Below, one piece after another: positions 1-64,000 of a stretch of DNA of 64,000 nucleotides. This DNA comes from Candidatus Magasanikiibacteriota bacterium (GTDB taxonomy: Bacteria > Patescibacteriota > Patescibacteriia > Magasanikbacterales > GWA2-37-8): the NCBI GenBank assembly GCA_030650025.1, contig JAUSEN010000029.1, positions 287-64,286 of the forward strand. The letters run 5' to 3'. The notes beneath the pieces are model-generated. The model ran no database searches and had not been told where the DNA came from. It saw only the letters and a program-made list of their open reading frames with translations. A program made the position numbers and the translations under genes. Numbering within the stretch: the stretch's first letter is position 1; every line of letters begins with the position of its first letter.

Positions 1-1
1 A

Positions 2-346
2 CGCGATCAGAATTTTTACAGCATTGAGTATTCTTGGCGTAAAGGCGAACATCCAACGCAGAGTAATTTTAATCCCGACTTCTTCCTGAAATTTGGCGAC
101 AATATCGTTGTTATTGAAATCAAAGCTGACGATGACGATTCGGACGAAAACAAAGCGAAGTTTCGTTGGGCAAAACAACATTTTGAAACGTTGAACGAAG
201 AATTGAAAAAGGATAAAATCAAACAGCGATACTTCTTCCATTTTTTGAGTCCGTCGAGCTATGCAGAATTTTCGGAATACGCGCTAGACGGCAGATTGTT
301 CAAGGGTGAGTTTCGTAGTTCGTTGGAAGATTTGCTCGACAAATAA
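2..346 (+). CDS. C-terminal fragment of a PD-(D/E)xK nuclease-domain protein, restriction-endonuclease-like. The 5' end lies outside the window.
   Basis: The frame is open from the window edge to TAA at 344-346. The translation ...NFNPDFFLKFGDNIVVIEIKADDDD... contains a PD-x(n)-E-x-K catalytic motif. It is absent from the ORF track because no start codon lies in the window. Confidence 0.4.
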   Translation, partial: RDQNFYSIEYSWRKGEHPTQSNFNPDFFLKFGDNIVVIEIKADDDDSDENKAKFRWAKQHFETLNEELKKDKIKQRYFFHFLSPSSYAEFSEYALDGRLFKGEFRSSLEDLLDK

Positions 347-788
347 TTGAATTGTCTGTTTTGATTTTAGAGCCCCGCCAAAAATCCCGCCCGAATTTCG
401 CCAAAAGAAAACAGTGGAGCAAATGGAAAATTCCTCCCCAAACCCCTCCTTTTCCATTTGCGACTTCCGAATTCAAAAACAAATCAGCCGAAGTTTTGGC
501 AAATCCTTTCCCCAAAAAATAGTTTTGCCAAAACTTCGTCCGCATTAGTCCCGCCACCTGCCCAGAAACTTCTAGGGCAGAACACCAAAGAAAAATGTCC
601 TTTCCATTTTCAAGAAAAATTTCACCCCCGCCAAATCAAAAAAGCAAGAGACATTTTTCTTTGGGGTTGCCGAGCGAAGCGAGGCAGTGGCGGAACGATA
701 CGAGCGTACAGGGCAGTTTCAAGCCACCACGCGCTCCGCGCGTGCGATTAGTCGGCATCAGGGTTGCTTTCAAAATACATTCGAACTT

Positions 789-796
789 TGTATAAT
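789..796 (+). promoter_or_regulatory. Extended -10 element (TGtATAAT) upstream of yidC
   Basis: tttgTATAATac lies 35 nt upstream of the ATG at 831. No good -35 sits at 17 bp spacing. Confidence 0.35.
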
Positions 797-830
797 ACAC
801 ACCGCTAGGCTTTTAATAAAAATCGTTTCT

Positions 831-1544
831 ATGTTTAACCTCATTTGGTCCGACTTCCTCTACCAGCCATTATTCAATGTTTTGATTTTTCTTTATAACA
901 CTATTGCCGGCCAAAATTTAGGCTGGGCCGTGGTGTGGTTAACAGTGCTACTGCGCGTGGCTTTATTGCCCCTTACTATTATTTCCGAATTTACCGAAGT
1001 ACGCCGCCAAAAAGCCGCCGTTGAGGCCGAGAAGGCAATTGTCGCCTATAAAAATGACCGCGTGGCCCAAAAAGAAATCGCGCGCAAAATCATGCGCAAG
1101 TATCACATTTCGCCGTGGGCCAAAGTTCTAATGCTTGGCATCCAGCTCTTGGTTTTAATTTTACTCTATCAGGTTTTTATTAGCGGCATCAGCGGCACGC
1201 GGATGGCTCGGACTTTATACCCAGGGGTGGACTACCCCGGCGCCATCAATGTTGATTTTTATGGTTTTAACATCGGCACCCCGCACGATATTTGGTGGAG
1301 CGGGATCTGCGCCATTTATTTGTTAGTATCTATTTATTTAGAACGGCGTAGCCGTCGCGGCTGGCAGCGCGCCGAGGTGTTTTATTGGATAAGTTTTCCG
1401 CTTTTCACTTTTGCCGCCCTCTGGTACCTGCCCATGGTAAAGTCGCTCTTTATTTTGACAACTATGGTGTTTTCTGATATAATCAGCCTTATAAGGAGCG
1501 CGATAAGATACGCCTTTAAGCCCGCCGCCGTTGCCAAGCATTAA
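831..1544 (+). CDS. yidC: Membrane protein insertase YidC/Oxa1 family (short form)
   Basis: MFNLIWSDFLYQPLFNVLIFLY...RKYHISPWAKVLMLGIQLLVLILLYQVF shows multiple TM segments with the YidC-type conserved core. The start was moved to the ATG at 831. The 687 start of the tracked ORF would add a non-hydrophobic N-extension overlapping a palindrome and the promoter. Confidence 0.7.
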   Translation: MFNLIWSDFLYQPLFNVLIFLYNTIAGQNLGWAVVWLTVLLRVALLPLTIISEFTEVRRQKAAVEAEKAIVAYKNDRVAQKEIARKIMRKYHISPWAKVLMLGIQLLVLILLYQVFISGISGTRMARTLYPGVDYPGAINVDFYGFNIGTPHDIWWSGICAIYLLVSIYLERRSRRGWQRAEVFYWISFPLFTFAALWYLPMVKSLFILTTMVFSDIISLIRSAIRYAFKPAAVAKH

Positions 1545-1561
1545 TTTTTCGCCATGTTATT

Positions 1562-2161
1562 ATGTCCACTGATTCTTTAGACAAAATAATGTATTCGTTC
1601 GTTGTGGACGATGTTCTCAAGGGTCTTTTTATTTATGTCCCGCCGGGTTATGTGGCTTGCGTCTATGATTTAGGCCGGGGCGTGCTTAAAAAAGTTTTAA
1701 CCCCCGGCCTCCACCTTAAAATTCCTTTTTGGCAAAAAGCCAAGCTGTTTAACGTCCAAACCCTCGAATATAGCATCTCGCGCCAGTTTAGCCTGGAGCA
1801 CGAACGGGCTCTTGGCGATATTCCCATTGCCGCGGTTACCCAAGAAGGCAAGCGCATCGGAATCGAGGGCACCATTCTCCTGCGCCTTGATATCCACCAG
1901 GTCCCGGCTATTTGGCAAACTATCGGCGAAGATTTTGTCGCCAAAATTGTTCGCCCGGCTATCCGGAGCCGCGTGCGCATGGTCTTTAGCCGTTTTAATT
2001 ATGCCGATATTGTGGGTGTCAGCCGCGCCGATGTTGAACACGAGCTCAAGAGCGAACTAGAACGCATTTTTTACTCCCGCGGTATTTTTGTAGAAAACGT
2101 CCTTTTAAGCGAAATCTCGCAGATTGCCGCCAGCGCTCCCCTCAAAGAAAAAGCCGAATAA
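1562..2161 (+). CDS. SPFH/band-7 (prohibitin/stomatin-like) domain protein
   Basis: An N-terminal hydrophobic segment is followed by ...PGYVACVYDLGRGVLKKVLTPGLHLKIPFWQKAKLFNVQT... and a C-terminal coiled region, typical of the SPFH fold. It sits immediately downstream of yidC. Confidence 0.55.
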   Translation: MSTDSLDKIMYSFVVDDVLKGLFIYVPPGYVACVYDLGRGVLKKVLTPGLHLKIPFWQKAKLFNVQTLEYSISRQFSLEHERALGDIPIAAVTQEGKRIGIEGTILLRLDIHQVPAIWQTIGEDFVAKIVRPAIRSRVRMVFSRFNYADIVGVSRADVEHELKSELERIFYSRGIFVENVLLSEISQIAASAPLKEKAE

Positions 2162-2179
2162 AATTGGTTTTCTTACCTC

Positions 2180-2208
2180 TTGACACCCATCTTCATCGTT
2201 GGTATATT
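2180..2208 (+). promoter_or_regulatory. Sigma-70-type promoter of hrcA: TTGACA, 17 bp spacer, TATATT
   Basis: TTGACA at 2180-2185, a 17-nt spacer (cccatcttcatcgttgg), then TATATT at 2203-2208. Confidence 0.6.
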
Positions 2209-2233
2209 ATCACTCATAAGTATAGAGTGATAA
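2207..2233 (+). promoter_or_regulatory. CIRCE-like HrcA operator: TTATCACTC, 9 nt spacer, GAGTGATAA
   Basis: A perfect 9-bp inverted repeat with a 9-nt spacer (ataagtata) overlaps the -10 and ends 2 nt before the hrcA ATG. It is a G-to-T variant of the canonical TTAGCACTC-N9-GAGTGCTAA. Confidence 0.7.
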
Positions 2234-2235
2234 CC

Positions 2236-2922
2236 ATGGAAACCAGGCAAGAACAATTACTCCAGCTGGTGATTGAAAACTATATTAAAACCGCCGAGCC
2301 GGTGGGTTCGCGTTTTTTAGTTACCGAAGCTGGTTTAGCGTGGAGCGAGGCCACGGTACGGAACGACCTGCGCGAACTCGAAGAGGCTGGTTATTTAACG
2401 CATCCGCACACTTCGGCCGGGCGCATCCCCACCACCAAAGGCTACCGCCATTATATTCAGAAACTTAATTTTTCCGGGCTGGAATTGCCCAAAAAAGAAT
2501 CCAGCGAATTGGAAAAAGCTTTTAAAGCCGAGGACGAATGGGAGGCGGCCTGCAAACAGCTCGCTAAAACAATGGTCGCGCTTTCTACTGAAACCGTGCT
2601 CCTCGCTTTTTCGTCCGAAAAAGTGTATTATACCGGCCTCGCGAGCTTGTTTCAAAAACCGGATTTTGGCGAGCAGAGCTTGGTGGTTGATGTGTCGGCT
2701 ATGTTTGACACGTTAGACGAAGTGTTGCCGGATTTTTTTAATATTGTTGCCGGTGAACCCAAGTATTTTTTGGGAGCGGAACACCCGTTTGGCGAAAAAC
2801 TAACGGTGCTCTCCACGCGTTTTGGGGAGGATGACCAGTCGCTTATCGCGCTCGTCGGCCCCCAGCGCATGGACTACAAGCACAATTGGGCTTTGCTAAA
2901 TAATATTTTGCAGTTTGTTTAG
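2236..2922 (+). CDS. hrcA: Heat-inducible transcription repressor HrcA (short form)
   Basis: METRQEQLLQLVIENYIKTAEPVGSRFLV is an HrcA-type N-terminal winged helix. The CIRCE operator lies immediately upstream and grpE/dnaK follow. The start is M25 of the tracked ORF. Confidence 0.75.
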   Translation: METRQEQLLQLVIENYIKTAEPVGSRFLVTEAGLAWSEATVRNDLRELEEAGYLTHPHTSAGRIPTTKGYRHYIQKLNFSGLELPKKESSELEKAFKAEDEWEAACKQLAKTMVALSTETVLLAFSSEKVYYTGLASLFQKPDFGEQSLVVDVSAMFDTLDEVLPDFFNIVAGEPKYFLGAEHPFGEKLTVLSTRFGEDDQSLIALVGPQRMDYKHNWALLNNILQFV

Positions 2923-2930
2923 AAATATTT

Positions 2931-3803
2931 ATGGACCAAGTGGAAAAAAAATACCCTATCATTGCCGTTGGCGCCCTCATTTATAATCAAGCGGGCAAGA
3001 TTCTTTTGGTGCGCGGGCCTAAGTTTGGCGATTTCTGGACAATCCCGGGCGGTAAAGTTGACCTTGGAGAAACTGTTGAACAGGCTCTGCGCCGCGAAAT
3101 TAAAGAAGAAATTAGCGTTGAAATTGGAAAGGTTGAGTTTGTGCAGTTTCAAGACGCGATCAATCCGCCCTCGTACCACGAACCCAAGCATTTTTTATTT
3201 ATAGACTTTCTCGCGGAATTAAAAAATGGCGAGCCGGCTGTTTCTAACGAAATTACGGAATTCATCTGGGTTGACGCCGCCACGGCGCGCCAAGATTTAA
3301 AAACTTCTCCGACTGTGGACAAATTGATTCAAGCCTATCTAGATAAAAGCAAACCAGCTGAAATTAAAAACGAAGATTATAAATTAAATTATCAGCGCGC
3401 CTTGGCGGATTATCAAAACTTAAAAAAAGAAACCGCCAGCCGCCGGGGGGAGTGGGCGCAATATTCCGAACAGATGATTCTGGAAGAATTTATTCCGGTG
3501 TATGATAATTTTAAAAAAGCCTATTGGCATAAACCCGAGATTGCGGGCGAGAGTGAGAAGCAATTTAAGCAGTGGGCGGACGGCATTGGTTTTATTCAAA
3601 AACAGTTTGGGGATATTTTAAAAGCGCACAATGTAATCGAAATAAAAACCGTGGGCGAAATGTTTGACCCTAAGTTTCACGAAACAGTTGGTGAAGACGC
3701 GGTGGAAGGCAAAACGCATGGCACAATCGTCAGAGAGGTGGAAGGAGGGTACACTATGGCTGGGCGGGTGATAAAAGTGGCGAAGGTGATTATTGCGAAA
3801 TGA
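2931..3803 (+). CDS. grpE: NUDIX hydrolase domain fused to nucleotide exchange factor GrpE
   Basis: Residues about 1-140 carry a Nudix box GGKVDLGETVEQALRREIKEEISV (GX5EX7REUXEEXGU). Residues about 150-290 form a GrpE coiled-coil (YQRALADYQNLKKE...IPVYDNFKKA) and a C-terminal beta domain (FDPKFHETVGED...GYTMAGRVIKVAKVII). It is a single uninterrupted frame. Confidence 0.7.
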   Translation: MDQVEKKYPIIAVGALIYNQAGKILLVRGPKFGDFWTIPGGKVDLGETVEQALRREIKEEISVEIGKVEFVQFQDAINPPSYHEPKHFLFIDFLAELKNGEPAVSNEITEFIWVDAATARQDLKTSPTVDKLIQAYLDKSKPAEIKNEDYKLNYQRALADYQNLKKETASRRGEWAQYSEQMILEEFIPVYDNFKKAYWHKPEIAGESEKQFKQWADGIGFIQKQFGDILKAHNVIEIKTVGEMFDPKFHETVGEDAVEGKTHGTIVREVEGGYTMAGRVIKVAKVIIAK

Positions 3804-3871
3804 TTTTTAGTTGTATGGAGTTCGATAAACACAACCCGCATCCATTTAAAAAATAATTATTTTAATTTTTT

Positions 3872-4540
3872 ATGCAAACCACTAAATATTATCACGTTAT
3901 TATCGCGCTTTTTAGCGTTTGTTTGGTCGTATCCAATATCATTGCCGTAAAAATTGGCAGTTTCCTGGGTTATTTCTTGCCTGTGGCGGTTATTTTATTC
4001 CCATTCACCTATATCTTGGGCGATGTTTTAACCGAAGTGTATGGCTACGCGGCCGCTCGCCGCGCTATTTGGACCGGCTTTTTCTGCAATTTAGTGGCGG
4101 TCATCGCCATTTGGTTGAGCATCAAAATTGTACCCGCGCCGTTTTTTGCCAATCAGCCCGCTTTTGCCGCTATTTTAGGGTTCACCCCGCGCTTACTAGT
4201 GGCTTCGTTTTTAGCTTACTTAGTTGGTCAGTTCGCTAATTCATATATTCTATCAAAATTAAAAATCAGAACCCAGGGTAAGCATCTGTGGGCGCGAACG
4301 GTTGGTTCTACTGTGGTTGGTGAAGGTTTGGACAGCCTGGTGTTCATTGTCCTGGCTTTTAGCGGTGTCTTGCCAAGTGTGGCTATCCCGACTTTGGTTT
4401 TAACGCAGTGGATTTTTAAAAGCGCGTTTGAAGTGGTGGCCACGCCATTTACCTATATTGTCGTGAATTATTTAAAACAGGCCGAAGGGTTAGATGTTTA
4501 CGATCATCAAACCAATTTTAATCCGGTGAAAATTAATTAA
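3872..4540 (+). CDS. Queuosine precursor transporter (YhhQ/DUF165 family)
   Basis: Polytopic membrane protein with ...VSNIIAVKIG...FPFTYILGDVLTEVYGY...RRAIWTGF..., the conserved YhhQ-family core. It sits immediately upstream of queF. Confidence 0.6.
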   Translation: MQTTKYYHVIIALFSVCLVVSNIIAVKIGSFLGYFLPVAVILFPFTYILGDVLTEVYGYAAARRAIWTGFFCNLVAVIAIWLSIKIVPAPFFANQPAFAAILGFTPRLLVASFLAYLVGQFANSYILSKLKIRTQGKHLWARTVGSTVVGEGLDSLVFIVLAFSGVLPSVAIPTLVLTQWIFKSAFEVVATPFTYIVVNYLKQAEGLDVYDHQTNFNPVKIN

Positions 4541-4578
4541 CAATGAACAAACAACAATTAACAAGTTGTTAATTTCTT

Positions 4579-4977
4579 ATGCCCACATCCAAACAGGACC
4601 TCTCGCAACTTACTGAACTTGGCAATAAAAAAGCCAAGCCCGCTCGCACGCTCGAAGCGTTTCCCAATCATGCCCCGGGCGATTTAGAGGTCAGTTTGCA
4701 TTGCAGAGAATTTACCTGCCGCTGCCCCTTAACGAACCAGCCAGATTATGCCACTATTGACATTGTGTATGTGCCAGATAAATTTGTAGTGGAGAGTAAG
4801 TCCCTGAAGCTGTATTTAGAAACCTATCGAGAAGAAGGCGTTTTTCACGAACATCTGGCCGTGGATATTGGCAGGGATTTCGTGAAGTTTATTAAACCCA
4901 AAAGCGTGAGCGTAAAAGTTAATTTTAATACGCGCGGCGGGATCGCGATCAGCGCGGAGTGGAAGAGTAAAAAGTAA
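4579..4977 (+). CDS. queF: NADPH-dependent 7-cyano-7-deazaguanine reductase QueF (unimodular type)
   Basis: The catalytic Cys lies in CPLTNQPDYA. The QueF motif E(S/L)K(S/A)hK(L/Y)(Y/F/W) is present as ESKSLKLYL. The length is about 130 aa. Confidence 0.8.
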   Translation: MPTSKQDLSQLTELGNKKAKPARTLEAFPNHAPGDLEVSLHCREFTCRCPLTNQPDYATIDIVYVPDKFVVESKSLKLYLETYREEGVFHEHLAVDIGRDFVKFIKPKSVSVKVNFNTRGGIAISAEWKSKK

Positions 4978-4987
4978 GCATATTACT

Positions 4988-5662
4988 ATGTCAGAGAGTA
5001 ATTTTCTTGCGAGGCATTGGAAAAAACTAGCGGCTGGTGTAGCGGCGCTCGGTATTACGGCGGGGGCTGTTGACATGAGCCGTTCACGGCGAAGCGAGGC
5101 AGACAGTGGTGATGCACAGGGCGAAGTCCACAAACCGGAAGTCCCCGACCAGGCAGCGAGAGATATGAAGGCGTTAGATAATGCAGGGCGTCTTCAAAAT
5201 GAGGAACGAGCCCGCGAACGGGACCAAGAAAAGATTGTAAATGTAAAAGCTGCGATTGACGCCATGTTTGCGCAATCACCGGTGGATAATACTCCGCATT
5301 ACGAAACACAAGAATTAAGTATAGCCGAGTTGAGGGCCGAAGGTTTAGAAGATTTTGCAAAAGTTGTAAATGAAGTGCCGAGTTTAAAAATTTTTGACGA
5401 CAGCATAGATGGGCCTGCTGTAACTTATTTAGATGATCAAGGTGGGCGATTTAAATTAGCGAATATTATGGTCGAAGACGATGGCAGTTTTACTCTAGAT
5501 GGCGGAAAATTTAACCGGGGACTTGCTGCGCAAATAAATGTGGATAGTTTAGATGGATTAAAATCTGTTTTGGAGGGAGTAAAAAGAAATTTTGTAACTG
5601 GCAGTTTAGAAGACGAGCAATATGATAGGGAACAAGAAAAATTAAGGAAATTACGTCAATAA
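4988..5662 (+). CDS. Hypothetical membrane-anchored acidic protein (module A, partner of a NYN protein)
   Basis: N-terminal hydrophobic anchor KKLAAGVAALGITAGAV, then a D/E/K/R-rich low-complexity body. It is a divergent paralog of the 6321-6962 ORF (anchors are similar; ARDMKALD...EERARERDQE vs PKDMREADA...EDKARGERAGE). Confidence 0.45.
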   Translation: MSESNFLARHWKKLAAGVAALGITAGAVDMSRSRRSEADSGDAQGEVHKPEVPDQAARDMKALDNAGRLQNEERARERDQEKIVNVKAAIDAMFAQSPVDNTPHYETQELSIAELRAEGLEDFAKVVNEVPSLKIFDDSIDGPAVTYLDDQGGRFKLANIMVEDDGSFTLDGGKFNRGLAAQINVDSLDGLKSVLEGVKRNFVTGSLEDEQYDREQEKLRKLRQ

Positions 5663-5702
5663 TAGTAATGAGTATAAAAAAGTGGAGTGATAAGAAATAA
5701 TT

Positions 5703-6209
5703 ATGATAGCGAGCCGAAAAAACAATTACGCGTTTATTGATAGCCAAAATTTAAACTTAAGCGTTCGGTCGCTTGGGTGGAAGTTAAATTTTGGCAGTTT
5801 TCGCGTTTATTTGCGTGAAAAATATTCTATTCAGCAAGCGTACCTATTTATTGGTTATCTACCAGGAAATCAGCATCTTTATACCGCCTTACAGATGGCC
5901 GGCTATATTTGTGTTTTTAAACCAACCTTAGAGCTACCAGACGGTACTGTAAAAGGCAATGTTGATGCCGAGTTGGTCCTTCACACCATGATACAATACA
6001 ATAATTTTGATAAAGCCCTGCTCGTTTCCGGCGATGGTGATTTCTTTTGTCTGGCGCAGTATTTGTTGGAACAAGATAAGTTGCTTAAAGTGTTAATTCC
6101 TAACCAGGCGCGATATTCAGGGTTGTTAAAACGCTTAAGTACACAACAAAATAACGTTTTTGATTTCATAAGTGAACTCCGGGTAAGGCTGGAATATCGT
6201 CCAAAATGA
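5703..6209 (+). CDS. NYN-domain (PIN-like RNase, LabA/NYN family) protein, module A
   Basis: AFIDSQNLNLS...KGNVDAELVLHTM...KALLVSGDGDFFCLAQYL carries the NYN acidic catalytic residues in the canonical order. Confidence 0.6.
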   Translation: MIASRKNNYAFIDSQNLNLSVRSLGWKLNFGSFRVYLREKYSIQQAYLFIGYLPGNQHLYTALQMAGYICVFKPTLELPDGTVKGNVDAELVLHTMIQYNNFDKALLVSGDGDFFCLAQYLLEQDKLLKVLIPNQARYSGLLKRLSTQQNNVFDFISELRVRLEYRPK

Positions 6210-6320
6210 AAAAGGCTCCAAGCGGTACAAAACCCGCTAAGAACCTAGATCGTCGTGATAAAACTAGTATAACATACTATATTAATTTGTCAAGGCCGGG
6301 CGCGAATAAACCTCAAAACT

Positions 6321-6962
6321 ATGTTGGAAGGCAAGAAAAAATGGATTGCTGCGGCGGTCGGCCTGGCCGGTTTAGTTGGCGTTGAAGCCGGCAGACGAGC
6401 CGAAAAAAAGACCCCGCCAAGAGTAACGGACGAATCAGCCGATGTAGCGAAGCGTCCCAAAGATATGCGCGAAGCAGATGCCATTGCCGAGGCACGGCGA
6501 GTGTTGGATGAAGATAAGGCCAGAGGAGAAAGGGCTGGAGAAAATTACCAAGAAGACTATGAGCAATATTGGCTTGAGAATATGGAAGCGAAGTTTGATG
6601 TGGCACACGCAGAATATCCAATTTTGTATAAAATATTAGAAAAAAGTCCCTATGATTTTACCAAAGACACTCTTTTTGCTGACCCACCACCCAGGTTGTA
6701 TTTATGGAAAAAAGTTGGCGAATTTGAGGGCACGCCACGAGCACTGGAAGGAGTTTTTGTTTTACGAAATGCAGATGGCACCTTGGGGTATGAGATAATT
6801 CCTCAAAATAATCTTTACAAACCAGACGGTCAGCATGTGATATTCACCGCAGAGCAGCTTTTACAGGAGCTTCAAGCAAGAGAATCTGTTGAAAGTCAAC
6901 TAGTTGAAGATAGGGGTAGCACTGATGAGCGCGAGGCTAGCGAAGAAAATAAAGAAGAATAA
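6321..6962 (+). CDS. Hypothetical membrane-anchored acidic protein (module B, paralog of 4988-5662)
   Basis: N-terminal anchor KKKWIAAAVGLAGLVGVEAG, then a charged, E-rich body with an acidic C-terminal tail. It has the same architecture and partial sequence similarity to module A. Confidence 0.45.
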   Translation: MLEGKKKWIAAAVGLAGLVGVEAGRRAEKKTPPRVTDESADVAKRPKDMREADAIAEARRVLDEDKARGERAGENYQEDYEQYWLENMEAKFDVAHAEYPILYKILEKSPYDFTKDTLFADPPPRLYLWKKVGEFEGTPRALEGVFVLRNADGTLGYEIIPQNNLYKPDGQHVIFTAEQLLQELQARESVESQLVEDRGSTDEREASEENKEE

Positions 6963-7001
6963 AATTTTTTAGGCATTTTTTATAAATTTATTTACACACT
7001 A

Positions 7002-7127
7002 TGTCCAAAGTTCTCGGAATCGATCTCGGCACCGCTAACTCCTGCATGGCCATTATCGAAGGCGTTGTGGCAATTAATTATACACTTGACAACGTTATGG
7101 CGACGTGTTATATTAGTAGTAACTAAA
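7002..7127 (+). pseudogene. Relic of the dnaK 5' end (first 21 codons conserved, then unrelated sequence to a stop)
   Basis: atgtccaaagttctcggaatcgatctcggcaccgctaactcctgcatggccattatcgaaggc encodes [21 protein letters not shown], versus [21 protein letters not shown] for the resident DnaK at 7882. Many synonymous third-position differences are GC-richer. Similarity ends after codon 21 and a stop falls at 7125-7127. Confidence 0.7.
7086..7114 (+). promoter_or_regulatory. Sigma-70-type promoter: TTGACA, 17 bp spacer, TATATT, inside the dnaK relic and upstream of NYN gene B
   Basis: TTGACA at 7086-7091, a 17-nt spacer (acgttatggcgacgtgt), then TATATT at 7109-7114. Confidence 0.45.
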
Positions 7128-7170
7128 ACCACCCACCCTGCCCCGTAAGGGGCCCGGTGGGGTTTTATTT
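7127..7170 (+). terminator. GC-rich stem-loop with a GNRA tetraloop followed by a T-run (terminator-like or 5'-leader structure)
   Basis: GCCCC-GTAA-GGGGC sits at 7140-7153 with extended pairing (ccaccc.../...ggtggg), followed by ttttatttt at 7162-7170. It lies between the promoter at 7086 and the NYN-B ATG at 7184. Confidence 0.4.
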
Positions 7171-7183
7171 TAGAGCAAGTTTT

Positions 7184-7741
7184 ATGGCAGAAACAAAAAG
7201 GCGAGCGGTGGTATTATTTGACGGTAGCAATTTTTATTATAAAATGCGTGATCTTAAGATTGGTAATTTAAGCAATTTTGATTATCGTGGTTTATCCGAG
7301 TGGTTAGCGCGGGATAGGGAATTGGTAGCAGTTGGGTATTACATCGGAGTGGTGCGGGCGCAATTGAACGACGTAAAAGGGCAAAAATTACGTTGGGCGC
7401 AAAGAAATTTGTTTAATCGCTTGAATGCTCAAAAGGTTGATGTCCATAAAGGTTATTTAATGAAAAATGATGGCGTGTATCACGAGAAAGGCGTGGATGT
7501 TAAAATCGCGACGGATTTATTGGTGGGCGCTTATGAAAATTTGTATGACGACGCGATCGTAATTTCCTCGGATACGGATTTAATACCGGCGTTTAGCAAA
7601 GTAAAACAGCTTGGCAAGGGCGTAGAGTACATCGGCTTTGGTCATCAGCCCACCCTGGCGTTGCAGAAGTTTTCCACGATCTCACGCCTGTTAGTTTTGG
7701 ACGAGTTAAAGAAGTTTTGTACAGAAGAAAATAAAAAATGA
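7184..7741 (+). CDS. NYN-domain (PIN-like RNase) protein, module B
   Basis: MAETKRRAVVLFDGSNFYYK...KGVDVKIATDLLVGAY...DAIVISSDTDLIPAF is the NYN/LabA-like catalytic core. The start is the ATG at 7184. The GTG at 7157 used in the ORF track lies inside the hairpin. Confidence 0.6.
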   Translation: MAETKRRAVVLFDGSNFYYKMRDLKIGNLSNFDYRGLSEWLARDRELVAVGYYIGVVRAQLNDVKGQKLRWAQRNLFNRLNAQKVDVHKGYLMKNDGVYHEKGVDVKIATDLLVGAYENLYDDAIVISSDTDLIPAFSKVKQLGKGVEYIGFGHQPTLALQKFSTISRLLVLDELKKFCTEENKK

Positions 7742-7771
7742 TTTTTGTTAATTACTAATCTTTCACACACT

Positions 7772-7852
7772 ATGTCCAAAGTATTAGGCATTGACCTCGG
7801 CCCGCCTGCGCTCGCGAGAGCTACGGCGAGGCGAAGCACAACTAATTCTTAA
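7772..7852 (+). pseudogene. Second relic of the dnaK 5' end (10 codons conserved)
   Basis: atgtccaaagtattaggcattgacctcggc encodes [10 protein letters not shown], then diverges ([16 protein letters not shown]). It shares an identical 18-nt stretch, acacactatgtccaaagt, with relic 1 that includes 7 nt upstream of the ATG. Confidence 0.65.
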
Positions 7853-7881
7853 TTTATTTACTTTTAATTTATTACAAAATT

Positions 7882-9795
7882 ATGTCTAAAGTTCTGGGTA
7901 TAGATTTGGGAACAACAAACTCCTGCATGGCCATTATTGAGGGTGGCACGCCCAAGGTGTTAGAAAATAAAGAAGGGGCGCGCACCACGCCCTCTATTGT
8001 CGCGATTTCAAAAGCCGGCGAGCGGTTGGTGGGGCTCTTGGCCAAGCGCCAGGCGGTAACTAATCCGGAAAATACGCTGTTTTCCATCAAGCGTTTAATC
8101 GGCCGCAAATGGGAAGATTCCGAAGTCCAGCGCGACCTTAAGCTGATGCCGTACAAAATCGTCAAAAGCGGGGAAGGCGTTAAAATTTCTATGGGTGGCA
8201 AAGAACACACTCCCGAAGAAATTTCGGCGATGATACTCGGCAAAATGAAAGCCGATGCCGAAGAGCGTTTGGGCGAACCAATTACCGATGCCGTAATTAC
8301 CGTGCCGGCGTATTTTGACGATGCCCAGCGCCAGGCCACCAAAAATGCCGGGGAAATCGCGGGTTTAAACGTACTGCGCATTATCAACGAACCGACCGCG
8401 GCCGCGCTGGCCTACGGGTTTGATAAAAAGAAAGACGAAAAAATTGTGGTCTACGATCTCGGGGGCGGTACGTTTGACGTATCGGTTTTGGAAGTAAGCG
8501 CGGATTCAGTTCAAGTTTTATCTACCAATGGCGACACCCACCTCGGCGGCGATGACTTTGACCAAATCTTAATTCGTTGGATAATTGATGAGTTTAAACG
8601 CCAAGAAGGGATTGATCTCGGCAATGATAAACTCTCCTTGCAACGCATTAAAGAAGCGGCTGAGAAAGCCAAAATAGAACTCTCCACCGCGCAAGAGAGT
8701 GAAATCAATCAGCCGTTTATCACTTCGGATGCTAACGGCCCCAAACACTTGGTGATGAAATTGACGCGCGCCAAGCTGGAAGAATTGGTGGGCGGACTGG
8801 TAGAAAAAACTTTTGGCCCGGTGAAACAAGCTTTGAGCGATGCCAAATTATCGTCTGCTGATATGAATGAAGTGGTAATGGTGGGCGGAATGACGCGTAT
8901 GCCCTTGGTACTCCAAAGCGTGGAAAAATTCTTCAATAAAAAACCAAACATTACCGTGAATCCGGACGAAGTGGTGGCGGTTGGCGCTGGAGTGCAGGGC
9001 GGCGTGTTAAAGGGCGATGTCAAAGACGTGCTCTTGCTGGACGTAACGCCGTTGTCTCTCGGCATTGAGACCATGGGCAGTGTGATGACCAAACTGATTG
9101 AGAAAAATACCACCATTCCAACTTCAAAATCTCAAGTATTCTCCACGGCCGCCGAAAATCAGCCGAGCGTGGAAATCCATGTTCTCCAAGGAGAAAGGCC
9201 CATGGCTCCGGATAACAAAACTCTCGGCCGGTTTATTCTGGACGGCATTCCGCCGGCCCCGCGCGGCGTGCCGCAAGTGGAAGTGAGTTTTGACATTGAC
9301 GCCAACGGCATCTTGAGTGTTAAGGCCAAAGACAAAGCCACCAGTAAAGAGCAGTCCATCCGCATTGAGGGCTCGAGCGGCCTCTCTAAAGAAGAAGTGG
9401 AGCGCATGAAAAAAGACGCCGAAGCCCATGCCGAAGAAGACAAGAAAAAGCAGGAGTTAATTGAGGCCAAGAATATCGCCGATACCATGGTGTATACTAC
9501 CGAAAAAATGATGAAAGACGTGGAGGAAAAGAAAATCACGTTGACTGATGATGAAAAGAAAAACGTTGCCGAGGGTCTGGTGTGGGTTAAAGACGTTAAA
9601 GACAAGGACGATTTAGAACTAATCAAAAAAGCTTCTGAAGCTTTGTCTAAATCCGCGCAAGCTGTTGGCATGAAGATGTACCAGGAAGAGCAGAAGAAGG
9701 GCCCAGCTAGCGGTGCCGCTGGCAGCCAGCCTGAAGGCGAAAAACCAAACGAAGGGCCAATTGAGGGTGAAGTGGTGGATGAGAAAAAATCTTAA
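7882..9795 (+). CDS. dnaK: Molecular chaperone DnaK (Hsp70)
   Basis: 637 aa with the full Hsp70 signatures [16 protein letters not shown] and [11 protein letters not shown], plus a C-terminal acidic tail. Confidence 0.95.
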
Positions 9796-9806
9796 ACCAC
9801 ACTATT

Positions 9807-10283
9807 ATGTCAGAAATATTTACTCCAGAACAAGAGACAAACGAGTTCCTGCAACGATTCCGGGCGTACATGATAAAAGTAATCGAGGAAACAAACAAAA
9901 CCGGGCCTGGCCATTTTGCGGAGATCAGCGACAGCAAGGAAGAGTATGTCAAGAAGTTTGGCCACAGCGAGATGACCGCAATTTTTTATCTGGCCGGAAT
10001 TTTGCGCGCCTTATCGGCCGACTCAATTGCGGCAACCGGCGTGCAGCATGTTGAGGTTTTAGTTCGGTCCGCCAGCCGCGGCGCGGATGGTTGTGAAAAA
10101 TTATTTGCGTCTTGGTATCGTACAGTGCTTACCCCTCTTACCCAGCTGGGCGATGGAAAAGGCGGATATCTGCCCTGGGAAAATTCGGAGAATCCAGAAG
10201 ATAGCATTTTATTTTTGGTGAACGAAGCCAAGCAGAGGTTGTTGCTAGATGAATTGCCAGAGACAAAAATTATTGAAAAATAA
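9807..10283 (+). CDS. Hypothetical protein inserted between dnaK and dnaJ
   Basis: 158-aa ORF in tight tandem (11-nt gap after dnaK, 15 nt before dnaJ). I recognise no motif. Confidence 0.4.
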   Translation: MSEIFTPEQETNEFLQRFRAYMIKVIEETNKTGPGHFAEISDSKEEYVKKFGHSEMTAIFYLAGILRALSADSIAATGVQHVEVLVRSASRGADGCEKLFASWYRTVLTPLTQLGDGKGGYLPWENSENPEDSILFLVNEAKQRLLLDELPETKIIEK

Positions 10284-10298
10284 CAGACTGAATTTAAA

Positions 10299-11411
10299 AT
10301 GTCCAAAGATTATTATAAATTACTCGGCATAGACAAAAATGCCACCACTGACGAAATAAAAAAAGCCTTTAAAAGGCTGGCTCTTCAGTTTCATCCCGAC
10401 CGCCCGGGCGGAGACGAAAAAAAATTCAAAGAAATTAACGAGGCTTACCAAGTGTTAAGTAATTCGGATAAGCGCGCTAAATACGACCAATTTGGCTCGG
10501 ATTTTGAACAGCAAGGCGGCTTTGGCGGCGGGGCGGGCTGGGAAGATTTTATGCGCGCCGCGCGGGGCGGCCAGGGCGGTGGAAATTCCCACTTTGATTT
10601 TGGCGATTTGGACTTGGGCGATTTATTTGGCGGCGCCTTCGGCGGCGGGGCCGCCTCTGGTCGTCGCGGGCGACCTTCGGCGAGCCGAGGGCGGGATATC
10701 CAAGTTGATGTGGAAGTAGACTTTAAAGAAGCGGCGTTTGGCGTGGAGCGAGAGCTTAGTTTGCGTAAACAAAGCGCCTGCGATGTTTGCCGTGGACACG
10801 GGGGCGAACCAGGTAGCAAACTAGATACTTGTCCCACTTGTAAAGGCCAGGGCCAAGTAATGCAAGTCCAGCGGACATTTTTAGGCGCTATGCAGACTGT
10901 GGTCGCCTGTACGAATTGCGAAGGGCGCGGTCAGAAGCCAGAAAAAAAATGCAAACATTGTGGGGGGTCGGGAGTGCACGCTAAAAATACCAGCGTTAAA
11001 ATAAAAATCCCTGGCGGAATTGATAATGGTCAGGCTATTAAACTAACTGGCCACGGTGAAGCCGCGCCGCATAATGGAGGCGTCGGCGATTTATACGTGC
11101 GTGTCCATATTAGGCCCCATAAAAATTTTACGCGCGAGGGTTTTGATGTTCATAGCCATATTGAAATTAGTTTTGCCGAAGCGGTTTTGGGAGCGCATGT
11201 TAAAATCGAAACGATCGACGGCCCGGCCGAGTTAAAAATTCCCGAAGGCACCGAAGCCGGCCAAGTTATTCGGCTCAAAAATAAAGGCGTGCCGGAACTG
11301 GGGAGGCCTTCCGCGCGCGGCGACCACTATGTCCATGTTAAATTGCGCGTTCCCAAAAAATTGAGCAAAGCGGCGCGACAGGCGCTGGAAAATATTAAAA
11401 ACGAGCTTTAA
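10299..11411 (+). CDS. dnaJ: Molecular chaperone DnaJ (Hsp40, type I)
   Basis: J domain (DYYKLLGIDKNATTDEIKKAFKRLALQFHPDR), a G/F-rich linker, four CxxCxGxG zinc-finger repeats and a C-terminal domain. Confidence 0.95.
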   Translation: MSKDYYKLLGIDKNATTDEIKKAFKRLALQFHPDRPGGDEKKFKEINEAYQVLSNSDKRAKYDQFGSDFEQQGGFGGGAGWEDFMRAARGGQGGGNSHFDFGDLDLGDLFGGAFGGGAASGRRGRPSASRGRDIQVDVEVDFKEAAFGVERELSLRKQSACDVCRGHGGEPGSKLDTCPTCKGQGQVMQVQRTFLGAMQTVVACTNCEGRGQKPEKKCKHCGGSGVHAKNTSVKIKIPGGIDNGQAIKLTGHGEAAPHNGGVGDLYVRVHIRPHKNFTREGFDVHSHIEISFAEAVLGAHVKIETIDGPAELKIPEGTEAGQVIRLKNKGVPELGRPSARGDHYVHVKLRVPKKLSKAARQALENIKNEL

Positions 11412-11415
11412 CAAT

Positions 11416-12633
11416 ATGCGGAAGCAAATTTTTGGAGTTTTATTCTTAACAGTTTTTGGTCTAACATTTTTCTTATCCAGTACCGCCGCCGCGGTCGCGA
11501 GCGCCAATCAAATAAATTTTTCCAAAATAATTTCCGGCTTGCCGGCTCGCCTTAAATTGTATGACTCGGCCGTCATAGCCGGTTCAACGCGCGTTGTGAC
11601 GTATAAAGAAGCGCCGCTGTCTCCGGCCGTGGCCTATCGCGATAATATCAAAACTAGCCAATTGCTCGCCATTTGGAACCGTCTGCTAAAAAGTGGCTTA
11701 ACCAGGCGTTCTAAATTCACGGTTGAACAAAATGGCAGAGAGGTAATTTACCGCGTTAAATTAAGGCTCACTTCGGCGCAAGCCAATGAATTTATCAAAC
11801 TCTACTGGCCGTTTATAGATATCAACGGTTTGACGGCCGCCCAACTTAAAACTTTTAAGCCTAGAGTACGCGGCATTACTTATGCCGAGGTTCAGGTATT
11901 TATTTCTGGTGTAACTAGTTTGCCAACTGGCCTCAAACTGACATGGGTAGTACAGATGGACAAGAAAAAACCAGCGACAGTTCAAAAGGTATCATCATTT
12001 ATTAGTTATTTTAAATTTCCCCAGACTACGCCTCCACCGGCCGCCGCGCCTGCCGCCACCTTTTCAGCCACCACTTCCATTATTAATGTTTTAGCTCCTC
12101 TCAAACAAATCGTCTCGGAAAGCAAAGTAGCCTTTTCTACTACTTCTACTTTTAACAATACTTCTGTGCCCGAGTCTGACGCGCCTCCTCTTTCATCTGT
12201 CATTGTTCAGGCGCCCTCTGGCGCCATGAATTTTAGGGGTGAGGGTGGAGTTACCGCTTCACAAGTCGCGCACCTTGATTCCATTGTTAATCGCGATCAA
12301 CAACGCCTTAACGACCTTGAGGCCATTAAACAAGCCCTGCAATTTTTTTATAAAGATCAAAATTATTATCCTCAAGCCGTTAAAATCAAACTAGGTTCCG
12401 CCGGTTATGCCTGTCTTAATAGTGACGGCTTCAACCAGGCGGATTGCCCTTATCCATACCTTCTGGCCGTTCCCAAAGATCCTTTAGATAACTCGTTTAG
12501 CTATGAGTACAGCGTGGTTTATAATCAAAATAATCTGGCCACAGCGTACCTGGTTCTCGCTAAGCTAGAAGGCCAAACTGATTCTCTTTCCGGATCAATT
12601 AAACTTACTCCGAGTGGCGTAGTAAAAAACTAA
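11416..12633 (+). CDS. Secreted protein with a Sec-type signal peptide. The C-terminal region resembles a pseudopilin (GspG-like) globular domain.
   Basis: N-terminal FGVLFLTVFGLTFFLSSTAAAVASA. The C-terminus ...DCPYPYLLAVPKDPLDNSFSYEYSVVYNQNNLATAYLVLAKLEG recalls the PKDP...Y-x-Y signature of pseudopilins. There is no prepilin cleavage motif. Confidence 0.35.
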   Translation: MRKQIFGVLFLTVFGLTFFLSSTAAAVASANQINFSKIISGLPARLKLYDSAVIAGSTRVVTYKEAPLSPAVAYRDNIKTSQLLAIWNRLLKSGLTRRSKFTVEQNGREVIYRVKLRLTSAQANEFIKLYWPFIDINGLTAAQLKTFKPRVRGITYAEVQVFISGVTSLPTGLKLTWVVQMDKKKPATVQKVSSFISYFKFPQTTPPPAAAPAATFSATTSIINVLAPLKQIVSESKVAFSTTSTFNNTSVPESDAPPLSSVIVQAPSGAMNFRGEGGVTASQVAHLDSIVNRDQQRLNDLEAIKQALQFFYKDQNYYPQAVKIKLGSAGYACLNSDGFNQADCPYPYLLAVPKDPLDNSFSYEYSVVYNQNNLATAYLVLAKLEGQTDSLSGSIKLTPSGVVKN

Positions 12634-12646
12634 TTTTGCGGAGCGT

Positions 12647-13171
12647 ATGGCCGGGAAATCCAAACAAGAGTTTGAGGATTTTTACAATCAACATTTTGAT
12701 AAAATTTATCGTTATGTTTATTTTCGGGTTGGCGCGAACCGCGCCTTAGCGGAAGATCTGGTCTCCGAAGTTTTTTTAAAGGCGCTTGAACATTTTGATT
12801 CTTACGACCCGGCTAGAGGCCAAAGCGCCTGGATTTTTACCATCGCTTCTAACCACCTAAAAAATTATTGGCGAGACCACAAACCCACGGAACCCTTGCC
12901 CGGTGAAGCTCTAAACGCAGGCGAAGAGGGGCACGCTCCCGATAAAGACTGGCTAAAGCCCGCCCTAGCCGCTTTAGAACAGCAGCTCACTCGGGCCGAG
13001 GTTACTAGTCTTGTCGCTCAGCTCGAGAGCCTGTCGGAACGCGAAATTGTAACTTTTCACTATATTTTAGGGTATAATTATAAAGAAATTGCCGATCAGA
13101 AGGGCATGAGCGAGTCCGCTGTCAAAGTGGCCGCGCACCGCGCTCTCAAGAAATTGCGGCAATTTATTTAA
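12647..13171 (+). CDS. RNA polymerase sigma factor, sigma-70/ECF-type (copy 1)
   Basis: Region 2 (FDKIYRYVYFRVGANRALAEDLVSEVFLKALEHFDSY) and region 4 HTH (EREIVTFHYILGYNYKEIADQKGMSESAVKVAAHRALKKLRQ). Confidence 0.8.
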   Translation: MAGKSKQEFEDFYNQHFDKIYRYVYFRVGANRALAEDLVSEVFLKALEHFDSYDPARGQSAWIFTIASNHLKNYWRDHKPTEPLPGEALNAGEEGHAPDKDWLKPALAALEQQLTRAEVTSLVAQLESLSEREIVTFHYILGYNYKEIADQKGMSESAVKVAAHRALKKLRQFI

Positions 13172-13175
13172 AAAT

Positions 13176-13802
13176 ATGCGCTTGATTCATTATAAATTTT
13201 GGAAAATTAGCCGCCATTTAAACGCCTCTAAATCGTTTAAATCTTCGCTTTGGAAAAAGCTCGAGGCGAATTTACCACAGGCTAACTTAATAGCCTATGC
13301 TTGGTTTGAACCGCCTTTTGTTCGCCGCTTAAGTGGCGTAGTAGCCGGGCTTGTTTTAGTTGCTACCAGCCTGACCAACGCTTACGCTTATGTGAGCCCG
13401 GAGGTGGCCGAAGGCGCCCTGCTCTACCCGCTTAAACAAGCTTGGGAAAAAGCCGAAGAAGCAACCAAAATAACTCCGGCCGCGGAAGCCCATTTTTATT
13501 TAAAGAAGCTGGCCCGCCGCGAAGCGGAAAGCGCTGTTTTAGAGCGTCGTCAGAAAAAAGCCACCAAAACCAAGGTTCAACTGGAGTTAATCGAACAACG
13601 TCTGGAAGTTGTTACCGAAAAGCTTGAGAAAGATTCTGACAATGCCAATCAAAAATTAGGCCATGATCTTCGTCAGCGCTTAATCAAGCGTCAAAAATTT
13701 TTGGAAACCAAGTTAAATAAGTTAAACAAAGCGCGATCTAAAAATTTCGTATCAGCCGTGCCCGCTACTCATAAAACTCTAGAAAAGAAACTTCCCGATT
13801 AG
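13176..13802 (+). CDS. Putative anti-sigma factor or membrane partner of ECF sigma (copy 1)
   Basis: It sits 4 nt downstream of the sigma gene. A single TM segment (GVVAGLVLVATSL) is followed by a helical K/E-rich region, the same architecture as the 17030-18292 ORF. Confidence 0.45.
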   Translation: MRLIHYKFWKISRHLNASKSFKSSLWKKLEANLPQANLIAYAWFEPPFVRRLSGVVAGLVLVATSLTNAYAYVSPEVAEGALLYPLKQAWEKAEEATKITPAAEAHFYLKKLARREAESAVLERRQKKATKTKVQLELIEQRLEVVTEKLEKDSDNANQKLGHDLRQRLIKRQKFLETKLNKLNKARSKNFVSAVPATHKTLEKKLPD

Positions 13803-15544
13803 CGCACTATCGCGCCCTTGGCCGCGCCGCGGTCAGTCGCTGGCAAAACATTGCTAAGCGAAGCTCGGCTTAAAGAGAACTCTCGGCCCACGGCGTCATC
13901 CGTGCCGGTAAAAAACATGTCGCGCGCTAAAATCAAGCTACTGCCCGCCTGCTCGGGCGTTGGTATTACTTCCACTTCAAAATAAAGACCAGTGACGCTA
14001 TTGGCCAGAAGCTCATAGTGGCTCCAGCTCACGCGCTGGCTGGTAGTGTCAAATTTCAGAGGCGGTCCTAAAGTGATGCTTTGTTTACCGGTAAACCTTA
14101 CCCCTGAAGGTAAGGTGGCGGCAAACGCGGCGTCGCGAACTTTATTGGTGCTATTATAAATTTGTACCCAGATCCAGTATTTCGTGGCGCTTCCCACTTG
14201 GGGTGGTAAAGGGCCGCGACCCAGCTGGTCGCCCTCGTCAGTATAATACCGGCTCGCTACGGAGAGCTGAACATCGGTCGCTAGTTTTAAGCGCGCGGTG
14301 GTGCCGCCTTGGGCGAAGCGCTGGCCTGAAACTGCCGGCACGCCCGCCTCGATAACCGGAGAAATAACTAGCTCGGTACTGTCTGTTTGGCCGGGCAAAA
14401 AGTGATCAGCCAAATATATATTGATGTTAAAAATGTCGCTAGCTCCGGGTTCGGCAGTGGCCAAGCTTGTCTTGGCTTTACCATCGATAACGAGTTTGCC
14501 GTTCTCAATTTTTAAGTTGTTATTTTTGGCAGTAGCAAAGAGGTCGATTACTCCCGGCGTTGTTTCTAGAATTATTTTCGCGTTAGTTAAGTTAAACGGG
14601 CTGTTATTGCGCCAACTTAATTCTATTGGTAAAACCTGTTTTGGTTCGCCGTAGCTCGGCGGGTTAAGCCAGCGCGTAGCTACGCCTAAGTCTGGGTAAA
14701 TAATCTTAACCCGGGCAGTGGCGGGATTTTGTTTGATTGGATAGTTGTTTATTTCTATTACCGGGCTTACGGTTAAAATCAATTCATCGGGTTTAAGAGG
14801 CGTCATGAGCGAGCCGGTAATTTGTTTAGTTTCACCCGGCGCTAATGCCAAATTGTTCCAATCGGATAGTCGTTCGTTAAGGCCGCGCCAAGATTTTACC
14901 AGATTAATTCGCTCGATTTTATGTTCCGAATTATTTGTCAAGTTAAAAGTATAATTCAAAGCATTAGCCGCGAGCGAGCTGGAGGCTGTTAAAATTTGGC
15001 CGCTTAAAATACTTTCGGGAAGTTTCAGTAAATATGACCCCAGCTTTTGTTCGCGGCGGTCAGTTTTTTCTGGCACGTAAGATAGCGAAGCGATTATATT
15101 TTCTTCAGCGTTGAACTCTGTCCACAGCCAACCGTATAAATCCACGCGGCCGCCGGCCCCGGGTAAAACGTCCGGCAGAGCCACGGTATTTTGTTTAGAA
15201 AAGTACGATTCCGAAGATTGGGTGCGGTCAATCAAAAATCCTTTGGGGAGTCTTAAAGCGAGCGCGGCCTCTTGTAGTATGAACTTACTATTATTAACGT
15301 AGTCCACTGTGAGGTGGACAGCCTCGCCGCTTTTAATGCGGCCGTTTCCGAGAGATAGGGAGAGCGCAATTTGATTTTGTAAACCCGGCTTCCAAAAAAA
15401 TAAAAATATCGCCACCCCCAAAAGCGACACGGCGGCGGCTAAAAGCGCCATGTCAAATACAAACAATTGTTTGGCATGGCGATAAATGCCATGGTATCTT
15501 CGGTGATAATGACGGTTAAGGTGGGTGTTTATTTTTTTAAGCAT
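13799..15544 (-). CDS. Large membrane-anchored extracellular protein (H/R-rich cytoplasmic N-terminus, one TM, roughly 520-aa beta-rich ectodomain)
   Basis: MLKKINTHLNRHYHRRYHGIYRHAKQ...MALLAAAVSLLGVAIFLFFW is followed by an N/T/S-rich ectodomain. It is convergent with 13176-13802 and overlaps it by 4 nt. Confidence 0.45.
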   Translation of the reverse strand: MLKKINTHLNRHYHRRYHGIYRHAKQLFVFDMALLAAAVSLLGVAIFLFFWKPGLQNQIALSLSLGNGRIKSGEAVHLTVDYVNNSKFILQEAALALRLPKGFLIDRTQSSESYFSKQNTVALPDVLPGAGGRVDLYGWLWTEFNAEENIIASLSYVPEKTDRREQKLGSYLLKLPESILSGQILTASSSLAANALNYTFNLTNNSEHKIERINLVKSWRGLNERLSDWNNLALAPGETKQITGSLMTPLKPDELILTVSPVIEINNYPIKQNPATARVKIIYPDLGVATRWLNPPSYGEPKQVLPIELSWRNNSPFNLTNAKIILETTPGVIDLFATAKNNNLKIENGKLVIDGKAKTSLATAEPGASDIFNINIYLADHFLPGQTDSTELVISPVIEAGVPAVSGQRFAQGGTTARLKLATDVQLSVASRYYTDEGDQLGRGPLPPQVGSATKYWIWVQIYNSTNKVRDAAFAATLPSGVRFTGKQSITLGPPLKFDTTSQRVSWSHYELLANSVTGLYFEVEVIPTPEQAGSSLILARDMFFTGTDDAVGREFSLSRASLSNVLPATDRGAAKGAIVR

Positions 15545-15693
15545 ATTTTATCTTAACTTTACTTTTTCTGTCATTCTGAATACCTATATTATACTCGCTC
15601 TAAAAGCAAAATGTCAAAAAACCCCAAGCCGTAGCCAAGGGGTTTAAAACAATTAAGTTTAGTTATGTTAATTATCATTATTTCTTGATATTT

Positions 15694-16029
15694 TTATTCT
15701 GCAGGCACGGCTTTAGGTTTAGATAAAGATTTGGGGTTAGGGGAGTAGAGGGGGTTTTTAATCTTCCAGCGATCCACATACTGGCCAATTCCTCTTTTTG
15801 CCAGTTTGTTTCGTATCGTAATATTACGTTGCGACCATTTAATTAAGCTTTCAAAGTTAAGTTTATAGCGCCCTGATACCACTACATAAGTAACTTCTTG
15901 GGCTTTAATCGCGCGCCTGATAGTTTGGTTATTAACACCAAACAATCTGGCCGCTTCTGACACAGAAATTCTGATCATTTCCTTAGAATCTACGTTATTT
16001 TGTTGATTTTCGACCATATTTAACCGCAT
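15694..16029 (-). CDS. Helix-turn-helix DNA-binding protein (excisionase/MerR-like HTH family)
   Basis: ISVSEAARLFGVNNQTIRRAIKAQEV is a typical excisionase-family HTH. It is a small basic protein transcribed divergently from the operator array. Confidence 0.55.
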   Translation of the reverse strand: MRLNMVENQQNNVDSKEMIRISVSEAARLFGVNNQTIRRAIKAQEVTYVVVSGRYKLNFESLIKWSQRNITIRNKLAKRGIGQYVDRWKIKNPLYSPNPKSLSKPKAVPAE

Positions 16030-16048
16030 TTAACTTTAATTATATATT

Positions 16049-16071
16049 TTTGTATACTGTAGTCTATACAA
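16049..16071. repeat. Operator/iteron repeat 1: TTTGTATAC, 5 nt spacer, TCTATACAAA (8-bp inverted half-sites)
   Basis: One of three near-identical 23-bp elements with TTTGTATA / TATACAAA half-sites. Confidence 0.65.
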
Positions 16072-16143
16072 TTATAGCAAAGTTAGATTAAAAAGTCAAG
16101 CCTTTCTAATAAAAGAGCTTATTAAAAATTTTATATTACTAAG

Positions 16144-16167
16144 TTTGTATACAACAATCTATACAAA
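16144..16167. repeat. Operator/iteron repeat 2 (same motif)
   Basis: TTTGTATACaacaaTCTATACAAA, 95 bp after repeat 1. Confidence 0.65.
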
Positions 16168-16236
16168 TTTAGTAATTTTTAGTGATTATTTACCTAAATT
16201 TGGCTAAGAATAAGCTTAAATGAACAAAGTATTTAA

Positions 16237-16260
16237 TTTGTATACACTAATCTATACAAA
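16237..16260. repeat. Operator/iteron repeat 3 (same motif)
   Basis: TTTGTATACactaaTCTATACAAA, 93 bp after repeat 2. Confidence 0.65.
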
Positions 16261-16337
16261 ACTACGACTTACGTCGGGGTTCGGAATGGCAGATTAATTA
16301 TGCGTGAGGTATATAGCATGTCACTTTATCCACACTA

Positions 16338-16366
16338 TTGAAAATTTAGCTAATTTATGGTAGAAT
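16338..16366 (+). promoter_or_regulatory. Promoter of the second ECF sigma operon: TTGAAA, 17 bp spacer, TG-n-TAGAAT
   Basis: TTGAAA at 16338-16343, a 17-nt spacer, then TAGAAT at 16361-16366 with an extended TG at 16358-16359. It lies about 110 nt upstream of the ATG at 16476. Confidence 0.5.
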
Positions 16367-16475
16367 GAAGAGCGTTAATGCACAGCTGTTTTACAGCTTT
16401 TTTTGGGTTATAATGTAAATATAAGGCGGCCCGGCTTATTAGTGTAACAAATAGGCCAAACCAGCGTCTTCTACT

Positions 16476-17021
16476 ATGAACAGCTCTTTAGAACAAAAAC
16501 GCCTCTTGTATCGCCTGCAAATTGAACACGACCCCGAAGCCTACGCGACGCTTTATGATTTGTTTGTAAAGCAAATCTATCGCTTCGTGTACTTTAAGGT
16601 CGCGAGCCGCGAAGAAGCCGAGGATATCACTTCCGAAGTCTTTCTCAAAGCCTGGCACTATTTGCAAGAAAACAAAGAGGTCAAAAGCTTTAGCGGCTTA
16701 TTATACAAAATAGCGCGCAATGCCATCATTGACTTGTATCGCAGTAAAAGCGCTCGCCCCGAAGCTTTAATAATAGACGCGGAATTTGACCTCGCGAGCG
16801 AGCCAGACTTGGCTCTCGGAGTAGAAAGCAAAATCGAACACGCCAGAATTTTAGGAGCTTTAAAAAAGTTAAAGCAAGAGTATCAGGAAGTTCTGACCCT
16901 GCGATATGTCGATGATCTCGGCATTAACGAGATTGCCGAAATTATTAGTAAGAACGAGATCAGCGTTCGGGTCACTATCCATCGGGCGTTGAAGCGCTTA
17001 AAAGAAATTCTCCAGCCTTAA
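16476..17021 (+). CDS. RNA polymerase sigma factor, sigma-70/ECF-type (copy 2)
   Basis: Region 2 (FVKQIYRFVYFKVASREEAEDITSEVFLKAWHYL) and region 4 (EVLTLRYVDDLGINEIAEIISKNEISVRVTIHRALKRLKE). It is paralogous to 12647-13171. Confidence 0.8.
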   Translation: MNSSLEQKRLLYRLQIEHDPEAYATLYDLFVKQIYRFVYFKVASREEAEDITSEVFLKAWHYLQENKEVKSFSGLLYKIARNAIIDLYRSKSARPEALIIDAEFDLASEPDLALGVESKIEHARILGALKKLKQEYQEVLTLRYVDDLGINEIAEIISKNEISVRVTIHRALKRLKEILQP

Positions 17022-17029
17022 TTAATCAC

Positions 17030-18292
17030 ATGAAGTCAATTCTAATAAAACAACTGCAAGGGCTCCGGCAGGGGCAAAGCGAACCTGCTCCCGAGTGGCT
17101 AAAAAATAGCCGCCAGTTGCTATTGACTCAAGTTAAAAATACCATTGACAAGGACACGGAACCAGCTAACCGCTTGGCTAATTTTTGGTCCTGGTTAGCT
17201 ATTTTTCTCCCTCAAGGTTTAGTATTTAACGTGGTCAGGCCTTTGGCAGTTTTGGTAGTGGTGGCTTTGGTCGGCACCAGCGGCTGGATCGCGAGCGTGG
17301 ACGCGGCTTATGACGCTCTCCCCGGAGACGGCGTGGCTTATTATCTCAAACGCGGCCTGGAAAAAACCCAAGTCGCGGTTATATCTTTAGTTGGCGACAG
17401 TGATGACGAGGCTAAACTCCATTTAAAATTTGCTTCTTCTCGCGCCAATGAAGTTAAAAAAATGTTAGCCGGGCATGATAAAAAGAAAGCCCGGCATGTG
17501 GCGCAAACAGTTCAGGATTTAAAACAAGAGATCACCACCGTTAATACCAAAATTGAAAAAAGTTCCAGCGCCGAAACTATTAAAGACGTGGCCGTAGATG
17601 CCAAAGAAATTAAAAATCTTCTTCAAGATGCGAAAAATCTACTGTCTGCTTCCACCACACCAGATTTAGCTCAACAGGTTAAAGATGTTAAAGATCTAGC
17701 CAAAGACACTTCTGTTAAAGCCATGGAAACACTGGTTAATAAAGTAGTTTCCGGAGACCAAACAGTCACGACCGAAGAAGTTAAGCAGGTGCTCGGCAAA
17801 GCTCTGCAGTCTGCCGCTACCGAAGCTATGGAATCTCAAGTGGCGGCTGAATCTTTAAAAGTGGCCGTGGATAGTGTTAAAAATGGTATCATTGGCGCCA
17901 CGACCACTCCAGATAACACATCATCCACCATCCAAGAAGTTAAAGATTTTGCGAAAATGGTCGCCGTCGCTTCAACCCAAACCAATATTGTGGTGGAGCA
18001 GACCATCCAAGTCAGCTCCGATGTTACTTCTCAAGTCACCGAAGCCCAGAAAGCCATTTTAAATGGTGACTTGGCTACGGCTGTCGGCACGATTAAAGAC
18101 GTGGCTCAAATTACTAAAACCGTGGAGCAACTTACGGACACGGTTGTGCAACAAGCCCAGTCGGTTTTGCCAGTGGCTTCGGTTGATGTTAATAATGTCA
18201 TAGTTGATTCTGCTTTTGCTGTTAGCAGTTCCACTGCTTTTCCCTCCGCTACCGCTACCAGTGTTCCCCAAATCAGCTCTACCGCTAATTAA
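17030..18292 (+). CDS. Putative anti-sigma factor or membrane partner (copy 2) with a long degenerate-repeat extracytoplasmic region
   Basis: It sits 8 nt after the sigma gene. One TM segment (LAVLVVVALVGTSGWIA) is followed by a region like copy 1 (VAYYLKRGLEKTQVA...KLHLKFASSRANEVKKMLA vs AHFYLKKLARREAE...) and about 250 aa of V/K/D/T-rich degenerate repeats. Confidence 0.45.
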   Translation: MKSILIKQLQGLRQGQSEPAPEWLKNSRQLLLTQVKNTIDKDTEPANRLANFWSWLAIFLPQGLVFNVVRPLAVLVVVALVGTSGWIASVDAAYDALPGDGVAYYLKRGLEKTQVAVISLVGDSDDEAKLHLKFASSRANEVKKMLAGHDKKKARHVAQTVQDLKQEITTVNTKIEKSSSAETIKDVAVDAKEIKNLLQDAKNLLSASTTPDLAQQVKDVKDLAKDTSVKAMETLVNKVVSGDQTVTTEEVKQVLGKALQSAATEAMESQVAAESLKVAVDSVKNGIIGATTTPDNTSSTIQEVKDFAKMVAVASTQTNIVVEQTIQVSSDVTSQVTEAQKAILNGDLATAVGTIKDVAQITKTVEQLTDTVVQQAQSVLPVASVDVNNVIVDSAFAVSSSTAFPSATATSVPQISSTAN

Positions 18293-18312
18293 AATTAATT
18301 TTTGGTTCTTTG

Positions 18313-18372
18313 CCCTATTCGCCTCTCGACTACACTCGAGGTAAATAGGGGAGAGAGACAATAGGTTTTATT
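18313..18372 (+). terminator. Nested stem-loop (CCCTATT...[CTCGA-ctacac-TCGAG]...AATAGGG) followed by a downstream T-run. Possible terminator or leader element.
   Basis: The 7-bp outer stem at 18313-18319 and 18344-18350 encloses a 5-bp inner hairpin. The T-run ttttatt at 18366-18372 lies 15 nt downstream, which is not ideal for an intrinsic terminator. Confidence 0.3.
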
Positions 18373-18535
18373 AAATCGGGTTTCGTTTCAAGGTCGAGAG
18401 TCCATGAGGACTTACGAAATTCATGTGACGGTACTTAAGCAAAATTGCAAAATTTTGTTTGGGCCGTAACCTCTCGCCGCGCTTGTCTAGTTCACACTCT
18501 ATAGGCGCTCGCGAGATTAAATTACTAAATTAATT

Positions 18536-21500
18536 ATGTCGACTGTTATAAAATCAATCAAAAAGGTTTTCACCTTCAGTGTAGTGTCGACCACCATTTT
18601 GTGGAGCAGCATGGTTTCCGTGCTTGTTCCTTCAATGGTCAGCGCGGCCGCCTGCCCAGCCGGATTCGGCCCAGGCTCCATGCTTAAGGTCGTTGGGCGT
18701 CCCCCTCTCTACATAATGAATAACAACAATCAATTGCTCTCATACTTTAGCGGTAGAGAGTACAAGACTTGGACTGCTGACGACAAATACAGCGGCCATT
18801 TTTACGTTTCGCAAGAATGCTTTGACGAACAGAAACTGCCGACGATGTTGCCGACCTTGGTTGGCTATCGCCCTGGTACTATGGTCGTAAAGCGGATCGC
18901 GTCTGACCAGCTCTATGCGGTTTTGCCAGGCAACACCTTGGCCAAAATCACCGTGGAGGCTGCCAAATCGCTCTATGGCGCCAATTTTACCGCCGTAGTT
19001 GTTGATGACGTCGCTTTCCCTCACTATGTTAACCGCGCCGCCACCGACATCACCGAAGCCAAGCCGCACGAAGGCATGTTGGTTTCGAACGGCGGTAAGA
19101 ATTGGTATGTGGATGCTGGCATGAAACTGCGTGAAGTAAATGGCACCGGTTTCTCCGCCAACAAATTCCAGACTCGGTATGTTCACCCGGTGAGCGACGC
19201 GATGGTCGCGGGCTACACCAGTGGTGAAGTTATTTCCGCCGAAGTGGCGGCCTTGGTAGATCGCACGCAAAGCGGTGGCGTTGTCGTCACCCCTCCACCC
19301 GTGAATCCTCCTGGCCCCACCCCAACCTCCACCCCGGCTCCAATCGGCGGTAACTTAACCGTTTCCTTGGCTGCCGATAACCCGGCCGCCACCTACTTGG
19401 CTTCAGGCACGGCTTTAAACCCGGTCTTGAAGCTTTCTTTGTCCGCTTCGAGCGATACCACTGTCACCAGCCTGAAAATTCGCAAATCCGGTTTCTACGC
19501 CAACACCAATATTACTGGTGCTGATGTTACAGACTCCAAGGGTATGCGTCATGGCAACGTGGTTTCCACTTTGAGCGCGGACAGCGATCTGAACATTGGT
19601 TTTGCCTCTGAACCTATTGTGGTAAAAGCAGGCATGCCAGAAACCGTCTTAGTTCGCGTTAACTTAATCGCGGGCGCCTTCACCGGCACCTTCGCGATGT
19701 CCGTTCTCGCGGCTGGTTCGGTTGGTTCCAACGGCACTGTTGGCGGTACCTTCCCAATCACGGGTAACACCTTCAACGTGCAAGATGGTTCCAGTTCAGT
19801 GGCCGCTGTTCAAATCAACCCACAATTGGTTGGTTCTAACATGACCCTCAATGCTGACGGCACCAATCTGCAAGACATTGCCAAATTTAGCATTCAGGAA
19901 ACCTCCAGCCGTGAAGAGGTTAACTTAATGAAGTTATCTCTTTACAACAATGGCACCGCCGCGGATTCAGACTACAAAGACGTTCAGCTCGTTGAACAGT
20001 CTTCCAACAAAGTTCTGGCCACGGCTCAACCCAAAAACAAGGTTGTAATGTTCGACCTTGGCACTGGGTACATGATTGGCAAAGGCCAAACCAAGTATTT
20101 CTTGGTGCGCGCTATATTAATGAACGGCGCGGCTCGTACCATTCAGTTCGTGGTTTATAACAACTACGATCTTGAGGTCAAGGGTACTACCACTGGTTCT
20201 TTGGTCCTTCCGACCACAGACAGCTCCACTGGTAACGTCAGTGCTACGGCGTTCCCAGCTGGTAATGCTACCAACTACAACAAAGTAACGATTGGTTCGG
20301 GCGCGGTTTCTTTCAACAAGAATTCCGACTCCCCATCCAACGCCGTTATTGCTGGCGCCAACAATGTTGTCTTAGCTAAGTTCTTTATCAAACCCTCGGG
20401 CGAAGATATGGAACTACGCAAGATGATGCTTGGTATTACCAACTCCGGTCCTAAGGCCTTGGCTGGCACCGCGTATGTTAAAGTAGATGGCGCTACTGTC
20501 TACAGTGTGGCCGCTTCGAGCGTCGTCACTACTATGGCTGGCGCGTCCATTTCGCTTTCTTCATACCCCGTGCTTAAAGCCGGTGTAAACAGCTATGTGA
20601 CAGTAGAAGCTAATATTGATTCTTCCGCTGGCACCACTAATGTTTACAAGGTATACATGCGCCCGTCCGAAGTTAAGCGTTTGATTACCAACGATATCAC
20701 GATTGACGCCACCACGGTATTGCCCGCCTCACTTTCGGCTGGCAACAATATCGCGGTTCAAGGCACGACTTTAGCGGTTACCACCATGTCCGCTCCAGTC
20801 GCCGCCAACGTGGTCGCTGGCACTAACAGCCACGAGTTTGCTCGTATTGAGCTTAACGCTGGCCCCTCTGGCGAAGACATCCGTGTTAACACGATCGTTG
20901 TCAGCGACGTCATTTCTGGCGGCGCCGCCTTAACGAACGTGGCTAACCTGACGCTCTATGCCAATGGTCAGCCGCTTCTTACCAACAACAGCACCGCGGT
21001 TAACGCCGCTTCCAACACCTTCACCTTCTCCACGCCTATCGTGGTAACCCGCGCTAACCCAGTAGTGATTAGCGTTAAAGGTGATGTCGTGGCTGGTACC
21101 GCTGGTTCGCACACCTACCGGGTGAGCGGCACCGCTGATGTGACTGCTTATGGCCAAGGATTCGGCAACACCGCCACCATTACCATTGCTGGTTCTGGCC
21201 AGGCGATGACCGTAGTGTCCGCCGGCACTCTCAACTTGTCGCTGGTTTCTGGCCCCACCGCCTCGCCGTCCAATGATCGTATGGTCACTGTCGGCACGGG
21301 CGATGTTTCAGTCTTTGGCTTCAAGATGAGCGCCCAGAACGAAGCGCAGAAACTTACCACTTTGGTACTGACCGCTTCTTCTACCGCTGGCAATACCTTA
21401 GGCAGCAACGACATCGTGAATGTGCGCCTCTATTTGAACAACTCGGCCACGCCGTTTGCTTCGGCCAACGCTGGCTCCTGCGCTAGCAGTGTCTGTACCT

Positions 21501-22264
21501 TTACCTGGACTAACACAGACAATGTCTTGCCAGAAACTGTTCAACCTGGCTTCCCCGCGACTGTCTATGTCAAAGCCAACATTGGTCAACCCGGCTCGGC
21601 CGCGGTTACCAACGCGTTTAAGTTCTACTTTGCGACTTCATCCACTACCGATGTTGTCTTCAAAGGAGCCTTTAGCGGCGCTACTTCCACTGTGGCTGGT
21701 CTTCCGATCGCCTCTGGCTTAACGATCGTCTCACCTTGGAACGTAACAATCAGTGGCGAAGCTCCGGCCGCCGGCACTTCGCTCACTCAAACAGTTGGCG
21801 CTGGCACCCAGATCGGCCGCTTCAAAATCATGAACAACGGTACGGGGCAGGTTACTGTCACGGATCTGCGGTTTACTGATAACGGCAGCCATACTGGCAC
21901 TACCACCACCTACAAGCTGTACTACTCGGATGAAGGGTCTACCAACTATATTGGTAATACCGCGACCACTACGGTCACGGACTTCTCCTCGAGCGTACTT
22001 GACTTCAGCGGTGGCATGACCAACTTTACCATCAACGGCAATTCTTATCGCTACATCACTGTCGCGATCAGCACTGCCGGCAATATTGCGGCTGGTAATT
22101 CTTGGGCCTTGGCGCTCCCTGCCTTCAGTGATGCCAAATATAGCATCACCGAATCTAACCTTGGCTACTCCAACAATGGCGACGCTGACCTTGAGGACAC
22201 CGTTACCGGTGCCTTCATGGAAGGTAAGCCATCGCTTGGCACCTTGGTTAAGCAGAGCACCTAA
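18536..22264 (+). CDS. Giant secreted surface protein (S-layer-like or adhesin-like) with an N-terminal unique domain and tandem beta-rich repeat domains
   Basis: Signal peptide (FTFSVVSTTILWSSMVSVLVPSMVSAAA). The 1242-aa sequence is T/S/G/A/V/N-rich with a P/T linker (PPPVNPPGPTPTSTPAP) and repeated roughly 100-aa modules. The gene is visibly GC-richer than its surroundings, with strong GC3 codon bias. Confidence 0.6.
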   Translation: MSTVIKSIKKVFTFSVVSTTILWSSMVSVLVPSMVSAAACPAGFGPGSMLKVVGRPPLYIMNNNNQLLSYFSGREYKTWTADDKYSGHFYVSQECFDEQKLPTMLPTLVGYRPGTMVVKRIASDQLYAVLPGNTLAKITVEAAKSLYGANFTAVVVDDVAFPHYVNRAATDITEAKPHEGMLVSNGGKNWYVDAGMKLREVNGTGFSANKFQTRYVHPVSDAMVAGYTSGEVISAEVAALVDRTQSGGVVVTPPPVNPPGPTPTSTPAPIGGNLTVSLAADNPAATYLASGTALNPVLKLSLSASSDTTVTSLKIRKSGFYANTNITGADVTDSKGMRHGNVVSTLSADSDLNIGFASEPIVVKAGMPETVLVRVNLIAGAFTGTFAMSVLAAGSVGSNGTVGGTFPITGNTFNVQDGSSSVAAVQINPQLVGSNMTLNADGTNLQDIAKFSIQETSSREEVNLMKLSLYNNGTAADSDYKDVQLVEQSSNKVLATAQPKNKVVMFDLGTGYMIGKGQTKYFLVRAILMNGAARTIQFVVYNNYDLEVKGTTTGSLVLPTTDSSTGNVSATAFPAGNATNYNKVTIGSGAVSFNKNSDSPSNAVIAGANNVVLAKFFIKPSGEDMELRKMMLGITNSGPKALAGTAYVKVDGATVYSVAASSVVTTMAGASISLSSYPVLKAGVNSYVTVEANIDSSAGTTNVYKVYMRPSEVKRLITNDITIDATTVLPASLSAGNNIAVQGTTLAVTTMSAPVAANVVAGTNSHEFARIELNAGPSGEDIRVNTIVVSDVISGGAALTNVANLTLYANGQPLLTNNSTAVNAASNTFTFSTPIVVTRANPVVISVKGDVVAGTAGSHTYRVSGTADVTAYGQGFGNTATITIAGSGQAMTVVSAGTLNLSLVSGPTASPSNDRMVTVGTGDVSVFGFKMSAQNEAQKLTTLVLTASSTAGNTLGSNDIVNVRLYLNNSATPFASANAGSCASSVCTFTWTNTDNVLPETVQPGFPATVYVKANIGQPGSAAVTNAFKFYFATSSTTDVVFKGAFSGATSTVAGLPIASGLTIVSPWNVTISGEAPAAGTSLTQTVGAGTQIGRFKIMNNGTGQVTVTDLRFTDNGSHTGTTTTYKLYYSDEGSTNYIGNTATTTVTDFSSSVLDFSGGMTNFTINGNSYRYITVAISTAGNIAAGNSWALALPAFSDAKYSITESNLGYSNNGDADLEDTVTGAFMEGKPSLGTLVKQST

Positions 22265-22290
22265 TTAGTTTCAGGATAGCTTACAATCCT

Positions 22291-22340
22291 AACCAAACAA
22301 CCCCCCTCCGCCCTTGGCGGGTGGGGGGTTGTTGGTTTTT
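22291..22340 (+). terminator. Rho-independent terminator with a roughly 22-bp near-perfect stem and a T-run
   Basis: aaccaaacaacccccctccgcc-cttg-ggcgggtggggggttgttggtt followed by ttttt. It sits 27 nt after the surface-protein stop. Confidence 0.8.
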
Positions 22341-22343
22341 AGT

Positions 22344-22372
22344 TTGACACTTTAGAACAAAATCCGTATAAT
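22344..22372 (+). promoter_or_regulatory. Consensus sigma-70 promoter: TTGACA, 17 bp spacer, TATAAT
   Basis: TTGACA at 22344-22349, a 17-nt spacer (ctttagaacaaaatccg), then TATAAT at 22367-22372. It lies 47 nt upstream of the ATG at 22419. Confidence 0.7.
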
Positions 22373-22418
22373 AAGCACCAGTCGCGCTTTATTAACGCTT
22401 AATTTTTTTACAAATATT

Positions 22419-24443
22419 ATGCAAAAAAACCTGGAGTATTTTATTAAAGGTTTAGTATATTTAAGTTTTTTTGTACCTTTATTGGTTTTACCATCGTCGT
22501 TTATTTTTCCATTTATTGTCCCGAAAATTTTGTTGTTTCGCTCGCTCTCCATCTTAATGTTTGGGGCGTATCTGCTCCTCTGTGTCAGTAACCCGCGCCA
22601 ATATTTACCGCGCCTTAGCCCGGTTTTGGTAGCTCTGGGGTTGTTTATATTAAGTTTTAGCATTAGCACCTTCGCGGGCGTCGATGCCTACCACAGCTTT
22701 TGGGACAACCACGAGCGCATGCTCGGCCTCTTCACTATTTTGCACTATTTTATTTATTTTTTGGTAATCACAGCCATCTTTCGCTCTTGGAGCGAATGGC
22801 GGCAGTTATTTTGGGTTTTTTTAATAGCCGGCTCGGCAGTTATGTTCGTTGGAATGTTGCAAGTTGGTAATGCCGATCTGCTTTTGAATCAAGGCAGTGA
22901 CCGCGTCGCCTCGACGCTCGGCAACCCTATTTATGTTGGTGGTTACGGTCTTTTTTTGGCATTCGTCGCCGCTCTCCTCATAGCCAAAGAACGCCAACTG
23001 GCGTGGCGATTGGCCGCCGCCTTCTTCGGTATTTTCGCGCTCCTCGGGATGTTTTATAGTGGTACGCGCGGTTCTATGCTCGGGTTCATCGCCGGGCTTT
23101 TCTCCAGCCTCATTATTTACGGGATTTTTAGTAAAACTAATTTTAAAGCTCGTTTAGCATCGGGCCTTGTTTTAGCCAGCCTTTTGGTATTAGTTAGTTT
23201 CGCTTACAATTGGCGGCATACCACGTTCGTACAAAATATTCCGGCTGTGGGGCGCGCGGTCAACACTTCGCTTTCTAGTGTTAAAAGCAGCCCGCGCTGG
23301 GTAGCTTGGGCGATTGCTTGGGAGAGCTTTGTCGAGCGCCCAGTTTTTGGCTGGGGTCCCAATAACTTTTTCTACGCTTTCAACAAACATTATAATCCGC
23401 GCTCTTTAGAGTTTGGTTACGGCGAAACTTGGTTCGACAATGCCCACAATATCATTATGAATACTCTCTCGGTGCAGGGCGGGCTTGGCCTAGTTACTTA
23501 TTTAGGCATTTTCGCTATGGCGGTAGGCGTTCTCTTGCGGCAGTATCGCCGCGGCGCCGTGGAATTGAATATTGTTTTGTTTGGCAGTGCTTTTTTAGTG
23601 GCACACCTCGTGCAAAATATTACTGTTTTTGAAAACCCCACGTCGTATCTTTACTTCATGGTTTGGTTGGCCTTTGTTAATCGCTTTACAACCGCGTCTG
23701 CGGATCAATCCGCTCTTCGCGCTCCATTTGTCAGCCGCCCTATCTCGAAGAGCGCCCTAGGCGCTACCGCTTTAGTCTTGATTTTGTGGATTTATGTCTT
23801 TAACGTCCAGCCCGCCCGCGCTAACTCTCTGGCTTTAAAAACACTGCGCGCTATCAGCCAAGACCCGGTTGGTTCTAGCAATCAAATTAAAGCGGCGTTG
23901 GCGTTTAATTCGCCCCACATCGATGATGTCAGAAACGACATCGGTCGTATTATCCTAAATGCCGTGCCTGATGTCTCTCAAAAATTTGGTTCTGATAAAG
24001 CCAAAGAACTAATGGACTTGTTAGAGCCAGCTTTACTCGAGAATACTAGGTTGCATCCCGGAGATATAAGGGTGTATATGCTTTTGGGGCAATTATACCG
24101 TTTTCGCGCCACGCTCGATCGCGACCCGCAAGAAGTAATGAGAGCCATTACAGTTTATGAACAAGCTCTGGTGCACTCTCCCCGCCGCCAGCAGTTGGTA
24201 TATTCTTTGGCCGAATTATATGGCATGATTGGTAACAATAAAAAAGCTGTCGAGCTCATAGAGCAGTCGATTGTTGATAATCCCAAAATTGCCGAAGGGT
24301 ATATTCGCCTGGCCTATTTATACAGCACCGCTAAACAGCCGGCCGAAGCCGCCAAAATAATTGCCACAGCCAAAGAGCGGGGCGTAGTTTTTAATTCGAG
24401 CGAAGCGGCCGCGGCCACGCAAATTTTAGGCGCTACCAAATAA
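22419..24443 (+). CDS. O-antigen ligase/polymerase-like (Wzy_C-type) polytopic membrane protein fused to a C-terminal TPR-like soluble domain
   Basis: About 12 TM helices with the characteristic large periplasmic loop. The C-terminal roughly 200 aa contain helical repeats (LGQLYRF..., AELYGMIGNNKKAVELIEQS..., AYLYSTAKQPAEAAKI). Confidence 0.55.
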   Translation: MQKNLEYFIKGLVYLSFFVPLLVLPSSFIFPFIVPKILLFRSLSILMFGAYLLLCVSNPRQYLPRLSPVLVALGLFILSFSISTFAGVDAYHSFWDNHERMLGLFTILHYFIYFLVITAIFRSWSEWRQLFWVFLIAGSAVMFVGMLQVGNADLLLNQGSDRVASTLGNPIYVGGYGLFLAFVAALLIAKERQLAWRLAAAFFGIFALLGMFYSGTRGSMLGFIAGLFSSLIIYGIFSKTNFKARLASGLVLASLLVLVSFAYNWRHTTFVQNIPAVGRAVNTSLSSVKSSPRWVAWAIAWESFVERPVFGWGPNNFFYAFNKHYNPRSLEFGYGETWFDNAHNIIMNTLSVQGGLGLVTYLGIFAMAVGVLLRQYRRGAVELNIVLFGSAFLVAHLVQNITVFENPTSYLYFMVWLAFVNRFTTASADQSALRAPFVSRPISKSALGATALVLILWIYVFNVQPARANSLALKTLRAISQDPVGSSNQIKAALAFNSPHIDDVRNDIGRIILNAVPDVSQKFGSDKAKELMDLLEPALLENTRLHPGDIRVYMLLGQLYRFRATLDRDPQEVMRAITVYEQALVHSPRRQQLVYSLAELYGMIGNNKKAVELIEQSIVDNPKIAEGYIRLAYLYSTAKQPAEAAKIIATAKERGVVFNSSEAAAATQILGATK

Positions 24444-24503
24444 ATATGGCAGAGCCTGACTCAAAAATAATCTTCTCCGTCTTTAGCCAAAGCTAGGGAT
24501 AGT

Positions 24504-25160
24504 ATGATGAATAACGCATTTTACAAAGTCATGAACGACGCTGTTTTGGGCGCTCGAGTATTACATGTTGGCTGCGTGGGAACAAGAGCCATCGGCGCCA
24601 ATAATTTTCCCTTGCACCGGTTTTTAACCAAACGAGCGCGAGGGGTTTATGGGATAGATATTGATGCCGAGGGAATCGCGCAAATGGCAGCGCTTGGTTT
24701 TGCCTGCGAAGCGACTCCGGCCGAAAGCTATTTTTGTTCCGAACACTACGATGTGGTAACCGTTTCGAGTGTCTTGCAGTTTGTGGCTTCACCCATTGGT
24801 GTAATCACAAACTTAGCACGGTCTTTAAAGCCGGGTGGTATCATGCTAGTGGAAGTGCCCAACGCCTACAGCCTTATTGAGATCATGCGCAATGCCACAA
24901 AATTTGCGAAGCTTAAACCAATTCAGTTAACCGGGCAGTCCACCTTGGGGGAAGTGAATCTGTTTAGTAGCGCCACGTTAGCCGCGCTGATTATAGGCAG
25001 TGGGTTAGAATTAATTAGCGTCAAAAGCTATGTTCGTAAAACCGCTCGTGATCAAAAAAATTTAAAACTAAAAATTAGGACGGCCATCAATAATTTTCCG
25101 CGCTATCTCTCGCCAGCTTGGGGCCCAACGCTCTTAGCTACCGCTCGAAAAATTGTTTAA
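24504..25160 (+). CDS. Class I SAM-dependent methyltransferase
   Basis: The glycine-rich motif-I region is (VLHVGCVGT) and the post-I acidic residue is (GIDID). It is a Rossmann-fold methyltransferase. Confidence 0.5.
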   Translation: MMNNAFYKVMNDAVLGARVLHVGCVGTRAIGANNFPLHRFLTKRARGVYGIDIDAEGIAQMAALGFACEATPAESYFCSEHYDVVTVSSVLQFVASPIGVITNLARSLKPGGIMLVEVPNAYSLIEIMRNATKFAKLKPIQLTGQSTLGEVNLFSSATLAALIIGSGLELISVKSYVRKTARDQKNLKLKIRTAINNFPRYLSPAWGPTLLATARKIV

Positions 25161-26325
25161 AAATATGTATCCAATTGCGCGGCCGTACGTTACTATTCGT
25201 CAACTGTGCGCCCTTCTGAATATTTTAAAATATCGCGCCCAAACAGTCGAGGATTTTGAAAATCAGTTCGCGACCAGTGTAGGGCGCGCTTATGCCTGCG
25301 CGTTTTCGGGAGGGCGCGTGGCCATTCAAAAAGTATTTGAAGCCTTAGAAATAAAAAATCAAACTGTGGCCATGCCATCGTATACCTGCCTGGTTGTGCC
25401 ATATGCTGTTGAATTGTCCGGCAACCGGCCATTGTTTGTTGAGCCAAAAGTTGGGGAGTTTGGCACCACAGCGGCGGCGCTTCAGGCGGTTGCGGCGATC
25501 AGTATACCAACGCACATGTTTGGCAAAGTGCGGGACCAGCCAGTATTATCACCTAATACTCTGGTTATCGAAGACGCCTGTTTGGCATTTGGCTCAAAAA
25601 TCGCGGGGCGAGCCGCCGGGACACTCGGTGATGTTTCCATTTTTAGTTTTAATCGCTCCAAACAGCTAAGTTGTTTTGGCGGTGGCATTGCCGTCACCGA
25701 TCGCCGTGATATTTATGAGAAATTAAAAGTATTCGCTCAATACCACGCCACTTTTTGGGACGAAGTGGCGCAAGTTTTTAAGTCGTTCTTTTTTTGGTGG
25801 TTCTACCGCCCTAGTATTTATTCATTTTTGAAAATGTTTGGTTCGGCCTCGGCTAATGTTACCGATTTTTCTCTTGGAGATTGCTCTCTTGATAAGAGTT
25901 ATTCAAAAAGTTTTCTCAAATCGCAAGCCATTTTAGGCTTAGGTCAGCTCAAAAATGCTGATGTCATCCTCGCGGAGCGTCGGCGTATTGCCGCCTGGTA
26001 TGATGCCAATCTAAGAAATTTTTCAGACATTACCATCCCCAGACTGACGCCGGATGTTGAACTTAGCCACTACTGGGTACTTCTTAAAAAGCCCCGAGCC
26101 ATTGTCAAAGAACGCTTATTTAAAGAGGGGATAGCCGTTGGGGTTCCGAACGACTATTCGTGTCCTCTCACGGCGCATTACGCCGCCAATTATAACCCCG
26201 CAGACTTTTCTGTTTCTTCAGCCCTAGCGTCGTCGATTATTAGTTTGCCGTTTTATGTCGGCTTAACAGAACGAGCCGTGCGTCAAATTTGTGCAAAATT
26301 TAAACAGGTATATGAGAGTGTTTGA
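25153..26325 (+). CDS. DegT/DnrJ/EryC1/StrS-family PLP-dependent sugar aminotransferase (divergent)
   Basis: FSFNRSKQLSCFGGGIAV is the Schiff-base lysine region. The overall layout matches the family but it is more divergent than the 27472 copy. Confidence 0.5.
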   Translation: MFKNMYPIARPYVTIRQLCALLNILKYRAQTVEDFENQFATSVGRAYACAFSGGRVAIQKVFEALEIKNQTVAMPSYTCLVVPYAVELSGNRPLFVEPKVGEFGTTAAALQAVAAISIPTHMFGKVRDQPVLSPNTLVIEDACLAFGSKIAGRAAGTLGDVSIFSFNRSKQLSCFGGGIAVTDRRDIYEKLKVFAQYHATFWDEVAQVFKSFFFWWFYRPSIYSFLKMFGSASANVTDFSLGDCSLDKSYSKSFLKSQAILGLGQLKNADVILAERRRIAAWYDANLRNFSDITIPRLTPDVELSHYWVLLKKPRAIVKERLFKEGIAVGVPNDYSCPLTAHYAANYNPADFSVSSALASSIISLPFYVGLTERAVRQICAKFKQVYESV

Positions 26326-27475
26326 TCGTGAATTGGTAGTCATCGGCTCTAATGAATACTCGGTGCAAGGCGGGCATTGCTATTTTCGTAGTGGTTTAGA
26401 ACAGCAAATTGAGGATTTAGCCCGCCATTTTCGTAAAGCCTATCACTATTCACCCCAGAGCCATCTTACGTTTTTTGGTTTTGAATTTAGTAGCCAGGTA
26501 GTTGTCCGGCCTTTTGCTATCAGACACCATGAGAGTCGGCGCGAGCTTTGGCATCGCCGCCGTGAATATTGGCAGAGCGTGCGCTCCATATACGCCGCTC
26601 ACCCCGGCGCTTTATTTTTAGTTTTTATTCCCGATTCATACATCGGCCTTATCGCCGCGATCTATTTAAAACTACATCACGCCACCTTTTTTGTGCGGAT
26701 TACTGCCAACCAGATAGAAGAATTAAAGGTTCGCGGGCATCGGTTAGTGCGTAAAATATTGTATCTATTGCTCAAATGGCCGTATTACTTTTTTATGCGC
26801 TGGCTCTTTAAAGGAGTGGTGCAAATCTATACCGGGAGAAAGGTGTATTATACAAATAATTTTGCGTACTCAATCGTTTCGTCCAATATTATTGAGAGCG
26901 ATATTCAGGTGCGCCCGCCGCTATTTGCCACTGCCAAAAATTTGCAGTATGTGGGGCGATTTGATACACTAAAAGGTCTTGAATATTTTTTTGCCGCCAT
27001 ACCTTTAGTAAAATCTAAAATCAGCGTACGGATTGTCGGTTTTGGCGAACCAGCCGACGTTGCTAAGGTTAAGCGTCGCGTGGCGTCGTTATCAGCCTAT
27101 TATGACATTACCTTTGTGGGGCAAGTTCCTTATGGCCCTAAACTTTTTGCCGAATATGATCAAGCCGATATTGTGGTAATGCCTTCTTTGTATGAAACGC
27201 AGGGCAAGGCGCATCTCGAAGCGATGGCCCGCGGCGTCGCGGTGGTCGCTACCAACATTCCAGCCATTAGCGCGATTATTGTTAACGGTATCAACGGATT
27301 ATTAGTGCCACCACGTTCCAGAGAGGCAATCGCAGAAGCGATTGATATCCTGATTGCGGATAATAATTTGCGAACCAAGCTCGTTACTAATGCCTACCAA
27401 ACAATCCGCGGGCTTACTATGCAGAAGTCAACTAACGCTATTATTAACGCTCTTAATGATCATCAACTAATATGA
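26312..27475 (+). CDS. Glycosyltransferase family 4 (GT-B)
   Basis: The C-terminal EX7E-type motif is VMPSLYETQGKAHLEAMARGVAVVATNIPAISAIIVNGINGLLV. The start was moved to the ATG at 26312. Confidence 0.65.
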   Translation: MRVFDRELVVIGSNEYSVQGGHCYFRSGLEQQIEDLARHFRKAYHYSPQSHLTFFGFEFSSQVVVRPFAIRHHESRRELWHRRREYWQSVRSIYAAHPGALFLVFIPDSYIGLIAAIYLKLHHATFFVRITANQIEELKVRGHRLVRKILYLLLKWPYYFFMRWLFKGVVQIYTGRKVYYTNNFAYSIVSSNIIESDIQVRPPLFATAKNLQYVGRFDTLKGLEYFFAAIPLVKSKISVRIVGFGEPADVAKVKRRVASLSAYYDITFVGQVPYGPKLFAEYDQADIVVMPSLYETQGKAHLEAMARGVAVVATNIPAISAIIVNGINGLLVPPRSREAIAEAIDILIADNNLRTKLVTNAYQTIRGLTMQKSTNAIINALNDHQLI

Positions 27476-28569
27476 TTCCTGTTGCCAAACCAACGTTATC
27501 CGGTCAAGAAAAAAATAATGTTCTTCAGGCTCTCGATAGCGGTTGGATTTCATCAACTGGAGAATTTGTTTCTGCTTTCGAGGCAGGCCTCGCTCGCTAC
27601 CTCGGTACGGCGCAGGTTGCCACCACATCCAACGGCACAACCGCTCTGCATCTGGCGCTCTTGGCTCTTGGTGTTGGGCCATGTGATGAAGTGATAGTCC
27701 CGGCCTGTTCTTTCATCGCGACGTTAAACGCCGTGCTGTATACTGGCGCAGAGCCGGTATTTGTTGATATTGAACTCGATACGTGGGGGCTTGATCCCGA
27801 ACAGGTTCGCTCCAAAATTACTAAACGCACCAAAGCCATTCTGGCCGTACATTTATATGGGTTTCCGTGCAGAATTACCGAATTAAACGCGTTGGCCAAA
27901 GAACACGGCCTGTTTTTGGTTGAAGATAATGCCGAAGCATTTGGTGCCAGTGTCAACGGAAAAAAATTAGGCACTATCGGCGATATCGGCACGTATAGTT
28001 TTTTTGGTAATAAAATAATTACAACGGGCGAAGGCGGAGCGGTTAGCAGTGATAATGCCACCTTCATGGATCGCGTACGCTTATACAAAAATCAAGGTCG
28101 CAAAACTAACAAAATCTTTCAGCATGAGGTTTTGGGGTATAACTATCGGATGACAAACCTTCAAGCCGCCATAGGCCTCGCCCAATTAGCTCAAGCGGAC
28201 GATTTTATTGCCGCTCGCCGGCACATCGAGTCTCTGTATGATGCTAGGCTTGCCGGGTTGATTTACCAACCAAAAGACATGCCCGGGGCCGAACACGTTA
28301 ATTGGCTTTACACCCGAATGTTTAATCATAAAGAATTAGACATTACCGCCCTAGGGGGTTTTTTAGAGCAAAATGGTATTGACACGAGACGAGTTTTTTC
28401 TTCAATGAGTAGCGTCGCATACTTAGGCCCAGAATATCAAAGGCTTAATTTCCCCAACACTAACCGGCTTCACAACCTGGGGTTGACCCTGCCAACGTAT
28501 GTTGGCTTAACAGACGCTGAAATTACGCAAGTAACCGACGCGGTCAATACATTTATTCGTGGACTATGA
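27472..28569 (+). CDS. DegT/DnrJ/EryC1-family sugar aminotransferase
   Basis: MIPVAKPTLSGQEKNNVLQALDSGWISSTGEFVSAFEAGLARYLG... and YSFFGNKIITTGEGGAV show the canonical family layout. Confidence 0.75.
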   Translation: MIPVAKPTLSGQEKNNVLQALDSGWISSTGEFVSAFEAGLARYLGTAQVATTSNGTTALHLALLALGVGPCDEVIVPACSFIATLNAVLYTGAEPVFVDIELDTWGLDPEQVRSKITKRTKAILAVHLYGFPCRITELNALAKEHGLFLVEDNAEAFGASVNGKKLGTIGDIGTYSFFGNKIITTGEGGAVSSDNATFMDRVRLYKNQGRKTNKIFQHEVLGYNYRMTNLQAAIGLAQLAQADDFIAARRHIESLYDARLAGLIYQPKDMPGAEHVNWLYTRMFNHKELDITALGGFLEQNGIDTRRVFSSMSSVAYLGPEYQRLNFPNTNRLHNLGLTLPTYVGLTDAEITQVTDAVNTFIRGL

Positions 28570-29765
28570 AACGTACCATTTTAGCTTTTTGTCCAATATT
28601 TTACCCGCACATGGGAGGCGCCGAGCGCACGGTGTTTGAGCTATTTAGCCGTTTAATAAAACGTCATGGCTACACGGTGCATTTGGTTACTATTAATACG
28701 GAAAACGCCCCCGCGTATGAATTTTTGAGCGGTATTCATGTGTATCGAATTGGTAAAAGTTATTCCAATAAAGTAATAAAATTTTTGATGTTTCAATGGT
28801 TTTTTGCCAAACTTTATTTTGGTAAGCTGTACCGCACTAAGTTTGATATTTTTAATGTGCATTACGCCTTTCCCTTATCAATTTTCTCCATTCTGTTTGC
28901 TTTGTTTTCAAAAAAATTATTGGTGGTAACAGAGTATCATTTTGGGCTAGGATCAGAAATGAAGGTAACCATTGACAATCCCGCCGATTACTACCAGCAC
29001 CACCCCAAATACATTAATTATGTATCGGGGTTGGTGTATAAACTAGCCGATTTTATTTTGACTATTTCTGAAGATAATAAAAAATTTATTCAAAGATATA
29101 TTGGCTCCGCCAACAAAGTCGTCGTCATTAAACAGGGTACGGATCAAGTTTTTTTTGCGCCGAGTTTTTTTAGCCCCGTTGCCAAAGCCAAGCTGGCTCG
29201 CGGGCACCAGTTTGTCTGCGTAACCACCTCGCGTATTAGCCCCCGAAAAAATTTACTCGATATGGTGGCGGTCATAGGGTATTTGCGTGGGCAAAATTGT
29301 GATGTTATTTTGCTTATCAACGGAACGCCAGATCGTAATGACCAGAGCTATTTCACTGAGCTGAAAAACAGCGTGGCGACCGCGGGTCTTACTGAATATA
29401 TTATTTTTAATAACTTTGTGACTGATGAAGAGTTGCGTGTTATCTACGCGTGCGCTGATTTATTTTTTTTAACCTCCAAGAGTGAAGGCTTTGGCATCGT
29501 TAATGTTGAAGCCCTCGCTTCAGGCACTCCGGTAATTACCTACGACACGGGGGCGGCTAAAGATTTTATTGTAAACGGCTCCAATGGCTATATTACTCAA
29601 AATAATCCTCAATCTTTTGCCGAGATTGCGCGCCAAGTTTTGACCGACGCTAACCTTCTCAAACAAATGCGCCACAATGCTCGCGCCTGTGTTGAGCGCG
29701 AGCTTAATTGGGACCATTACGCGGACAGAACCCACGATTACCTCGCCCAATTGTCTCACCGATAA
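28566..29765 (+). CDS. Glycosyltransferase family 4
   Basis: FLTSKSEGFGIVNVEALASGTPVITYDTGAAKDFIVNGSNGYI is the GT4 C-terminal motif. The ATGA start overlaps the upstream stop. Confidence 0.65.
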   Translation: MKRTILAFCPIFYPHMGGAERTVFELFSRLIKRHGYTVHLVTINTENAPAYEFLSGIHVYRIGKSYSNKVIKFLMFQWFFAKLYFGKLYRTKFDIFNVHYAFPLSIFSILFALFSKKLLVVTEYHFGLGSEMKVTIDNPADYYQHHPKYINYVSGLVYKLADFILTISEDNKKFIQRYIGSANKVVVIKQGTDQVFFAPSFFSPVAKAKLARGHQFVCVTTSRISPRKNLLDMVAVIGYLRGQNCDVILLINGTPDRNDQSYFTELKNSVATAGLTEYIIFNNFVTDEELRVIYACADLFFLTSKSEGFGIVNVEALASGTPVITYDTGAAKDFIVNGSNGYITQNNPQSFAEIARQVLTDANLLKQMRHNARACVERELNWDHYADRTHDYLAQLSHR

Positions 29766-29772
29766 AAATTCT

Positions 29773-30807
29773 ATGCCTTCGCCATTAACCGTTAATCCAG
29801 AGATTATCAAAGATATTTTTGGCGCTCGCCAGGTCGTTATCGAAGACAGTCAGGTAGTAGTGGATGGCCGGCGCTATCCGGTAATTGACGGAGTAATTAT
29901 CGCCCTGCCTCCCGAAAAATACACGGTTGCGGTAAAACAAAAATTGCGACTGGGTGCTATTGCCAAAACTCGGCGGTCAGAATTATTTGCCGAAGATATT
30001 CAGTATTCTTTTGGTCACGAATGGCAATCGTATCAAGAACCCCTGCCTGAATATGCCAAAGAATTTAAGGCTTACTTTGATCTGGTCCCCCTTGAGCGTC
30101 TTAAGACCAAAAAAGTATGTGATCTAGGTTGCGGGAGCGGCCGCTGGAGCGCTTTTTTGAAAGGCAAGTGTCGCGCGCTTATACTCGTGGATTTTTCTGA
30201 TGCGATTTTTATCGCGCGCCATAACCTGGGGTCAGACGAGAACATTCTATATGTGATGGCCGATATCCTGGATTTGCCATTTCGGCCAGGCGCTTTTGAT
30301 TTTCTTTTCAGTATCGGTGTCTTGCATCATCTTCCCTCTGATTGTTTGCAGGCCGTCAGGCGTCTCAAAAACTTTGCCGCGGAACTTCTTATTTATTTAT
30401 ACTATGCCCTAGACAATCGGCCATGGTATTTTCGCAGGTTGCTGTCTTTGGTAACTTTCTGGCGTCAGCGCCTCAGTAAAATTCGTAGTGAAAATTTTAG
30501 AAATGCTTTTTCTTTTCTTGGAGCGATCATCTTTTATTATCCTTGTATTGGCCTGGGGCGTGTTTTGCAAATTTGGCGCCTCGGCGACCGCGTGCCGCTC
30601 TATAAATTTTATCACCACAAATCACTCACCAGAATTCGTCAGGATGTTTATGATAGATTCTTTACCAGCATTGAACAGCGCGTTTCCAGAAATCAAATTA
30701 TGAGCTTGCGCGATACTTTTGCCGAGGTAATTATTTCCGAACAAGAACCATACTGGCACTTTGTATGTAGCAGTCTCCCCACGGCCACTTCGCCGCCTAG
30801 CTTTTAA
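29773..30807 (+). CDS. SAM-dependent methyltransferase with an N-terminal extension
   Basis: Motif I is VCDLGCGSGRWSAFL and the post-I region is ILVDFSD. The start is set at M33 of the tracked ORF (ATG at 29773). Confidence 0.55.
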   Translation: MPSPLTVNPEIIKDIFGARQVVIEDSQVVVDGRRYPVIDGVIIALPPEKYTVAVKQKLRLGAIAKTRRSELFAEDIQYSFGHEWQSYQEPLPEYAKEFKAYFDLVPLERLKTKKVCDLGCGSGRWSAFLKGKCRALILVDFSDAIFIARHNLGSDENILYVMADILDLPFRPGAFDFLFSIGVLHHLPSDCLQAVRRLKNFAAELLIYLYYALDNRPWYFRRLLSLVTFWRQRLSKIRSENFRNAFSFLGAIIFYYPCIGLGRVLQIWRLGDRVPLYKFYHHKSLTRIRQDVYDRFFTSIEQRVSRNQIMSLRDTFAEVIISEQEPYWHFVCSSLPTATSPPSF

Positions 30808-30817
30808 ATAATTTGGT

Positions 30818-31963
30818 ATGGGTTCGGGAAAAATATTACTATGTGTAAACTCCGATATTGGGCGTAGCAATACCATTGGTTTTCGTTTTGGAAAAATTGC
30901 CATCGAACTGATACGCCAAGGTATCCCGGTTGATATTATCGCGCGCGCCAACTATACTTCCTCCCTAAAAGTGAGGCAACCTTGGCTAGGGAATAAATTA
31001 GCGCGAGTTTTAAACGCCATCCGTATCTATATTTTTCCTAAGTTTGATTCGCGCCGCTCGGATGTATATTTTTTTGAAAGGTTTGTGTTGCGAGCGCTTC
31101 AAAAAACGGGCGCGAAATATTCCGTGGCGCATCTCGGTGAATTTATGCCGACCGTTACTCGGTATCTTAAAAATCAGGGAGCGCGCGTTCTGCTTGATAT
31201 GCCCATTGGCCATGACTCGTACAGCGTGGCGCTAAAAAGACAGGGTATAACTGTCGGCGTCGATGTGCGCCCCGCCCCAGCTTATTTGGACGCGGCTTTG
31301 GCAGCTGCCGATGAGGTAATTGTGCCGTCAGAATTTGTGGCGAGCACTTTGGTAAGCGTCGGGCTTGGAGCTGTTCCAATGAAGCGCATACCATTTGGAG
31401 TGGCGCGCCCCACAAATTTTACGGTCACGGATATCATATCCCGTCTTAAACAAAAACCCATGATTTTTTTATTCGCGGGCAATGCCAATTATCGCAAGGG
31501 GCTTGGCTATCTGCTCGAAGCCTGGCGTCGGGCCAATCTAACAGACGCAAAATTAATCATCTGTGGGCGGGTCTATAAAGAAATCCAAGGGGATATTAAA
31601 AAATATCAATCAGCTACCATACAGTTTACCGGTTTTGTTTCCAATATCAATGATTATTTAAAATCTGCCCACGCATTTGTTTTTCCTACTTTGCTCGAGG
31701 GTTCCGCTAAGATTGTTTATGAAGCCATGAGTTATGGGTTGCCGGTAATTACCACGGCCAATGCCGGTTCCCTAATTGAGGACAATGTCGATGGTTATAT
31801 TATTCCCCTAGCCGACCCCGTAACACTCGCGGATAAATTACGTTTTTTATATGAACATAAAGACGTGGTGGCGGTCTTAGGTGCGCGTGCCTTTGCCAAA
31901 GTGCAAGCTTATACCTGGGAACGGTATGCTAAAGCTGTTATTGCCGAGTATCAAATAAACTAA
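30818..31963 (+). CDS. Glycosyltransferase family 4
   Basis: FVFPTLLEGSAKIVYEAMSYGLPVITTANAGSLIEDNVDGYIIP. Confidence 0.65.
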   Translation: MGSGKILLCVNSDIGRSNTIGFRFGKIAIELIRQGIPVDIIARANYTSSLKVRQPWLGNKLARVLNAIRIYIFPKFDSRRSDVYFFERFVLRALQKTGAKYSVAHLGEFMPTVTRYLKNQGARVLLDMPIGHDSYSVALKRQGITVGVDVRPAPAYLDAALAAADEVIVPSEFVASTLVSVGLGAVPMKRIPFGVARPTNFTVTDIISRLKQKPMIFLFAGNANYRKGLGYLLEAWRRANLTDAKLIICGRVYKEIQGDIKKYQSATIQFTGFVSNINDYLKSAHAFVFPTLLEGSAKIVYEAMSYGLPVITTANAGSLIEDNVDGYIIPLADPVTLADKLRFLYEHKDVVAVLGARAFAKVQAYTWERYAKAVIAEYQIN

Positions 31964-31977
31964 TTATATTTTATAGT

Positions 31978-32496
31978 ATGCGTTTAGCCCCCTACACGCT
32001 CCGAGAAAAAATAATTGTTAAAATTTCTCAGCACATTATGCCGACGTTAACGCTGTTTTTATGGTCCCATCGGCTCAATACGTTGGTATGGAGGCTCCTT
32101 GGAGCAAACGTCGGTAGAAAAAGTACTATTCGACTCGGCACCATTATTAACGCGCCATTTGCAATCAAAATTGGCAATGGCTCCCATATTCATGGAAATT
32201 TTTTATCGCGCGGAGGAGTTACAATTGGCAATCGGGTGTACATTTGTAACGCCACCATTAGTACTCAAGCGCAAGACTTGCGCTCGCCACAGTTTGAACC
32301 GATTTTTCAGCCCGTAGTTTTTGAGGATCATGCTTGGGTATCTCTTAATAGTACGGTGTTACAGGGAGTGACAGTCAAAGAAGGTGGCATCGTAGCGGCG
32401 GGAGCCGTTGTTACTAATGATGTCGCTCCTTGGACAGTCGTTGGCGGCGTGCCCGCCAAGCCCATCGGCGAACGCGCCCGTTTAATTCGTAATTAA
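31978..32496 (+). CDS. Sugar O-acetyltransferase (left-handed beta-helix, hexapeptide-repeat family)
   Basis: Hexapeptide repeats (IGNGSHIHGN..., VTIGNRVYI..., VFEDHAWVSLNSTVLQGVTVKEGGIVAAGAVV) end with ...VGGVPAKPIGER. Confidence 0.65.
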   Translation: MRLAPYTLREKIIVKISQHIMPTLTLFLWSHRLNTLVWRLLGANVGRKSTIRLGTIINAPFAIKIGNGSHIHGNFLSRGGVTIGNRVYICNATISTQAQDLRSPQFEPIFQPVVFEDHAWVSLNSTVLQGVTVKEGGIVAAGAVVTNDVAPWTVVGGVPAKPIGERARLIRN

Positions 32497-32505
32497 TTTT
32501 AGTTT

Positions 32506-33585
32506 GTGCGCCTCGCTTATATTACCACCGCCACCATGTCCTTGCATGACGCGCAATCTTTGCAGATAAGCGCCATGGCTCAGGCTTTTTCCCAATTATT
32601 ATATAATGATTTTATTTTTATTTCTCCCCGTTCGGTACGGAACACCACGGAAAAAGTCGGGTATCGTTGGATCCAATTGCGAACGATAATGCAGCCAAGA
32701 ATTATTCGTTACCTGTTTGTCATACTCCGTTCGCGTAAAGTTTCGGCTGCCTTTAAACCGGATTGTATTTATACGCGAGATATCGGTGTTGCCGCGTGGT
32801 ATCACTTGGCTGGTTTTAGAGTGTGTTATGAAATGCACAAACCTTTTGTTACCCTGGCAGGCCAAGCGTTATTTCGATTATTCGCGAGCAAAATTAAAAT
32901 CATTTTTATTTCTCGGGCCTTAAAAGATATGGTAACTGATCGGTATGCGTTATTAGATAAAAATCTGTATGTTGCTCATGATGGCGTTTGGACCAATGAT
33001 TTTAAGGGCACGATCAAAAATCGAGAACAAATTAAACAAAATTTATTTGGCGTTAAGAATGGCGTATCTGTTATCATGTACTCTGGCACGTTTCAACCAG
33101 GGAAGGGGCTGGATGTTATCTTATTATTGGCTGATTATTTTGCCAAAAATAATGCCCCCATTATTTTTGCGTGTCTTGGCGGAGAACGACCCCGAAGTTG
33201 TATACTTAAAAATATTTTGTTTATTCCCCGTGTGCCGCAACCTCAAGTGGTTAGTTATCTCAAGGTTGCTGATATTTTACTGCTTCCGAACACTACAGAA
33301 CTCTCATATTTTAATTATACTTCGCCGCTCAAATTGTTTGAATATATGGCCAGCGGCACGCCGTTTGTCGTTTCGCGATCGCAGTCAATTACCGAGATCG
33401 CCAACGAGAAAAACGCCTGGTTGTTTGACCCGGGGGATGTTGGCCAATGTATAGCGCAAATTAAAAACGTGTTGAGCAATCCAGTCGCCGCTAAACAACG
33501 AGCCGAGCAAGCGCTGGGTGATGTAGCGCGCTACGATTGGCAAAATCGTTGTCAAAATATTGTTCAATTTTTAGAAATCTGTTAG
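32506..33585 (+). CDS. Glycosyltransferase family 4
   Basis: LLPNTTELSYFNYTSPLKLFEYMASGTPFVVSRSQSITEIANEKNAWLF is the GT-B C-terminal nucleotide-sugar-binding motif. Confidence 0.55.
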   Translation: MRLAYITTATMSLHDAQSLQISAMAQAFSQLLYNDFIFISPRSVRNTTEKVGYRWIQLRTIMQPRIIRYLFVILRSRKVSAAFKPDCIYTRDIGVAAWYHLAGFRVCYEMHKPFVTLAGQALFRLFASKIKIIFISRALKDMVTDRYALLDKNLYVAHDGVWTNDFKGTIKNREQIKQNLFGVKNGVSVIMYSGTFQPGKGLDVILLLADYFAKNNAPIIFACLGGERPRSCILKNILFIPRVPQPQVVSYLKVADILLLPNTTELSYFNYTSPLKLFEYMASGTPFVVSRSQSITEIANEKNAWLFDPGDVGQCIAQIKNVLSNPVAAKQRAEQALGDVARYDWQNRCQNIVQFLEIC

Positions 33586-33612
33586 TAAGATTATAGTAGA
33601 AATATAGAATTT

Positions 33613-34545
33613 ATGATTACCAAAAAGGCTCTTATTACCGGCATTGACGGTTTTGTCGGACCCTATTTAAAAGCCGAGCTTGCCAATAACGGGTATGATG
33701 TCTTTGGTTTGTCTCTGGCTCAAGCAGACGCTAGTAATCAGATTTTCAAATGCGATATTTCCGATCGCGCGGCAGTTGCGGAAATAATAAAAGCTCATAA
33801 ATTTGACTATATTTTTCATCTGGCCGGGTTTAGCTCGCCCCAAGAGGCCGAGCGCCACCCGGAATTAGTTTTTGAGGTTAATGTCAATGGCACAATCAAT
33901 TTATTAGATGCCTTAGTTGAATTTTCTCCTACCACTAAAATTTTAATTGTAAGTTCATCGTATGCGTATGGCCATCCCAAGTATTTACCCATTAACGAAC
34001 AGCATCCCCTCGCTGGCACGGGCGCGTATGCGGCCAGCCGCATAGCGCAAGAAAAAGCCGCCTTAACCTATACCGATCGCTTGGCGCTTATTATCACTCG
34101 TAGTTTTAACCATACCGGCCCCGGGCAAATGGCCACTGTTATTATTCCCAAAATTATCCAAAGCGTGGTGGCTATCAAGCAAGGGAAGCAAAAATCTTTG
34201 CTTATGGGTAACAGCCATATCCGGCGCGACATTACCGATGTTCGCGACGTGGTCCGTGCCTACCGGCTCCTTATGGAGCAACGCCAGCGCGGCTTAGTTT
34301 GTAATGTTTGCCGCGGTGAGTCGATTAGCTTGCAAGAAGTGATAGATTATATTAAAATTAAGTCCCGGATTAGCTTCCCGGTCGAGATAGCGCCAGAATT
34401 GCTACGTAAAAATGAACCTCTCAATATCTACGGCGACACTAGTTTACTCAAGTCCTTGATAGTTTGGAATAATTTAATCAGCTATCCGGCTATGCTTGAT
34501 GATATTTACGATTATTATTTACAGTTCAATAACACTTTTCTCTAA
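33613..34545 (+). CDS. rmd: GDP-4-keto-6-deoxy-D-mannose reductase (Rmd-like SDR), giving GDP-D-rhamnose
   Basis: [66 protein letters not shown] and CNVCRGE follow the Rmd pattern. The gene is adjacent to gmd. Confidence 0.6.
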
Positions 34546-34546
34546 T

Positions 34547-35530
34547 ATGAAAAAAGCTCTTATTACCGGCATCAGCGGCCAGGACGGTTCGTATTTAACG
34601 GAGTTTTTGCTAAAAAAAGGTTATGAAGTGCACGGCATCGTGCGGCGGAGCAGTACCGTGGTTCGTAGCCGGCTGGATTTTATCTCTCCAGAGGTTAATC
34701 GCCAGAATTTATTTTTGCATTATGGCGATCTCTCGGACGGTTCCTCGCTATTCAAATTAGTAAATCGTATTAAGCCGGACGAGGTCTATAATTTGGGGGC
34801 GCAAAGCCATGTCCGGATTAGCTTTGATATTCCACTTTATACGGCTGATGTCGATGGTTTAGGCACTCTGCGCCTGCTCGATGCCATTCGCGATTCACAC
34901 AGCCAGGCCAAATTTTATCAGGCCTCATCGAGCGAAATGTTTGGGCTAGTTCAAACCACTCCCCAAAACGAAAGTACGCCCTTTCATCCCCGCAGTCCCT
35001 ATGCTTGTGCCAAGGTATTCGCGCACTACCAAACTATAAATTACCGTGAAAGCCACGGTCTGTTTGCTTGTTGCGGCATTCTTTTTAACCACGAATCACC
35101 GCGTCGCGGCGAAAACTTTGTGACCAGAAAAATTTGTAAAGGCGTCGCCGAGATTAAAAGTGGTAAACGCCAAAAGATTACCCTCGGCAATCTAGACGCC
35201 CGGCGCGATTGGGGATATGCGCCCGAATATGTTGAGGCCATGTGGCTTATGCTCCAGCAACAGACGGCGGATGATTATGTTATCGCGACTGGCGAAACCC
35301 ATTCGGTAAAAGAATTTGTCGAAGCGGCCTTTGCTTATGTGGGACTCAATTGGCAAGAGCACGTGGAGTTTGACCAAAAGTATACTCGCCCCGCCGAAGT
35401 GGATTTATTACAGGGCGATTATTCTAAAGCCAAACAAAAACTGGGTTGGGAACCAAAAGTCAAATTTAAAGATTTGCTCGCGATCATGATGGAGGCGGAG
35501 CTCACAGGAGAGCCTGTCTCGAGGCTATGA
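34547..35530 (+). CDS. gmd: GDP-mannose 4,6-dehydratase
   Basis: [60 protein letters not shown] and [10 protein letters not shown] are canonical Gmd. The start is the ATG at 34547. Confidence 0.9.
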
Positions 35531-36630
35531 AAGTTTTATATTTTGTTCACCATCTGTTTGGCAAAGACGGTTGGAGTGTTAACGCCCTTAATACTATTGA
35601 GCCCATGGTATCCATGGGTAGGCAGTGCGTAGCAATAGTTAACGAAGTTAACCCCGCCATACCAGTAGTACAGATCGCAATTTTACGCAAGCCCCTGCGG
35701 TATTTGCGATATCCTTTTTTAATTTTTTTAGATCTTTTTAAAATTTTAAAGATAATAAAAAAAGAAAAACCCGATGTCATTCATTTTTTAGTTGAGCCAT
35801 ACGCATTTTTTTCTTATTTTATAAAACTTTTTTTCAATTGCAAACAGGTTCTTACTGTTTGCGGCACTTACGCGGTTTTGCCATATAACCAATTACGAAC
35901 AAAATTATTAAGCATATTATATTACCGCTCCATCGATTTTATTATTTCTATAAGCGGATATACCGCGAGCCGATTACTTAAAATTTTGCCAAAACTTAAA
36001 GATAAAGTCATTGTCATTCCCGCTGGTATTAATTGGGCTGATCTTAAGTCCGCCGCCGCGGCCACCAAACAGACGCCCCAGACAGCCATATCGATAGTTT
36101 TTACCGGTCAAATTAAAGAGCGCAAGGGAGTGCTCGAGGCTCTTCAGGCTCTTAGCCTTTACAAAAATACCTACCATAGTAATTTTATTTTTTCTATTAT
36201 CGGGCAATACGACCGCCATCAAAAATATTGGCAGGAACTAAACGCCTACATCACTGCCAACGGCCTAACAAATAATGTGGAATTTTGCGGGTTACTCCCG
36301 GAAAGTCAGAAGAATGAAAAATTAAAAAATGCCGATCTATTCATAATGCTTTCGCGGGTGGATGGCGACCATTTCGAAGGTTATGGGTTGGTATACCTCG
36401 AGGCTAATGCTTTTGGTGTGCCGGTGATTGGCCCGAATGATAGTGGTACTACTCAACCTATTAAAGATGGTTATTCCGGGTATGTCGTGACCCCGTCGGA
36501 TCCCCGGCAAGTTGTCGAAAAAATTGATTTGATTCTTAATAAACACAGCATCAACGCCCAAAATTGTTTACTCTGGGCAGAGGCTCACGATCGTCGCAAA
36601 ATTTCCCAACAAATTTTTGCACTTTACTAG
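35527..36630 (+). CDS. Glycosyltransferase family 4
   Basis: [37 protein letters not shown]. Confidence 0.6.
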
Positions 36631-36665
36631 TAGCTAATTATTATAATAAGCAAGCGTTTGGCATC

Positions 36666-36694
36666 TTGCATAGTTTCAAGAAAACCTATATAGT
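36666..36694 (+). promoter_or_regulatory. Sigma-70-type promoter: TTGCAT, 17 bp spacer, TATAGT upstream of the HAD/DAHPS-like/KdsB-like unit
   Basis: TTGCAT at 36666-36671, a 17-nt spacer, then TATAGT at 36689-36694. It lies 24 nt before the ATG at 36719. Confidence 0.45.
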
Positions 36695-36718
36695 ATTCTT
36701 GTTTTTAAGCCATAAATT

Positions 36719-37366
36719 ATGCCCCTGCAATGGATTTTATTAGATATTGATAATTGCCTGTATAATGGGCTAAATCCAGACGGAAGTTTTACGGAATACA
36801 AACAAAGTATGCGCAACGCTGATGAGGCTTGGGCCGTGATATTAACGAAAGATTTGGCGGGATTGCGTAGTTACCGGCAAAAACGCGCCGAAGAAGTGGG
36901 TATGGATAAGTCACTTTTAGAATTTCTTTTTATCAAGACAGGGAAAGAGTATGGCATCGACCAATTGGCTACTCATCGCAATGGCCCGAACGGCTATAAA
37001 CCTGAGCAGTTCTTAAAGTCCGATCCTGAATTAGTCGCTTGTTTAGGCAATTTGCAAAACGCGGGTTATAAAATTGCGGCGCTCACCGACAATCCAGCCG
37101 GCAAAAGAGTGCTTACAGTGCTTGGACTTTTGCCCAAAATTATTAAAGAAGAGTTTGTCTTTGATAGCACCAGAATGGGCATGCTAAAAAATAAGGAATT
37201 TTATAAAAATGTTTTAGAAATATTGGCCGCTCAAGCTAATGAAGCAATTATGTTCGGCGATTCTCTTTCTTCTGACATTATTCCGGCCGAAGCCGTTGGC
37301 ATTAAGGGTCAATATGCCAAAAATCGTGATGAATTAATGCAACATTTGTGCGCCTTGCTGAAATAA
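36719..37366 (+). CDS. HAD-superfamily phosphatase (possible sugar-acid phosphate phosphatase)
   Basis: The N-terminal DxD motif is LLDIDNCLY and the C-terminal motif is MFGDSLSSD. The protein has a HAD fold. Confidence 0.55.
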   Translation: MPLQWILLDIDNCLYNGLNPDGSFTEYKQSMRNADEAWAVILTKDLAGLRSYRQKRAEEVGMDKSLLEFLFIKTGKEYGIDQLATHRNGPNGYKPEQFLKSDPELVACLGNLQNAGYKIAALTDNPAGKRVLTVLGLLPKIIKEEFVFDSTRMGMLKNKEFYKNVLEILAAQANEAIMFGDSLSSDIIPAEAVGIKGQYAKNRDELMQHLCALLK

Positions 37367-37367
37367 T

Positions 37368-38414
37368 ATGGCTATTAAAATCATCAAAAAAATTCCCAGC
37401 CAAGAGGAAATAGAACAAGCCGCCCCCCTTTCGGCTGTCGGTTACACGGCTATTTTAAAAGATCGTCAGGAAATTTGTGACATTTTATCCGGGAAGGACG
37501 ATCGCCTGCTGTTAATTATTGGACCTTGCTCGGCGTGGCCCTTTGACGCGGTGATTGAATACGCCACTCGTCTAATTTCTTTAAAAAAAGAATTGAATTT
37601 GGAAAAAGAATTTAAAGTTATCATGCGCGTTTATACCCAAAAGCCGCGCACCACTACTGGCTGGAACGGCCCCATTAATCAACCCGATCCGCTGGGCCAA
37701 CCCGATATTGCCGGTGGTATTAAATATACCAGAAAATTAATGGTCCAGCTTATAGAAATGGGTCTGCCCATCGCCAATGAAGCGGTTTTCACTCATGATA
37801 GCATGAAGTTTTTCCCGGATCTACTTTCTTGGATGGCGATTGGCGCGAGGAGCAGTGAAGATCAGGAACATCGCATATACGCTTCGGCGGTTGATTGCCC
37901 GGTCGGAATGAAAAATCCCACCAGTGGATCCATAAAAATCGGCGTTAATAGCATTATCGCGGCGCAAACATCTCAAGTCGCCGTATTTCACGGCCACCAA
38001 ATTGAAAGCAGCGGCAATAAATATGCCCACTTAGTTTTGCGCGGTGGAGAAAGTGGCCCCAATTACGCGACCAAGTTTGTGCTGGAAGCGGGGGACTTAA
38101 TGAAAAAAAATAATATTTTAAATCCGGCTATTATTATTGACGCTAGCCACGATAACTCCAAAGTTGATGGCAAAAAAAATCCTGAACAACAAATTAAGGT
38201 CGTTCAGGAATCAATCGCTGAACTTAAGTCAAACTTGGCTGTAAAAAATTTAGTGAAGGGGTTTATGATCGAAAGTTTTATAAAATCCGGGTCGCAAACA
38301 ATTGATCCGCGTTATCCAGAATCAATTGATCGGGGGGGGCTGTCGGTAACCGATCCCTGTATAAATTGGGAAACAACGGCGGAACTTTTATCGGCAATTT
38401 TTAAAAAAATTTAA
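37368..38414 (+). CDS. DAHP-synthase class I (AroG-type) homolog: 3-deoxy-ulosonate phosphate synthase
   Basis: LLLIIGPCSAWPFDAVIEYA...KVIMRVYTQKPRTTTGWNGPINQPDP closely follows the AroG IGPCS / RVYFEKPRTTVGWKG signature, at about 350 aa. Confidence 0.6.
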   Translation: MAIKIIKKIPSQEEIEQAAPLSAVGYTAILKDRQEICDILSGKDDRLLLIIGPCSAWPFDAVIEYATRLISLKKELNLEKEFKVIMRVYTQKPRTTTGWNGPINQPDPLGQPDIAGGIKYTRKLMVQLIEMGLPIANEAVFTHDSMKFFPDLLSWMAIGARSSEDQEHRIYASAVDCPVGMKNPTSGSIKIGVNSIIAAQTSQVAVFHGHQIESSGNKYAHLVLRGGESGPNYATKFVLEAGDLMKKNNILNPAIIIDASHDNSKVDGKKNPEQQIKVVQESIAELKSNLAVKNLVKGFMIESFIKSGSQTIDPRYPESIDRGGLSVTDPCINWETTAELLSAIFKKI

Positions 38415-38415
38415 T

Positions 38416-39201
38416 ATGTTAACAACCATTGCCATTATTCCCGCCCGTATGGCCTCAAGCCGGTTTCCCGGTAAACCGCTCAAACCAATAGTCGGTATGC
38501 CGATGGTTGGTCATGTTTATAAAAGAACTAAAATGAGCGGGGTAGACGCGGTGTATGTCGCTACTTATGACCAGGCCATTAAAGATTATGTGGAATCAAT
38601 AGGCGGGCAAGCCGTTCTTTTACAGGAAAAATTCGAACGGCCAACGGAATGTACCGCGGCGGCATTGCAAGAGATCGAGAGGGCCACCGGAGAAACGATT
38701 AAAAATATTTTGATGATTCAAGGAGATGAACCGGTAATTTTTCCGGAGACAGTAAATGATTTAGCCGCGGCTGTCAGCCAAAGAGCCAGCGGAGTAGTAA
38801 ATATCGTTAATAATATTCGCGATCGGCAAATTTTTTTAGATAAAAATATTGTTAAAGCCGTTCTTGATCAGCAGGGGAGGATTATCTGGTTTTTTCGTTT
38901 GCCCAGTCTTTTTTGGCAAGAACGTATTGACGAACTTACATCGGTAAAAATTCAGACCGGAATTATTGGTTTTAAGAGAGAGGCCTTGCTTTCTTACGCC
39001 ATGCTTAAATCCACAGATTTTGAAAAGGTCAACTCGGTGGATATGTTTCGCTTTGTGGAACACGGCATTCCCGTGTCAGCGTTGCTTTCTCCGCAGCGCC
39101 TTTATAGCGTTGATACACCCAAAGATCTAGAGTTGGTGAGCGAAATTATGAGTAATGATCCCTTGTTTCAAAAATACAATCAGCATGATAATCGAGGTTA
39201 G
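38416..39201 (+). CDS. KdsB/NeuA-family cytidylyltransferase (CMP-3-deoxy-ulosonate synthetase-like)
   Basis: AIIPARMASSRFPGKPLKPIVGMPMVGHVYKR matches the KdsB N-terminal motif IIPARxxSxRxPGKPL. Confidence 0.65.
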   Translation: MLTTIAIIPARMASSRFPGKPLKPIVGMPMVGHVYKRTKMSGVDAVYVATYDQAIKDYVESIGGQAVLLQEKFERPTECTAAALQEIERATGETIKNILMIQGDEPVIFPETVNDLAAAVSQRASGVVNIVNNIRDRQIFLDKNIVKAVLDQQGRIIWFFRLPSLFWQERIDELTSVKIQTGIIGFKREALLSYAMLKSTDFEKVNSVDMFRFVEHGIPVSALLSPQRLYSVDTPKDLELVSEIMSNDPLFQKYNQHDNRG

Positions 39202-40753
39202 CGTTATTGGCGAAGAGGTGCGTGTAATTGCGGGAAAAATGCAGAAGATTTTTTTTATTCGCGAAAATTTATCTTTGATGTTGGCAAAATTGAAAATGAT
39301 AAATGGTCTTAAATTTAAAAACGGCTCTCCCATCTACGATTCTAGAAAATATGGTTCGATTTCTCTTTGGAGTTTTTTTCAGGATTTTATTTTTTGGAAA
39401 CGATTGTATTTTTTTGTTAGGTTTTCCGAAGTAATTAAATTTATCACGGAGCAAAAATATACTCATATTTTAGTTAATAATCGAGAGTTGGCGGGCGTGC
39501 TACAAATGCTGCCCGGATTGAAGGTAAAATCAAAAAAGAATTTTTTAGCCTATCCCGCGCGATTGGTTTTAAAAGTATTTGGTTTTTTTATAAGTCATTT
39601 GGCAATTTTAATCCTATGGCTAAGAAAAACTCCCTACCTCGTTTATTCTCCGGATATTGCCGTTGGAAAATATGCTTGCGATTTTCGCTTAACCTCACTT
39701 TACGAATTTTTAATGTCGCGAAAAATTAAATTTCAAGAAATATTTCATACTAATATCGGGCTTAATTTTATCAGAAATTTTGTGCGGCGCTGGCGCGGCG
39801 TTTTATACTTGGAATCTTTAGTATTTTTTACCTCCAAAACAGATTTTAATCCTGCGGCGGTATCCTGGCCAAATTTGCCTGATTATGAAAGATTTTTTTT
39901 GGGTTTGGTTTTGAAAGAAGTGGATCGCATGTGTAATCACAGCGCTAAATTAATTAAAAAATTGATATTTATATTTAAGTACAGTAATGTAAAAAAATTG
40001 GCGGCTTTGGATGACATGAGGTACACCAACGAGCTCATTATTGCTTGCCGCGAAAATAGTATCGCCACTTTTGGTTTTCAGCATGGGCAATTTACGAAGT
40101 ATCATATCGGTTGGATGCATTATGATATGCCGCCAGAAAACAGCGTAACCTTTGACACCCTGTTTGTCTGGAATTCCTATTGGCAAAATATTCTTTGCCA
40201 GTATAGTCTTAAATATACCCTAGAGAACACAGCCATTTCGGGGGCACCTAAGAAATTTTTTGGCGAAGTAAAAAAGCGCGATAAACCAGCGTCACCAAAA
40301 AATCTGCTCATTTTATTTGAGTCATTTGTTTCTAAAAACGAAATTCAGCCTTATATCAATCGACTATTGGATTGTGGGTTTGTTTTATATTTAAGTTTGC
40401 GTCCCGACCTGCCTAAAAATGCGCAATTACAGCGTTATGGCTTAGTTGGTAATAATAGTGTGCAAGTGGTAAGTAAATTGGATGCTCAAATTATAAGCGA
40501 GCTTGATGCCGTTGTGGGTGTGCATAGTACGTTACTTAGTGAATTGATGTATTATGATTTGCCGGTTTTTCAAATTGAGTCCAGTTTTGATTTGGGGCAT
40601 CAATTAAGAGATAATTCGCTGTCAATTGCCTTGCCTAAAAATTTTACAACCGAATATATTAATTCGGCGATTGATTCATTCCAGTCAAAAAAGAACGTAG
40701 TTTGGCCATCGGCGCCGTCAATTAACGAAACATATCAAAAAATATTTAGTTAG
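39185..40753 (+). CDS. Hypothetical protein (about 520 aa). Possible glycosyl or ulosonic-acid transferase by context only.
   Basis: Large soluble ORF overlapping the end of the kdsB-like gene. I recognise no motif. The start is set at the ATG at 39185. Confidence 0.3.
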   Translation: MIIEVSVIGEEVRVIAGKMQKIFFIRENLSLMLAKLKMINGLKFKNGSPIYDSRKYGSISLWSFFQDFIFWKRLYFFVRFSEVIKFITEQKYTHILVNNRELAGVLQMLPGLKVKSKKNFLAYPARLVLKVFGFFISHLAILILWLRKTPYLVYSPDIAVGKYACDFRLTSLYEFLMSRKIKFQEIFHTNIGLNFIRNFVRRWRGVLYLESLVFFTSKTDFNPAAVSWPNLPDYERFFLGLVLKEVDRMCNHSAKLIKKLIFIFKYSNVKKLAALDDMRYTNELIIACRENSIATFGFQHGQFTKYHIGWMHYDMPPENSVTFDTLFVWNSYWQNILCQYSLKYTLENTAISGAPKKFFGEVKKRDKPASPKNLLILFESFVSKNEIQPYINRLLDCGFVLYLSLRPDLPKNAQLQRYGLVGNNSVQVVSKLDAQIISELDAVVGVHSTLLSELMYYDLPVFQIESSFDLGHQLRDNSLSIALPKNFTTEYINSAIDSFQSKKNVVWPSAPSINETYQKIFS

Positions 40754-40754
40754 T

Positions 40755-41480
40755 ATGTCTCTAATTAAGTTAGTAAAAAAAATTAGCGGTGATTTTAAAC
40801 AAATTTTTGGTTATCCAAAATGCGATTATGGGACAGATTATACTGTGGATTACCAAAAATATTGGTTACAGCGGCGCGGCCTTGGTCCCGTATCTTTAAG
40901 CCCATGGCAAACCCAGCGGGCCGCTTGGGCGTTAAGTTTATTCGAAACGGGATCATCCATTCTTGACGTTGGTTGGAAGGACGGTGACGTGGTGGGATTT
41001 TTATGTGAACAAGGGGGTTATAAACGTATTGACGCCAGTATTGATGAAAATGTTCTATTGCTCGCCAAAAGCCTTGGTATTAGTAACGTTGGTATCAATT
41101 TTTCTGACCTTGAAGCCATTGATAAGTTGGGAATGGCGGACTATATTTTGGGTTTTGATATCTTAGAGCATGTGGGCAATAGCGAGACTGTTCTTTTCCA
41201 CTTACTTAAGAAAGCTAACAAAGGCCTGTTGGTTTCGTTTCCCAACTCCGGTTATTTTGCGCATCGACTGCGCCTTCTGTTTGGCCGTTTTCCCTTGCAG
41301 TGGCGCACGCACCCTGGCGAGCACCTTCGTTTTTGGACAGTGCGCGATATGAGATTTTGGTTAAATTCTTTAGGTTTAAAAAAACAAGCGCGAATAATTT
41401 TATATGAAGGGATACCGATTTTAAACAAAGTTTTCCCTAAATTATTTGCTCAAGGAATCCTCATTTTTATCAAAAAGTAA
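40755..41480 (+). CDS. MetW-like SAM methyltransferase paralog with a degenerate SAM motif I
   Basis: FPNSGYFAHRLRLLFGRFPLQWRTHPGEHLRFWTVRDMRFW is shared with the downstream paralog, but motif I reads LDVGWKDGD instead of DIGCGDG. Confidence 0.5.
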   Translation: MSLIKLVKKISGDFKQIFGYPKCDYGTDYTVDYQKYWLQRRGLGPVSLSPWQTQRAAWALSLFETGSSILDVGWKDGDVVGFLCEQGGYKRIDASIDENVLLLAKSLGISNVGINFSDLEAIDKLGMADYILGFDILEHVGNSETVLFHLLKKANKGLLVSFPNSGYFAHRLRLLFGRFPLQWRTHPGEHLRFWTVRDMRFWLNSLGLKKQARIILYEGIPILNKVFPKLFAQGILIFIKK

Positions 41481-41487
41481 TTAGGGT

Positions 41488-42204
41488 ATGAAGCAGTTTT
41501 TGGTTAGATTAAAAAATGATGTCAGCCAGATTTTTGGCTACCCCATATGCGCGTATGGCCAGGATTTTTCGGTTGATTACCAAAAATATTGGGAGCGTCG
41601 CCGCGATAGTGGTACGGCCGTACTAACCGCGTGGCAGAAACAACGCGCGGCTGAGGCTCTTAAAATTATTACTCCCGGCGCCACGGTTATGGACATTGGC
41701 TGTGGCGATGGCGCCATTCTTGATTTCATGCGTTCAGCCTCCCGTATCAAAGGCATCGGTGTCGATATTGATTCATCAATTTTAGAGAGTGCCAAAAAGT
41801 TAGGTGTTCAAACAGTCTGCGCGGATATTAATGATCTTTCCGCTGTCGACGCGTTTCCCGCAGCTGATTATATAATAGCTTTTGAAGTTTTAGAGCATAT
41901 GCCCAGCCCAGAAAGATTTATCGCGCATATTCTCAAGAAGGCTACGCAGGGGCTCATTTTTTCCGTGCCAAACACCGGTTATTACGCGCATCGCTTGCGC
42001 CTGGCGTCTGGTCGTTTTCCTCTCCAATGGGTAGCGCATCCCGGCGAACATCTTCGTTTTTGGACCGTGCGCGATATGCGTTTTTGGGTCGCGTCGCTCG
42101 GTTTAAAAATAGAGAAATTAGTCTTGTATCAGGGTCTGCCTGTTCTCAATAAAATTTTTCCTAAATTATTTAGCCAAGGCATGATTGTTTTTATTAAAAA
42201 ATAA
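41488..42204 (+). CDS. MetW-like class I SAM-dependent methyltransferase
   Basis: Motif I MDIGCGDGAILDF, plus VPNTGYYAHRLRLASGRFPLQWVAHPGEHLRFWTVRDMRFW. Confidence 0.55.
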   Translation: MKQFLVRLKNDVSQIFGYPICAYGQDFSVDYQKYWERRRDSGTAVLTAWQKQRAAEALKIITPGATVMDIGCGDGAILDFMRSASRIKGIGVDIDSSILESAKKLGVQTVCADINDLSAVDAFPAADYIIAFEVLEHMPSPERFIAHILKKATQGLIFSVPNTGYYAHRLRLASGRFPLQWVAHPGEHLRFWTVRDMRFWVASLGLKIEKLVLYQGLPVLNKIFPKLFSQGMIVFIKK

Positions 42205-42208
42205 TTAT

Positions 42209-43675
42209 ATGAAATTATTTTTAATTAACTGGGGTCATCGTGAACCGCTTACCGCGGACATTGCTCATGATTTAGAAACACAAGGTCACCAAGTTTTGTA
42301 TTGGGTGCGTTCTAATAAGAATTTTAGAGTTGATGCTTCAAAATACCCCCATACCATTATTCAGGATTGGAACGATGCCATGGCGTGCCGGGCGCCCCAG
42401 GGGATAGACAAAGAAGCCTTTCCAGTACCCAGTAAAAATTTGCTAGCGCAATTCGCGGCCGAGGAACTTTTGGCTGTTTGCCTGCTCGACCGCGACTACC
42501 CGGAATATTCCGCTACTCAAAAGAGCGAAATTTATCATGATTATTTTCGTTTTTGGTATGGGCTAATTTTTCAAAAAAAGCCTGATGTCATTGTTTTCTC
42601 CGATACCCCGCATCGTGTGGTGGATTTCATGATTTATTCTGTTGCCAAAAAATTAGGTCTGCCGGTTATTTTATTTGGCGCTACAGTCATCGGCGACCGG
42701 AGTTATATCGCCTATGACTACGACCAAGGCTTTACCACGGGGTTTAAGCCCGGTCAAAACGCGCGCCTCGAGAATTTGAGTGTTGACATCGCGCTATATT
42801 ATAAAAATCAAACATCAGGCGCGGTTGATAACACTCCAATTTATATGAAACAGCAGGACGCGTACTTTTCTTGGGCGCGCAAATTAAAACGCAAGCTCAT
42901 GCACGCGCCTCGTCTTTTAGTCAAAATGGACCTCGTCGGACCCTTACAAAGAAATTTGCGTGACCTGGCGACGTATATTGGCTTCGGTGACGATATGATC
43001 AAAAAATATTGTCAACTGCAAAAGCCAGTAGATTACAATAGTAAATATGTCTACGTCCCTCTTCATTATCAACCCGAGCGCACGACTATGCCACAGGGTG
43101 GAGTATTTATGGACCAAATTTTAATGGTGCGTACCGTGGCCGCCGCCTTGCCGGCCGGGTGGAATATCTATGTAAAAGAGCACCGCTCCCAGTGGTATTT
43201 ATCTGGTCGCAGGCCATCTCAATTTCGGGCCTCGGATTATTACGAACGCTTGGCACAAATTCGGAATGTTACTCTTATTTCCGCTAATGAGAGTAGCTTT
43301 AAATTAATTAAAAGCGCCCAGGCAGTTGTAACTGTAACCGGCACCGCGGGTTGGGAATCAGTTCTGCGCAATGTACCGTCGTTAATTTTTGGCGCGCCCT
43401 GGTATCAGGGTTGCCCGGGCACGTTCCGTGTTTCTAGCGTCGAAGACTGTCATCAATTTTTTGCCGATTTGCAATCGGGTTATAAAATTTCTCAACAAGA
43501 AATAATCGATTTTCTTTACTTTATTGATTGCCACACATTTCATGGTTATTTGCAGACATATCAGCATAGTCAAACAAAGTTGACGGAAATAGAAAATAGA
43601 AATAATATCTTGACAATTTTACTGAATGAAATTGAAAAATTATCGCCCCGAAAAGCTTCCGACTGGTTATTTTGA
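42209..43675 (+). CDS. Hypothetical protein (about 490 aa). Possible capsule-type glycosyltransferase by context.
   Basis: Large soluble ORF between the methyltransferase pair and pseB. The start is set at the ATG at 42209. Confidence 0.3.
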   Translation: MKLFLINWGHREPLTADIAHDLETQGHQVLYWVRSNKNFRVDASKYPHTIIQDWNDAMACRAPQGIDKEAFPVPSKNLLAQFAAEELLAVCLLDRDYPEYSATQKSEIYHDYFRFWYGLIFQKKPDVIVFSDTPHRVVDFMIYSVAKKLGLPVILFGATVIGDRSYIAYDYDQGFTTGFKPGQNARLENLSVDIALYYKNQTSGAVDNTPIYMKQQDAYFSWARKLKRKLMHAPRLLVKMDLVGPLQRNLRDLATYIGFGDDMIKKYCQLQKPVDYNSKYVYVPLHYQPERTTMPQGGVFMDQILMVRTVAAALPAGWNIYVKEHRSQWYLSGRRPSQFRASDYYERLAQIRNVTLISANESSFKLIKSAQAVVTVTGTAGWESVLRNVPSLIFGAPWYQGCPGTFRVSSVEDCHQFFADLQSGYKISQQEIIDFLYFIDCHTFHGYLQTYQHSQTKLTEIENRNNILTILLNEIEKLSPRKASDWLF

Positions 43676-43751
43676 CATCGGGACTTCAAAACTTGATTTT
43701 TTTTGGATTTTTTGTTATAGTTACCAATATTTATAACGTAATAATTGTATT

Positions 43752-44738
43752 ATGATTTTGGAATTTTTAAAAGGAAAGTCAGTTTTAGTTACCGGTGGCA
43801 CTGGCTCTTTCGGCCAAAAATTCATTAAAACTTTGCTTGCCAATAGCGCGGCGCGGCGTATTATTATTTTTAGCCGCGACGAATTTAAGCAGTCGGTTAT
43901 GGCCAGTGAGTTATCCGACCCGGAGCGTCGTTTACGATTTTTTTTAGGCGATGTGCGCGACCTTGATCGCCTACAGATGGCTTTCCACGGAGTTGATTAT
44001 GTTATACACGCGGCCGCGCTTAAGCAGGTCCCCCTGCTCGAATACAACCCATTTGAAGCTATCAAAACTAACATTATTGGCACTCAAAATGTTATTACCG
44101 CCGCTATTAACCAGGGAGTCGCTCGGGTGGTGCTTGTTTCAACCGATAAGGCGGCCAACCCGGCGAATCTATATGGCGCCACCAAGCTGTGCGCCGAGCG
44201 TTTGATGATTAGTGGCAATGCTTATGGTGCTCGCCAGACAATTTTCGGAGTCGTGCGATATGGCAATGTCGTTGGGAGCCGCGGGAGCCTAGTTCAGCTT
44301 GTTGAGGATCAACGCAAAACTGGCACGGTCATGCTGACTCATGAAGACATGACCCGATTTTGGATTACGCTTGATCAGGGCGTTAATTTGGTGCTCTTGG
44401 CGCTAGAAAAAATGCATGGCGGCGAAATTTTTATTCCGAAAGTGCCGAGCATGCGCGTCAAGGAATTTTTACAGACTTTTGCTCCAGACGCTAAAATTAA
44501 AATTATGGGTATTCGTCCCGGAGAAAAACTGCATGAAATTTTGGTTACTCCCGAGGAAGCGCGCCATGCCAAAGATTTTGATACTCATTATATTATTTTG
44601 CCGGAACATGCTAATTGGCCGCACCGTGATAAATACGATAAATTAGGCAAAGTCTTGCCCCACGATTTTTATTTTAGCAGTCAAAATAATACCGATTGGC
44701 TTACCGCGGAATCGCTTAAAAAATTATTGGGAATTTAG
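43752..44738 (+). CDS. pseB: UDP-N-acetylglucosamine 4,6-dehydratase (inverting), PseB/FlaA1-like
   Basis: KSVLVTGGTGSFGQKFIKTLL...RIIIFSRDEFKQ...GDVRD...STDKAANPANLYGATKLCAE matches the PseB/CapD short form. Confidence 0.8.
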   Translation: MILEFLKGKSVLVTGGTGSFGQKFIKTLLANSAARRIIIFSRDEFKQSVMASELSDPERRLRFFLGDVRDLDRLQMAFHGVDYVIHAAALKQVPLLEYNPFEAIKTNIIGTQNVITAAINQGVARVVLVSTDKAANPANLYGATKLCAERLMISGNAYGARQTIFGVVRYGNVVGSRGSLVQLVEDQRKTGTVMLTHEDMTRFWITLDQGVNLVLLALEKMHGGEIFIPKVPSMRVKEFLQTFAPDAKIKIMGIRPGEKLHEILVTPEEARHAKDFDTHYIILPEHANWPHRDKYDKLGKVLPHDFYFSSQNNTDWLTAESLKKLLGI

Positions 44739-44741
44739 GCT

Positions 44742-45893
44742 ATGATTATCCCATACGGTAGACAATCCATTGGGGCCGATGATATTGCCGCTGTGGAGGC
44801 GGTGCTCCGATCGGATCGGCTGACCCAAGGGCCCAAGGTGGAAGAGTTCGAGCAGGCGCTTGCCGAGTACTGCGGCGCTCGGTTTGCCGTCGTTACCAGT
44901 AGTGGCACTAGCGCGCTCCATACCGCGTATGCCGCTGTCGGGCTTAGCGCCGGAGATGAAATTATTTCTTCGCCTATTACTTTTCCGGCTACTACTAATG
45001 CCGCGCTTTGGCAGGGCGCTAAGCCAGTATTTGTGGATGTAGAATCAAAAACCGGGAATATCAATGTTGACTTAATTAAAGCCAGCATTACTTCCAAAAC
45101 CAAGGCCATTGTGCCGGTTGATTATACTGGTCGGCCGGTTAATTTGGCTGCCATTAAAAAATTGGCACAGCAGCATAATTTGGTGGTTATTGAAGATGCT
45201 TGCCAGGCGCTCGGCGCAACGTATCACGGCAAAAAAATCGGTTCTATTAGTGATTTAACCGTGTTTAGTTTTCATCCTGTCAAGAGTATTACCACGGGCG
45301 AGGGTGGAGCCGTGCTGACTGACAATGAAAATTGGTACAAAAAAATGAAGATGTTTGTTACCCACGGCGTAACAAAAGCACCGGATAATCTTACGATTTC
45401 TTCCCCCGGTGCTTGGTATTTTGAAATGCAATTATTGGGTAATAATTATCGTTTAACCGACCTACAAGCCGCGCTCGGCATCAGCCAATTAAAAAAGCTT
45501 GATCAGTTTGTGGCTCGCCGTCGTGAATTAGTTACGCGGTATAGCGCCGCCTTAGCAGATCAGGCCGCTATTGTCACTCCGCCGGCTGATTCTACTTCAG
45601 AAGAATCAGCGTGGCACTTGTATGTTATTCAGTTGCAAGGAAAATTATCAGGCCAGCGCGCGGAGATGTTCAAAAAACTGCAAGAGTCTGGGGTTGGAGT
45701 TCAAGTTCATCATATGCTTTCGTATTATCATCCATATTATCAGAAACTTGGGTATTTGCGTGGTGCCTGCCCACGGGCAGAGGCCTGGTACGAATCAATT
45801 ATTTCTTTGCCGCTATATCCTGATTTAACACTGGCGGATCAAGATTATGTCATAAAAACCGTTAAAGATTTCGCAGAAAGCTTGCAAAAATAA
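44742..45893 (+). CDS. pseC: UDP-4-amino-4,6-dideoxy-N-acetyl-beta-L-altrosamine transaminase (PseC-like, DegT family)
   Basis: MIIPYGRQSIGADDIAAVEAVLRSDRLTQGPKVEEFE..., FSFHPVKSITTGEGGAV, and the position directly after pseB. Confidence 0.75.
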   Translation: MIIPYGRQSIGADDIAAVEAVLRSDRLTQGPKVEEFEQALAEYCGARFAVVTSSGTSALHTAYAAVGLSAGDEIISSPITFPATTNAALWQGAKPVFVDVESKTGNINVDLIKASITSKTKAIVPVDYTGRPVNLAAIKKLAQQHNLVVIEDACQALGATYHGKKIGSISDLTVFSFHPVKSITTGEGGAVLTDNENWYKKMKMFVTHGVTKAPDNLTISSPGAWYFEMQLLGNNYRLTDLQAALGISQLKKLDQFVARRRELVTRYSAALADQAAIVTPPADSTSEESAWHLYVIQLQGKLSGQRAEMFKKLQESGVGVQVHHMLSYYHPYYQKLGYLRGACPRAEAWYESIISLPLYPDLTLADQDYVIKTVKDFAESLQK

Positions 45894-45902
45894 AGCTTTT
45901 GT

Positions 45903-46601
45903 ATGGAGAAAAATATTTTGGCAATCATTACCGCTCGGGGCGGCAGCAAGAGAATCCCGCGCAAAAATATTAAATTATTTTTAGGCCAGCCAATTATTAA
46001 ATATTCTATCGGGGCCTCGCTACAAGCTGGTATTTTTGCGGAAGTAATGGTATCTACGGACGATCGCGCCATCGCTGACGTGGCAGAAAGTTCCGGCGCC
46101 ACCGTGCCCTTTTTCCGTTCCGAAAAAAATTCCGGAGACCAGGCCACTACCGCTGATGTCATGCTAGAGGTGCTAGCTGAATATCAAAAACAAGGTAAAA
46201 ATTTTGATTATGTTTGTTGTTTATATCCGACCGCTCCCTTCGTAACCTCGGCCCGGTTGGTTGAAGCAGTAAAGTTATTAGACCAAACTGGTTCGGACGC
46301 CGTGTTGCCAGTAACCCGTTTTAGTTTTCCCATTCAACGAGCGTTAAAAATTGAGAGCAATCTTGTCAAGATGATCTGGCCAGAAAATTTAAATATCCGC
46401 TCGCAAGACTTAATGCCCGCGTATCATGACTGTGGACAATTTTATGCTTTAAATATTAAAAGTTTTTTGGAGCAAAAAAAATTATATATGGATAAAACCG
46501 CGCCGCTTATCATACCTGAGTCCGAAGTGCAAGATATCGACACCGAAGAAGACTGGAAGATTGCGGAAATGAAATATAAAATTTTACAAGCCGGCAAGTA
46601 A
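45903..46601 (+). CDS. pseF: CMP-nonulosonic acid synthetase (PseF/NeuA-family cytidylyltransferase)
   Basis: AIITARGGSKRIPRKNIK matches the acylneuraminate cytidylyltransferase N-terminal motif. Confidence 0.7.
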   Translation: MEKNILAIITARGGSKRIPRKNIKLFLGQPIIKYSIGASLQAGIFAEVMVSTDDRAIADVAESSGATVPFFRSEKNSGDQATTADVMLEVLAEYQKQGKNFDYVCCLYPTAPFVTSARLVEAVKLLDQTGSDAVLPVTRFSFPIQRALKIESNLVKMIWPENLNIRSQDLMPAYHDCGQFYALNIKSFLEQKKLYMDKTAPLIIPESEVQDIDTEEDWKIAEMKYKILQAGK

Positions 46602-46622
46602 ATATTTAATTAAACTAACAGC

Positions 46623-47705
46623 ATGGAGCCAATCGTTATCCAAACTCCAAAAGGAAAAAAGAAAATTGGGCCGGGAGAACCGTGTTTTATTATTGCTGAA
46701 ATGTCTGTGAATCATCAGCAGAATTATGAACAGGCGGCGGAAATTGTGCGCGCGGCGGCGCGCTCTGGTGCTGATGCCATTAAAGTGCAGACGTTTACGC
46801 CGGAGAGCCTCACGATTGATTCTGATAAACGCTGGTTTACACAGCGTAGCCAAGATAACCCGGCCGAGTGGGGCGGGCAGACTCTCTACCAACTATACCA
46901 AAAAGCCACCATGCCCTGGGAGTGGCAGCCCAAGTTACAAAAAATTGCCCACGAAGAGGGTATAGTATTTTTTTCTACGCCCCAAGACCAAGCCTCGGTT
47001 GATTTTTTGGAAACGTTACAGGTGCCGTGCTATAAAGTTGCGTCGTACGAAGCAGTGGATATTTCTTTGTTGCATATGGTGGCAAGAACCAAAAAGCCGG
47101 TTATTTTATCGGTGGGTTTTGCGACGCAGGACGAAATTAAAGAGGCGGTCCAGGCTTTGCGTTCAGGCGGCGGGGGCGATATCGCGCTCCTCCATTGCCT
47201 TACCTCATACGCAGACAACTCTGACTATGTTACCGCTAATTTGCGCACCATGCAGGATTTGCAAAAGCAGTACGGTGTGGTAGTCGGGTTTTCCGATAAC
47301 AATGGCGGCATAGAAATTCCCGTAATGGCGGTGACTGCCGGCGCCGCGATTGTTGAGAAGCACTTGGTGCTCGAACACGGCACCGGCGCGCTTGATGATA
47401 GGTTTTCTCTGTCAGTTGATGAGTTTGGCGAAATGGTAAAACGCATTCGTCGTGCTGAAGCAATTTTAGGCGCAGTGCATTATGGGCCGCAGAATGATTT
47501 TGAAAAACAGAATCTTTATTTTCGGCGGTCTTTATTCGTGGTCGAAGCCATTAAAAAAGGAGAGGTGTTTACTTTAAAAAATGTTCGTTCGATACGCCCC
47601 TCGCACGGCCTGCCGCCCAGCGAACTCGATAAAATTATTGGCAAAACCGCGGCCTGCGATATCGAGCGCGGCACGCCGCTAAACTGGGAAATAGTGTCTA
47701 GGTAA
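46623..47705 (+). CDS. pseI: Nonulosonic acid synthase (PseI/NeuB family) with a C-terminal SAF domain
   Basis: CFIIAEMSVNHQQNYEQAAEIVRAAARSGADAIKVQTF matches the NeuB N-terminal motif. The C-terminal about 60 aa (FTLKNVRSIRPSHGL) is SAF-like. Confidence 0.75.
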   Translation: MEPIVIQTPKGKKKIGPGEPCFIIAEMSVNHQQNYEQAAEIVRAAARSGADAIKVQTFTPESLTIDSDKRWFTQRSQDNPAEWGGQTLYQLYQKATMPWEWQPKLQKIAHEEGIVFFSTPQDQASVDFLETLQVPCYKVASYEAVDISLLHMVARTKKPVILSVGFATQDEIKEAVQALRSGGGGDIALLHCLTSYADNSDYVTANLRTMQDLQKQYGVVVGFSDNNGGIEIPVMAVTAGAAIVEKHLVLEHGTGALDDRFSLSVDEFGEMVKRIRRAEAILGAVHYGPQNDFEKQNLYFRRSLFVVEAIKKGEVFTLKNVRSIRPSHGLPPSELDKIIGKTAACDIERGTPLNWEIVSR

Positions 47706-47709
47706 TTGT

Positions 47710-48678
47710 ATGAGCCACCCCGCTATTAAAAATATTCTTATCACCTGCGCCGGCGGCAGTGGGCCGTTGTATTTGGCTAAACAACTTAAGAAAAAAGGGT
47801 ACCACGTGTACCTCTCTGACGGCAGCAACGAGTCGATAGCTCGGTTTTTGGGTTTTCCGTTTGCTCTCATGCCGTTTGGCAATAGCCAGCAATACCTGCC
47901 GGCTGTAAAAGACCTGATTCGTCGCTGGAATATACAATGTATTGTGCCGGGCGCGGATGAAGAATTGTTAGCAGTTGCAAAATTGTGTGAAGAGATTCCT
48001 CATTTACAAGCAGTACTTCCACGCAAAGATTTTATTGCGGCCTGCCTTAATAAAAAAGAGTTAATGAAACGTTTAGCGAAGCTGTCAATTTCTTCTTTAC
48101 TGTCTTTTGCCACGCGGCGCTCGGTTGCGTACCCGGCCGCTGTTAAGCCTATGTACGGCCGCGGATCCCGTGGGTTCCACATTGTTCATAATAGCCGGCA
48201 GTTAGCCGGTTATCTGGCGTTATACAATAAAAAATTCAGCGAGCTGGTAGTGCAGCCGTATATTGCCGGTGACGAATACACGGTTTCGGTAATTGTAAAT
48301 AATAAGAATCAATTGTTAGCAATAGTCTGCAAGAAAATCTTGCTCAAGCGCGGCATAACCAAGGCGGCGGTGGTGGTTAAAAATAATGTCATCGATCGCG
48401 TATGCCGAATGATTGTTAAAAAAATGTCGCCTGGCGGTCCCTTTAACGTGCAGTTAAAGCTGTATAAAGGCAAGGTTTATATTTTTGAGATTAATCCTCG
48501 GTTGTCAACAACCTCGGTGTTAACCGACCAAGCTTGTGGCAATGAGGTTGAGCTGTATATCCATAGTTTTAATCGCGCGGTTATTAAAAAGCAACTCCCG
48601 GTACAGAGTGGCATTTTTTTGTATCGATACGAAGAAAATTTTTTTAAGTTTTCACGAACCAAGCTAAAACGCGTATGA
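47710..48678 (+). CDS. ATP-grasp domain protein (carboxylate-amine ligase-like)
   Basis: AVKPMYGRGSRGFHIV...ELVVQPYIAGDEYTVSVI...YIFEINPRLSTT follows the ATP-grasp pattern. Confidence 0.55.
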   Translation: MSHPAIKNILITCAGGSGPLYLAKQLKKKGYHVYLSDGSNESIARFLGFPFALMPFGNSQQYLPAVKDLIRRWNIQCIVPGADEELLAVAKLCEEIPHLQAVLPRKDFIAACLNKKELMKRLAKLSISSLLSFATRRSVAYPAAVKPMYGRGSRGFHIVHNSRQLAGYLALYNKKFSELVVQPYIAGDEYTVSVIVNNKNQLLAIVCKKILLKRGITKAAVVVKNNVIDRVCRMIVKKMSPGGPFNVQLKLYKGKVYIFEINPRLSTTSVLTDQACGNEVELYIHSFNRAVIKKQLPVQSGIFLYRYEENFFKFSRTKLKRV

Positions 48679-49532
48679 AGGTACTCTTGATCGGCGGTTC
48701 GCGCTTTACCGGCCCGGCCATTGTCGCCGAATTGCTTAAAAAAAATTACGAGGTGACGGTTTTTAATCGCGGTAATATTACCGAAAGGCACGACCCCAAG
48801 GTTCGCTTTATTAAAGGGGATCGCAACAGCGGGTTTAACCTCCGTGATCATTTTGATGCGGTAATCGACACTTGCGCGTACACCAAAGAGCAGATCAAGC
48901 GGTCACTCGGCGAATTACAGTTCGATTATTATCTATTCGTAAGTACGGCAGCAGTGTATCGCAAAACGCACGTTTTTCCTTTAACCGAAGTCAATTCGCC
49001 GCGCGGGCCCTGGCCTGTGTGGGGGGAATATAGTGCGAGAAAAATTGAGTGTGAAGAAGCGCTCGAGCACAGCGGCGCGGCGCATGCGATTGTTCGCCCG
49101 GTATATATTTTAGGCCCGCACAATCCGGTTGATCGCGAAAATTTTATTTATTCTCGGTTAAGAAACAACACCCCACTCACACTGCCGGGTAATGGATCAG
49201 CCATCATTCAGTTTATTTTTGTGCAGGATATCGCTCGGATCTACGCAAGGTTAGTTGAACAAAAAATTACCGGCATTTTTAATTGCGCTGGCTCCGAAGG
49301 TATTACCTTAATTGGCTTAGTTGAGGAAATGGCGCGTATCGTGGGGGTACCACCCCAGATTGAATTTAACCCGGCCGCTGATGGTGACAAATTTGACGAG
49401 CGTCAATTCCCTTTTGCGAATGAAAATTTTTTTTGTGATAACATCAAACTCAAGCAACTTGGTTTTACCCCCAGCTCGCTCATAACAGGATTGCGTCAAG
49501 ATTACGTTGGCTACTATCGAGATTTTCGTTAA
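48675..49532 (+). CDS. NAD(P)-dependent oxidoreductase (atypical SDR/NmrA-like)
   Basis: MKVLLIGGSRFTGPAIVAELLKKNYEVTVFNRG is a Rossmann N-terminus. Confidence 0.5.
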   Translation: MKVLLIGGSRFTGPAIVAELLKKNYEVTVFNRGNITERHDPKVRFIKGDRNSGFNLRDHFDAVIDTCAYTKEQIKRSLGELQFDYYLFVSTAAVYRKTHVFPLTEVNSPRGPWPVWGEYSARKIECEEALEHSGAAHAIVRPVYILGPHNPVDRENFIYSRLRNNTPLTLPGNGSAIIQFIFVQDIARIYARLVEQKITGIFNCAGSEGITLIGLVEEMARIVGVPPQIEFNPAADGDKFDERQFPFANENFFCDNIKLKQLGFTPSSLITGLRQDYVGYYRDFR

Positions 49533-49542
49533 AGATTAGCGC

Positions 49543-50241
49543 GTGAGTATGTATTTTATTGGCGACGTTCACAACAATATTCAAGAACTTAAGAAACTAC
49601 TGGCAACCCTCAATTTATCAGGCGGAGCCGAGCTCGTTTTTTTAGGTGACTACATTGACAAAAATACTTCAACCCAGGAAACCGTAGAGTTTCTCCTTTC
49701 GCTTTGCCAAGAGTATCACTGTGTCTTTCTCAAAGGGAATCACGATTTTGTATGGGACAGGTACCTTAACCATCAGGAGTACGCGCGGCAGGAGTTTCTC
49801 CTCAAGTACGGTTCAGCAGAATCTTTGCGGCAGTACAGTGGTTCCCCCGAGGTTTTAATTAAAAATAATGATGTCGCCGCGATCAAAGTTTTTTTCCGAG
49901 ACTACTTGAAACTTCTAGCGCTCACGCAGGATTATTTTCTAGCCGATTCATATCTGGCGGTTCACGCCGGGCTGTCGCCGGACCAGCTTAATCAGCAGCC
50001 GCTCGTTTGGAGCGAACTTAACTATTTTTTACGACCCAAGCGCATGGTGCTGGATAAAAAATATCTCGGTACCCATGCCGTAGTGGCCGGTCACACTTTT
50101 TTGTCAGACACCCCGACTATTTATCCCGGGTATATCAACGTCGATTTAGGGGCTGGATATGGCCAGTACCTGGGCGCTTTGAGCACGGAAGACAACGCCG
50201 TTATAAGATCAGATGGAAAAATATTTACTCTTAATATTTAA
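49543..50241 (+). CDS. Calcineurin-like metallophosphoesterase
   Basis: GDVHNN, LVFLGDYIDKN and FLKGNHDF correspond to the GDxHG / GDxxDRG / GNH(D/E) metal-binding motifs. Confidence 0.65.
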   Translation: MSMYFIGDVHNNIQELKKLLATLNLSGGAELVFLGDYIDKNTSTQETVEFLLSLCQEYHCVFLKGNHDFVWDRYLNHQEYARQEFLLKYGSAESLRQYSGSPEVLIKNNDVAAIKVFFRDYLKLLALTQDYFLADSYLAVHAGLSPDQLNQQPLVWSELNYFLRPKRMVLDKKYLGTHAVVAGHTFLSDTPTIYPGYINVDLGAGYGQYLGALSTEDNAVIRSDGKIFTLNI

Positions 50242-50244
50242 AAT

Positions 50245-50916
50245 ATGAAGTCAAAAATTTTGGTTGTTGCCGCTCATCCGGATGATGAGCTCCTTGGAGT
50301 TGGGGGAACAGTGGCGTATCACAGCGGAAAAGGGGATAGCGTGTATGCTCTTATTTTAGGGCAAGGAGCATTATCGCGAAGCGGAGCCAAACCAGCCGCA
50401 GTTACTAAATTGCACGAACAGGCCAAACAGGCCAGCAAGATAATTGGATTTAGAGAAGTTTTTTTTGCAGATTTTCCTGACAATGCCTTTGATTCCGTAA
50501 GTTTACTTACGATTACTCAGGAGGTCGAAAAGTATCTTACCAAGATTGCGCCAGACCGAGTGTATACTCATCATGAATATGATCTCAATATTGATCACCG
50601 ACTAACTTTCCAGGCTGTCCTTACTGCCTGCCGGCCTTGCAATCAGTATTGCCCGCGCGAACTGTACACGTTCGAGACACTTTCTTCCACAGAATGGCAG
50701 AGTAAAGATCATAAACAGTTTCAACCAACAGTGTATCAAGATATTACCGCTACTATTGGTACAAAGTTAAAAGCCTTAGCCTGCTATGCCGGTGAAATGC
50801 GCTCATATCCGCACCCACGTTCGTTAGAAGGAGCGAAAATTTTGGCTCAATGTCGAGGATTAGAAGTACAGCTTAAATACGCTGAAGCTTTTCATTTAAT
50901 AAGGAAGATTCAATAA
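50245..50916 (+). CDS. PIG-L/LmbE-family N-deacetylase
   Basis: ILVVAAHPDDELLGVGGTVA is the signature HPDDE zinc-binding N-terminus. Confidence 0.7.
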   Translation: MKSKILVVAAHPDDELLGVGGTVAYHSGKGDSVYALILGQGALSRSGAKPAAVTKLHEQAKQASKIIGFREVFFADFPDNAFDSVSLLTITQEVEKYLTKIAPDRVYTHHEYDLNIDHRLTFQAVLTACRPCNQYCPRELYTFETLSSTEWQSKDHKQFQPTVYQDITATIGTKLKALACYAGEMRSYPHPRSLEGAKILAQCRGLEVQLKYAEAFHLIRKIQ

Positions 50917-50924
50917 AGTAAAGT

Positions 50925-51521
50925 ATGGAAGCTGCTGATCAATTGCAAGAAATGTTGGAAAACGAGGCGCCTAGTCGGAGCGATGCTATTGTTTGGTTAC
51001 AAGGCGATCAATATGATCGAGGCAAAAAAGTGTTCGAGTTATACCAAGAAAAATTTGCGCCGCGGATTATTATAACTGGAAATGATGAATTGATTGGCCA
51101 AGGGAAGCGTTTTGAAGAGAGTAATATTTCACTTAATGCCATGCGTAGTTGGTTGCTAGCCCGGGGGGTAGCGCCGCCAGATATTACCGTTGATGCTGAT
51201 CCGCTCAATACGCGCGAACAAGCCGAGCACGTTATCCAACTTGCCAAAAAAAATGATTGGCGCCAGCTAATATTAGTTGGCTCTATATATTATCAAATGC
51301 GTGCTTTCCTAACTTTTTTAAAGTACGCTAAAGAAAGTGACTGGACGGGACGCATTTTGAATCAGATGGCAAAAATTAAGTGGGACGATGTACCAAGCGG
51401 ACGTCAACAAACCGCTCGGACGTATTTTTTGGTTGACAAGAAAAAAATTGAGCAGTATCGAGCGCACGTCGCGCCCGTCGCCGAGGGGATTGCTTATTTA
51501 AAATCACGCCGAAGCATATGA
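50925..51521 (+). CDS. DUF218/YdcF-like domain protein
   Basis: IVWLQGDQYDRG...RIIITGN...GVAPPDITVDADPLNTREQAEH follows the YdcF/ElyC pattern. Confidence 0.45.
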   Translation: MEAADQLQEMLENEAPSRSDAIVWLQGDQYDRGKKVFELYQEKFAPRIIITGNDELIGQGKRFEESNISLNAMRSWLLARGVAPPDITVDADPLNTREQAEHVIQLAKKNDWRQLILVGSIYYQMRAFLTFLKYAKESDWTGRILNQMAKIKWDDVPSGRQQTARTYFLVDKKKIEQYRAHVAPVAEGIAYLKSRRSI

Positions 51522-52156
51522 TAATTAATCTACTCACTGATAATCCACAAAGTTGGATTATCCCATACGTTAAGCAGGCAGCAGAAGAATTGCGTTCTCT
51601 TGGCCACACGGTATATTTTGTCCACAATCAAAAAGATATTGTGGCGGGAGACTGCGCCTTTTTTTTGGGGTGTGAAAAACTAGTAAAATCCGAGACGCTC
51701 AAAAAAAATAAACACAATCTTGTAATTCATGAAAGCGCTCTGCCCGCGGGCAAGGGTTGGTCGCCGCTCACCTGGCAAATTTTAGATGGAAAAAATGACA
51801 TACCCGTGTCGCTGTTTGAAGCGGAAGCGGCAGTTGATAACGGCCCGATTTATTTTCAGGACACGCTTCATTTTGCGGGGTATGAATTAAATAAAGAATT
51901 GAAAGAGGCCCAGGGGCGACTATCAATAGAGTTAGTTAAGCGTTTTGTTCTCGCCTACCCGGCGATTACTGGGCAGAGGCAGGCTGGCGCCGCGACTTTT
52001 TATTCGCGGCGCACTCCTAAAGACAGCGAATTAGACGTAAACAAAACAATCGCCGAGCAATTTAATTTGTTCCGAGTTGTTGATAATGAAAACTACCCCG
52101 CTTTTTTCAATCACCTCGGCCATAAATATATAATAAAAATATACAAATTCGAATAA
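51518..52156 (+). CDS. Formyltransferase (sugar N-formyltransferase-like, Fmt/PurN fold)
   Basis: NLVIHESALPAGKGWSPLTWQILDG matches the formyltransferase catalytic motif (HxSLLPxxxG). Confidence 0.6.
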   Translation: MIINLLTDNPQSWIIPYVKQAAEELRSLGHTVYFVHNQKDIVAGDCAFFLGCEKLVKSETLKKNKHNLVIHESALPAGKGWSPLTWQILDGKNDIPVSLFEAEAAVDNGPIYFQDTLHFAGYELNKELKEAQGRLSIELVKRFVLAYPAITGQRQAGAATFYSRRTPKDSELDVNKTIAEQFNLFRVVDNENYPAFFNHLGHKYIIKIYKFE

Positions 52157-52180
52157 AAATCAGCTATCGAATTAAAAATC

Positions 52181-53443
52181 TCACCGATATCTTCTAAAGA
52201 GAAAGAGTAGTAGCACAAAGTACACTCCTTGTGCCGCGAGTCTCGAGGCCACCAGCCCCCACAGGCCATAAATTGGCAATAGTACTAAGTACAAAACAAT
52301 TTTGGTAATTGAATTCGCTGTATTTACCACGTACAGCTCTTTCTTTTTGGCGTGAGCAAAAAAGGTTTGCGCAATCAAGACGTCCATCGTCAAAATTATT
52401 GCCAACGACAGTACTTGTGAATACTTTATTGACTCCAGGTATTGTGGGAAAATGAGCTTAAAGACATAGGGCACGGCTATGATATAAATTATGATTAACA
52501 TGAGGCTCAATATAAATAGTCTAAGCATTTTGGCTGTCAAACCAGCTTTAATTTCTTGAATAGTTTTAGCGCTTAATTTAGGTAAACTGATATCTTTTAA
52601 GAGCCCTTTGGTGATGTCCGATAGCATATCCACCGGTTTGGTGGCAAAGGCGTAAATTGCGAGTTTGGCCGGCCCTAAAAAGTGGAATACCAGAATTTTA
52701 TCAATTTGATTGGCGATACTCGTGAGTACATTTATCAGCGTCAAATGCTTAGCAAAATTAAATGTTTCCTGGTCGATAAGATTATTTTCCAGTTTTATAA
52801 TTTTGGGAGTATAAAAATAATAAAAACTGACTACCGCGGTATTAATCAAAAAATAAAGAAAAATGATAACCAAAATCTGGGTTGTCAGGAGCAGGGCGGC
52901 AGTAATTGTTAAAAGATACAAGCTGGTTTGAATAATATTATAAATACTGATTAATTTAAAGTTTTTTTTGCCGGATAAATACGGCATATAAATTCCCACA
53001 CATTCCTGGAACGGCGAAAATAGCCCGATAATTAGCATGGCTGAACCGAGCAGCGTCTGTCCGTGTAAAAAGTAGAAGATAGCAGTACTCGCGGCAACCA
53101 CCGGTATGATTAGGCTCCCTTTTAAACGTACCCAAAAAGCCTTTTTATACATGCCATCGAAACCTTTGGCAAACGCTGGAATTAGCGCCTTATTCATTCC
53201 GGCCGTGAGCGAAAATCCAGAAATAGTCGCTGATAAGGCGAGGATATACTTAAAAACTCCGTAATTTTCTGGAGACAACAAATTGGCAAAAAGTATGGAT
53301 GTCGTTAACCCGGCAAAAATAGCGTATCCGTTATTGAGAGTAATCCAAAAACCGCTTTTTGTAATATACAACATGTCGGTTTTGGTATATTTTTGGCTCC
53401 ACAGCAAGAATGCCTTAATTTTGCTTCTAAAAAAATTTAGCAT
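52181..53443 (-). CDS. wzx: Polysaccharide biosynthesis protein / oligosaccharide flippase (Wzx family)
   Basis: 420 aa with about 12 TM helices and a Polysacc_synt-type N-terminus (YAIFAGLTTSILFANLLSPENYGVFKYILAL). Confidence 0.6.
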   Translation of the reverse strand: MLNFFRSKIKAFLLWSQKYTKTDMLYITKSGFWITLNNGYAIFAGLTTSILFANLLSPENYGVFKYILALSATISGFSLTAGMNKALIPAFAKGFDGMYKKAFWVRLKGSLIIPVVAASTAIFYFLHGQTLLGSAMLIIGLFSPFQECVGIYMPYLSGKKNFKLISIYNIIQTSLYLLTITAALLLTTQILVIIFLYFLINTAVVSFYYFYTPKIIKLENNLIDQETFNFAKHLTLINVLTSIANQIDKILVFHFLGPAKLAIYAFATKPVDMLSDITKGLLKDISLPKLSAKTIQEIKAGLTAKMLRLFILSLMLIIIYIIAVPYVFKLIFPQYLESIKYSQVLSLAIILTMDVLIAQTFFAHAKKKELYVVNTANSITKIVLYLVLLPIYGLWGLVASRLAAQGVYFVLLLFLFRRYR

Positions 53444-53448
53444 AAGAT

Positions 53449-55266
53449 TTACTGGTTTTTAAAAAATTGGTCATACCACGCGGCGAGCATAATTAAAGAC
53501 CAAATTTTCTTGTCATTACCCGCCGTTGGTTTTTTTACAATGGTTTGGAGCGCGGCGTTATTAAACCCGAGGCGCGGCAGTACTCTCTCGAGCAAATTTT
53601 CTTGGATCTGCTCGAGCGCCGTGGCTTTAAGCCAGTTTTTAATTGGAAAATCAAACCCCTGCTTAGGCCGATCAATACAAGCGCCGGGCAGGAAGCGCCG
53701 CGCGATTTTTTTAAAAATTATTTTTTTATTCCAGATATTAAATTTTAAATTAATTGGCATCTTAGCGGTTAGTTCGATTAGTTCCTGGTCGAGGAGCGGG
53801 GAGCGGACTTCTAGCGAGTGCGCCATACTCGCAATATCGACTTTGGGAATGAGTCCGCCTGGTAAATGAGCGGTAAACCCCGCGTAGAGAATTTGGTCCA
53901 GTTCGTTGGTAATATTTTTGTTCAGTTCAATGTTTCTTGGCGCGCGAAAAGCCTCCGGCCACAAAGCCTTTTTTTCTTCAGCCGTAAAAATATTCGTAAT
54001 GCTATCATAAGTCTCGGCAGGAGAAGCGTTCGCGAGAGCCAAGAGCCGAGCGGCGCGGCGCGCCCCTACGGCGCGGGCGAGCCCAGCGAGAGTTTTACTA
54101 CCGGGGATACGGCGAAGTAGCTGGTGTATGGCCATGGCCTGGTAGCGGTAGTAGCCGCCAAACAGTTCATCCCCGCCATCGCCATTGAGTGCCACTGTCA
54201 ACCCATCCCGCGTAGCCCTACATAAATACCATGTGGGCACGGCCGAGTTATCAGCAAACGGTTCTTCGTACTGGTAGGCCAGTTTAGGAATCAGTTCGAG
54301 CGCGTTCATTGCCAGTATAATTTCGTGGTGCTCCGTGCCGTAGCGGTCGGCCACGAGTTTGGCATAGGGCAATTCGTTGTACGTTTGTTCGGCAAAACCA
54401 ACCGAGTAGGTTTTTATGGGTGTGCTACTCTCGGCGGCCATTAGTGCGACAATTAAGCTGGAATCAATCCCTCCCGACAAATGCGCTCCGAGCGGCACAT
54501 CAGCCATGAGGCGAATTTTAACAGCTTCTCGCAATTTAGAGAGTAATATTTCTTCCCACTCGGGTTTTGTATGCGTGAGTTTTTTAGTAAAATCAATATC
54601 CCAGTAACGCTTTTTTTGAACTTCACCGCTCTCTTTAACAATTAAATAATGCGCCGGTTCTAACTTGGCAATATTTTTAAAGCCCGTGCGCGGGGAGGGC
54701 ACATAGCCGAGCGACAGGTATTCATCTAGCGCCGCAGGGTCCACCTCACGCGCCACGGCCGGATTATTTAAAAACGCTTTTAACTCTGAAGCGAAAATAA
54801 AAGTTTGTTTATCCAAGTAATATTTAAGCGGCTTTTTGCCCACCCGATCACGGGCCACGAACAGCTCTCTTTTGTTAGTATCCCAAATTGCCAAGGCAAA
54901 CATACCGCGGAGCTTCATCAGGCAGGCCGCGCCATATTTTATATATAAATAGATTATTACTTCAGTATCCGAGCGCGATTTAAACACGACGCCGTCCTGT
55001 TCGAGCTCGCGCCGCAAATCCAGAAAATTATAAATTTCGCCGTTAAAAGTTATCCGGTAATTTCCACTCGCGTCACTCATAGGCTGGTGGCCGGCCGGGG
55101 AGAGATCGATAATCGCTAAGCGGCGGTGCCCGAGGCCTAAGGGTCCAGACACAAAAACACCGCTATCATCTGGTCCGCGGTGGGCAATTCTCTCCGCCAT
55201 AATTCTAATTTCGCGTTCTTCAACCGGAACGCCATTAAAATTAAATTTTCCCACGATTCCGCACAT
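53449..55266 (-). CDS. asnB: Asparagine synthetase B-type glutamine amidotransferase (likely sugar-acid amidotransferase in this context)
   Basis: The N-terminal MCGIVG is the Ntn catalytic Cys2. The SGGIDSS PP-loop is present. Length is 605 aa. Confidence 0.8.
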   Translation of the reverse strand: MCGIVGKFNFNGVPVEEREIRIMAERIAHRGPDDSGVFVSGPLGLGHRRLAIIDLSPAGHQPMSDASGNYRITFNGEIYNFLDLRRELEQDGVVFKSRSDTEVIIYLYIKYGAACLMKLRGMFALAIWDTNKRELFVARDRVGKKPLKYYLDKQTFIFASELKAFLNNPAVAREVDPAALDEYLSLGYVPSPRTGFKNIAKLEPAHYLIVKESGEVQKKRYWDIDFTKKLTHTKPEWEEILLSKLREAVKIRLMADVPLGAHLSGGIDSSLIVALMAAESSTPIKTYSVGFAEQTYNELPYAKLVADRYGTEHHEIILAMNALELIPKLAYQYEEPFADNSAVPTWYLCRATRDGLTVALNGDGGDELFGGYYRYQAMAIHQLLRRIPGSKTLAGLARAVGARRAARLLALANASPAETYDSITNIFTAEEKKALWPEAFRAPRNIELNKNITNELDQILYAGFTAHLPGGLIPKVDIASMAHSLEVRSPLLDQELIELTAKMPINLKFNIWNKKIIFKKIARRFLPGACIDRPKQGFDFPIKNWLKATALEQIQENLLERVLPRLGFNNAALQTIVKKPTAGNDKKIWSLIMLAAWYDQFFKNQ

Positions 55267-55278
55267 ATAATTACTTAC

Positions 55279-56412
55279 TTAAGAAGCATAGAGTTTTTGG
55301 TAAGAGGCCACTGTCGTTGTCACCGCAAAATCTTTAGCCCGCTCCGCGGCTAGCTGTGATAATTTTATCCTGGCCGAAGGATTCATTGCCAGATGATTAA
55401 TTTGGTTAACCAGGCCCGGGCTGTCGTTCAACCCGAAAAATAAAGCGGCCTCTCGAAGAGTTTCTCGATTAGGGGGGATATCGCTCGCAATAATTGGTAG
55501 TTGAACGTTTAGAGCCTCGAGGAGCGTTAAGGACATTCCTTCATAGCGGGAGGGGAGCACAAAAATATCAAACGCTGGCAAAAATCGGGACGCCTTTTCG
55601 ATTCCGCCCGTAAAGATCACGCGGTCATTTAAGTGGAGCTTAGTGGCTAAATTTTTTAGATTTAATTCTTCCGGGCCATCGCCAATAATTAAAAATACCA
55701 TTTCGGCAGGCAGAGCTTTATTTTGGGCCAAAGCATTTAATAGCCAAGCGTAGTTTTTTTGGTAAGCTAACCGGCCAATTGAGCCGACCAGAAATTTATT
55801 ATTGACAAATTCTTTTCCGATAATCGCGGCGAGCTCGGCGCGCGCTTCTTCTTTGCCCCACCCTTCTCTTGGCAAGTTAACGCCATTATAAATAACCCGG
55901 CTGTTTTTGGCTAGGTTCAGCTTACGGGCCGCGGTTTGGTTAACTTCCGAAACAAAGACCTGGTGGTCGCAAAATTTTAACAATAACCAAAACAGTATTT
56001 TATAAACCCCGCGCGTTAAAGTGTTCTTATAATTTTCGTCTAGTATTGATAAACCTCGCCACGTAAAGACTACTTTTGGTCCAGGTTTTATAAGTTTAGC
56101 GCCAAGAGCCGCGAATAATGTGTTAGTGCTGTTGCAATGAAGTACCTGATAGTTGGATTTAATTAAAAATCGCCGTAGCTCCCAAATAAATAGCAAATTA
56201 GTAATCGGGTTGAGAGTGCGTTTTAAATGCTTAAATTTAACAAAATTAATTCCGGATTTTTTCAGTTCATTTTCCAGGTACCACCCTTCGCCAAACCCTA
56301 CGGCGACGTCCCCTCCACGCGCTTTGAGCCCCGTGGCCAAAACCAAGACCGATTGTTGCGCGCCGCCGAGCTCTCCCTTAGTTATTAATAGCAGAACCTT
56401 CATAATTGCCAA
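55279..56412 (-). CDS. Glycosyltransferase family 4
   Basis: IFVLPSRYEGMSLTLLEALNVQLPIIASDIPPNRETL. Confidence 0.6.
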   Translation of the reverse strand: MAIMKVLLLITKGELGGAQQSVLVLATGLKARGGDVAVGFGEGWYLENELKKSGINFVKFKHLKRTLNPITNLLFIWELRRFLIKSNYQVLHCNSTNTLFAALGAKLIKPGPKVVFTWRGLSILDENYKNTLTRGVYKILFWLLLKFCDHQVFVSEVNQTAARKLNLAKNSRVIYNGVNLPREGWGKEEARAELAAIIGKEFVNNKFLVGSIGRLAYQKNYAWLLNALAQNKALPAEMVFLIIGDGPEELNLKNLATKLHLNDRVIFTGGIEKASRFLPAFDIFVLPSRYEGMSLTLLEALNVQLPIIASDIPPNRETLREAALFFGLNDSPGLVNQINHLAMNPSARIKLSQLAAERAKDFAVTTTVASYQKLYAS

Positions 56413-56475
56413 AGCTTGAATATTTTAGCGCCAAGTTATATAATAACGCAGTTAGTATTAACGCTTTTTAAGGAT

Positions 56476-57867
56476 ATGCGAATTATCTATATCGGTTCCG
56501 GTTTTGTGGGCGCTTGCAGCGCCGCGGTAGCGGCGGGGAGCGGGCACGACACTCTGGTTTATGATATTGATCAGAACAAGATAGACTTGCTTAGTTCTGG
56601 CGATCGCGCCCGGATCGAATCCTGTCTTTTTGAAGAAGGTTTAAGTGATTTGCTGGTGCGCAATAGCGAGCGTATCCATTTTACCACAAATTACTCTAAA
56701 GTAAAGGAGTATTTGGCCGCGGCCGCGGCTGTATTCTTGTGTTTGCCGACGCCCGAAATTGCCGAAACAGGCGAGAGTAATATGAGTTATTATTGGGCCG
56801 CGTGCGAGGTGCTGGCTAAAGCGATGGCCGAGCGCGCTCAAGGCGCGCAAAGCAACCACATCACCATTATAAATAAAAGCACGGTGCCGATTGGCACAGC
56901 GCGAACAATTGAAGATTTTTTTAAAAACCAAGGCGTTAAAAATTTTGGTATCGCGGCTAACCCCGAATTCTTAGTAGAAGGCAAAGCTATCTTGGGCTCT
57001 CTTAAACCCGATCGTATCGTGGTCGGGGCTTCTGCCCCCGAGGATTTCGCTATTTTGCGCGGCATTTACCAGCGTTTTACCGATTCACCAACTACCGAGT
57101 ATCTCGAAGTTACTCCTTCCGAGGCCGAGGCGGGCAAGCTCCTGGCCAACTTTTATTTGTTTAACCGGTTGGCAGTTTGTTTTGATGTTATCGGGCGCAC
57201 TGCCGAGACTTTTAAAGATATTAAATTTGAAAGCCTGCGCCGTATTTTAACCTCTGACCCCCGCATTGGCGGGTGGGGGTTTTATGACAGCCTGTATGCG
57301 GGTGGCAGCTGCTTTATCAAAGATTCCCGGTCCTTAGCTACCCAGTTCGAAAAAAACGGCGCGGCCTCGCCTTTAGTCCAAAATACTTACCAGGCTAACG
57401 AACGCCAGCTGGAGCAATTTTTGAAGCGTGCTAACACGGAAGCAAATTTTTCTTTTCAAGGCCAAACCATAACTATTTTAGGGGTGGCTTTTAAACGCGA
57501 CACTAATGACGTGCGCCATAGCCCGGCTTTTAAAATTGTTAGCCGCTTAGGAGATGAGGGCGTTGCCAAAATTAATATCTACGATCCGGCCGCGGCCGCT
57601 TATTTTAAAGCCGCTCTAGAGGGCAACAATAAACTTAATTTTTTTGATTCTGCCGAAGAAGCTATGGAGTCGGCGAGTGCTATTATTATCGCCACTGACT
57701 GGCCGCAATTTCGCGGGCTAGCCGATGTTTTGCTTAGCCCGAAGTTTACCGCCCGCCCTCTTATTATGGATGGCCGGCGCATGCTCCAGCACCGCTACCA
57801 GGATTTAGAGTCCGCTGGTTTTAGCATTATTGCCGTGGGTTCGCCGTTTATCCGTGCTCTCCAATAA
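56476..57867 (+). CDS. Nucleotide-sugar 6-dehydrogenase (UDP-glucose/GDP-mannose dehydrogenase family)
   Basis: MRIIYIGSGFVGACSAAV is a Rossmann N-terminus. The central catalytic domain contains GGSCFIKD. The start is set at the ATG at 56476. Confidence 0.75.
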   Translation: MRIIYIGSGFVGACSAAVAAGSGHDTLVYDIDQNKIDLLSSGDRARIESCLFEEGLSDLLVRNSERIHFTTNYSKVKEYLAAAAAVFLCLPTPEIAETGESNMSYYWAACEVLAKAMAERAQGAQSNHITIINKSTVPIGTARTIEDFFKNQGVKNFGIAANPEFLVEGKAILGSLKPDRIVVGASAPEDFAILRGIYQRFTDSPTTEYLEVTPSEAEAGKLLANFYLFNRLAVCFDVIGRTAETFKDIKFESLRRILTSDPRIGGWGFYDSLYAGGSCFIKDSRSLATQFEKNGAASPLVQNTYQANERQLEQFLKRANTEANFSFQGQTITILGVAFKRDTNDVRHSPAFKIVSRLGDEGVAKINIYDPAAAAYFKAALEGNNKLNFFDSAEEAMESASAIIIATDWPQFRGLADVLLSPKFTARPLIMDGRRMLQHRYQDLESAGFSIIAVGSPFIRALQ

Positions 57868-57871
57868 CTTT

Positions 57872-59173
57872 ATGGTAACGCTTGAGGCACTTAAAAATAA
57901 ATCAGAATCCGTGGCCATAGTCGGCCTTGGCTATGTTGGTTTGCCATTGGCCGTGGAATTGGCCAAACATTTTGCTGTGACCGGCTTTGATATTAGTCAG
58001 CGCCGCGTGGCCGATTTAAAATCCGGCGTGGATTACACCAGAGAAGTTTTACCCGAAAAATTAAGCCAAGCCAAAATTCACTATACCGCGGACCCCACGG
58101 AATTAAACCAATGCCAATTTATTATTGTCGCGGTACCAACGCCCATTGACAAAAATAATAACCCGGATTTAAGTTTGGTCGTAAGCGCCTCAAAAATTGT
58201 CGGCCAAAATTTCAGTGCTGGTTCCATAATTTCGTACGAATCAACCGTTTACCCGGGCGTCACCGAGGATGTTTGTCTGCCCATTCTGGCCGCGGAATCA
58301 GGCCTCAAAGCGCACCAAGACTTTAAAATTGCTTATTCGCCAGAACGCGTCAACCCGGGTGATCGCGAGCACACGATTGATAAAATTACCAAAGTAGTTT
58401 CGGCCGAAGATGCCGAATCACTAGAGGTGGTAGCGGGAGTTTATGGCGCTATCACCAAAGTATTCAGTGCCGCCTCTATCAAAGTCGCCGAAGCGGCCAA
58501 AGTAATCGAAAATACCCAGCGCGATTTAAATATCGCGCTCATGAATGAGCTGGCCATAATTTTCAACAAAATGGGTTTTAGCATTTATGATGTTTTGGCC
58601 GCCGCTGATACTAAATGGAATTTTTTGAATTTTAAACCCGGGCTAGTCGGCGGCCACTGCATTGGGGTGGACCCGTACTATTTAACGCACCGCGCCGCCG
58701 AGCTTGGCTATAAATCAGAAGTTATTTTATCGGGTCGTAAAATTAACGATAGTATGGCAGAGTGGCTCGCCTCTCAAATTTCTGCTAAACTACTAACCAC
58801 ACACCCTCTAAGTCAAAAGCCCTCTGTTCTAGTAGGCGGAATTACTTTTAAAGAAAATATTCCCGATGTGCGCAATTCCAAAGCCGCCGATTTAGTAAGA
58901 GCGCTCGAAAACAAGGGCATCACCGTCTATGTGATTGACCCCGAGGCGGACAGAGAATCAGTTGAGCGCGAGTATGGCCTCACGCTCTCGAATTTAGACG
59001 CCGTTCCTAAAGTCAACGCTATTATTATGGCGGTCGCTCACCAAAAATTTCAGGAGCTTGACTTGCAAGCTTGGCGCGCCTATTGCACAAAGAACCCGCT
59101 TTTGTTTGATATCAAAAAAATGTTTACCGCTTCGGCGGCTGAATCCGCCGGCTTTAACTATTGGACTTTATAA
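57872..59173 (+). CDS. UDP-N-acetyl-hexosamine 6-dehydrogenase (WecC/WbpA/Cap5O-like)
   Basis: VAIVGLGYVGLPLAVELAK...GGHCIGVDPYY matches the WecC/WbpA-like subfamily. The start is set at the ATG at 57872. Confidence 0.7.
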   Translation: MVTLEALKNKSESVAIVGLGYVGLPLAVELAKHFAVTGFDISQRRVADLKSGVDYTREVLPEKLSQAKIHYTADPTELNQCQFIIVAVPTPIDKNNNPDLSLVVSASKIVGQNFSAGSIISYESTVYPGVTEDVCLPILAAESGLKAHQDFKIAYSPERVNPGDREHTIDKITKVVSAEDAESLEVVAGVYGAITKVFSAASIKVAEAAKVIENTQRDLNIALMNELAIIFNKMGFSIYDVLAAADTKWNFLNFKPGLVGGHCIGVDPYYLTHRAAELGYKSEVILSGRKINDSMAEWLASQISAKLLTTHPLSQKPSVLVGGITFKENIPDVRNSKAADLVRALENKGITVYVIDPEADRESVEREYGLTLSNLDAVPKVNAIIMAVAHQKFQELDLQAWRAYCTKNPLLFDIKKMFTASAAESAGFNYWTL

Positions 59174-59176
59174 TTT

Positions 59177-60091
59177 ATGGCCAAATACCTTGTTACCGGC
59201 GGCGCTGGTTTTATCGGCACCAATTTAGTTAAAAAACTTTTAGAAGACAACCACGTTGTCACTGTCATTGACAATTACGCGTCCGGCCGCCTGCCCGATC
59301 GAGTCCTGGCCGGCGCTGAATATATCGAAGCCGATATCCGTGATTTTAATGCTGTCAAACAAGCTTGCCAGGGGGTAGACGGCATTTTTCATTTGGCCGC
59401 TTTACCGCGCGTGTTATTTTCGGTAGAGCACCCTCTTGCCACTCATGATGTTAATATTAATGGCACGTTTAATGTGCTTTTAGCCGCCCGCGATACTGGC
59501 GTTAAACGAGTTGTTTTTTCCACTTCCTCGGCCGCTTACGGCGACCAGGCAGTTTACCCGCTTAAAGAAGACGGGATTATCAAAAAACCAGTCAGCCCTT
59601 ATGGCTTTCATAAATTAGTGGGAGAGGAGTATTGCCGGTTATTTTCTGAACTTTATAAATTAGAAACCGTCTCGCTTTGCTATTTTAATATTTACGGCCC
59701 GCATTTTGACCCGAAGGGCGCTTACGCTTTGGTAATTGGGCGTTTCTTAAAACTGCGCCAAGAGGGCAAGCCGCTTACGGTAAGAGGGGACGGCGAAATG
59801 TTTCGCGACTACACCCATGTTTTTGACGCTGTCACCGCGAACATTTTAGCTATGACTAAAAATACCGTGGGCCACGGAGAAGTTATTAACATTGGTTATG
59901 GTGAGCCTCACTCGGTCAATGAAATCGTTAAACTAATTGGCGGTGATTTTGTCTTTGTGGATCCTTTGCCTGGTGAGATGAAGTTTACTCATGCCGATAA
60001 TTCCAAAGCGCGAGAGTTATTGGGCTGGCAGCCGACCATTGATTTGGCCGAGGGTATCGCGCGGCTTAAACAGGAGTGGCATTTGGACTAA
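59177..60091 (+). CDS. NAD-dependent nucleotide-sugar epimerase/dehydratase (UDP-hexose 4-epimerase or UDP-glucuronate decarboxylase-like)
   Basis: YLVTGGAGFIGTNLVKKLL...YGFHKLVGE are the SDR motifs TGGAGFIG and YxxxK. Confidence 0.6.
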   Translation: MAKYLVTGGAGFIGTNLVKKLLEDNHVVTVIDNYASGRLPDRVLAGAEYIEADIRDFNAVKQACQGVDGIFHLAALPRVLFSVEHPLATHDVNINGTFNVLLAARDTGVKRVVFSTSSAAYGDQAVYPLKEDGIIKKPVSPYGFHKLVGEEYCRLFSELYKLETVSLCYFNIYGPHFDPKGAYALVIGRFLKLRQEGKPLTVRGDGEMFRDYTHVFDAVTANILAMTKNTVGHGEVINIGYGEPHSVNEIVKLIGGDFVFVDPLPGEMKFTHADNSKARELLGWQPTIDLAEGIARLKQEWHLD

Positions 60092-60110
60092 TCAGTTCCC
60101 GCTCAAATTA

Positions 60111-60141
60111 AAAAACCTCTCCAGTTTAGGGAGAGGTTTTT
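60111..60141. terminator. Bidirectional intrinsic terminator between convergent genes
   Basis: aaaaaCCTCTCCagtttagGGAGAGGttttt is a 7-bp stem flanked by an A-run and a T-run. It sits between the end of the epimerase gene (60091) and the end of rpmA (60159). Confidence 0.7.
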
Positions 60142-60158
60142 AAGTTAACAAAAAAATC

Positions 60159-60437
60159 TTACGCCGCGACTACTTGCACAAACTTAGCCGGACGCAAATT
60201 ACCATCAAAGCGCAGACGTTTGTGGTGATAAAACTTCACTTTGCCGGCTATTTTAGCGTACAAAGTATCATCGCCGCCGCGCTTAACATTCGTGCCAGCA
60301 TGCCATTTACTGCCGCGCTGGCGCACTATAATCATGCCCGCTTTAATAACCTGGCCATCATGGATTTTAACGCCCAATCTTTGGGCTTGCGAATCGCGCC
60401 CGAGCCGTGTGGAGCCGCCCGCTTTCTTATGTGACAT
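60159..60437 (-). CDS. rpmA: 50S ribosomal protein L27
   Basis: [61 protein letters not shown] is canonical L27. Confidence 0.95.
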
Positions 60438-60613
60438 ATGAATTATTCGAAATAATGCGATTTAACGAAATCGTGCCGAGTGACGACTATTTAAACTCGG
60501 CCCGCGCAACGACATTTAAAGCGCGGCGCAATATTGATTAATTTAAGTCCGGATAGTATAATATAAAAACATGGTACTTGTCAAGGCCATTTTTTGCCTT
60601 ATTTTAAAGATCT

Positions 60614-60964
60614 ATGTATTTACCCCGTTTATTTATTAAAGATTGGTGGGTCGCCTCTCCCATGGCGATTTGCATTTTAACCCAAGGTTATTTGTGGTGG
60701 TATTTAAGCGCCCATCTCGAGCCCTCTGCCGAGCAGTTTTTTTTGCATTATAACAGCGTTTTTGGGGTGGATCTGGTGGGGCCGTGGTGGCAGGTATTTT
60801 TGGCGCCGCTCGGGGGGTTAATCCTAATCGCTCTAAATTTTGGTGTGGGTCTATTTTTGTATAATCGCGACCGATTTTTATCTCGCGCTCTCTCGGTGGC
60901 GGCCGCCATCTTTCTTTTGGGCTTAGTTATTACCGCCCATATGCTGGTAGGCATAAATAGTTAA
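60614..60964 (+). CDS. Small hypothetical integral membrane protein (3-4 TM)
   Basis: Hydrophobic 116-aa ORF ending 1 nt before the ftsW/rodA start. Confidence 0.4.
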   Translation: MYLPRLFIKDWWVASPMAICILTQGYLWWYLSAHLEPSAEQFFLHYNSVFGVDLVGPWWQVFLAPLGGLILIALNFGVGLFLYNRDRFLSRALSVAAAIFLLGLVITAHMLVGINS

Positions 60965-60965
60965 T

Positions 60966-62087
60966 ATGCGCCTTGTGGTCCCCAAGCGCCTCCTCGATCG
61001 CCAATTAATTATTTACTTATCAATTTTGGTTTTAGCGGGCTTGGTGGTATTAATTTCGGCCAGCGCCCCTCAAGGATATGCTAAATTCAATGATGGTTAT
61101 TTTTTCTTAAAACGCCAAATTGCCTATGGGTTATTGCCCGGGCTGGTATTTTTTTTATACCTGTCGCGCCGCGATTACCAGTGGACAGCCAAGCGAGCCT
61201 ATTTAATTTATTTTCTCTCGCTCATTCTTTTAGCCAGCGTTTTTATTCCTGGCCTCGGCACGGTTTTAAATGGTTCCCGGAGCTGGATAAGTCTCGGCGG
61301 TTTCACTGTTCAGCCTTCCGAATTTGCCAAATTAGGAATTATAATTATGGCCGCCTATTTACTTAGTCGCCGTCAAATCAATTGGGGTAATTGGTCGCAA
61401 AGCCTTTTACCAATGCTCGCCGTGCTCGCTCCGGCCCTTGGACTAGTCTTGGCCGAGCCAGACGTTGGCACACTGTCTATTTTGGTATTTATTATCTGCG
61501 CCCTGTTTTTTGTGGCGGGTATCCCGTATCGGTTGTTGCTTCTTCTTGGTAGTTTGAGTTTAGCGGGCTTAGTAATTTTGATACTAGTGGCGCCTTATCG
61601 TTTGGAGCGCATCACCACCTTTCTGCATCCCGAACTTGATCCGCAGGGCGTTGGTTACCATATCAACCAGGCTTTTCTCGCCATCGGTTCGGGCGGTTTT
61701 TGGGGCCTCGGTTATGGCGCCTCGCGGCAGAAGTTCCAATACTTGCCCGAAACCAGCGCTGACTCTATTTTCGCTGTGGTTGCTGAAGAGAATGGTTTTT
61801 TAATTGCCTCGGCCTTGGTCATTTTATTTTTCCTAATCGGCTGGCGCGGGTTACGAATCGCGCGGGAAGCTAGCGACAGCTTTGGTAAATATTTGGTTTT
61901 TGGCGTCACGGTTTGGTTTTTGTGGCAAGCTACTCTTAACATTGGCGCTATGGTTGGCATTCTGCCCTTGACGGGCGTCCCTTTGCCCTTAGTTTCGCAT
62001 GGCGGTAGCGCCTATATTGCCATGTTGATTGGCTGGGCTTTGGTAGTAAGCGTCAGCCGCGGATCTAAAAAATTAGCCACCAGTTAA
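60966..62087 (+). CDS. SEDS-family peptidoglycan glycosyltransferase (FtsW/RodA)
   Basis: Ten TM segments with the conserved FtsW/RodA region GYHINQAFLAIGSGGFWGLGYGASRQKFQYLPETSADSIFAVVAEENGF. Confidence 0.85.
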   Translation: MRLVVPKRLLDRQLIIYLSILVLAGLVVLISASAPQGYAKFNDGYFFLKRQIAYGLLPGLVFFLYLSRRDYQWTAKRAYLIYFLSLILLASVFIPGLGTVLNGSRSWISLGGFTVQPSEFAKLGIIIMAAYLLSRRQINWGNWSQSLLPMLAVLAPALGLVLAEPDVGTLSILVFIICALFFVAGIPYRLLLLLGSLSLAGLVILILVAPYRLERITTFLHPELDPQGVGYHINQAFLAIGSGGFWGLGYGASRQKFQYLPETSADSIFAVVAEENGFLIASALVILFFLIGWRGLRIAREASDSFGKYLVFGVTVWFLWQATLNIGAMVGILPLTGVPLPLVSHGGSAYIAMLIGWALVVSVSRGSKKLATS

Positions 62088-62091
62088 TTAT

Positions 62092-63102
62092 ATGAAAATT
62101 TTAGTTACCGGTGGAGCCGGGTTTATTGGTTCCAATTTTATTCACTATGTCTTGGCCAATCACCCCGAGGATATTATCATTAATTTTGATGCCTTGACTT
62201 ATGCCGGTAATTTAGCTAACCTCGCCGCTGTGGCCCAAAATCCGCGTTATAGCTTTTTTAAAGCCGATATTACGGACGCCGCCGCTGTATCAGAGGCCGT
62301 GGCACTCGCTCCCGATGCCATTGTAAATTTTGCCGCCGAAACCCATGTTGATCGGTCTATCATGGACAGTTCCGCCTTTGTTAAAACCAATGTGCTCGGT
62401 GTGCAGATTTTGCTCGAAGCCGCGCGTCAAGCCGGCAACATTCGCTTTCACCATATCTCCACCGATGAAGTTTTTGGCAGTCTCCTGCCCCATGACCCTC
62501 CTTTTAACGAAAACACTCCTTATGCGCCGCGCAGTCCTTATAGCGCCAGCAAAGCCGCGGCCGATTTACTAGTTCGCGCCTATTTTACTACTTATAATTT
62601 ACCGGTCACTATTTCCAACTGCTCCAACAATTATGGCCCTTATCAATTCCCCGAAAAATTGCACGGATTGTTTATTACCAATTTACTAGAAAACAAAAAA
62701 GTTCCAGTTTATGGCGATGGTTTGCAAATCAGAGATTGGCTATATGCCACGGATCACTGCGAAGCCATTGATTTAATACTGCGGCGCGGCCGGCTAGGGG
62801 AGAGCTATTGTATTGGCGGCGCTTCGGAAAAAACAAATTTAGCCATTGCCGAACATCTCTTAAAATTGCTTAATTTGGATCAGAGTTATATTCAGCATGT
62901 CGCTGATCGCCCCGGGCATGACCGGCGCTACGCGCTTAACTTTGATAAACTAAAAAACGAACTGGGCTGGGAGCCCAAGACTAGTTTTGCGGATGGCATG
63001 CAGAAGACAGTTGCGTGGTATAAAGCCAATACGGATTGGTGGCAAAAAATTAAGTCTGGTGAATATCAAGAATATTATAAAAAACAGTATCCGCAGAAAT
63101 AA
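62092..63102 (+). CDS. rfbB: dTDP-glucose 4,6-dehydratase
   Basis: MKILVTGGAGFIGSNFIHYVL, HISTDEVFG and YSASKAAADLLVRAY follow the RfbB pattern. Confidence 0.85.
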   Translation: MKILVTGGAGFIGSNFIHYVLANHPEDIIINFDALTYAGNLANLAAVAQNPRYSFFKADITDAAAVSEAVALAPDAIVNFAAETHVDRSIMDSSAFVKTNVLGVQILLEAARQAGNIRFHHISTDEVFGSLLPHDPPFNENTPYAPRSPYSASKAAADLLVRAYFTTYNLPVTISNCSNNYGPYQFPEKLHGLFITNLLENKKVPVYGDGLQIRDWLYATDHCEAIDLILRRGRLGESYCIGGASEKTNLAIAEHLLKLLNLDQSYIQHVADRPGHDRRYALNFDKLKNELGWEPKTSFADGMQKTVAWYKANTDWWQKIKSGEYQEYYKKQYPQK

Positions 63103-63136
63103 TATCAGCTTTAATAAAACATTAACTCAAACTATT

Positions 63137-63982
63137 ATGAAAATCCTAATCATCGGCCAAGGTTATTTAGGGTCACGTTGCCACGCCGAGTGGGGCGATT
63201 CTGTAATTTCTAACGACCATATCGCGTCTATAGACGATGTTTTGAAGATTTTAAACACTCATGAGCCAGACGTAGTTTTAAATGCCGCTGGCATTGTGGG
63301 TAAGCCTAATGTAGATTGGTGCGAATCACATCAGATGGAAACGATCCAGGGTAATACAATTTTGCCGATTATAATTGCCGAGGCTTGCCAGAAAAAAAAT
63401 ATTTATTTACTTCACATGGGCACGGGGTGTATTTATTATGGCTATGCGGAGGATAAAAACGGCTGGAAAGAATCGGATTACGCTAACCCCGTGGCGGTCT
63501 ACACGCGCGCCAAATATGCCGCGGATTTAGTCTTGGCCACTATGCCAAACATTGGCATTGCCAGAATCCGTATGCCGATTGATAGTATTCCCCATCCTGG
63601 CAATTTAATAAATAAATTAGCGTCATTTTCTAAAGTCATTGACGTAGTAAACAGCGTTACTCTTGTTCCCGATATGATAAAAGTATTTCGTGCGCTTTTA
63701 GAGCAGAAAGCTAGCGGCATTTTTCACGTCACTAACCCGGGCGCGCTTAAACATAAAGAAATTTTGGAACTTTACGAGGAATTAGTAGACCAGAATCATC
63801 ATAACGAATGGATTCAAGAAGGCGATTTGTTAAAACAAGGGTTAGTGAATAAAAAAAGATCTAACAATATTTTGCAGTCGGAGAATTTAGCTAAATTTGG
63901 CATTGCTATGCCAGAGGTTCACGAATCACTGCGCGTTGTAATGTCCGAATACGCGCGCCATAAAACCAATCCCGCCCCTTAA
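63137..63982 (+). CDS. RmlD-like sugar-nucleotide reductase (dTDP-4-dehydrorhamnose reductase family)
   Basis: MKILIIGQGYLGS...NAAGIVGKPNVDWCESHQMETIQGNTILPIIIAEACQKKNIYLLHMGTGCIYYG has an RmlD substrate-binding-domain-like layout. It follows rfbB. The start is set at the ATG at 63137. Confidence 0.45.
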   Translation: MKILIIGQGYLGSRCHAEWGDSVISNDHIASIDDVLKILNTHEPDVVLNAAGIVGKPNVDWCESHQMETIQGNTILPIIIAEACQKKNIYLLHMGTGCIYYGYAEDKNGWKESDYANPVAVYTRAKYAADLVLATMPNIGIARIRMPIDSIPHPGNLINKLASFSKVIDVVNSVTLVPDMIKVFRALLEQKASGIFHVTNPGALKHKEILELYEELVDQNHHNEWIQEGDLLKQGLVNKKRSNNILQSENLAKFGIAMPEVHESLRVVMSEYARHKTNPAP

Positions 63983-64000
63983 ATATTCATGCCTAATAAA

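What the first reader, a model, noticed from the sequence alone, without database searches (positions are those of the whole stretch)
2931..3803. GrpE carries an N-terminal NUDIX hydrolase domain fused in frame
A complete Nudix box (GGKVDLGETVEQALRREIKEEISV) occupies the first about 140 aa. Canonical GrpE follows, with a coiled-coil and a C-terminal beta domain (FDPKFHETVGED...GRVIKVAKVII), in one uninterrupted frame directly downstream of hrcA. This suggests coupling of nucleotide or alarmone hydrolysis to the DnaK nucleotide-exchange factor, an unusual architecture for a core chaperone cofactor.
Basis: seen in the sequence. Interest (0 to 1): 0.6.

Follow-up and report, generated by a model that had tools for sequence, protein, structure and literature searches.

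The report
Nudix hydrolase fused to GrpE co-chaperone
In this uncultured candidate-phyla (Patescibacteria) bacterium, and in at least 189 related proteins, the only detectable GrpE (the factor that resets the Hsp70 chaperone DnaK) carries a seemingly active nucleotide-cleaving Nudix enzyme where its floppy N-terminal tail normally sits; the fusion is real and I found no paper describing it, but what it cleaves is unknown.

Summary
Window 2931..3803 (+) is one uninterrupted 290-aa ORF with a Nudix domain (aa 9-140, PF00293 E 1.6e-21) and a complete GrpE core (aa 147-290, PF01025 E 1e-35). It lies 8 nt after hrcA, behind a sigma-70 promoter and a perfect CIRCE operator.

It is not an assembly artefact. 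189 held proteins share the architecture down to about 40% identity, some on 0.4-0.96 Mb contigs, and all named sources are Patescibacteria.

Both halves are under selection. 172 of 189 keep a strict Nudix box, and the GrpE helix motif is invariant. The Nudix domain replaces the disordered tail plus the first helix turns.

The module is accessory. Among 81 loci (80 species-representative loci plus the window), 34 are fused and 47 plain, with at least 13 state changes on a DnaK tree and some decayed Nudix remnants.

Three rare relatives carry a YpgQ/YedJ-type HD phosphohydrolase at the same position in the same operon. I also saw Nudix-Nudix, DUF1653 and His/Cys-knuckle variants.

Best reading: a bifunctional, HrcA-controlled GrpE with a tethered nucleoside-polyphosphate pyrophosphohydrolase. 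The substrate is unresolved, and direct coupling to the DnaK cycle is possible but unproven. No paper found describes it.

The parts
2180..2208 (+). Sigma-70-type promoter of the hrcA-nudix/grpE operon: TTGACA, 17 nt, TATATT, with a TG extension
   Evidence: 11 of 12 consensus matches, the only + strand promoter-like site in 2100-4000. The sequence was read.
2207..2233 (+). CIRCE operator (the HrcA binding site): TTATCACTC-N9-GAGTGATAA, a perfect inverted repeat that overlaps the -10 hexamer and ends 2 nt before the hrcA ATG
   Evidence: the only match in the 64 kb window, with 0 expected from shuffles; an equivalent site lies upstream of hrcA in 72 of 77 related loci, fused and unfused alike.
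2236..2922 (+). hrcA, the heat-inducible repressor (228 aa from the ATG at 2236, a short form)
   Evidence: PF01628 HrcA (E 4.6e-10) and TIGR00331 hrcA (E 3.2e-44, below its cut-off); hrcA lies directly upstream of grpE in every related locus whose contig reaches that far.
2931..3803 (+). Nudix-GrpE fusion gene: 290 aa, one frame, stop codon included
   Evidence: It is identical to an NCBI protein named 'MAG: nucleotide exchange factor GrpE [Candidatus Magasanikbacteria bacterium]'.
2955..3350 (+). Nudix hydrolase domain (aa 9-140), a minimal alpha/beta/alpha fold
   Evidence: PF00293, E 1.6e-21. AF2 pLDDT of 92-98 across the domain; target-normalised TM-score 0.85 to T. thermophilus Ndx1, 0.80 to MutT, 0.73-0.80 to NudI.
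3051..3119 (+). Nudix box GKVDLGETVEQALRREIKEEISV (aa 41-63), holding the catalytic and metal-binding residues E47, R55, E56, E59 and E60
   Evidence: G41, E47, R55 and E59 are invariant, and E56 and E60 are at least 90% conserved, in 50 homologues; a strict box is present in 172 of 189 fused proteins.
3351..3368 (+). Short hinge (aa 141-146) between the Nudix domain and the GrpE helix. In 58 of 189 homologues this region is longer and carries a His/Cys knuckle
   Evidence: the only low-confidence block (pLDDT 66); the CxxC linker count.
3369..3527 (+). GrpE long helix (aa 147-199), including the invariant RALADYxNL motif (R156-L164). It is N-terminally truncated relative to E. coli and G. kaustophilus GrpE
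   Evidence: Window residue 155 aligns to E. coli 63, and window 144 to G. kaustophilus 72.
3549..3626 (+). GrpE second helix (aa 207-232), which together with the end of the long helix forms the four-helix-bundle part
   Evidence: W215, G218, Q225 and F226 are invariant.
3633..3797 (+). GrpE C-terminal beta-domain (aa 235-289), the part that wedges into the DnaK nucleotide-binding domain in solved complexes
   Evidence: G273 and V286 are invariant; E236, E237, I238, T240, G242 and F245 are nearly invariant.
7882..9795 (+). dnaK (637 aa), the client chaperone of GrpE. It lies 4 kb downstream, separated from grpE by six inserted genes
   Evidence: PF00012, E 9e-254; dnaK follows grpE at distances from 25 nt to about 3.5 kb in the related loci.

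Best explanation
This is a genuine bifunctional co-chaperone. The C-terminal 145 residues are a complete GrpE core: a dimerising long helix, a four-helix bundle and a beta-domain. It should exchange ADP for ATP on DnaK in the usual way. It appears to be the organism's only GrpE: no second copy lies in the 64 kb window, and no assembly contributes two loci among the 80 kept.

The N-terminal 140 residues are a catalytically competent, minimal MutT/NudI/Ndx1-type Nudix pyrophosphohydrolase. They replace GrpE's disordered acidic tail and the first turns of the long helix. Because GrpE is a parallel homodimer, two Nudix modules should sit side by side at the tip of the coiled coil (inferred).

The gene is co-transcribed with hrcA from a CIRCE-controlled promoter. 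Hydrolase and exchange factor are therefore made in a 1:1 ratio and induced together by heat or proteotoxic stress. This rests on sequence and conservation, not on measurement.

The most likely job of the module is stress-coupled removal of a nucleoside-polyphosphate species: non-canonical or damaged (d)NTPs, or a dinucleoside polyphosphate such as Ap4A. GrpE would act mainly as a stress-regulated, dimerising carrier. The module is an accessory to nucleotide exchange, not a requirement for it.

Shown here: the architecture, the conservation of catalytic residues, the operon and operator, the phylogenetic gain/loss pattern, and the analogous HD fusion. Inferred: enzymatic activity, substrate class, the dimer arrangement, and the physiological role.
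For: Architecture and frame.

Recurrence: all 120 best hits carry PF01025+PF00293. 189 fused proteins are held. About 65 of the top 150 representatives at 50% identity are full-length fusions. 34 of 81 loci in Patescibacteria (80 species-representative loci plus the window) are fused, always in the hrcA-grpE-dnaK context.

Active-site conservation: G41, E47, R55 and E59 are invariant, E56 and E60 at least 90% conserved, and 172 of 189 proteins have a strict box.

GrpE core: RALADYxNL and beta-domain residues are invariant. The core aligns to 4ANI, 1DKG and human GrpEL1. The AF2 model has pLDDT 90.9.

Only GrpE: the window holds one GrpE and one Nudix, and there is no internal Met before residue 182.

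Regulation: promoter plus perfect CIRCE, with CIRCE in 72 of 77 loci.

Chemistry: the best NCBIfam Nudix matches are MutT, NudG, NudI and NudC, all below their cut-offs. The fold is closest to Ndx1, MutT and NudI.

Independent analogue: HD-GrpE is found in three clusters and four samples, in the same operon slot, with an intact H..HD..H..D motif. Its HD domain is closest to B. subtilis YpgQ (5DQV), E. coli YedJ and Lin1889, and YpgQ is a (d)NTP pyrophosphohydrolase (PMC8177086).

Accessory nature: 47 of 81 loci have a plain GrpE, there are at least 13 state changes on the DnaK tree, and decayed Nudix remnants exist.
Against: No activity or substrate has been measured, and Nudix specificity cannot be read from sequence or fold. 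The top matches span NTPases, Ap(n)A hydrolases, and NAD-cap and mRNA-decapping enzymes.

All NCBIfam Nudix hits fall far below their curated cut-offs.

If co-regulation were all that mattered, a separate gene in the operon would suffice. Yet apart from L039 no locus has a separate Nudix gene between hrcA and grpE. This hints that the physical tether itself is selected.

About 5-8% of the fusions have degenerate Nudix boxes but keep the domain, so a non-catalytic role is possible in some lineages.

Whether unfused genomes encode the same Nudix elsewhere could not be tested.
Confidence: 0.6

Rival explanations
1. Direct mechanistic coupling to the DnaK cycle. The tethered hydrolase acts on a nucleotide that binds DnaK itself: Ap4A or another Np(n)N, a damaged adenine nucleotide, or released ADP. 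This would clear an inhibitor or make exchange irreversible, so the chaperone keeps cycling under stress or at low energy charge.
For: Two unrelated phosphohydrolase folds (Nudix, and a YpgQ/YedJ-type HD) are fused at the same place on GrpE. No locus except L039 has the Nudix as a separate gene in the operon. The catalytic residues are conserved. Ap4A rises on heat shock, crosslinks to DnaK, GroEL and ClpB, and is degraded by Nudix enzymes (PMC10148737). The best fold match by target-normalised TM-score is an Ap6A hydrolase, Ndx1.
Against: The Nudix domain is attached to the N-terminal end of a helix of about 53 residues. By homology with solved complexes, that end points towards the DnaK substrate-binding domain, tens of angstroms from the nucleotide cleft (PMC12915176). 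Close relatives manage with a plain GrpE. The HD analogue's characterised relative is a (d)NTPase, not an Ap4A hydrolase; YqeK-type similarity was seen only weakly, and only for a non-fused protein, P0293. No substrate data exist.
Confidence: 0.22
2. The Nudix domain acts mainly as a structural or regulatory module, not as an enzyme. It would be a folded replacement for the disordered tail that modulates DnaK substrate release or thermosensing, or a nucleotide-sensing domain that tunes GrpE.
For: It sits exactly where the tails that bind the substrate-binding domain normally are (PMC12915176). A minority of fusions keep the domain with a degenerate Nudix box: P0144, P0152, P0163, P0174, P0176 and P0127. 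Other, non-enzymatic add-ons occupy the same position, namely DUF1653 and the His/Cys knuckle.
Against: 91% keep a strict catalytic box over a depth of about 35% mean pairwise identity in this half. That is hard to explain without selection on catalysis. The HD analogue also keeps its catalytic motif.
Confidence: 0.08
3. The Nudix domain is an RNA 5'-end pyrophosphohydrolase or decapping enzyme (RppH/NudC/Dcp2-like). It would remodel mRNA stability during heat shock and is merely carried on GrpE.
For: Dcp2 Nudix domains are among the best PDB sequence matches, at E about 1e-8. NudC and NUDT12 give the best Foldseek E-values, and BdRppH also matches. Np4A caps accumulate under stress (titles and abstracts listed).
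Against: These similarities are at the generic Nudix-fold level (22-27% identity). NTPases score the same. NudC's extra zinc and N-terminal domains are absent. The HD analogue points to free nucleotides.
Confidence: 0.07
4. An artefact: a sequencing or assembly indel, or a mis-called start, that merged two separate genes.
For: None found.
Against: The architecture recurs in 189 distinct proteins from NCBI, JGI, ENA and Logan assemblies, down to 40% identity, some on contigs up to 0.96 Mb. There is no stop and no usable internal start between the domains. Linker length varies while the frame is kept.
Confidence: 0.01

Closest known systems
Canonical bacterial GrpE (E. coli GrpE, PDB 1DKG; G. 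kaustophilus GrpE, PDB 4ANI; M. tuberculosis DnaK-GrpE cryo-EM, PMC10803776)
   Same: The C-terminal 145 aa have the same long helix, four-helix bundle and beta-domain, with the conserved RxxADxxN motif. The gene sits in an hrcA-grpE-dnaK arrangement under CIRCE control, as in many Gram-positive bacteria.
   Different: The disordered N-terminal tail is replaced by a 140-aa folded enzyme domain. In E. coli that tail binds the DnaK substrate-binding domain through its IIM motif (PMC12915176). About 4-5 turns of the long helix are also missing. A 2025 review of GrpE-like exchange factors mentions no such fusion.
Minimal single-domain Nudix pyrophosphohydrolases: MutT, NudG, NudI ((d)NTPases) and T. 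thermophilus Ndx1 (Ap6A hydrolase)
   Same: Same fold and size, an intact Nudix box and no accessory domain.
   Different: Only 22-27% identity. It falls below every NCBIfam equivalog cut-off (for example mutt at 50 bits against 97.9). It is covalently attached to a co-chaperone and under heat-shock control. The substrate is unknown.
HD-GrpE fusions in other Patescibacteria (P0186, P0268, P0269; NCBI HMB25860.1)
   Same: Same operon slot and the same N-terminal attachment point on GrpE, with an intact catalytic motif. The nearest characterised relative, YpgQ (5DQV), is also a (d)NTP pyrophosphohydrolase.
   Different: The fold is unrelated (all-alpha HD against alpha/beta Nudix). It is far rarer: 3 clusters against at least 189 proteins.
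Ap4A hydrolases linked to heat-shock physiology (ApaH, YqeK, the Nudix enzymes RppH and NUDT2)
   Same: These are nucleotide hydrolases whose loss causes heat sensitivity. Their substrate binds DnaK, GroEL and ClpB (PMC10148737).
   Different: No sequence-level membership was shown. ApaH and YqeK belong to other folds, and none of these enzymes is fused to a chaperone component.

Membership tests
GrpE (PF01025) nucleotide exchange factor | Matches the GrpE profile above the curated threshold across helix, bundle and beta-domain | tested here: met
   123.3 bits against a cut-off of 25.8, profile positions 18-165 of 165; aligns to 4ANI, 1DKG, 3A6M and GrpEL1.
GrpE (PF01025) nucleotide exchange factor | Conserved helix motif (RxxADxxN) and beta-domain residues used for DnaK contact | tested here: met
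   R156, A159, D160, Y161, N163, L164, G273 and V286 are invariant in 50 homologues.
GrpE (PF01025) nucleotide exchange factor | Genomic association with dnaK and hrcA, and heat-shock (CIRCE) control | tested here: met
GrpE (PF01025) nucleotide exchange factor | Disordered N-terminal tail that binds the DnaK substrate-binding domain, plus a full-length long helix (thermosensor) | tested here: not met
   the helix starts at aa 147, equivalent to E. coli residue 55, and the tail is replaced by Nudix. Unfused relatives have an acidic tail with a median of 34 aa.
GrpE (PF01025) nucleotide exchange factor | Homodimer that accelerates ADP release from DnaK | not testable with these tools
   Needs biochemistry. 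No multimer prediction was available.
Nudix hydrolase superfamily (PF00293) | Profile match above threshold and the alpha/beta/alpha Nudix fold | tested here: met
   77.2 bits against 21.1; a confident model and Foldseek probability 1.00 to many Nudix structures.
Nudix hydrolase superfamily (PF00293) | Nudix box GX5EX7REUXEEXGU with the catalytic Glu residues | tested here: met
   Window protein: G41-x5-E47-x7-R55-E56-I-x-E59-E60-x-S-V, with only the penultimate G changed to S. Conserved in 172 of 189.
Nudix hydrolase superfamily (PF00293) | Metal-dependent pyrophosphohydrolase activity | not testable with these tools
   Needs an enzyme assay.
MutT / NudG / NudI (d)NTP pyrophosphohydrolase equivalogs (NCBIfam TIGR00586, PRK10546, PRK15472) | Score above the curated equivalog cut-off | tested here: not met
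   50.4 against 97.9 (mutt), 42.2 against 156 (NudG), 36.1 against 95 (NudI). This is resemblance only, not membership.
NudC / NUDT12 NAD(H) diphosphatase and NAD-cap decapping enzymes | Extra N-terminal and zinc-binding domains, the downstream SQPWPFPxS motif, and a score above the PRK00241 cut-off | tested here: not met
   40.2 bits against 158. Only the catalytic Nudix core aligns (query-normalised TM 0.37-0.40, target-normalised 0.35-0.45). No SQPWPFPxS motif is seen in the sequence.
Nudix Ap(n)A hydrolases (Ndx1, NUDT2, RppH/YgdP type) | Family-specific sequence signature, or demonstrated Ap(n)A cleavage | tested here: inconclusive
   Best target-normalised TM-score is 0.85 to Ndx1, but sequence E-values are only 1e-4 to 3e-5. 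No diagnostic motif was established.

The most novel reading that the evidence does not exclude
In a large branch of the Patescibacteria, the Hsp70 cycle has acquired a built-in nucleotide-clearing step. A pyrophosphohydrolase (Nudix, or HD by convergence) is tethered to the exchange factor. It destroys a stress-induced nucleotide that would otherwise occupy or inhibit DnaK: Ap4A or another Np(n)N, an oxidised adenine nucleotide, or ADP. Nucleotide identity and quality at the chaperone would then be enzymatically policed. This would be the first exchange factor with its own catalytic activity, and a direct molecular link between the long-debated Ap4A 'alarmone' and Hsp70.
Probability: 0.2. Interest if true: 0.85.

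Novelty: new variant of a known kind. Interest (0 to 1): 0.58.

Why it matters
GrpE is among the most architecturally uniform core proteins in bacteria and organelles, and no exchange factor of this class is known to carry an enzyme. Here the only detectable GrpE of many candidate-phyla bacteria carries a conserved, apparently active nucleotide pyrophosphohydrolase. An unrelated hydrolase fold has been recruited to the same spot.

That convergence argues that tethering nucleotide hydrolysis to the DnaK system is itself selected in these tiny, energy-poor, symbiotic cells.

It gives a concrete, cheaply testable handle on an old open question, namely whether stress nucleotides such as Ap4A act on Hsp70. 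The protein is 290 aa, soluble co-chaperone assays are standard, and natural fused, unfused and HD variants serve as controls.

It also shows that replacing the substrate-release tail of GrpE with a folded domain is tolerated. This bears on current models of how GrpE controls substrate release.

Public annotation calls these proteins simply 'GrpE', or in a few cases 'nucleoside triphosphatase' or 'ADP-ribose pyrophosphatase', and so hides the dual nature.

Tried and rejected
1. Artefact or frameshift: rejected by recurrence.

2. Fusion of two neighbouring genes: I looked for an hrcA-nudix-grpE arrangement with separate genes in 80 loci. None was found except L039. L039 may itself be a frameshifted Nudix-Nudix-GrpE, because its two ORFs are 23 nt apart in different frames and real Nudix-Nudix-GrpE proteins of about 450 aa exist.

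3. Substrate assignment from sequence or fold: PDB phmmer, NCBIfam and Foldseek against the PDB all give generic Nudix matches spanning NTPases, Ap(n)A hydrolases and decapping enzymes, so no call is possible. The downstream-proline and downstream-tyrosine 'rules' recalled from memory (P79 lies 16 aa after the box) were judged too weak to use.

4. Close stand-alone orthologue of the Nudix half: the Nudix-only search returned only proteins of similar length, at most 40% identical. The best one lies in an unrelated large-genome context. The search did not even return the fused proteins, so it is not a complete census.

6. A second CIRCE upstream of dnaK: none within 2 mismatches.

7. Literature: searching 'GrpE + Nudix + fusion' gave only co-mentions in omics lists, and a 2025 GrpE review has no mention. 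Absence from the open-access library is not proof that the fusion is undescribed.

8. Single origin against multiple origins: NJ trees of GrpE, DnaK and Nudix show interleaving and only partial congruence. They are too weak to separate repeated loss from recombinational spread.
Full report

Yes. Window 2931..3803 (+) is a single 290-aa ORF. It begins at the first start codon after an in-frame stop at 2901-2903 and has no interruption.

Pfam assigns NUDIX (PF00293) to aa 11-133 (E 1.6e-21, 77 bits, cut-off 21) and GrpE (PF01025) to aa 138-290 (E 1e-35, 123 bits, cut-off 25.8, profile positions 18-165 of 165).

The Nudix box reads G41-x5-E47-x7-R55-E56-I-x-E59-E60-x-S-V. That is canonical except for the penultimate G.

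hrcA (2236..2922) ends 8 nt upstream. The exact protein exists in NCBI as 'MAG: nucleotide exchange factor GrpE [Candidatus Magasanikbacteria bacterium]'. NCBI places that taxon in the Patescibacteria group, within the Parcubacteria group.

**2. Is it an artefact?**

No. All 120 best hits in a 5.8-billion-protein search carry both Pfam domains, down to about 40% identity. They come from NCBI, JGI, ENA and Logan assemblies, some on contigs of 0.4-0.96 Mb.

Across everything fetched, 189 proteins have the Nudix-GrpE order. In a profile search of 1.84 billion representatives clustered at 50% identity, about 65 of the top 150 are full-length fusions.

Linker length varies while the frame is preserved. 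The window protein has no Met between residues 1 and 182, so a separate GrpE cannot be made from an internal start.

**3. Anatomy**

The AlphaFold2 model has mean pLDDT 90.9. It shows:
- a compact Nudix domain, aa 10-140;
- a short hinge, aa 141-146, which is the only low-confidence block;
- the GrpE long helix, aa 147-199;
- a second helix, aa 207-232;
- the beta-domain, aa 235-289.

Window residue 144 aligns with residue 72 of G. kaustophilus GrpE (4ANI), and residue 155 aligns with residue 63 of E. coli GrpE (1DKG). So the Nudix domain replaces the disordered N-terminal tail and roughly the first four or five turns of the long helix. Everything that contacts the DnaK nucleotide-binding domain is present.

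In E. coli, that tail binds the DnaK substrate-binding domain and promotes substrate release (PMC12915176).

Unfused relatives have an acidic, low-complexity tail with a median length of 34 aa in the same place.

**4. Are both halves functional?**

In 50 aligned homologues, G41, E47, R55 and E59 are invariant, and E56 and E60 are at least 90% conserved. The GrpE motif R156/A159/D160/Y161/N163/L164 and several beta-domain residues are invariant too.

Of the 189 fusions, 172 have a strict G-x5-E-x7-RE-x2-EE box and 2 have conservative variants. The other 15 have no strict box: a few are N-terminal truncations, some carry single substitutions, and P0127, P0144, P0152, P0163, P0174 and P0176 are clearly degenerate.

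The Nudix half evolves faster than the GrpE half. Mean pairwise identity is 35% against 45%, and the two are correlated (r = 0.5).

The 64 kb window contains no other GrpE and no other Nudix box. Among the 80 loci kept, no assembly contributed two GrpE loci.

**5. Regulation**

A TTGACA-17-TATATT promoter lies at 2180-2208 (11 of 12 consensus matches). A perfect CIRCE inverted repeat, TTATCACTC-N9-GAGTGATAA, lies at 2207-2233. It is the only one in the window, with 0 expected by chance, and it ends 2 nt before the hrcA ATG.

A CIRCE site is present upstream of hrcA in 72 of 77 related loci, fused and unfused alike. So the fusion gene is the second gene of an HrcA-autoregulated heat-shock operon. 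This is an inference from sequence; expression was not measured.

**6. Distribution and evolution**

I scanned one genome per GTDB species. It returned 543 GrpE relatives, and the 80 best were kept. Their record titles name Patescibacteria lineages (Magasanik-, Falkow-, Nomura-, Uhr- and Paceibacteria-type). The exceptions are co-assembly MAGs titled 'uncultured Gammaproteobacteria', which cluster among the Patescibacteria loci on the DnaK tree and which I take to be mislabelled.

Where the contig reaches them, hrcA lies directly upstream of grpE and dnaK follows 25 nt to about 3.5 kb downstream. Counting the window, 34 of the 81 loci are fused. The other 47 carry a plain GrpE, typically 160-205 aa, with no Nudix gene in between.

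On a DnaK neighbour-joining tree used as a species proxy, the pattern is mixed:
- A Falkowbacteria-like clade is almost uniformly fused.
- Magasanikbacteria-like clades interleave fused and unfused species.
- A deep outlier (L078) is fused.
- Fitch parsimony needs at least 13 state changes across 71 tips.

Several proteins have a Nudix-sized N-terminal region, about 110-130 aa, that lacks the box (P0201, P0237, P0151). Read by eye, they look like decayed Nudix remnants, which suggests loss through decay.

The trees are too weak to separate one old fusion with many losses from spread by recombination between the conserved flanks. Either way, the module is accessory to GrpE function.

**7. An unexpected analogue**

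The profile search also turned up GrpE proteins with other N-terminal modules:
- **HD-GrpE** (PF01966+PF01025): P0186, P0268 and P0269, about 52% identical to each other.
- **Nudix-Nudix-GrpE:** about 450 aa.
- **DUF1653 forms:** DUF1653-Nudix-GrpE, Nudix(degenerate)-DUF1653-GrpE, and DUF1653-GrpE.

HD-GrpE sits in the same slot, hrcA then HD-grpE then dnaK or hsp20, in four independent samples. One member is an NCBI Patescibacteria record, HMB25860.1.

Its HD signature (H27, H56-D57, H99, D121) is intact in all three. Its closest solved relatives are Lin1889 (3B57, E 4.5e-10), B. subtilis YpgQ (5DQV, E 1.9e-9) and E. coli YedJ. YpgQ is a Mn-dependent (d)NTP pyrophosphohydrolase (PMC8177086).

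So two structurally unrelated nucleotide phosphohydrolase folds have been grafted onto the same point of the same gene.

**8. What does the Nudix module cleave?**

This could not be resolved.
- **Sequence:** its nearest solved relatives include a Burkholderia MutT/Nudix protein, Dcp2 Nudix domains, MutT and NudI, all at about E 1e-8.
- **NCBIfam:** the best Nudix models are MutT, NudG, NudC and NudI, all far below their cut-offs.
- **Fold:** it is a minimal Nudix domain. Target-normalised TM-scores are 0.85 to the Ap6A hydrolase Ndx1, 0.80 to MutT and 0.73-0.80 to NudI. NudC and NUDT12 catalytic cores give the best E-values.

Together with the YpgQ-like analogue, the most economical guess is a nucleoside-polyphosphate pyrophosphohydrolase acting on (d)NTP-like or Np(n)N-like substrates.

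**9. Mechanism**

*Best explanation (confidence about 0.6).* This is a bifunctional, HrcA-controlled co-chaperone. The GrpE core does ordinary nucleotide exchange. A tethered, dimer-presented Nudix enzyme removes a stress-related nucleotide species, either damaged or non-canonical NTPs or dinucleoside polyphosphates. GrpE supplies stress-inducible expression, 1:1 stoichiometry and a dimerising scaffold.

*Main rival (about 0.22).* The hydrolase acts directly on the DnaK cycle. It is attractive for three reasons:
- the tether itself seems to be selected, since almost no operon has a separate Nudix gene;
- two different folds converged on the same position;
- Ap4A is known to crosslink to DnaK, GroEL and ClpB, and its accumulation correlates with heat sensitivity (PMC10148737).

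Against it, the geometry puts the Nudix domain at the substrate-binding-domain end of the complex, not at the nucleotide cleft, and the module is repeatedly dispensable.

*Minor rivals.* A non-catalytic structural or sensor role (0.08), RNA 5'-end decapping (0.07), and artefact (0.01).

**10. Novelty**

I found no paper describing a Nudix-GrpE or HD-GrpE fusion. A 2025 review of GrpE-like exchange factors contains none of the words fusion, fused, Nudix or domain architecture.

Databases label these proteins simply as GrpE. Occasionally they appear as 'nucleoside triphosphatase', 'ADP-ribose pyrophosphatase', or, in one JGI entry, 'GrpE/NADH pyrophosphatase NudC'. So the two domains have been machine-annotated but apparently never discussed.

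I class this as a new variant of a known kind: GrpE with a catalytic add-on. It is not a new kind of system.

**11. Limits**

- No biochemistry and no multimer model.
GrpE copy number, and the presence of other Ap4A or MutT enzymes, could not be surveyed.
- The trees are neighbour-joining on single proteins.
- Two fold libraries were unavailable.

Noticed in passing
window 7772-7837: About 110 nt upstream of the true dnaK start (7882), the sequence ATGTCCAAAGTATTAGGCATTGACCTCGGC encodes [10 protein letters not shown]. These are the same ten residues as the real dnaK N-terminus, but written with several synonymous codon differences. A GC-rich stretch (7802-7837) follows. It looks like a remnant of another dnaK 5' end, left by recombination or insertion at this locus.
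   Followed up: partly
window 3872-7741: grpE and dnaK are separated by about 4 kb holding six genes. These are a Vut_1/YhhQ-type transporter (3872-4540), QueF (4579-4977), two ORFs with no Pfam match (4988-5662 and 6321-6962; both are charged and Glu/Lys-rich with an N-terminal hydrophobic segment), and two NYN-domain ORFs (5703-6209 and 7157-7741). In related loci the grpE-dnaK gap ranges from 25 nt to about 3.5 kb, so this is a variable insertion site.
   Followed up: partly
homologues P0064, P0072, P0099, P0109 and others (A1 columns about 240-255); unfused P0150, P0155, P0357: A His/Cys-rich knuckle, for example HKEKHGLFHHKCKDCEKY, sits immediately before the GrpE long helix in 58 of 189 fused and 17 of 189 unfused Patescibacteria GrpEs. 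It might be an inter-subunit metal site in the GrpE dimer. The window protein lacks it.
   Followed up: partly
P0186, P0268, P0269; loci L084 6001-6918, L085 807-1724, L087 1966-2904: HD-domain (YpgQ/YedJ-like) phosphohydrolase fused to the GrpE N-terminus, in the same hrcA-grpE-dnaK/hsp20 slot, with an intact HD motif.
   Followed up: yes
P0083, P0087, P0093, P0100 (DUF1653-Nudix-GrpE); P0329, P0331, P0349, P0366, P0200 (DUF1653-GrpE); P0176 (Nudix-DUF1653-GrpE): The small domain of unknown function DUF1653 (PF07866) is repeatedly attached to the GrpE N-terminus, with or without Nudix. Its role is unknown.
   Followed up: no
P0138, P0154, P0156 (about 450 aa); L039 1071-1508 and 1532-2371: Nudix-Nudix-GrpE proteins with two tandem Nudix domains exist. 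L039 has a 145-aa stand-alone Nudix ORF 23 nt upstream of a Nudix-GrpE ORF, in a different frame. That is either a true split or a frameshifted double-Nudix fusion. On the NJ tree, the stand-alone copy groups with Nudix domains of other lineages rather than with its neighbour.
   Followed up: partly
P0201, P0237, P0151, P0174, P0176, P0144, P0152, P0163: Some GrpEs keep a Nudix-sized N-terminal domain whose Nudix box is degenerate or unrecognisable. These are either pseudo-enzyme forms or intermediates on the way to loss.
   Followed up: partly
window 2164-2922: HrcA here is a short form: 228 aa from the ATG at 2236, against about 340 aa for TIGR00331. It scores below the NCBIfam cut-off, matches in two stretches, and its Pfam HrcA match covers only profile positions 88-212 of 215. 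The same length of about 226-245 aa is seen in all related loci.
   Followed up: no
loci L002, L004, L005, L009, L013 and others (record titles): Many co-assembly MAGs (accessions such as CAYHBZ, CAYUWA, CAZHNI) whose record titles read 'uncultured Gammaproteobacteria bacterium' carry typical Patescibacteria hrcA-grpE-dnaK loci and cluster with Magasanik- and Falkowbacteria on the DnaK tree. The organism labels look wrong.
   Followed up: no

Follow-up and report, generated by a model that had tools for sequence, protein, structure and literature searches.

The stretch of DNA analysed here, 64,000 nt in length and referred to as the window, raises the question why an intact dnaK gene is preceded by two truncated copies of its own start, and how these copies (relics) relate to the genes found between grpE and dnaK. 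The original prediction took them for att-site or homology scars left by foreign cassettes.

Organization of the hrcA-dnaJ region

All features described here are located on the forward strand. The hrcA promoter (2180-2233; TTGACA-17-TATATT with TG) overlaps an inverted repeat, TTATCACTC-N9-GAGTGATAA (2207-2233), which proved to be the sole CIRCE-like site of the window. It is followed by hrcA (2236-2922; Pfam HrcA) and a gene for a NUDIX-GrpE fusion protein (2931-3803; Pfam NUDIX 1.6e-21, GrpE 1e-35). Pfam and homology further identify a yhhQ-type (Vut_1/YhhQ) queuosine-precursor transporter (3872-4540) and queF (4579-4977). Next comes a first block of cargo, made up of an uncharacterised protein with hydrophobic N-terminus (4988-5662), the NYN protein NYN1 (5703-6209) and another uncharacterised protein (6321-6962).

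Relic 1 (6942-7066) comprises a dnaK upstream region of native type (6942-7000) and codons 1-22 (7001-7066). A conserved NYN-gene leader (7073-7183) with a terminator-like hairpin and U-run (7125-7170) precedes NYN2 (7184-7741), a LabA/NYN-family nuclease (HEC-09-like, 8e-18) that belongs to a widespread conserved CPR family. Relic 2 (7742-7801) consists of an AT-rich, putatively former dnaK upstream region (7742-7771) and codons 1-10 (7772-7801). It abuts hairpin H (7802-7845), a GC-rich palindromic element recognized by covariance model R1 (44.2 bits), by its fold and by its covarying stem. Hairpin H, an AT-rich spacer (7846-7881) and resident codons 1-10 (7882-7911) form together a recurrent inserted unit (spacer and codons, 7846-7911). 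Intact dnaK (7882-9795) is separated from dnaJ (10299-11411) by an uncharacterised 158-aa ORF (9807-10283), and this gap is as variable among relatives as that between grpE and dnaK. Neither a consensus promoter nor a CIRCE site of its own was found for dnaK, in line with the lack of an obvious promoter noted earlier.

Both relics and the intact start at 7882 are thus present where they had been predicted. An assembly chimera between co-occurring strains might be suspected, given the metagenomic source and the ability of 30-66-nt repeated segments to mislead assembly graphs, but its probability is negligible. An independently assembled Logan contig (SRR13727527) is 100% identical to window positions 776-8340 (7565 nt) and reproduces the relics base for base; a separate sample, L094, carries the orthologous relic-NYN-dnaK layout at about 80% nucleotide identity; and at least 15 assemblies from different studies display this architecture. 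Among 7946 candidate ATG starts (about 1.4 Mb), upstream in-frame copies of at least the first five codons were found for dnaK at five loci. Remaining cases were an internally repetitive protein, an artefact of an N-gap and two chance matches of five residues. The dnaK-start relics are not due to chance.

The hrcA-grpE-dnaK-dnaJ order had been assumed to be locally ancestral. This is not borne out, since the grpE-dnaK gap is commonly occupied in relatives, by a gene for Hsp20 or by others. Its length varies from 19 to 3435 nt over the 71 species-level loci that could be measured, and about 20 gene families were counted in the gaps of relatives. L001, L003 and L010 likewise carry yhhQ and queF ahead of dnaK, and NYN1 homologues directly precede dnaK in L004 and L006. 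Judged by these comparisons, the grpE-dnaK junction appears to be a recombination hotspot. Conserved pairing of each NYN gene with an anchor protein, proposed earlier, was not found either: the two uncharacterised proteins are marginally alike (E=0.001), and NYN homologues elsewhere have other upstream neighbours.

Relationship of the relics to functional dnaK starts

Relic 1 is identical with resident dnaK at 51 of 66 nt, and the two peptides differ, as predicted, by one substitution (T12A). It adjoins the self-contained NYN-nuclease module. L094, the closest relative found, shares the order relic-NYN-dnaK and holds an orthologous relic of 57 nt, which differs from relic 1 by seven synonymous and two non-synonymous substitutions (P ~0.003 by a rough estimate). 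Relic 1 is closer to the L094 resident (49/57) than to its own (46/57). In relatives devoid of relics (L004, L005, L007, L009, L023), BLAST aligned it to dnaK starts along with 15-58 nt of upstream sequence. Relic 1 thus appears to be a stranded former dnaK start that has kept 40-58 nt of upstream sequence of native type.

Relic 2 shares just 20 of 30 nt with resident codons 1-10, all ten differences being synonymous, and its reading frame continues into the GC-rich hairpin. Functional dnaK starts of L095 (29/30) and L094 (25/30) are more similar. Since L094 positions 538-1172 align with window positions 7181-7801, i.e. through relic 2, this relic and its upstream region correspond by position to the dnaK start at work in L094, of which they are the orthologue. 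An 18-nt identity between the two relics, ACACACTATGTCCAAAGT, was confirmed. Relic 2 had also been thought to mark a junction of NYN2; it belongs instead to a separate unit, which occurs free of cargo in L011 (gap of 128 nt).

Local tandem duplication of the dnaK start region, through slippage or unequal crossing-over, with the copies diverging and hairpins and genes being inserted afterwards, would require no foreign DNA. It would fit the relics of L088, L090 and L092, identical with their residents over 29-33 nt, the two tandem units of L088 and L090, which resemble a tandem duplication (spacers 82% alike), and a spacer similar to what natively precedes dnaK in relatives, e.g. L002 and L094. 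We nevertheless consider it unlikely. Both window relics are nearer to functional starts of other lineages than to the resident and are not simple duplicates of it, as the original prediction held, and the sequences preceding relic and resident show no relationship even in cases of identical coding parts. L091, discussed below, provides further evidence against it.

The promoter at 7086 is real as a consensus match (7086-7114, 11/12). It had been placed inside relic 1, but it begins 20 nt past the end of dnaK homology and is part of the NYN-gene leader. This leader is 83% identical with L006 positions 9172-9267, homologous to L003 positions 1768-1885 and present also in L095, L099, L101, L103 and L105; its hairpin displays compensatory changes in 6 of 11 pairs. 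NYN modules elsewhere are flanked by target duplications of 65 nt in L094, 99 nt (96%) in L101, at least 48 nt in L099 and 29 nt in L020. Insertions were found at dnaK codon 10, at dnaK codon 19-22, at the 3' end of another gene and at an intergenic site, with repeats of 12, 29, 30, 48, 57-66 and 99 nt.

Such variation in repeat length and target does not fit one recombinase acting on one core site. Of the earlier view of the relics as integration scars, successive insertion at the dnaK start is supported, the relics apparently being former starts stranded in this way, while the att-site and recombinase part is not. Site-specific integration by a tyrosine or serine recombinase, with an attB core in the dnaK start, relics as attL-type scars and the recombinase elsewhere or lost, is accordingly very unlikely in our view, although three features recall it: the constant junction of the small unit at codon 10-11 across lineages and hairpin types, the hairpin abutting this junction, loosely similar to integron attC, and a replacement gene end brought by the insert. 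The last is typical of islands and prophages targeting tRNA genes, i.e. integrative elements aimed at a gene end. As in these, sequence brought by the insert makes the interrupted gene whole again, and part of that gene persists as a second copy at the opposite junction; unlike in these, neither an integrase nor a constant identical core was found, no tRNA is involved, the 5' coding end is concerned and repeat lengths vary. As predicted for the window, no integrase or transposase occurs among the Pfam matches listed for its 61 ORFs of at least 110 aa, nor among those for 39 ORFs taken from the gaps in relatives. The repeats do not form identical cores, as is seen from relic 2 and the resident, which agree at only 20 of 30 nt, and the smallest unit (about 75-105 nt) is too small for a double-stranded circle.

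A recurrent unit of hairpin, spacer and dnaK start

The unit is about 80-110 nt long and consists of a GC-rich palindrome, an AT-rich spacer and recoded dnaK codons 1-10. The arrangement relic-hairpin-spacer-dnaK was detected in 6 of 80 species-level genomes (about 8%) and in nine additional contigs from metagenomes, among them L089, whose sequence duplicates that of L011. Its junction is always at codon 10-11 of dnaK, or represents a shortened derivative. All clear relics retain ATG and at least the first five codons; relic searches were biased to intact starts, and the one composition-blind search that was run yielded a single, possibly decayed relic, in L018.

Presence of the unit differs between L091, which has it, and L023, which does not, in spite of 95-99% identity over kilobases. 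Directly after codon 10, L091 carries an additional 104 nt. Its relic matches the native L023 start at 28 of 30 nt, with 94% identity upstream, whereas its resident codons 1-10 match at only 23 of 30, including a TCA-to-AGC serine switch. Beyond codon 10, blocks of 30 nt again mostly match at 26-30 positions (94.7% over the whole gene). A local duplication would hardly leave 7 of 30 sites different when divergence is about 5% in the remainder of the gene, and the L091 spacer is not copied from the native upstream region. By type, the L091 unit clusters with the units of L081 and L085, to which DnaK identity is just 73-76% (residues 11-190), so that unit type does not match the host lineage. 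Outgroups L016 and L095 lack the unit, and gap cargo is unlike between L091 and L023. Loss from L023 by recombination between 30-nt repeats would look identical to gain in L091.

The same leader might have been retained for its function. The relic would then be a translated short upstream frame which, together with hairpin and spacer, serves as cis-regulatory leader of dnaK, for instance by translation-dependent unfolding, by processing or by insulating dnaK from transcription initiated further upstream; selection would keep it, and recombination between the repeats would easily remove it. Each of the at least 15 leaders preserves the ATG together with codons 1-5 or 1-10. Substitutions among relics are overwhelmingly synonymous, which could reflect selection on such a frame. 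The hairpin stem is held by compensatory changes (CCGCC/GGCGG, CCUCC/GGAGG, CCCACC/GGUGGG), leader conservation exceeds that of synonymous sites, the layout is specific to dnaK among the starts scanned, and dnaK lacks both a consensus promoter and a CIRCE site of its own. Window and L003 leaders are 83% identical over 115 nt, with dnaK synonymous sites saturated, which fits recent transfer but also functional constraint.

On the whole, we regard a functional leader as rather unlikely. The layout is rare among species-level relatives, its presence differs between genomes 95-99% identical, and unit type is out of step with host lineage. An unrelated hairpin replaces the usual one between genomes 97% identical, frame length and stop position are not conserved, and no Rfam match was found. 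A short frame with a stable hairpin behind it, both placed immediately ahead of a gene, is reminiscent of leader-peptide attenuators and regulatory uORFs, but neither a U-tract nor alternative pairing was found at hairpin H, the peptide copies the N-terminus of the regulated protein itself, and the leader is patchy, with signs of horizontal movement.

Members of the hairpin family (GC-rich palindromes of about 30-45 nt) also occur at unrelated sites, which speaks against a leader function as well, including an in-frame copy inside dnaK of L015, DnaK C-terminal tails and positions beside tRNA genes; the family is strongly concentrated at the dnaK leader, as recovered with a covariance model trained on leader copies. 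Rickettsia palindromic elements and REP- or MITE-like repeats are likewise small palindromic repeats found at scattered sites. The hairpins of the present family differ in being much shorter than Rickettsia elements and in showing no terminal inverted repeats accompanied by target duplications, and hairpin H is the sole copy of its type in the window.

Mechanism and known parallels

We consider it somewhat probable that segments carrying their own copy of the dnaK start recombined repeatedly into the dnaK 5' end and stranded older starts. Each relic would be a once-functional start with its upstream region, displaced by an incoming segment that ended in a dnaK-start copy. In the older event, common to the window and L094, an NYN module (promoter, structured leader and ORF) with spacer and dnaK start would have entered at about codon 19-22, giving rise to relic 1. 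In the later one, which the window shares with L003-type genomes, palindrome, spacer and recoded codons 1-10 would have entered after codon 10, turning the then-working start into relic 2. Successive insertion at the working start is suggested because outer relic 1 has one amino-acid change and inner relic 2 none, and because the outer relic of L088 and L090 is the more damaged.

Incoming DNA may have been anchored in the highly conserved 5' coding sequence of dnaK, its far end being joined by homology-facilitated illegitimate recombination or a Campbell-type single crossover. Such a structure, once formed, could then reach genomes still lacking it through ordinary homologous recombination, the relic providing the left homology arm. 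The sequences themselves show the anatomy, its recurrence, its presence in only one of two nearly identical genomes and the discord of unit type with host lineage; this mechanism, the direction of each event and the relics' lack of function are what we infer from them. Further observations weigh against this reading. Anchor identity between inferred donors and recipients is only about 75-80%, which is low for RecA-dependent recombination. The original donor would be expected to carry an R1-type hairpin at about -45 but to lack a relic, and no such genome was found.

A comparable mechanism may operate in Rhs and T6SS displacement arrays. At T6SS/Rhs loci, sequential displacement leaves orphan gene ends, which Kirchberger et al. 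(2017, PMC5361080; with de Vries & Wackernagel 2002 and Jackson et al. 2009 cited therein) ascribe to homology-facilitated illegitimate recombination. As in Rhs/CDI/T6SS effector-immunity arrays, a conserved gene segment would anchor incoming DNA, the old gene end would be pushed aside rather than deleted, and successive events would generate ordered orphan gene ends with cargo, no dedicated recombinase being needed. In contrast to these arrays, where a variable 3' tip is displaced downstream, it is here the 5' end of a housekeeping gene that is displaced upstream; toxin-immunity pairs do not make up the cargo, what is most often inserted is a gene-less unit of about 100 nt, and the host belongs to CPR. 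The target of such insertions would thus be an essential chaperone gene, dnaK, in an uncultured Magasanikbacteria-like CPR bacterium.

The grpE-dnaK junction

The grpE gene, encoding a NUDIX-GrpE fusion, extends to 3803, and the start of intact dnaK is at 7882. The gap between them contains genes for a queuosine-precursor transporter (3872-4540), QueF (4579-4977), a protein without known family (4988-5662), a NYN protein (NYN1, 5703-6209), a second protein without known family (6321-6962) and a second NYN protein (NYN2, 7184-7741) matching the candidate defence family HEC-09 (8e-18). Two truncated copies of the dnaK start, termed relics here, are located at 7001-7066 (relic 1) and 7772-7801 (relic 2), the latter continuing into a GC-rich hairpin. 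Gene borders, gap genes and relics are all as described in the original prediction. Its further claim, that an anchor protein and a NYN protein form conserved two-gene modules, was rejected on comparison of the gap proteins and of NYN neighbours in relatives. The closest relatives of DnaK are 79-86% identical and labelled Candidatus Magasanikbacteria or Patescibacteria, which places the window in a CPR bacterium. A Logan contig from SRR13727527, reached via exact-protein look-up of QueF, is 100% identical to window 776-8340; the same look-up with NYN2 and DnaK returned no record.

Several features around the gap are worth recording. The N-terminal NUDIX hydrolase domain is fused to GrpE at 2931-3803, and tblastn matches to this fusion cover nearly all of its 290 residues in seven related loci (L001, L004, L015, L016, L017, L018 and L046). 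The spacer between NYN1 and the following gene carries on the minus strand (6266-6293) a strong consensus promoter (11/12 with extended -10). It points left, toward the NYN 3' end on the opposite strand, with no obvious ORF downstream, and could drive an antisense RNA. The dnaK-dnaJ gap contains an ORF of 158 aa (9807-10283) without family match. Positions 11416-64000 are mostly occupied by a long same-strand run of genes for glycosyltransferases, sugar epimerases/dehydratases, aminotransferases, NeuB and Wzy_C, which looks like a large surface-glycan cluster.

In the 71 of 80 species-level relatives in which it was measurable, the grpE-dnaK gap spans between 19 and 3435 nt, which marks this junction as a hotspot; the interval between dnaK and dnaJ varies just as much (6-8166 nt). 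About 20 gene families occupy the former across relatives. Hsp20 is the most frequent occupant, and others include NYN, 23S-rRNA-IVP, GNAT, Fic, GIY-YIG, DUF4145, DUF4268 and HD proteins. Since yhhQ and queF likewise lie upstream of dnaK in L001, L003 and L010, the bare hrcA-grpE-dnaK-dnaJ operon, from which the original prediction set out, is not the local ancestral state. Directly upstream of dnaK, NYN genes are found twice in the window and also in L094, L003, L095, L004, L006 and L091. As predicted for the window, no integrase or transposase was present among the Pfam matches listed for the proteins of its gap, for another 48 of its ORFs and for 39 gap ORFs of relatives.

The only CIRCE-like site of the window, TTATCACTC-N9-GAGTGATAA at 2207-2233, overlaps the hrcA promoter, where the inverted repeat typical of the HrcA/CIRCE regulon is thus found. 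No second CIRCE site was detected near dnaK, and 7742-7881 yielded neither consensus promoter nor terminator, in accordance with the earlier view that dnaK has no obvious promoter of its own apart from the one at 7086. Transcription of dnaK therefore probably depends on read-through that starts at the NYN2 promoter or farther upstream.

A recurrent unit at dnaK codons 10-11

The arrangement at relic 2 recurs in relatives. A copy of the dnaK start (5-11 codons) is followed by a GC-rich hairpin, about 45 nt of AT-rich spacer and the real dnaK. This layout is present in six of the 80 species-level loci (L001, L003, L010, L011, L039, L050). Pattern scanning of metagenomes added nine contigs (L081, L084, L085, L086, L088, L089, L090, L091, L092), among which L086, with 5 codons, is less certain and L089 repeats the L011 sequence. 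The entire grpE-dnaK gap of L011 measures 128 nt, so the small unit exists without cargo. All full-length relics end at codon 10-11; the shorter ones (MSKVLG, MSKVLE) can be explained by deletions between repeated Leu-Gly codons.

To see whether such copies exceed chance, we examined 7946 candidate ATG starts in approximately 1.4 Mb of the window and related loci. An upstream in-frame copy of the gene's own first five or more codons was found for dnaK in five loci; the other hits came from an internally repetitive protein, an assembly gap and two chance matches of 5 residues. Relic searches are biased toward intact starts, and a composition-blind search yielded a single possibly decayed relic, in L018. 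This sequence (about 9944-9990), VNKVLGLDLKS, lacks an ATG, and 57 nt separate it from the downstream dnaK. An AT-rich hairpin (GTTTAGACTT...AAGTCTAAAC) has the relic's own codons as its 5' arm, a hint that template switching may turn relic sequence into hairpins.

Both relics of the window are nearer to functional starts of L094 or L095 than to the resident, i.e. the working dnaK start of the same genome. Relic 2 shares 29 of 30 nt with L095, 25 with L094 and 20 with its resident; relic 1 shares 49 of 57 nt with L094 and 46 with the resident (51 of 66 over the full relic). The original prediction that they are not simple copies of the resident gene is thereby upheld. No identical att core can be recognized in these alignments. 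Resident codons 1-10 of Magasanik genomes with the unit did not cluster in any clear way, and a sliding-window breakpoint search in the window dnaK was uninformative because every relative is at saturated synonymous divergence.

L091 and L023, two genomes with 95-99% identity over kilobases, provide a natural experiment. The dnaK start of L023 is plain, while L091 contains 104 extra nt exactly after codon 10, made up of hairpin, spacer and a second copy of codons 1-10. The L091 relic matches the native start of L023 in 28 of 30 nt and their upstream regions are 94% identical, whereas the resident codons 1-10 of L091 match in only 23 of 30 nt and include a TCA-to-AGC serine switch. From codon 11 on, similarity returns to mostly 26-30 of 30 nt per block (94.7% gene-wide). 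Outgroups L016 and L095 are without the unit. The L091 unit falls together with the units of L081 and L085, whose DnaK proteins are only 73-76% identical to that of L091 (residues 11-190). Judged from these alignments, the pattern favours horizontal gain of a discrete unit; less probably, the unit was lost from L023 via recombination between the repeats. A donor-type restored end combined with a recipient-type stranded end is common to L091/L023 and to the window relics, the direction, gain or loss, being our reading of it. Upstream of dnaK, the two loci also differ in gene content: L091 has a NYN gene and two small ORFs (8672-9852), L023 a DUF4268 gene (8844-9959).

One hairpin type is common to eight leaders, and one of its outer-stem pairs covaries. 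A covariance model of this hairpin type (R1) also matches unrelated sites with 20-33 bits. One match lies in frame inside dnaK of L015 (8153-8203), where it adds GPASAEASAGK, and two are in the DnaK C-terminal tail (L045, 11787-11832; L061, 11779-11830). Others occur in the hrcA-grpE spacer of L043, adjoining tRNA genes in L002 and L061, and in L029, L046 and L064. The in-gene GC-rich palindromic copies in dnaK resemble Rickettsia palindromic elements, and the presence of related copies at unrelated genomic sites is a trait shared with REP/RPE/MITE-like elements. Hairpins start after GGNACC or GGNATC, which corresponds to dnaK codons 10-11 and, elsewhere, to the left end of the palindrome. The DnaK tail of the window (9690-9720) contains a similar palindromic stretch, possibly a further palindromic element. 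With search filters off, the element is present in a single copy in the 64-kb window and weak extra matches are noise-like, so the idea of a high-copy genomic repeat was rejected; a scan for GC islands was of no help, given the high GC of coding sequence.

Despite 97% identity over 1.4 kb, contigs L088 and L090 differ in one hairpin, which is of unrelated sequence although its flanks are identical; in both, the outer relic is itself interrupted by a hairpin. Two tandem relic-hairpin-spacer units precede dnaK in both (L088 reverse strand, 4624-4920; L090, 196-492). The outer relics differ between them at 6 of the first 18 nt, all synonymously and including an AGC/TCT switch.

The main rival to insertion is that relic, as a short upstream reading frame, and hairpin together could constitute a working dnaK leader. 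Such a function would account for the intact relic ATGs, for differences that are almost purely synonymous and for the 83% identity of the leader between window and L003, set against an identity of only 0.41-0.52 at third codon positions of dnaK. A regulatory leader would, however, hardly be distributed as patchily as in six of 80 species-level loci, be present in L091 and absent from its near-identical relative, or have its hairpin swapped between contigs such as L088 and L090. Length and stop positions of the short frame vary as well. Leader-peptide attenuators need mutually exclusive terminator and antiterminator and are expected to be conserved across the clade of the regulated gene. The hairpins found here have no U-run or other terminator features, no alternative pairing was seen in them, and the leader is not conserved in this manner.

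NYN modules and their leader

Relic 1 with 15-58 nt upstream aligns to native dnaK starts of L007, L009, L023, L004 and L005. A different conserved block starts about 7 nt past the end of its dnaK homology and consists of a consensus promoter (7086-7114) and a terminator-like hairpin with U-run (7125-7170). The promoter originally predicted at 7086 is therefore confirmed by its consensus match; its placement inside relic 1 is not, because it belongs to a conserved NYN-gene leader beyond the relic homology. This leader (window 7073-7183) shares 83% identity with the sequence preceding a NYN gene in L006 (9172-9267). It also occurs in L003 (1768-1885), in L095 (about 5880-5990) and within 130 nt upstream of NYN genes in L099, L101, L103 and L105. 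NYN/LabA-family genes in several CPR lineages thus share a 5' leader. Its parts are ordered as TTGACA-type promoter, CTAAAACC, hairpin with GNRA-like loop and U-run just before the start codon, with compensatory changes in 6 of 11 pairs. A GGTGGG-like third segment, complementary to the 5' arm, is located in the promoter spacer of L003, L006 and L095 and could act as antiterminator.

Searches of Rfam (window 1-12000, E<=1) and of the literature on palindromic in-frame repeats in CPR returned nothing relevant, and no earlier description seems to exist of the small unit, the palindromic element or the NYN leader.

NYN2 belongs to a large family conserved across CPR; its matches exceed 1000, and the best 120 are at 56-99% identity. 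The closest relative found is L094, from another sample, with 91% NYN2 identity. There, a 57-nt relic followed by a stop abuts NYN2, and a 47-nt spacer leads to intact dnaK; a second relic is absent. The flanking direct repeat is 65 nt long at 91% identity. Similar repeats delimit NYN genes at other targets. In L101, 99 nt at 96% identity (-261..-163 and +1..+99 around the NYN gene 2501-3064) correspond to the 3' end of the upstream gene. The same gene tail, ending ...LALGITN.DL.KI..G(S)LE, is repeated over at least 48 nt in L099. The L020 repeats (29 nt, 97%) have an intergenic target, and those of L003 possibly comprise 12 nt. No flanking target repeats were seen at six other NYN loci. On the basis of these repeats, NYN modules resemble mobile cassettes whose insertion duplicates the target and can occur at sites of several kinds.

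The original prediction considered att-site scars of a recombinase and homology scars of successive insertions. The former is not borne out, since neither an integrase or transposase among the listed Pfam matches nor an identical junction core was found. Flanking repeats of 12-99 nt at four different targets are hard to reconcile with a single constant att core; a constant junction exists only in the small unit, at codon 10-11. No tRNA gene was detected on scanning the window, which leaves no integration site of the tRNA type. We also rejected a diversity-generating retroelement, as relic-resident differences involve all four bases and are not adenine-specific; reverse transcriptase was absent from the Pfam matches listed for window ORFs. 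An intron was rejected on sequence grounds.

Proposed order of insertions and possible consequences

The second reading, successive insertions leaving homology scars, is supported by relic, allele and L091/L023 comparisons. The working start of L094 aligns with relic 2 plus the sequence upstream of it, suggesting that relic 2 served as the start of dnaK until the small unit was inserted. Insertion of the NYN2 module, which would have produced relic 1, is common to window and L094, and insertion of the small unit, which would have produced relic 2, to window and L003. Neither L094 nor L003 has both, from which we infer recombination between lineages.

The 5' end of dnaK is among the most conserved coding sequences known. 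Homology-anchored insertion-duplication would best fit relic formation: this conserved sequence would serve as pairing site for incoming DNA, the other end of which would be joined illegitimately, or a circular intermediate would integrate by single crossover. In later spread, the relic would be the left arm of an ordinary homologous recombination. Displacement arrays have been described in T6SS, Rhs and CDI loci (PMC5361080), of which the dnaK arrangement is the mirror image. With displacement by homology-facilitated illegitimate recombination, the window shares a conserved anchor gene beside variable cargo; truncated dnaK-start copies are kept in the window, in L094 and in at least 15 leaders.

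A further-reaching proposal is tentative, and we regard it as possible rather than likely. The small unit, roughly 100 nt of palindrome, AT-rich spacer and recoded dnaK codons 1-10, may be a self-compensating mobile mini-cassette specialised for dnaK codon 10/11, which interrupts this essential gene, restores it with its own start and uses the stranded host start as a homology arm for spread by recombination across CPR families, possibly providing a new insulated 5' control region. NYN modules may use the same route at several conserved genes.

To our knowledge, little is known about gene exchange in CPR bacteria, which have tiny genomes and no genetic system. If the present reading is correct, the dnaK 5' end would act as a portable landing pad at which foreign DNA enters with no recombinase, essential genes would tolerate insertions that bring their own replacement start, and stranded starts would record the order of past acquisitions. 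Two unannotated families, a palindromic element inserting in frame into dnaK and a structured NYN leader, would be possible markers. Relic-bearing insertions separate dnaK from the sole CIRCE/HrcA control site, and regulation of dnaK would become testable if the relic-hairpin leader proves functional.

Follow-up and report, generated by a model that had tools for sequence, protein, structure and literature searches.

The candidate S-layer gene analyzed here, from an uncultured, ultra-small Magasanikbacteria bacterium, belongs to a conserved unit that also contains a dedicated sigma/anti-sigma pair. Within the stretch of DNA analyzed (the window, 64,000 nucleotides), the genes and signals at this locus are:

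15694..16029, minus strand: HTH_17/excisionase-family DNA-binding protein gene, divergent from the sigma operon (Pfam HTH_17, NCBIfam 'excise' domain)
16042..16260, no strand: three 31-nt operator-like repeats (repeat search)
16338..16366, plus strand: sigma-70-like promoter 5' of the sigma operon, TTGAAA-17-TAGAAT with TG
16443..16468, plus strand: ECF-type promoter, TGTAAC-N16-CGTC
16476..17021, plus strand: ECF sigma factor, regions 2 and 4 only (Pfam Sigma70_r2, r4_2; NCBIfam sigma70-ECF)
17030..18292, plus strand: DUF5667 single-pass membrane protein, putative anti-sigma factor (Pfam DUF5667)
18536-22264, plus strand: ORF of the candidate S-layer gene, encoding 1242 aa
22291..22343, plus strand: intrinsic terminator, 21-bp G+C-rich stem, then U5
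22344..22372, plus strand: promoter for the downstream glycan genes, TTGACA-17-TATAAT (12/12 consensus)
22419..24443, plus strand: Wzy_C membrane protein (O-antigen ligase/O-oligosaccharyltransferase family) with C-terminal TPR (Pfam Wzy_C, TPR)

The gene differed from its neighbors in base composition and codon usage. The 1242-aa protein and a hypothetical protein in a Candidatus Magasanikbacteria MAG have 100% identity. The GC content of the gene was 0.528 (window mean 0.451, standard deviation 0.032, n = 61 ORFs), GC3 was 0.599 compared to 0.460 for the window (z of 2.65), and GC2 was 0.488 compared to 0.373 (z of 3.1). By each of these measures it topped all 61 window ORFs, as expected from the high GC and strong GC3 bias reported in the initial annotation. 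Amino-acid composition accounts for about half of the GC shift (52% of residues are T, A, V, S, or G), and the composition shift as a whole comes from amino-acid content and a preference for C-ending codons. NNC/(NNC+NNT) was 0.61, versus 0.30 in the other window genes pooled (p = 1e-26), ranking first of 61 and exceeding DnaK (0.43). Seven other genomes, some of them without raised overall GC3, had orthologues with the same bias (p from 6e-4 to 2.5e-26), with ranks of 1-3 among the 11-15 genes called per locus. Judging by this conserved codon preference as a proxy, the gene is most likely among the most highly translated of the genome. This is the opposite of low-expression codon usage and agrees, by codon proxy, with the very high expression proposed before.

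Horizontal acquisition of an island with a foreign surface gene had been offered as another reading of the composition shift, and the gene is indeed the GC-richest in the window. However, relatives from many genomes had the same flanking genes, and there were no mobile-element genes on either flank. GC2, which reflects amino-acid content, was elevated in every orthologue compared, and the NNC bias was kept even at loci such as L003 and L007, where GC3 was below that of the neighbors. The gene was vertically syntenic over 69 species-level loci, which argues against horizontal transfer. Based on this synteny and the recurrent codon bias, we rejected transfer as the cause of the shift and consider it highly improbable.

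The protein has the following parts:

18536..18652, plus strand: signal peptide, residues 1-39, ending AAA↓C (sequence features)
18653..19273, plus strand: N-terminal ~205-aa domain, three beta-beta-beta-alpha repeats, putative cell-wall anchor (AF2 pLDDT above 90)
19274..19348, plus strand: Pro/Thr-rich flexible linker (sequence; low pLDDT)
19349..22255, plus strand: six homologous Ig-like beta-sandwich modules (AF2, Foldseek, HHalign): D1 19349-19789; D2 19799-20191; D3 20273-20707; D4 20741-21250; D5 21269-21673; D6 21683-22255

These parts match the signal peptide, unique N-terminal domain, P/T linker, and beta-rich tandem modules described earlier. The N-terminus, MSTVIKSIKKVFTFSVVSTTILWSSMVSVLVPSMVSAAA↓CP, read by eye, is laid out like a Sec signal peptide (n/h/AxA), and A37, C40, and P41 are close to invariant across the family. 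The linker (TPPPVNPPGPTPTSTPAP, about residues 247-270) was modeled as disordered (AF2 pLDDT ~50). Two AF2 models were confident (pLDDT 88 and 92), and the module array was all-beta (mean pLDDT 91.7). Although BLASTP of the protein against itself detected no repeats, profile-profile comparison of the six modules with HHalign gave probabilities of 89-99% in 14 of the 15 pairs, indicating that the modules are diverged yet mutually homologous. Foldseek matched the array to Ig-domain arrays. There were 18 N-x-S/T sequons, and S+T was 21.6% of residues, consistent with the many potential glycosylation sites noted previously. The whole protein had no Pfam, NCBIfam, or PDB sequence match, and homology to a mobile adhesin family was not found.

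The N-terminal domain is probably a wall anchor. It had no Pfam match and no PDB sequence match of its own. Relatives carry PG_binding_1 or SLH in its place, and 663 other protein clusters have it at the N or C terminus, in proteins of 125-3159 aa; this exchange and terminal placement are the basis for the assignment. Its sole PDB resemblance, to EccB1 repeats, was weak (E 3e-3, TM 0.2) and counts against the S-layer explanation developed below. Single repeats of the domain matched uncharacterized actinophage proteins (rmsd 1.7-2.4 Å).

Homologues of the protein were confined to Patescibacteria and were nearly constant in size. There were 82, and the PG_binding_1 subfamily (43% identity to the protein over 86% of its length) added >443. 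Lengths were mostly about 1100-1300 aa, even at 25% identity, and full-length members of the subfamily were 1102-1198 aa. Only one six-module homologue was detected per locus fetched.

The gene order HTH_17, ECF sigma, DUF5667, and candidate S-layer gene was conserved across loci. The HTH_17 gene was upstream in 44 of 69 loci, the sigma gene preceded the homologue by ~2 kb in 55 of the 69 species loci, and the DUF5667 gene was present in 43 of 69. The best NCBIfam model for the sigma factor was the BldN family (119 bits, under its 206-bit cut-off). The DUF5667 protein has one hydrophobic helix (about residues 65-90) and a helical exterior domain. The operator-like repeats share the core TTTGTATAC-N6-TCTATACAAA, with copies spaced by 95 and 93 bp, and other loci had similar TTGTATA..TATACA palindromes in the corresponding intergenic region. 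At the position equivalent to the sigma-70-like promoter, four loci (L003, L004, L006, and L008) had TTGAC..TATAAT-like sites. Of 43 loci, 37 had a single ECF promoter motif, in every case ahead of the sigma gene, and the distance from CGTC to the sigma start codon was exactly 7 nt in 40 of 40 loci, implying that the sigma mRNA is leaderless.

The candidate S-layer gene is likely co-transcribed with the sigma operon. We searched the 320 nt upstream of the gene for a consistently placed sigma-70-like promoter and found none (32 of 43 loci were without any), and the window gene had no recognizable promoter of its own, which is what makes co-transcription likely, although a promoter of an unknown type might also serve the gene. 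This corrects, on the upstream side, the earlier description of a gene flanked by strong expression signals. The gene would most likely be the third cistron, after the ECF sigma factor and the DUF5667 anti-sigma factor, in an operon driven by two promoters, one of housekeeping type and the other an ECF promoter under autoregulation (TGTAAC-N16-CGTC), the latter giving the leaderless sigma mRNA.

The 243-nt leader (18293-18535) is a conserved intercistronic RNA of six helices, P0-P5:

18306..18358, plus strand: helix P0, starting 14 nt past the DUF5667 stop codon
18378..18422, plus strand: 5' domain, P1 + P2 (covariance model R1, covariation)
18425..18470, plus strand: helix P3, a variable hairpin 3' of an AUUGUA-like box (independent MFE folds, 38 leaders)
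18472..18516, plus strand: 3' domain, long stem P4 enclosing hairpin P5 (covariance model R2, covariation)
18517..18535, plus strand: A/U-rich unstructured tract before the ATG

Two stable nested stem-loops had been described in the leader. The stable fold was borne out (z of -6.2 relative to shuffled sequence on the plus strand and -3.1 on the minus strand), and the number of helices was revised to six. In about 25 of 39 loci, no more than roughly 25 nt separated the DUF5667 stop codon from P0, and the remaining loci had extra sequence or hairpins between the two. The 5' arm of P0 is pyrimidine-rich, and its 3' arm carries a conserved GA box (GGGGAGAGAGA, 18348-18358). P1 is formed by pairing of 18378-86 with 18414-22 and P2 is a hairpin at 18398-18413; the asymmetric internal loop (18387-97) carries an invariant A-R-GUCGA-R. 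GUCGA was kept in 48 of 49 aligned matches (GUUGA in one), and 40 of 48 sequences adopted the 5' domain fold. The AUUGUA-like box reads AUGUGA in the window leader, and the P4/P5 junction, YGAY...GCGC in relatives, has diverged in the window copy.

The leader is a strongly conserved and previously undescribed RNA. Model R1 matched the window 5' domain with 49.5 bits (E 2.7e-10) and had one match per locus and zero elsewhere in 976 kb. R2 detected the 3' domain in 38 loci. The window score with R2 was weak (29.9 bits, E 0.08), and this poor fit of P4/P5 counts against the leader part of our explanation. Matches to the covariance models, including those in five loci left out of model building, were single copy per locus and only 5' of the candidate S-layer gene family. 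Paired-cell fractions were 76-84%, versus 64-65% in shuffles, and covariation scores were 0.46-0.62, versus 0.09-0.26 in slid controls. An Rfam search of the leader gave no match.

We believe that the leader most likely uncouples output of the coat protein from that of the regulators, through processing and/or through a paired 5' structure that would stabilize the downstream mRNA. There was no Shine-Dalgarno sequence in the tract before the ATG, and the leader may present this unstructured A/U-rich tract for initiation without one. Binding of a protein or ligand is also suggested by the invariant single-stranded parts, which are GUCGA in the P1/P2 loop, YGAY...GCGC where P4 meets P5, and the AUUGUA box. 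It is possible, but in our view doubtful, that the leader is instead a true sensor (a riboswitch or a protein-bound autoregulatory site) and that the gene has its own unrecognized promoter; such an RNA would set translation or termination on an envelope-related signal. The multi-helix architecture favors a sensor, as do the roughly 20 or more unpaired nucleotides in internal loops and junctions that are invariant, and in 32 of 37 sequences the distal YGAY varies only at the two positions that would face the G's of loop GUCG, a restriction that fits tertiary pairing. However, the invariant motifs lack covariation that would prove a tertiary contact. An expression platform of the terminator-like or SD-sequestering kind was not evident: P3 has no U tract, and the purine run ending P4 is about 17 nt from the AUG. 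In addition, the gap from the upstream stop codon to P0 is too short to hold a promoter.

Downstream, the unit would end at the intrinsic terminator. The 84-nt segment 22262-22345, comprising the terminator and a small upstream hairpin, had a folding energy of -40.5 kcal/mol (z of -5.6), and the hairpin predicted here before, with a stem of ~22 bp, has 21 bp and U5. The perfect promoter that had been assigned to an O-antigen-ligase-like gene is in place as well, and would drive the Wzy_C/TPR enzyme, whose TPR part had PDB matches to TPR, and a long sugar-biosynthesis cluster. The Wzy_C/TPR gene opens this same-strand glycan cluster, which is >20 kb and reaches past 42 kb. Its products probably glycosylate the coat protein or a wall polymer bound by it. 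Wzy_C adjoined the candidate S-layer gene in four loci (L001, L003, L004, and L008), but was within 6 kb of it in only 23 of 69 loci, which counts against coat glycosylation; Wzy_C could serve wall polysaccharide rather than the coat protein.

We think it probable, with reservations, that the product of the gene is the main coat protein (S-layer type) on the surface of a monoderm Candidatus Magasanikbacteria cell, its expression controlled by the operon and leader as described. Once the protein is exported by Sec and cleaved at AAA↓C, its ~205-aa N-terminal domain would hold it to the wall, the Pro/Thr linker would act as a spacer between this domain and the modules, and the six Ig-like modules would form an exposed sheet. 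The exchange of the N-terminal domain for PG_binding_1 or SLH, the six modeled Ig-like modules, the length of about 1110-1290 aa kept down to 25% identity, and the downstream Wzy_C/TPR gene and glycan cluster all support this reading. ECF sigma control usually means conditional rather than constitutive expression, and this counts against it. CPR cells bear S-layers and are without an outer membrane (10.1101/2020.05.14.094862), predictions for Patescibacteria include S-layer-protein candidates of 1131-1274 aa (10.1101/2024.05.28.596244), and the top-expressed secreted genes of Paceibacteria include those for PG-binding/Ig-like proteins (PMC10936435).

The protein might instead serve an episymbiotic CPR bacterium as an adhesin or fibre for attachment to its host rather than as a lattice coat. 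The sigma/anti-sigma pair would then switch the gene on upon host contact or envelope signals. The best structural matches of the module array were generic Ig arrays with adhesins among them (PrgB, antigen I/II, integrins), which counts against an S-layer; the resemblance to PrgB and antigen I/II and a type of control typical of conditional responses both favor an adhesin. A role in host attachment was proposed by Kuroda et al. for related PG-binding proteins (PMC10936435). We nonetheless consider an adhesin unlikely: module number and total length are fixed over very deep divergence, whereas adhesins usually vary repeat number; the translational codon bias is the strongest in the window and is kept in orthologues; each locus fetched has a single six-module homologue; and the anchor interchanges with classic wall-binding domains. 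Overall, the observations of the initial annotation were confirmed and its interpretation was supported. Its candidate S-layer or surface glycoprotein was supported by envelope context, fixed length, and anchor exchange; the S-layer role is probable, and lattice formation and glycosylation are predictions from sequence and models. The sigma/anti-sigma pair and folded leader provide a concrete handle on how Magasanikbacteria build and control their envelope.

By description, the protein resembles the S-layer candidates of the SymProFold preprint (10.1101/2024.05.28.596244), which are from the same phylum and of 1131-1274 aa. Signal peptides and Ig-like arrays are common to these and the Paceibacteria proteins (PMC10936435), some of which have an N-terminal PG-binding domain; the Magasanikbacteria form differs in having another, unannotated N-terminal domain. 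We found no description of the sigma/anti-sigma linkage or the leader RNA in the literature consulted. The N-terminal domain shares beta-beta-beta-alpha units with the EccB repeats of type VII secretion, the weak match noted above, but neither sequence similarity nor context. The S-layer proteins of Bacillales (SbsB, SbsC, Sap, SgsE) have no sequence similarity to the 1242-aa protein, which differs from them in lacking an SLH domain, in having six copies of one homologous unit, and in its regulation.

Parts of the arrangement are found in other bacteria. The sgsE gene of Geobacillus stearothermophilus directly precedes the slg glycan cluster, which includes the Wzy_C-family transferase WsaB; as here, a (candidate) S-layer gene is followed by a glycan cluster with a Wzy_C enzyme. 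The Streptomyces ECF sigma factor BldN and anti-sigma factor RsbN control chaplin and rodlin surface-sheath genes, and are likewise an ECF sigma factor and an adjacent single-pass membrane anti-sigma factor dedicated to abundant coat proteins; here, the coat gene would share the transcription unit and the anti-sigma candidate is DUF5667. A long structured 5' UTR stabilizes the S-layer mRNA of Lactobacillus acidophilus slpA, and intercistronic processing in E. coli papBA parts a regulator from an abundant structural gene. Both are similar to this locus, in which a long stable leader precedes a gene predicted to be a highly expressed envelope gene, with regulators upstream in the same orientation, but the leader here is a conserved six-helix motif with invariant loops and not a simple 5' hairpin.

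The coat gene, which encodes a candidate S-layer-type surface protein, lies in a conserved unit with genes for an ECF sigma factor and a putative anti-sigma factor. The unit consists of four consecutive features:

16476-17021, + strand: ECF sigma factor, upstream of the coat gene
17030-18292, + strand: DUF5667 single-pass membrane protein, between the sigma gene and the coat gene
18293-18535, + strand: 243-nt leader RNA region
18536-22264, + strand: coat gene, 1242 aa

The sigma factor has regions 2 and 4 only (Pfam r2 and r4) and the DUF5667 protein has one transmembrane helix, a pairing with the features of an ECF sigma/anti-sigma module in which the DUF5667 protein would be the anti-sigma factor. 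Still further upstream are a divergent HTH_17 gene and a gene for a 581-aa membrane-anchored, beta-rich protein. This gene order was repeated in relatives. By tblastn over 69 species-level loci, an ECF sigma gene was about 2 kb upstream on the same strand in 55, including loci of distant homologues with other N-termini; HTH_17 was found in 44, DUF5667 in 43, the 581-aa membrane protein in 35, and Wzy_C within 6 kb in 23. The conservation of the sigma, anti-sigma, and coat genes suggests how synthesis of the coat protein is controlled.

Several other features of the upstream region were apparent. The gene for the 581-aa protein (13799-15544, - strand) has a perfect TTGACA-18-TATAAT promoter (15617-15588, - strand) and ranks third in the window for C-ending codon bias. 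Its product has a basic N-terminus, one transmembrane helix, and a beta-rich exterior with faint similarity to DUF11/CLIPPER, and could represent another abundant component of the envelope. The conserved block is immediately preceded by a second ECF sigma gene (12647-13171) and a gene for a 208-aa partner (13176-13802), and upstream of these is a heat-shock block (2164-11411) encoding HrcA, GrpE, DnaK, and DnaJ, in which GrpE carries a fused N-terminal NUDIX domain.

The coat protein belongs to a family with a fixed architecture and an exchangeable N-terminal domain. Its sequence is identical to that of hypothetical protein Q7K39_04985 from a Candidatus Magasanikbacteria MAG. We found 82 homologues, with identity as low as 25%; all belong to Patescibacteria, and almost all are 1190-1290 aa long. 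A sister subfamily of more than 443 proteins (Jorgensen-, Brenner-, and Paceibacterota; full-length members of 1102-1198 aa) is 43% identical to the coat protein across 86% of its length and has a PG_binding_1 domain in place of the coat protein's own N-terminal domain (N-domain). One homologue (P0059) has SLH there and another has PG_binding_3 plus PG_binding_1.

The initial annotation had described a signal peptide, a unique N-terminal domain, a P/T linker, and beta-rich modules, and all of these were recovered from the sequence and from AF2 models made from family alignments. A Sec-type signal peptide can be read from the sequence, with an n/h/AxA layout that is conserved in the family and ends at AAA, followed by CP. 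The first modelled segment (residues 38-290; pLDDT 88 overall and >90 inside the N-domain) contains three beta-beta-beta-alpha repeats and then a disordered linker, which corresponds to the Pro/Thr linker at approximately residues 247-270. The second (residues 270-1242; pLDDT 91.7) is all-beta and matches generic Ig-domain arrays, including those of hydin, PrgB, integrins, alpha-2-macroglobulin, and antigen I/II. Internal repeats were not detected by BLASTP self-comparison of the protein. Cutting the family alignment at the domain boundaries of the model and comparing profile with profile (HHalign) revealed six mutually homologous modules (probability 89-99% in 14 of 15 pairs), to which the N-domain is unrelated. 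Serine and threonine account for 21.6% of residues and the protein has 18 N-x-S/T sequons, in agreement with the many potential glycosylation sites noted previously.

The N-domain is probably a wall anchor, as judged from its position and its partners. Single-sequence and profile searches of Pfam, NCBIfam, and PDB sequences gave no match to the coat protein; these searches showed no homology to a mobile adhesin family, and Pfam and the profile searches identified no known anchor domain, including the three SLH motifs (PF00395). The only PDB resemblance of the approximately 205-aa N-domain (residues 40-246) was weak (EccB1 repeats, E 3e-3, TM 0.2), and its single repeats match uncharacterised actinophage proteins. 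Among 1.84 billion representatives, the N-domain was found in 663 clusters at E <= 1e-3, 67 of them at E <= 1e-30, in proteins of 125-3159 aa and located either directly after the signal peptide or at the extreme C-terminus. The contig of one orthologue encodes a second N-domain protein as well (L030 and L054). Because the domain is terminal, is joined to many different partners, and is exchanged with PG_binding_1 or SLH in homologues, it behaves like a wall-anchoring domain. This unannotated domain, present in hundreds of clusters of CPR surface proteins, probably sets how proteins attach to the CPR wall.

The codon usage of the coat gene is that expected for a highly expressed gene. The gene is the GC-richest of the 61 open reading frames in the window (0.528 versus a mean of 0.451, sd 0.032), with GC2 of 0.488 (z 3.1) and GC3 of 0.599 (z 2.65), bearing out the compositional shift and strong GC3 reported in the initial annotation. 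GC2 was elevated in all eight coat orthologues examined and mirrors amino-acid content, whereas GC3 was elevated in only some. The signal that was consistent across orthologues was a bias toward C rather than T at the third position of two-fold pyrimidine-ending codons. The C-ending fraction was 0.61 in the coat gene versus 0.30 in the remaining genes pooled (rank 1 of 61, p = 1e-26) and 0.43 in DnaK, quite unlike a gene expressed at low levels; A-ending four-fold codons were shunned. The same bias was present in seven of seven other loci (rank 1-3 among the 11-15 genes called per locus), including L003 and L007, even though the GC3 of the coat gene there is lower than that of its neighbours. 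Because the bias outlasts changes in genomic GC and is common to orthologues, we take it to reflect translational selection acting on a gene with high expression, and we use it, as the strongest C-ending bias of the 61 genes and one kept in orthologues, as a proxy for what would be an abundant protein. Horizontal acquisition had been offered as another cause of the unusual composition, but the orthologue-wide codon bias and the conserved synteny contradict transfer of the coat gene, and we consider it highly improbable.

An adhesin would also be compatible with the matches to Ig-domain arrays and with control by an ECF sigma factor, but it fits poorly with a fixed architecture of six modules and such extreme codon bias, and we regard this identity of the coat protein as unlikely. 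The probable reading is an S-layer-type protein that combines Ig-like modules with an exchangeable anchor, in which case the coat protein would form the S-layer with its N-domain bound to the wall.

The sigma gene appears to be transcribed from its own ECF promoter as a leaderless mRNA. A TGTAAC(A)-N15/16-CGTC motif was found once per locus in 37 of 43 loci, that is, in every locus with enough upstream sequence. In each case it directly preceded the sigma gene, and none was in the leader. In 40 of 40 loci, exactly 7 nt separate the CGTC -10 element from the start codon of the sigma gene (16443-16478 in the window). This fixed distance indicates that the sigma mRNA made from this predicted autoregulated promoter should be leaderless. 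A sigma-70-like promoter is located farther upstream of the sigma operon than the ECF motif. Between the HTH_17 and ECF sigma genes are three 31-nt repeats (16042-16260), at spacings of 95 and 93 bp, that share the imperfectly palindromic core TTTGTATAC-N6-TCTATACAAA; similar palindromes are in the same place in other loci, and the repeats are probably operators of the HTH_17 protein.

The coat gene had no recognisable promoter of its own. In the region up to 320 nt upstream of the leader core there was no consistent position for a sigma-70-like promoter, and 32 of 43 loci had none. A k-mer search for conserved motifs at the end of the DUF5667 gene recovered nothing beyond the A/T-rich stop region and the pyrimidine arm of the first leader hairpin (P0). 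The DUF5667 stop codon is within approximately 25 nt of P0 in about 25 of 39 loci; the remainder have extra intervening sequence. From the absence of a promoter, the simplest reading is co-transcription of the sigma, anti-sigma, and coat genes, although a promoter of an unrecognised type is possible. We rejected two candidates within the leader. 'TAAATC-N15-17-GTCGAG', considered as an ECF-type promoter, is the P1 5' arm and internal loop of the leader, with compensatory changes, in at least 40 loci. A GA box and 'TTAAT', considered as -35 and -10 elements, have a variable spacing of 7-14 nt and would place the start site inside P1.

The leader is a conserved structured RNA. It folds with a z of -6.2 on the + strand (-3.1 on the - strand), so the stable structure proposed initially holds, but comparison among loci replaces the two nested stem-loops with six helices, P0-P5, arranged as follows (all + strand):

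18306-18358: P0, hairpin with a pyrimidine 5' arm and GGAGAGAGA in the 3' arm
18359-18377: A-rich linker, unpaired
18378-18422: P1, enclosing an asymmetric internal loop (consensus nAARGUCGAR) and hairpin P2
18423-18428: AUUGUA box (AUGUGA in the window)
18425-18470: P3, variable hairpin
18472-18516: P4, long stem around hairpin P5, which is flanked by YGAY (5') and GCGC (3')
18517-18535: A/U-rich tract (17-20 nt), without a Shine-Dalgarno sequence
18536: AUG start codon of the coat gene

GUCGA was invariant in aligned upstream regions of 41 of 44 loci, mostly 115-155 nt before the start codon, and within the P1 internal loop in 48 of 49. RNAalifold on MAFFT alignments gave P2 only or nothing because variable hairpins and shifting bulges misalign, and we used manual structures and covariance models instead. 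On the plain MAFFT alignment P2 was 94% paired (with pairs such as UA 21 and CG 15, or CG 19 and UA 18) and P4 was 82% paired with double changes at every pair; on model-fitted alignments pairing was 95.5% for P2, 76% for the P1 core, 88% for P4, and 76-81% for P5. The covariation holds on both kinds of alignment. Double changes occurred at all 27 modelled pairs, the observed score was reached by none of 500 shuffles, and on plain MAFFT alignments the real structure scored 0.46-0.48 versus 0.09-0.23 for slid controls. Independently folded, 40 of 48 sequences formed P1, the loop, and P2, with at least 12 different P1 arm sequences and only GUCGA held unpaired.

The covariance models gave a single hit in each locus, always on the + strand immediately upstream of the coat gene, and none elsewhere in 976 kb. 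Matches included five non-seed loci (L039-41, L053, and L072); the P4/P5 domain of the window itself is divergent (29.9 bits). In this search the motif was absent from the PG_binding_1 and SLH variants (L005 and L007) and from more distant homologues. Rfam 15 had no match at gathering score across the whole window, and at E up to 10 the leader gave only chance matches to miRNA and sok. The leader is thus a well-supported structured motif without an Rfam entry. We saw no conserved leader peptide, only chance open reading frames of 20-24 codons inside the leader. In 32 of 37 sequences, variation in the distal YGAY is confined to the two positions that would face the G's of loop GUCG. The two may pair as a tertiary contact, which we offer only as a hypothesis because both motifs are otherwise invariant. 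Neither the coat gene nor the downstream Wzy_C gene has a Shine-Dalgarno sequence, and A/U-rich tracts (18517-18535 and 22380-22418, respectively) precede both start codons. P4 in relatives terminates in a purine run (AAGGA or GGAGA) approximately 17 nt from the AUG, too distant for a normal Shine-Dalgarno sequence.

The coat gene is followed by a strong predicted terminator, a consensus promoter, and a glycan cluster. The long hairpin (22291-22343) has a 21-bp G+C-rich stem and U5, and the 84-nt stretch folded around it gave -40.5 kcal/mol (z -5.6). Next to it is TTGACA-17-TATAAT (22344-22372), matching the consensus at 12 of 12 positions. Both were as originally described; indeed, all the elements of the initial annotation were located, and its reading stands with high-expression codon usage and a conserved leader structure. 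The promoter precedes a gene for a polytopic membrane protein with TPRs and a Wzy_C domain (PF04932; 64.5 bits, cut-off 31.7), a predicted member of the Protein O-oligosaccharyltransferase / O-antigen ligase family. The same-strand cluster that follows extends beyond 42 kb and encodes GT4 glycosyltransferases, DegT aminotransferases, methyltransferases, GDP-mannose dehydratase/epimerases, and a cytidylyltransferase. Three adjoining genes within this cluster (36719-39201) encode a HAD phosphatase, a DAHP-synthase-family protein (NCBIfam PRK12755; 345 bits, cut-off 343), and a KdsB-like cytidylyltransferase. The layout is similar to KdsA/KdsC/KdsB, here with a 7-carbon ulosonate synthase, and suggests a CMP-activated 3-deoxy-heptulosonate sugar. 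In other loci, two tandem Wzy_C/TPR genes with a TPR-only gene between them directly follow the coat homologue (L008, Falkowbacteria; 11978-17217), and an AbiEii/DUF6922 toxin-antitoxin-like pair lies between a PG_binding_1 homologue and its Wzy_C gene (L005, Jorgensenbacteria; 11937-12820).

Based on these results, we propose that the sigma, anti-sigma, and coat genes are transcribed together and that the leader would, through processing or stabilisation, uncouple output of the coat protein from output of its regulators, offering an A/U-rich landing site and perhaps binding a factor through its invariant loops, and that the Wzy_C/TPR enzyme and the cluster may glycosylate the coat protein or its wall receptor. 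That the leader is a true sensor, as against a passive stabiliser, is a tentative idea. Equally tentative is the fuller proposal that the leader represents a novel kind of cis-regulatory RNA binding a protein or small molecule via GUCGA, YGAY, and GCGC, that with the ECF sigma and DUF5667 anti-sigma it forms a feedback circuit matching S-layer protein supply to envelope state in CPR, and that the N-domain is a novel module for wall anchoring that is widespread in these organisms.

CPR/Patescibacteria account for a substantial part of bacterial diversity, yet nearly all that is known of their envelopes comes from cryo-EM imaging. The coat locus provides a specific, testable surface-layer protein candidate for Magasanikbacteria and relatives, and both the leader RNA and the putative anchor domain can be tested in vitro without culturing the organism. 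New here are the sigma/anti-sigma/coat unit with its predicted leaderless, autoregulated sigma mRNA, the six-helix leader, and the unannotated terminal domain that is the candidate anchor. In the literature searched we found no mention of DUF5667 or of a link between Magasanikbacteria and S-layers.

S-layers have been reported on CPR cells, which lack an outer membrane (10.1101/2020.05.14.094862). Candidate S-layer proteins of Patescibacteria, 1131-1274 aa in length, appear in a survey based on structure prediction (SymProFold; 10.1101/2024.05.28.596244 and supplement), with accessions such as A0A1F5NRV7, A0A0G1WWP5, and GMX59286.1, and the coat family has probably been anticipated by a preprint. 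In three Paceibacteria, the top five secreted genes by expression include those for PG-binding/Ig-like proteins (PMC10936435). The coat family fits these published Patescibacteria and Paceibacteria proteins in size, phylum, and domain make-up, a likeness drawn by description only.
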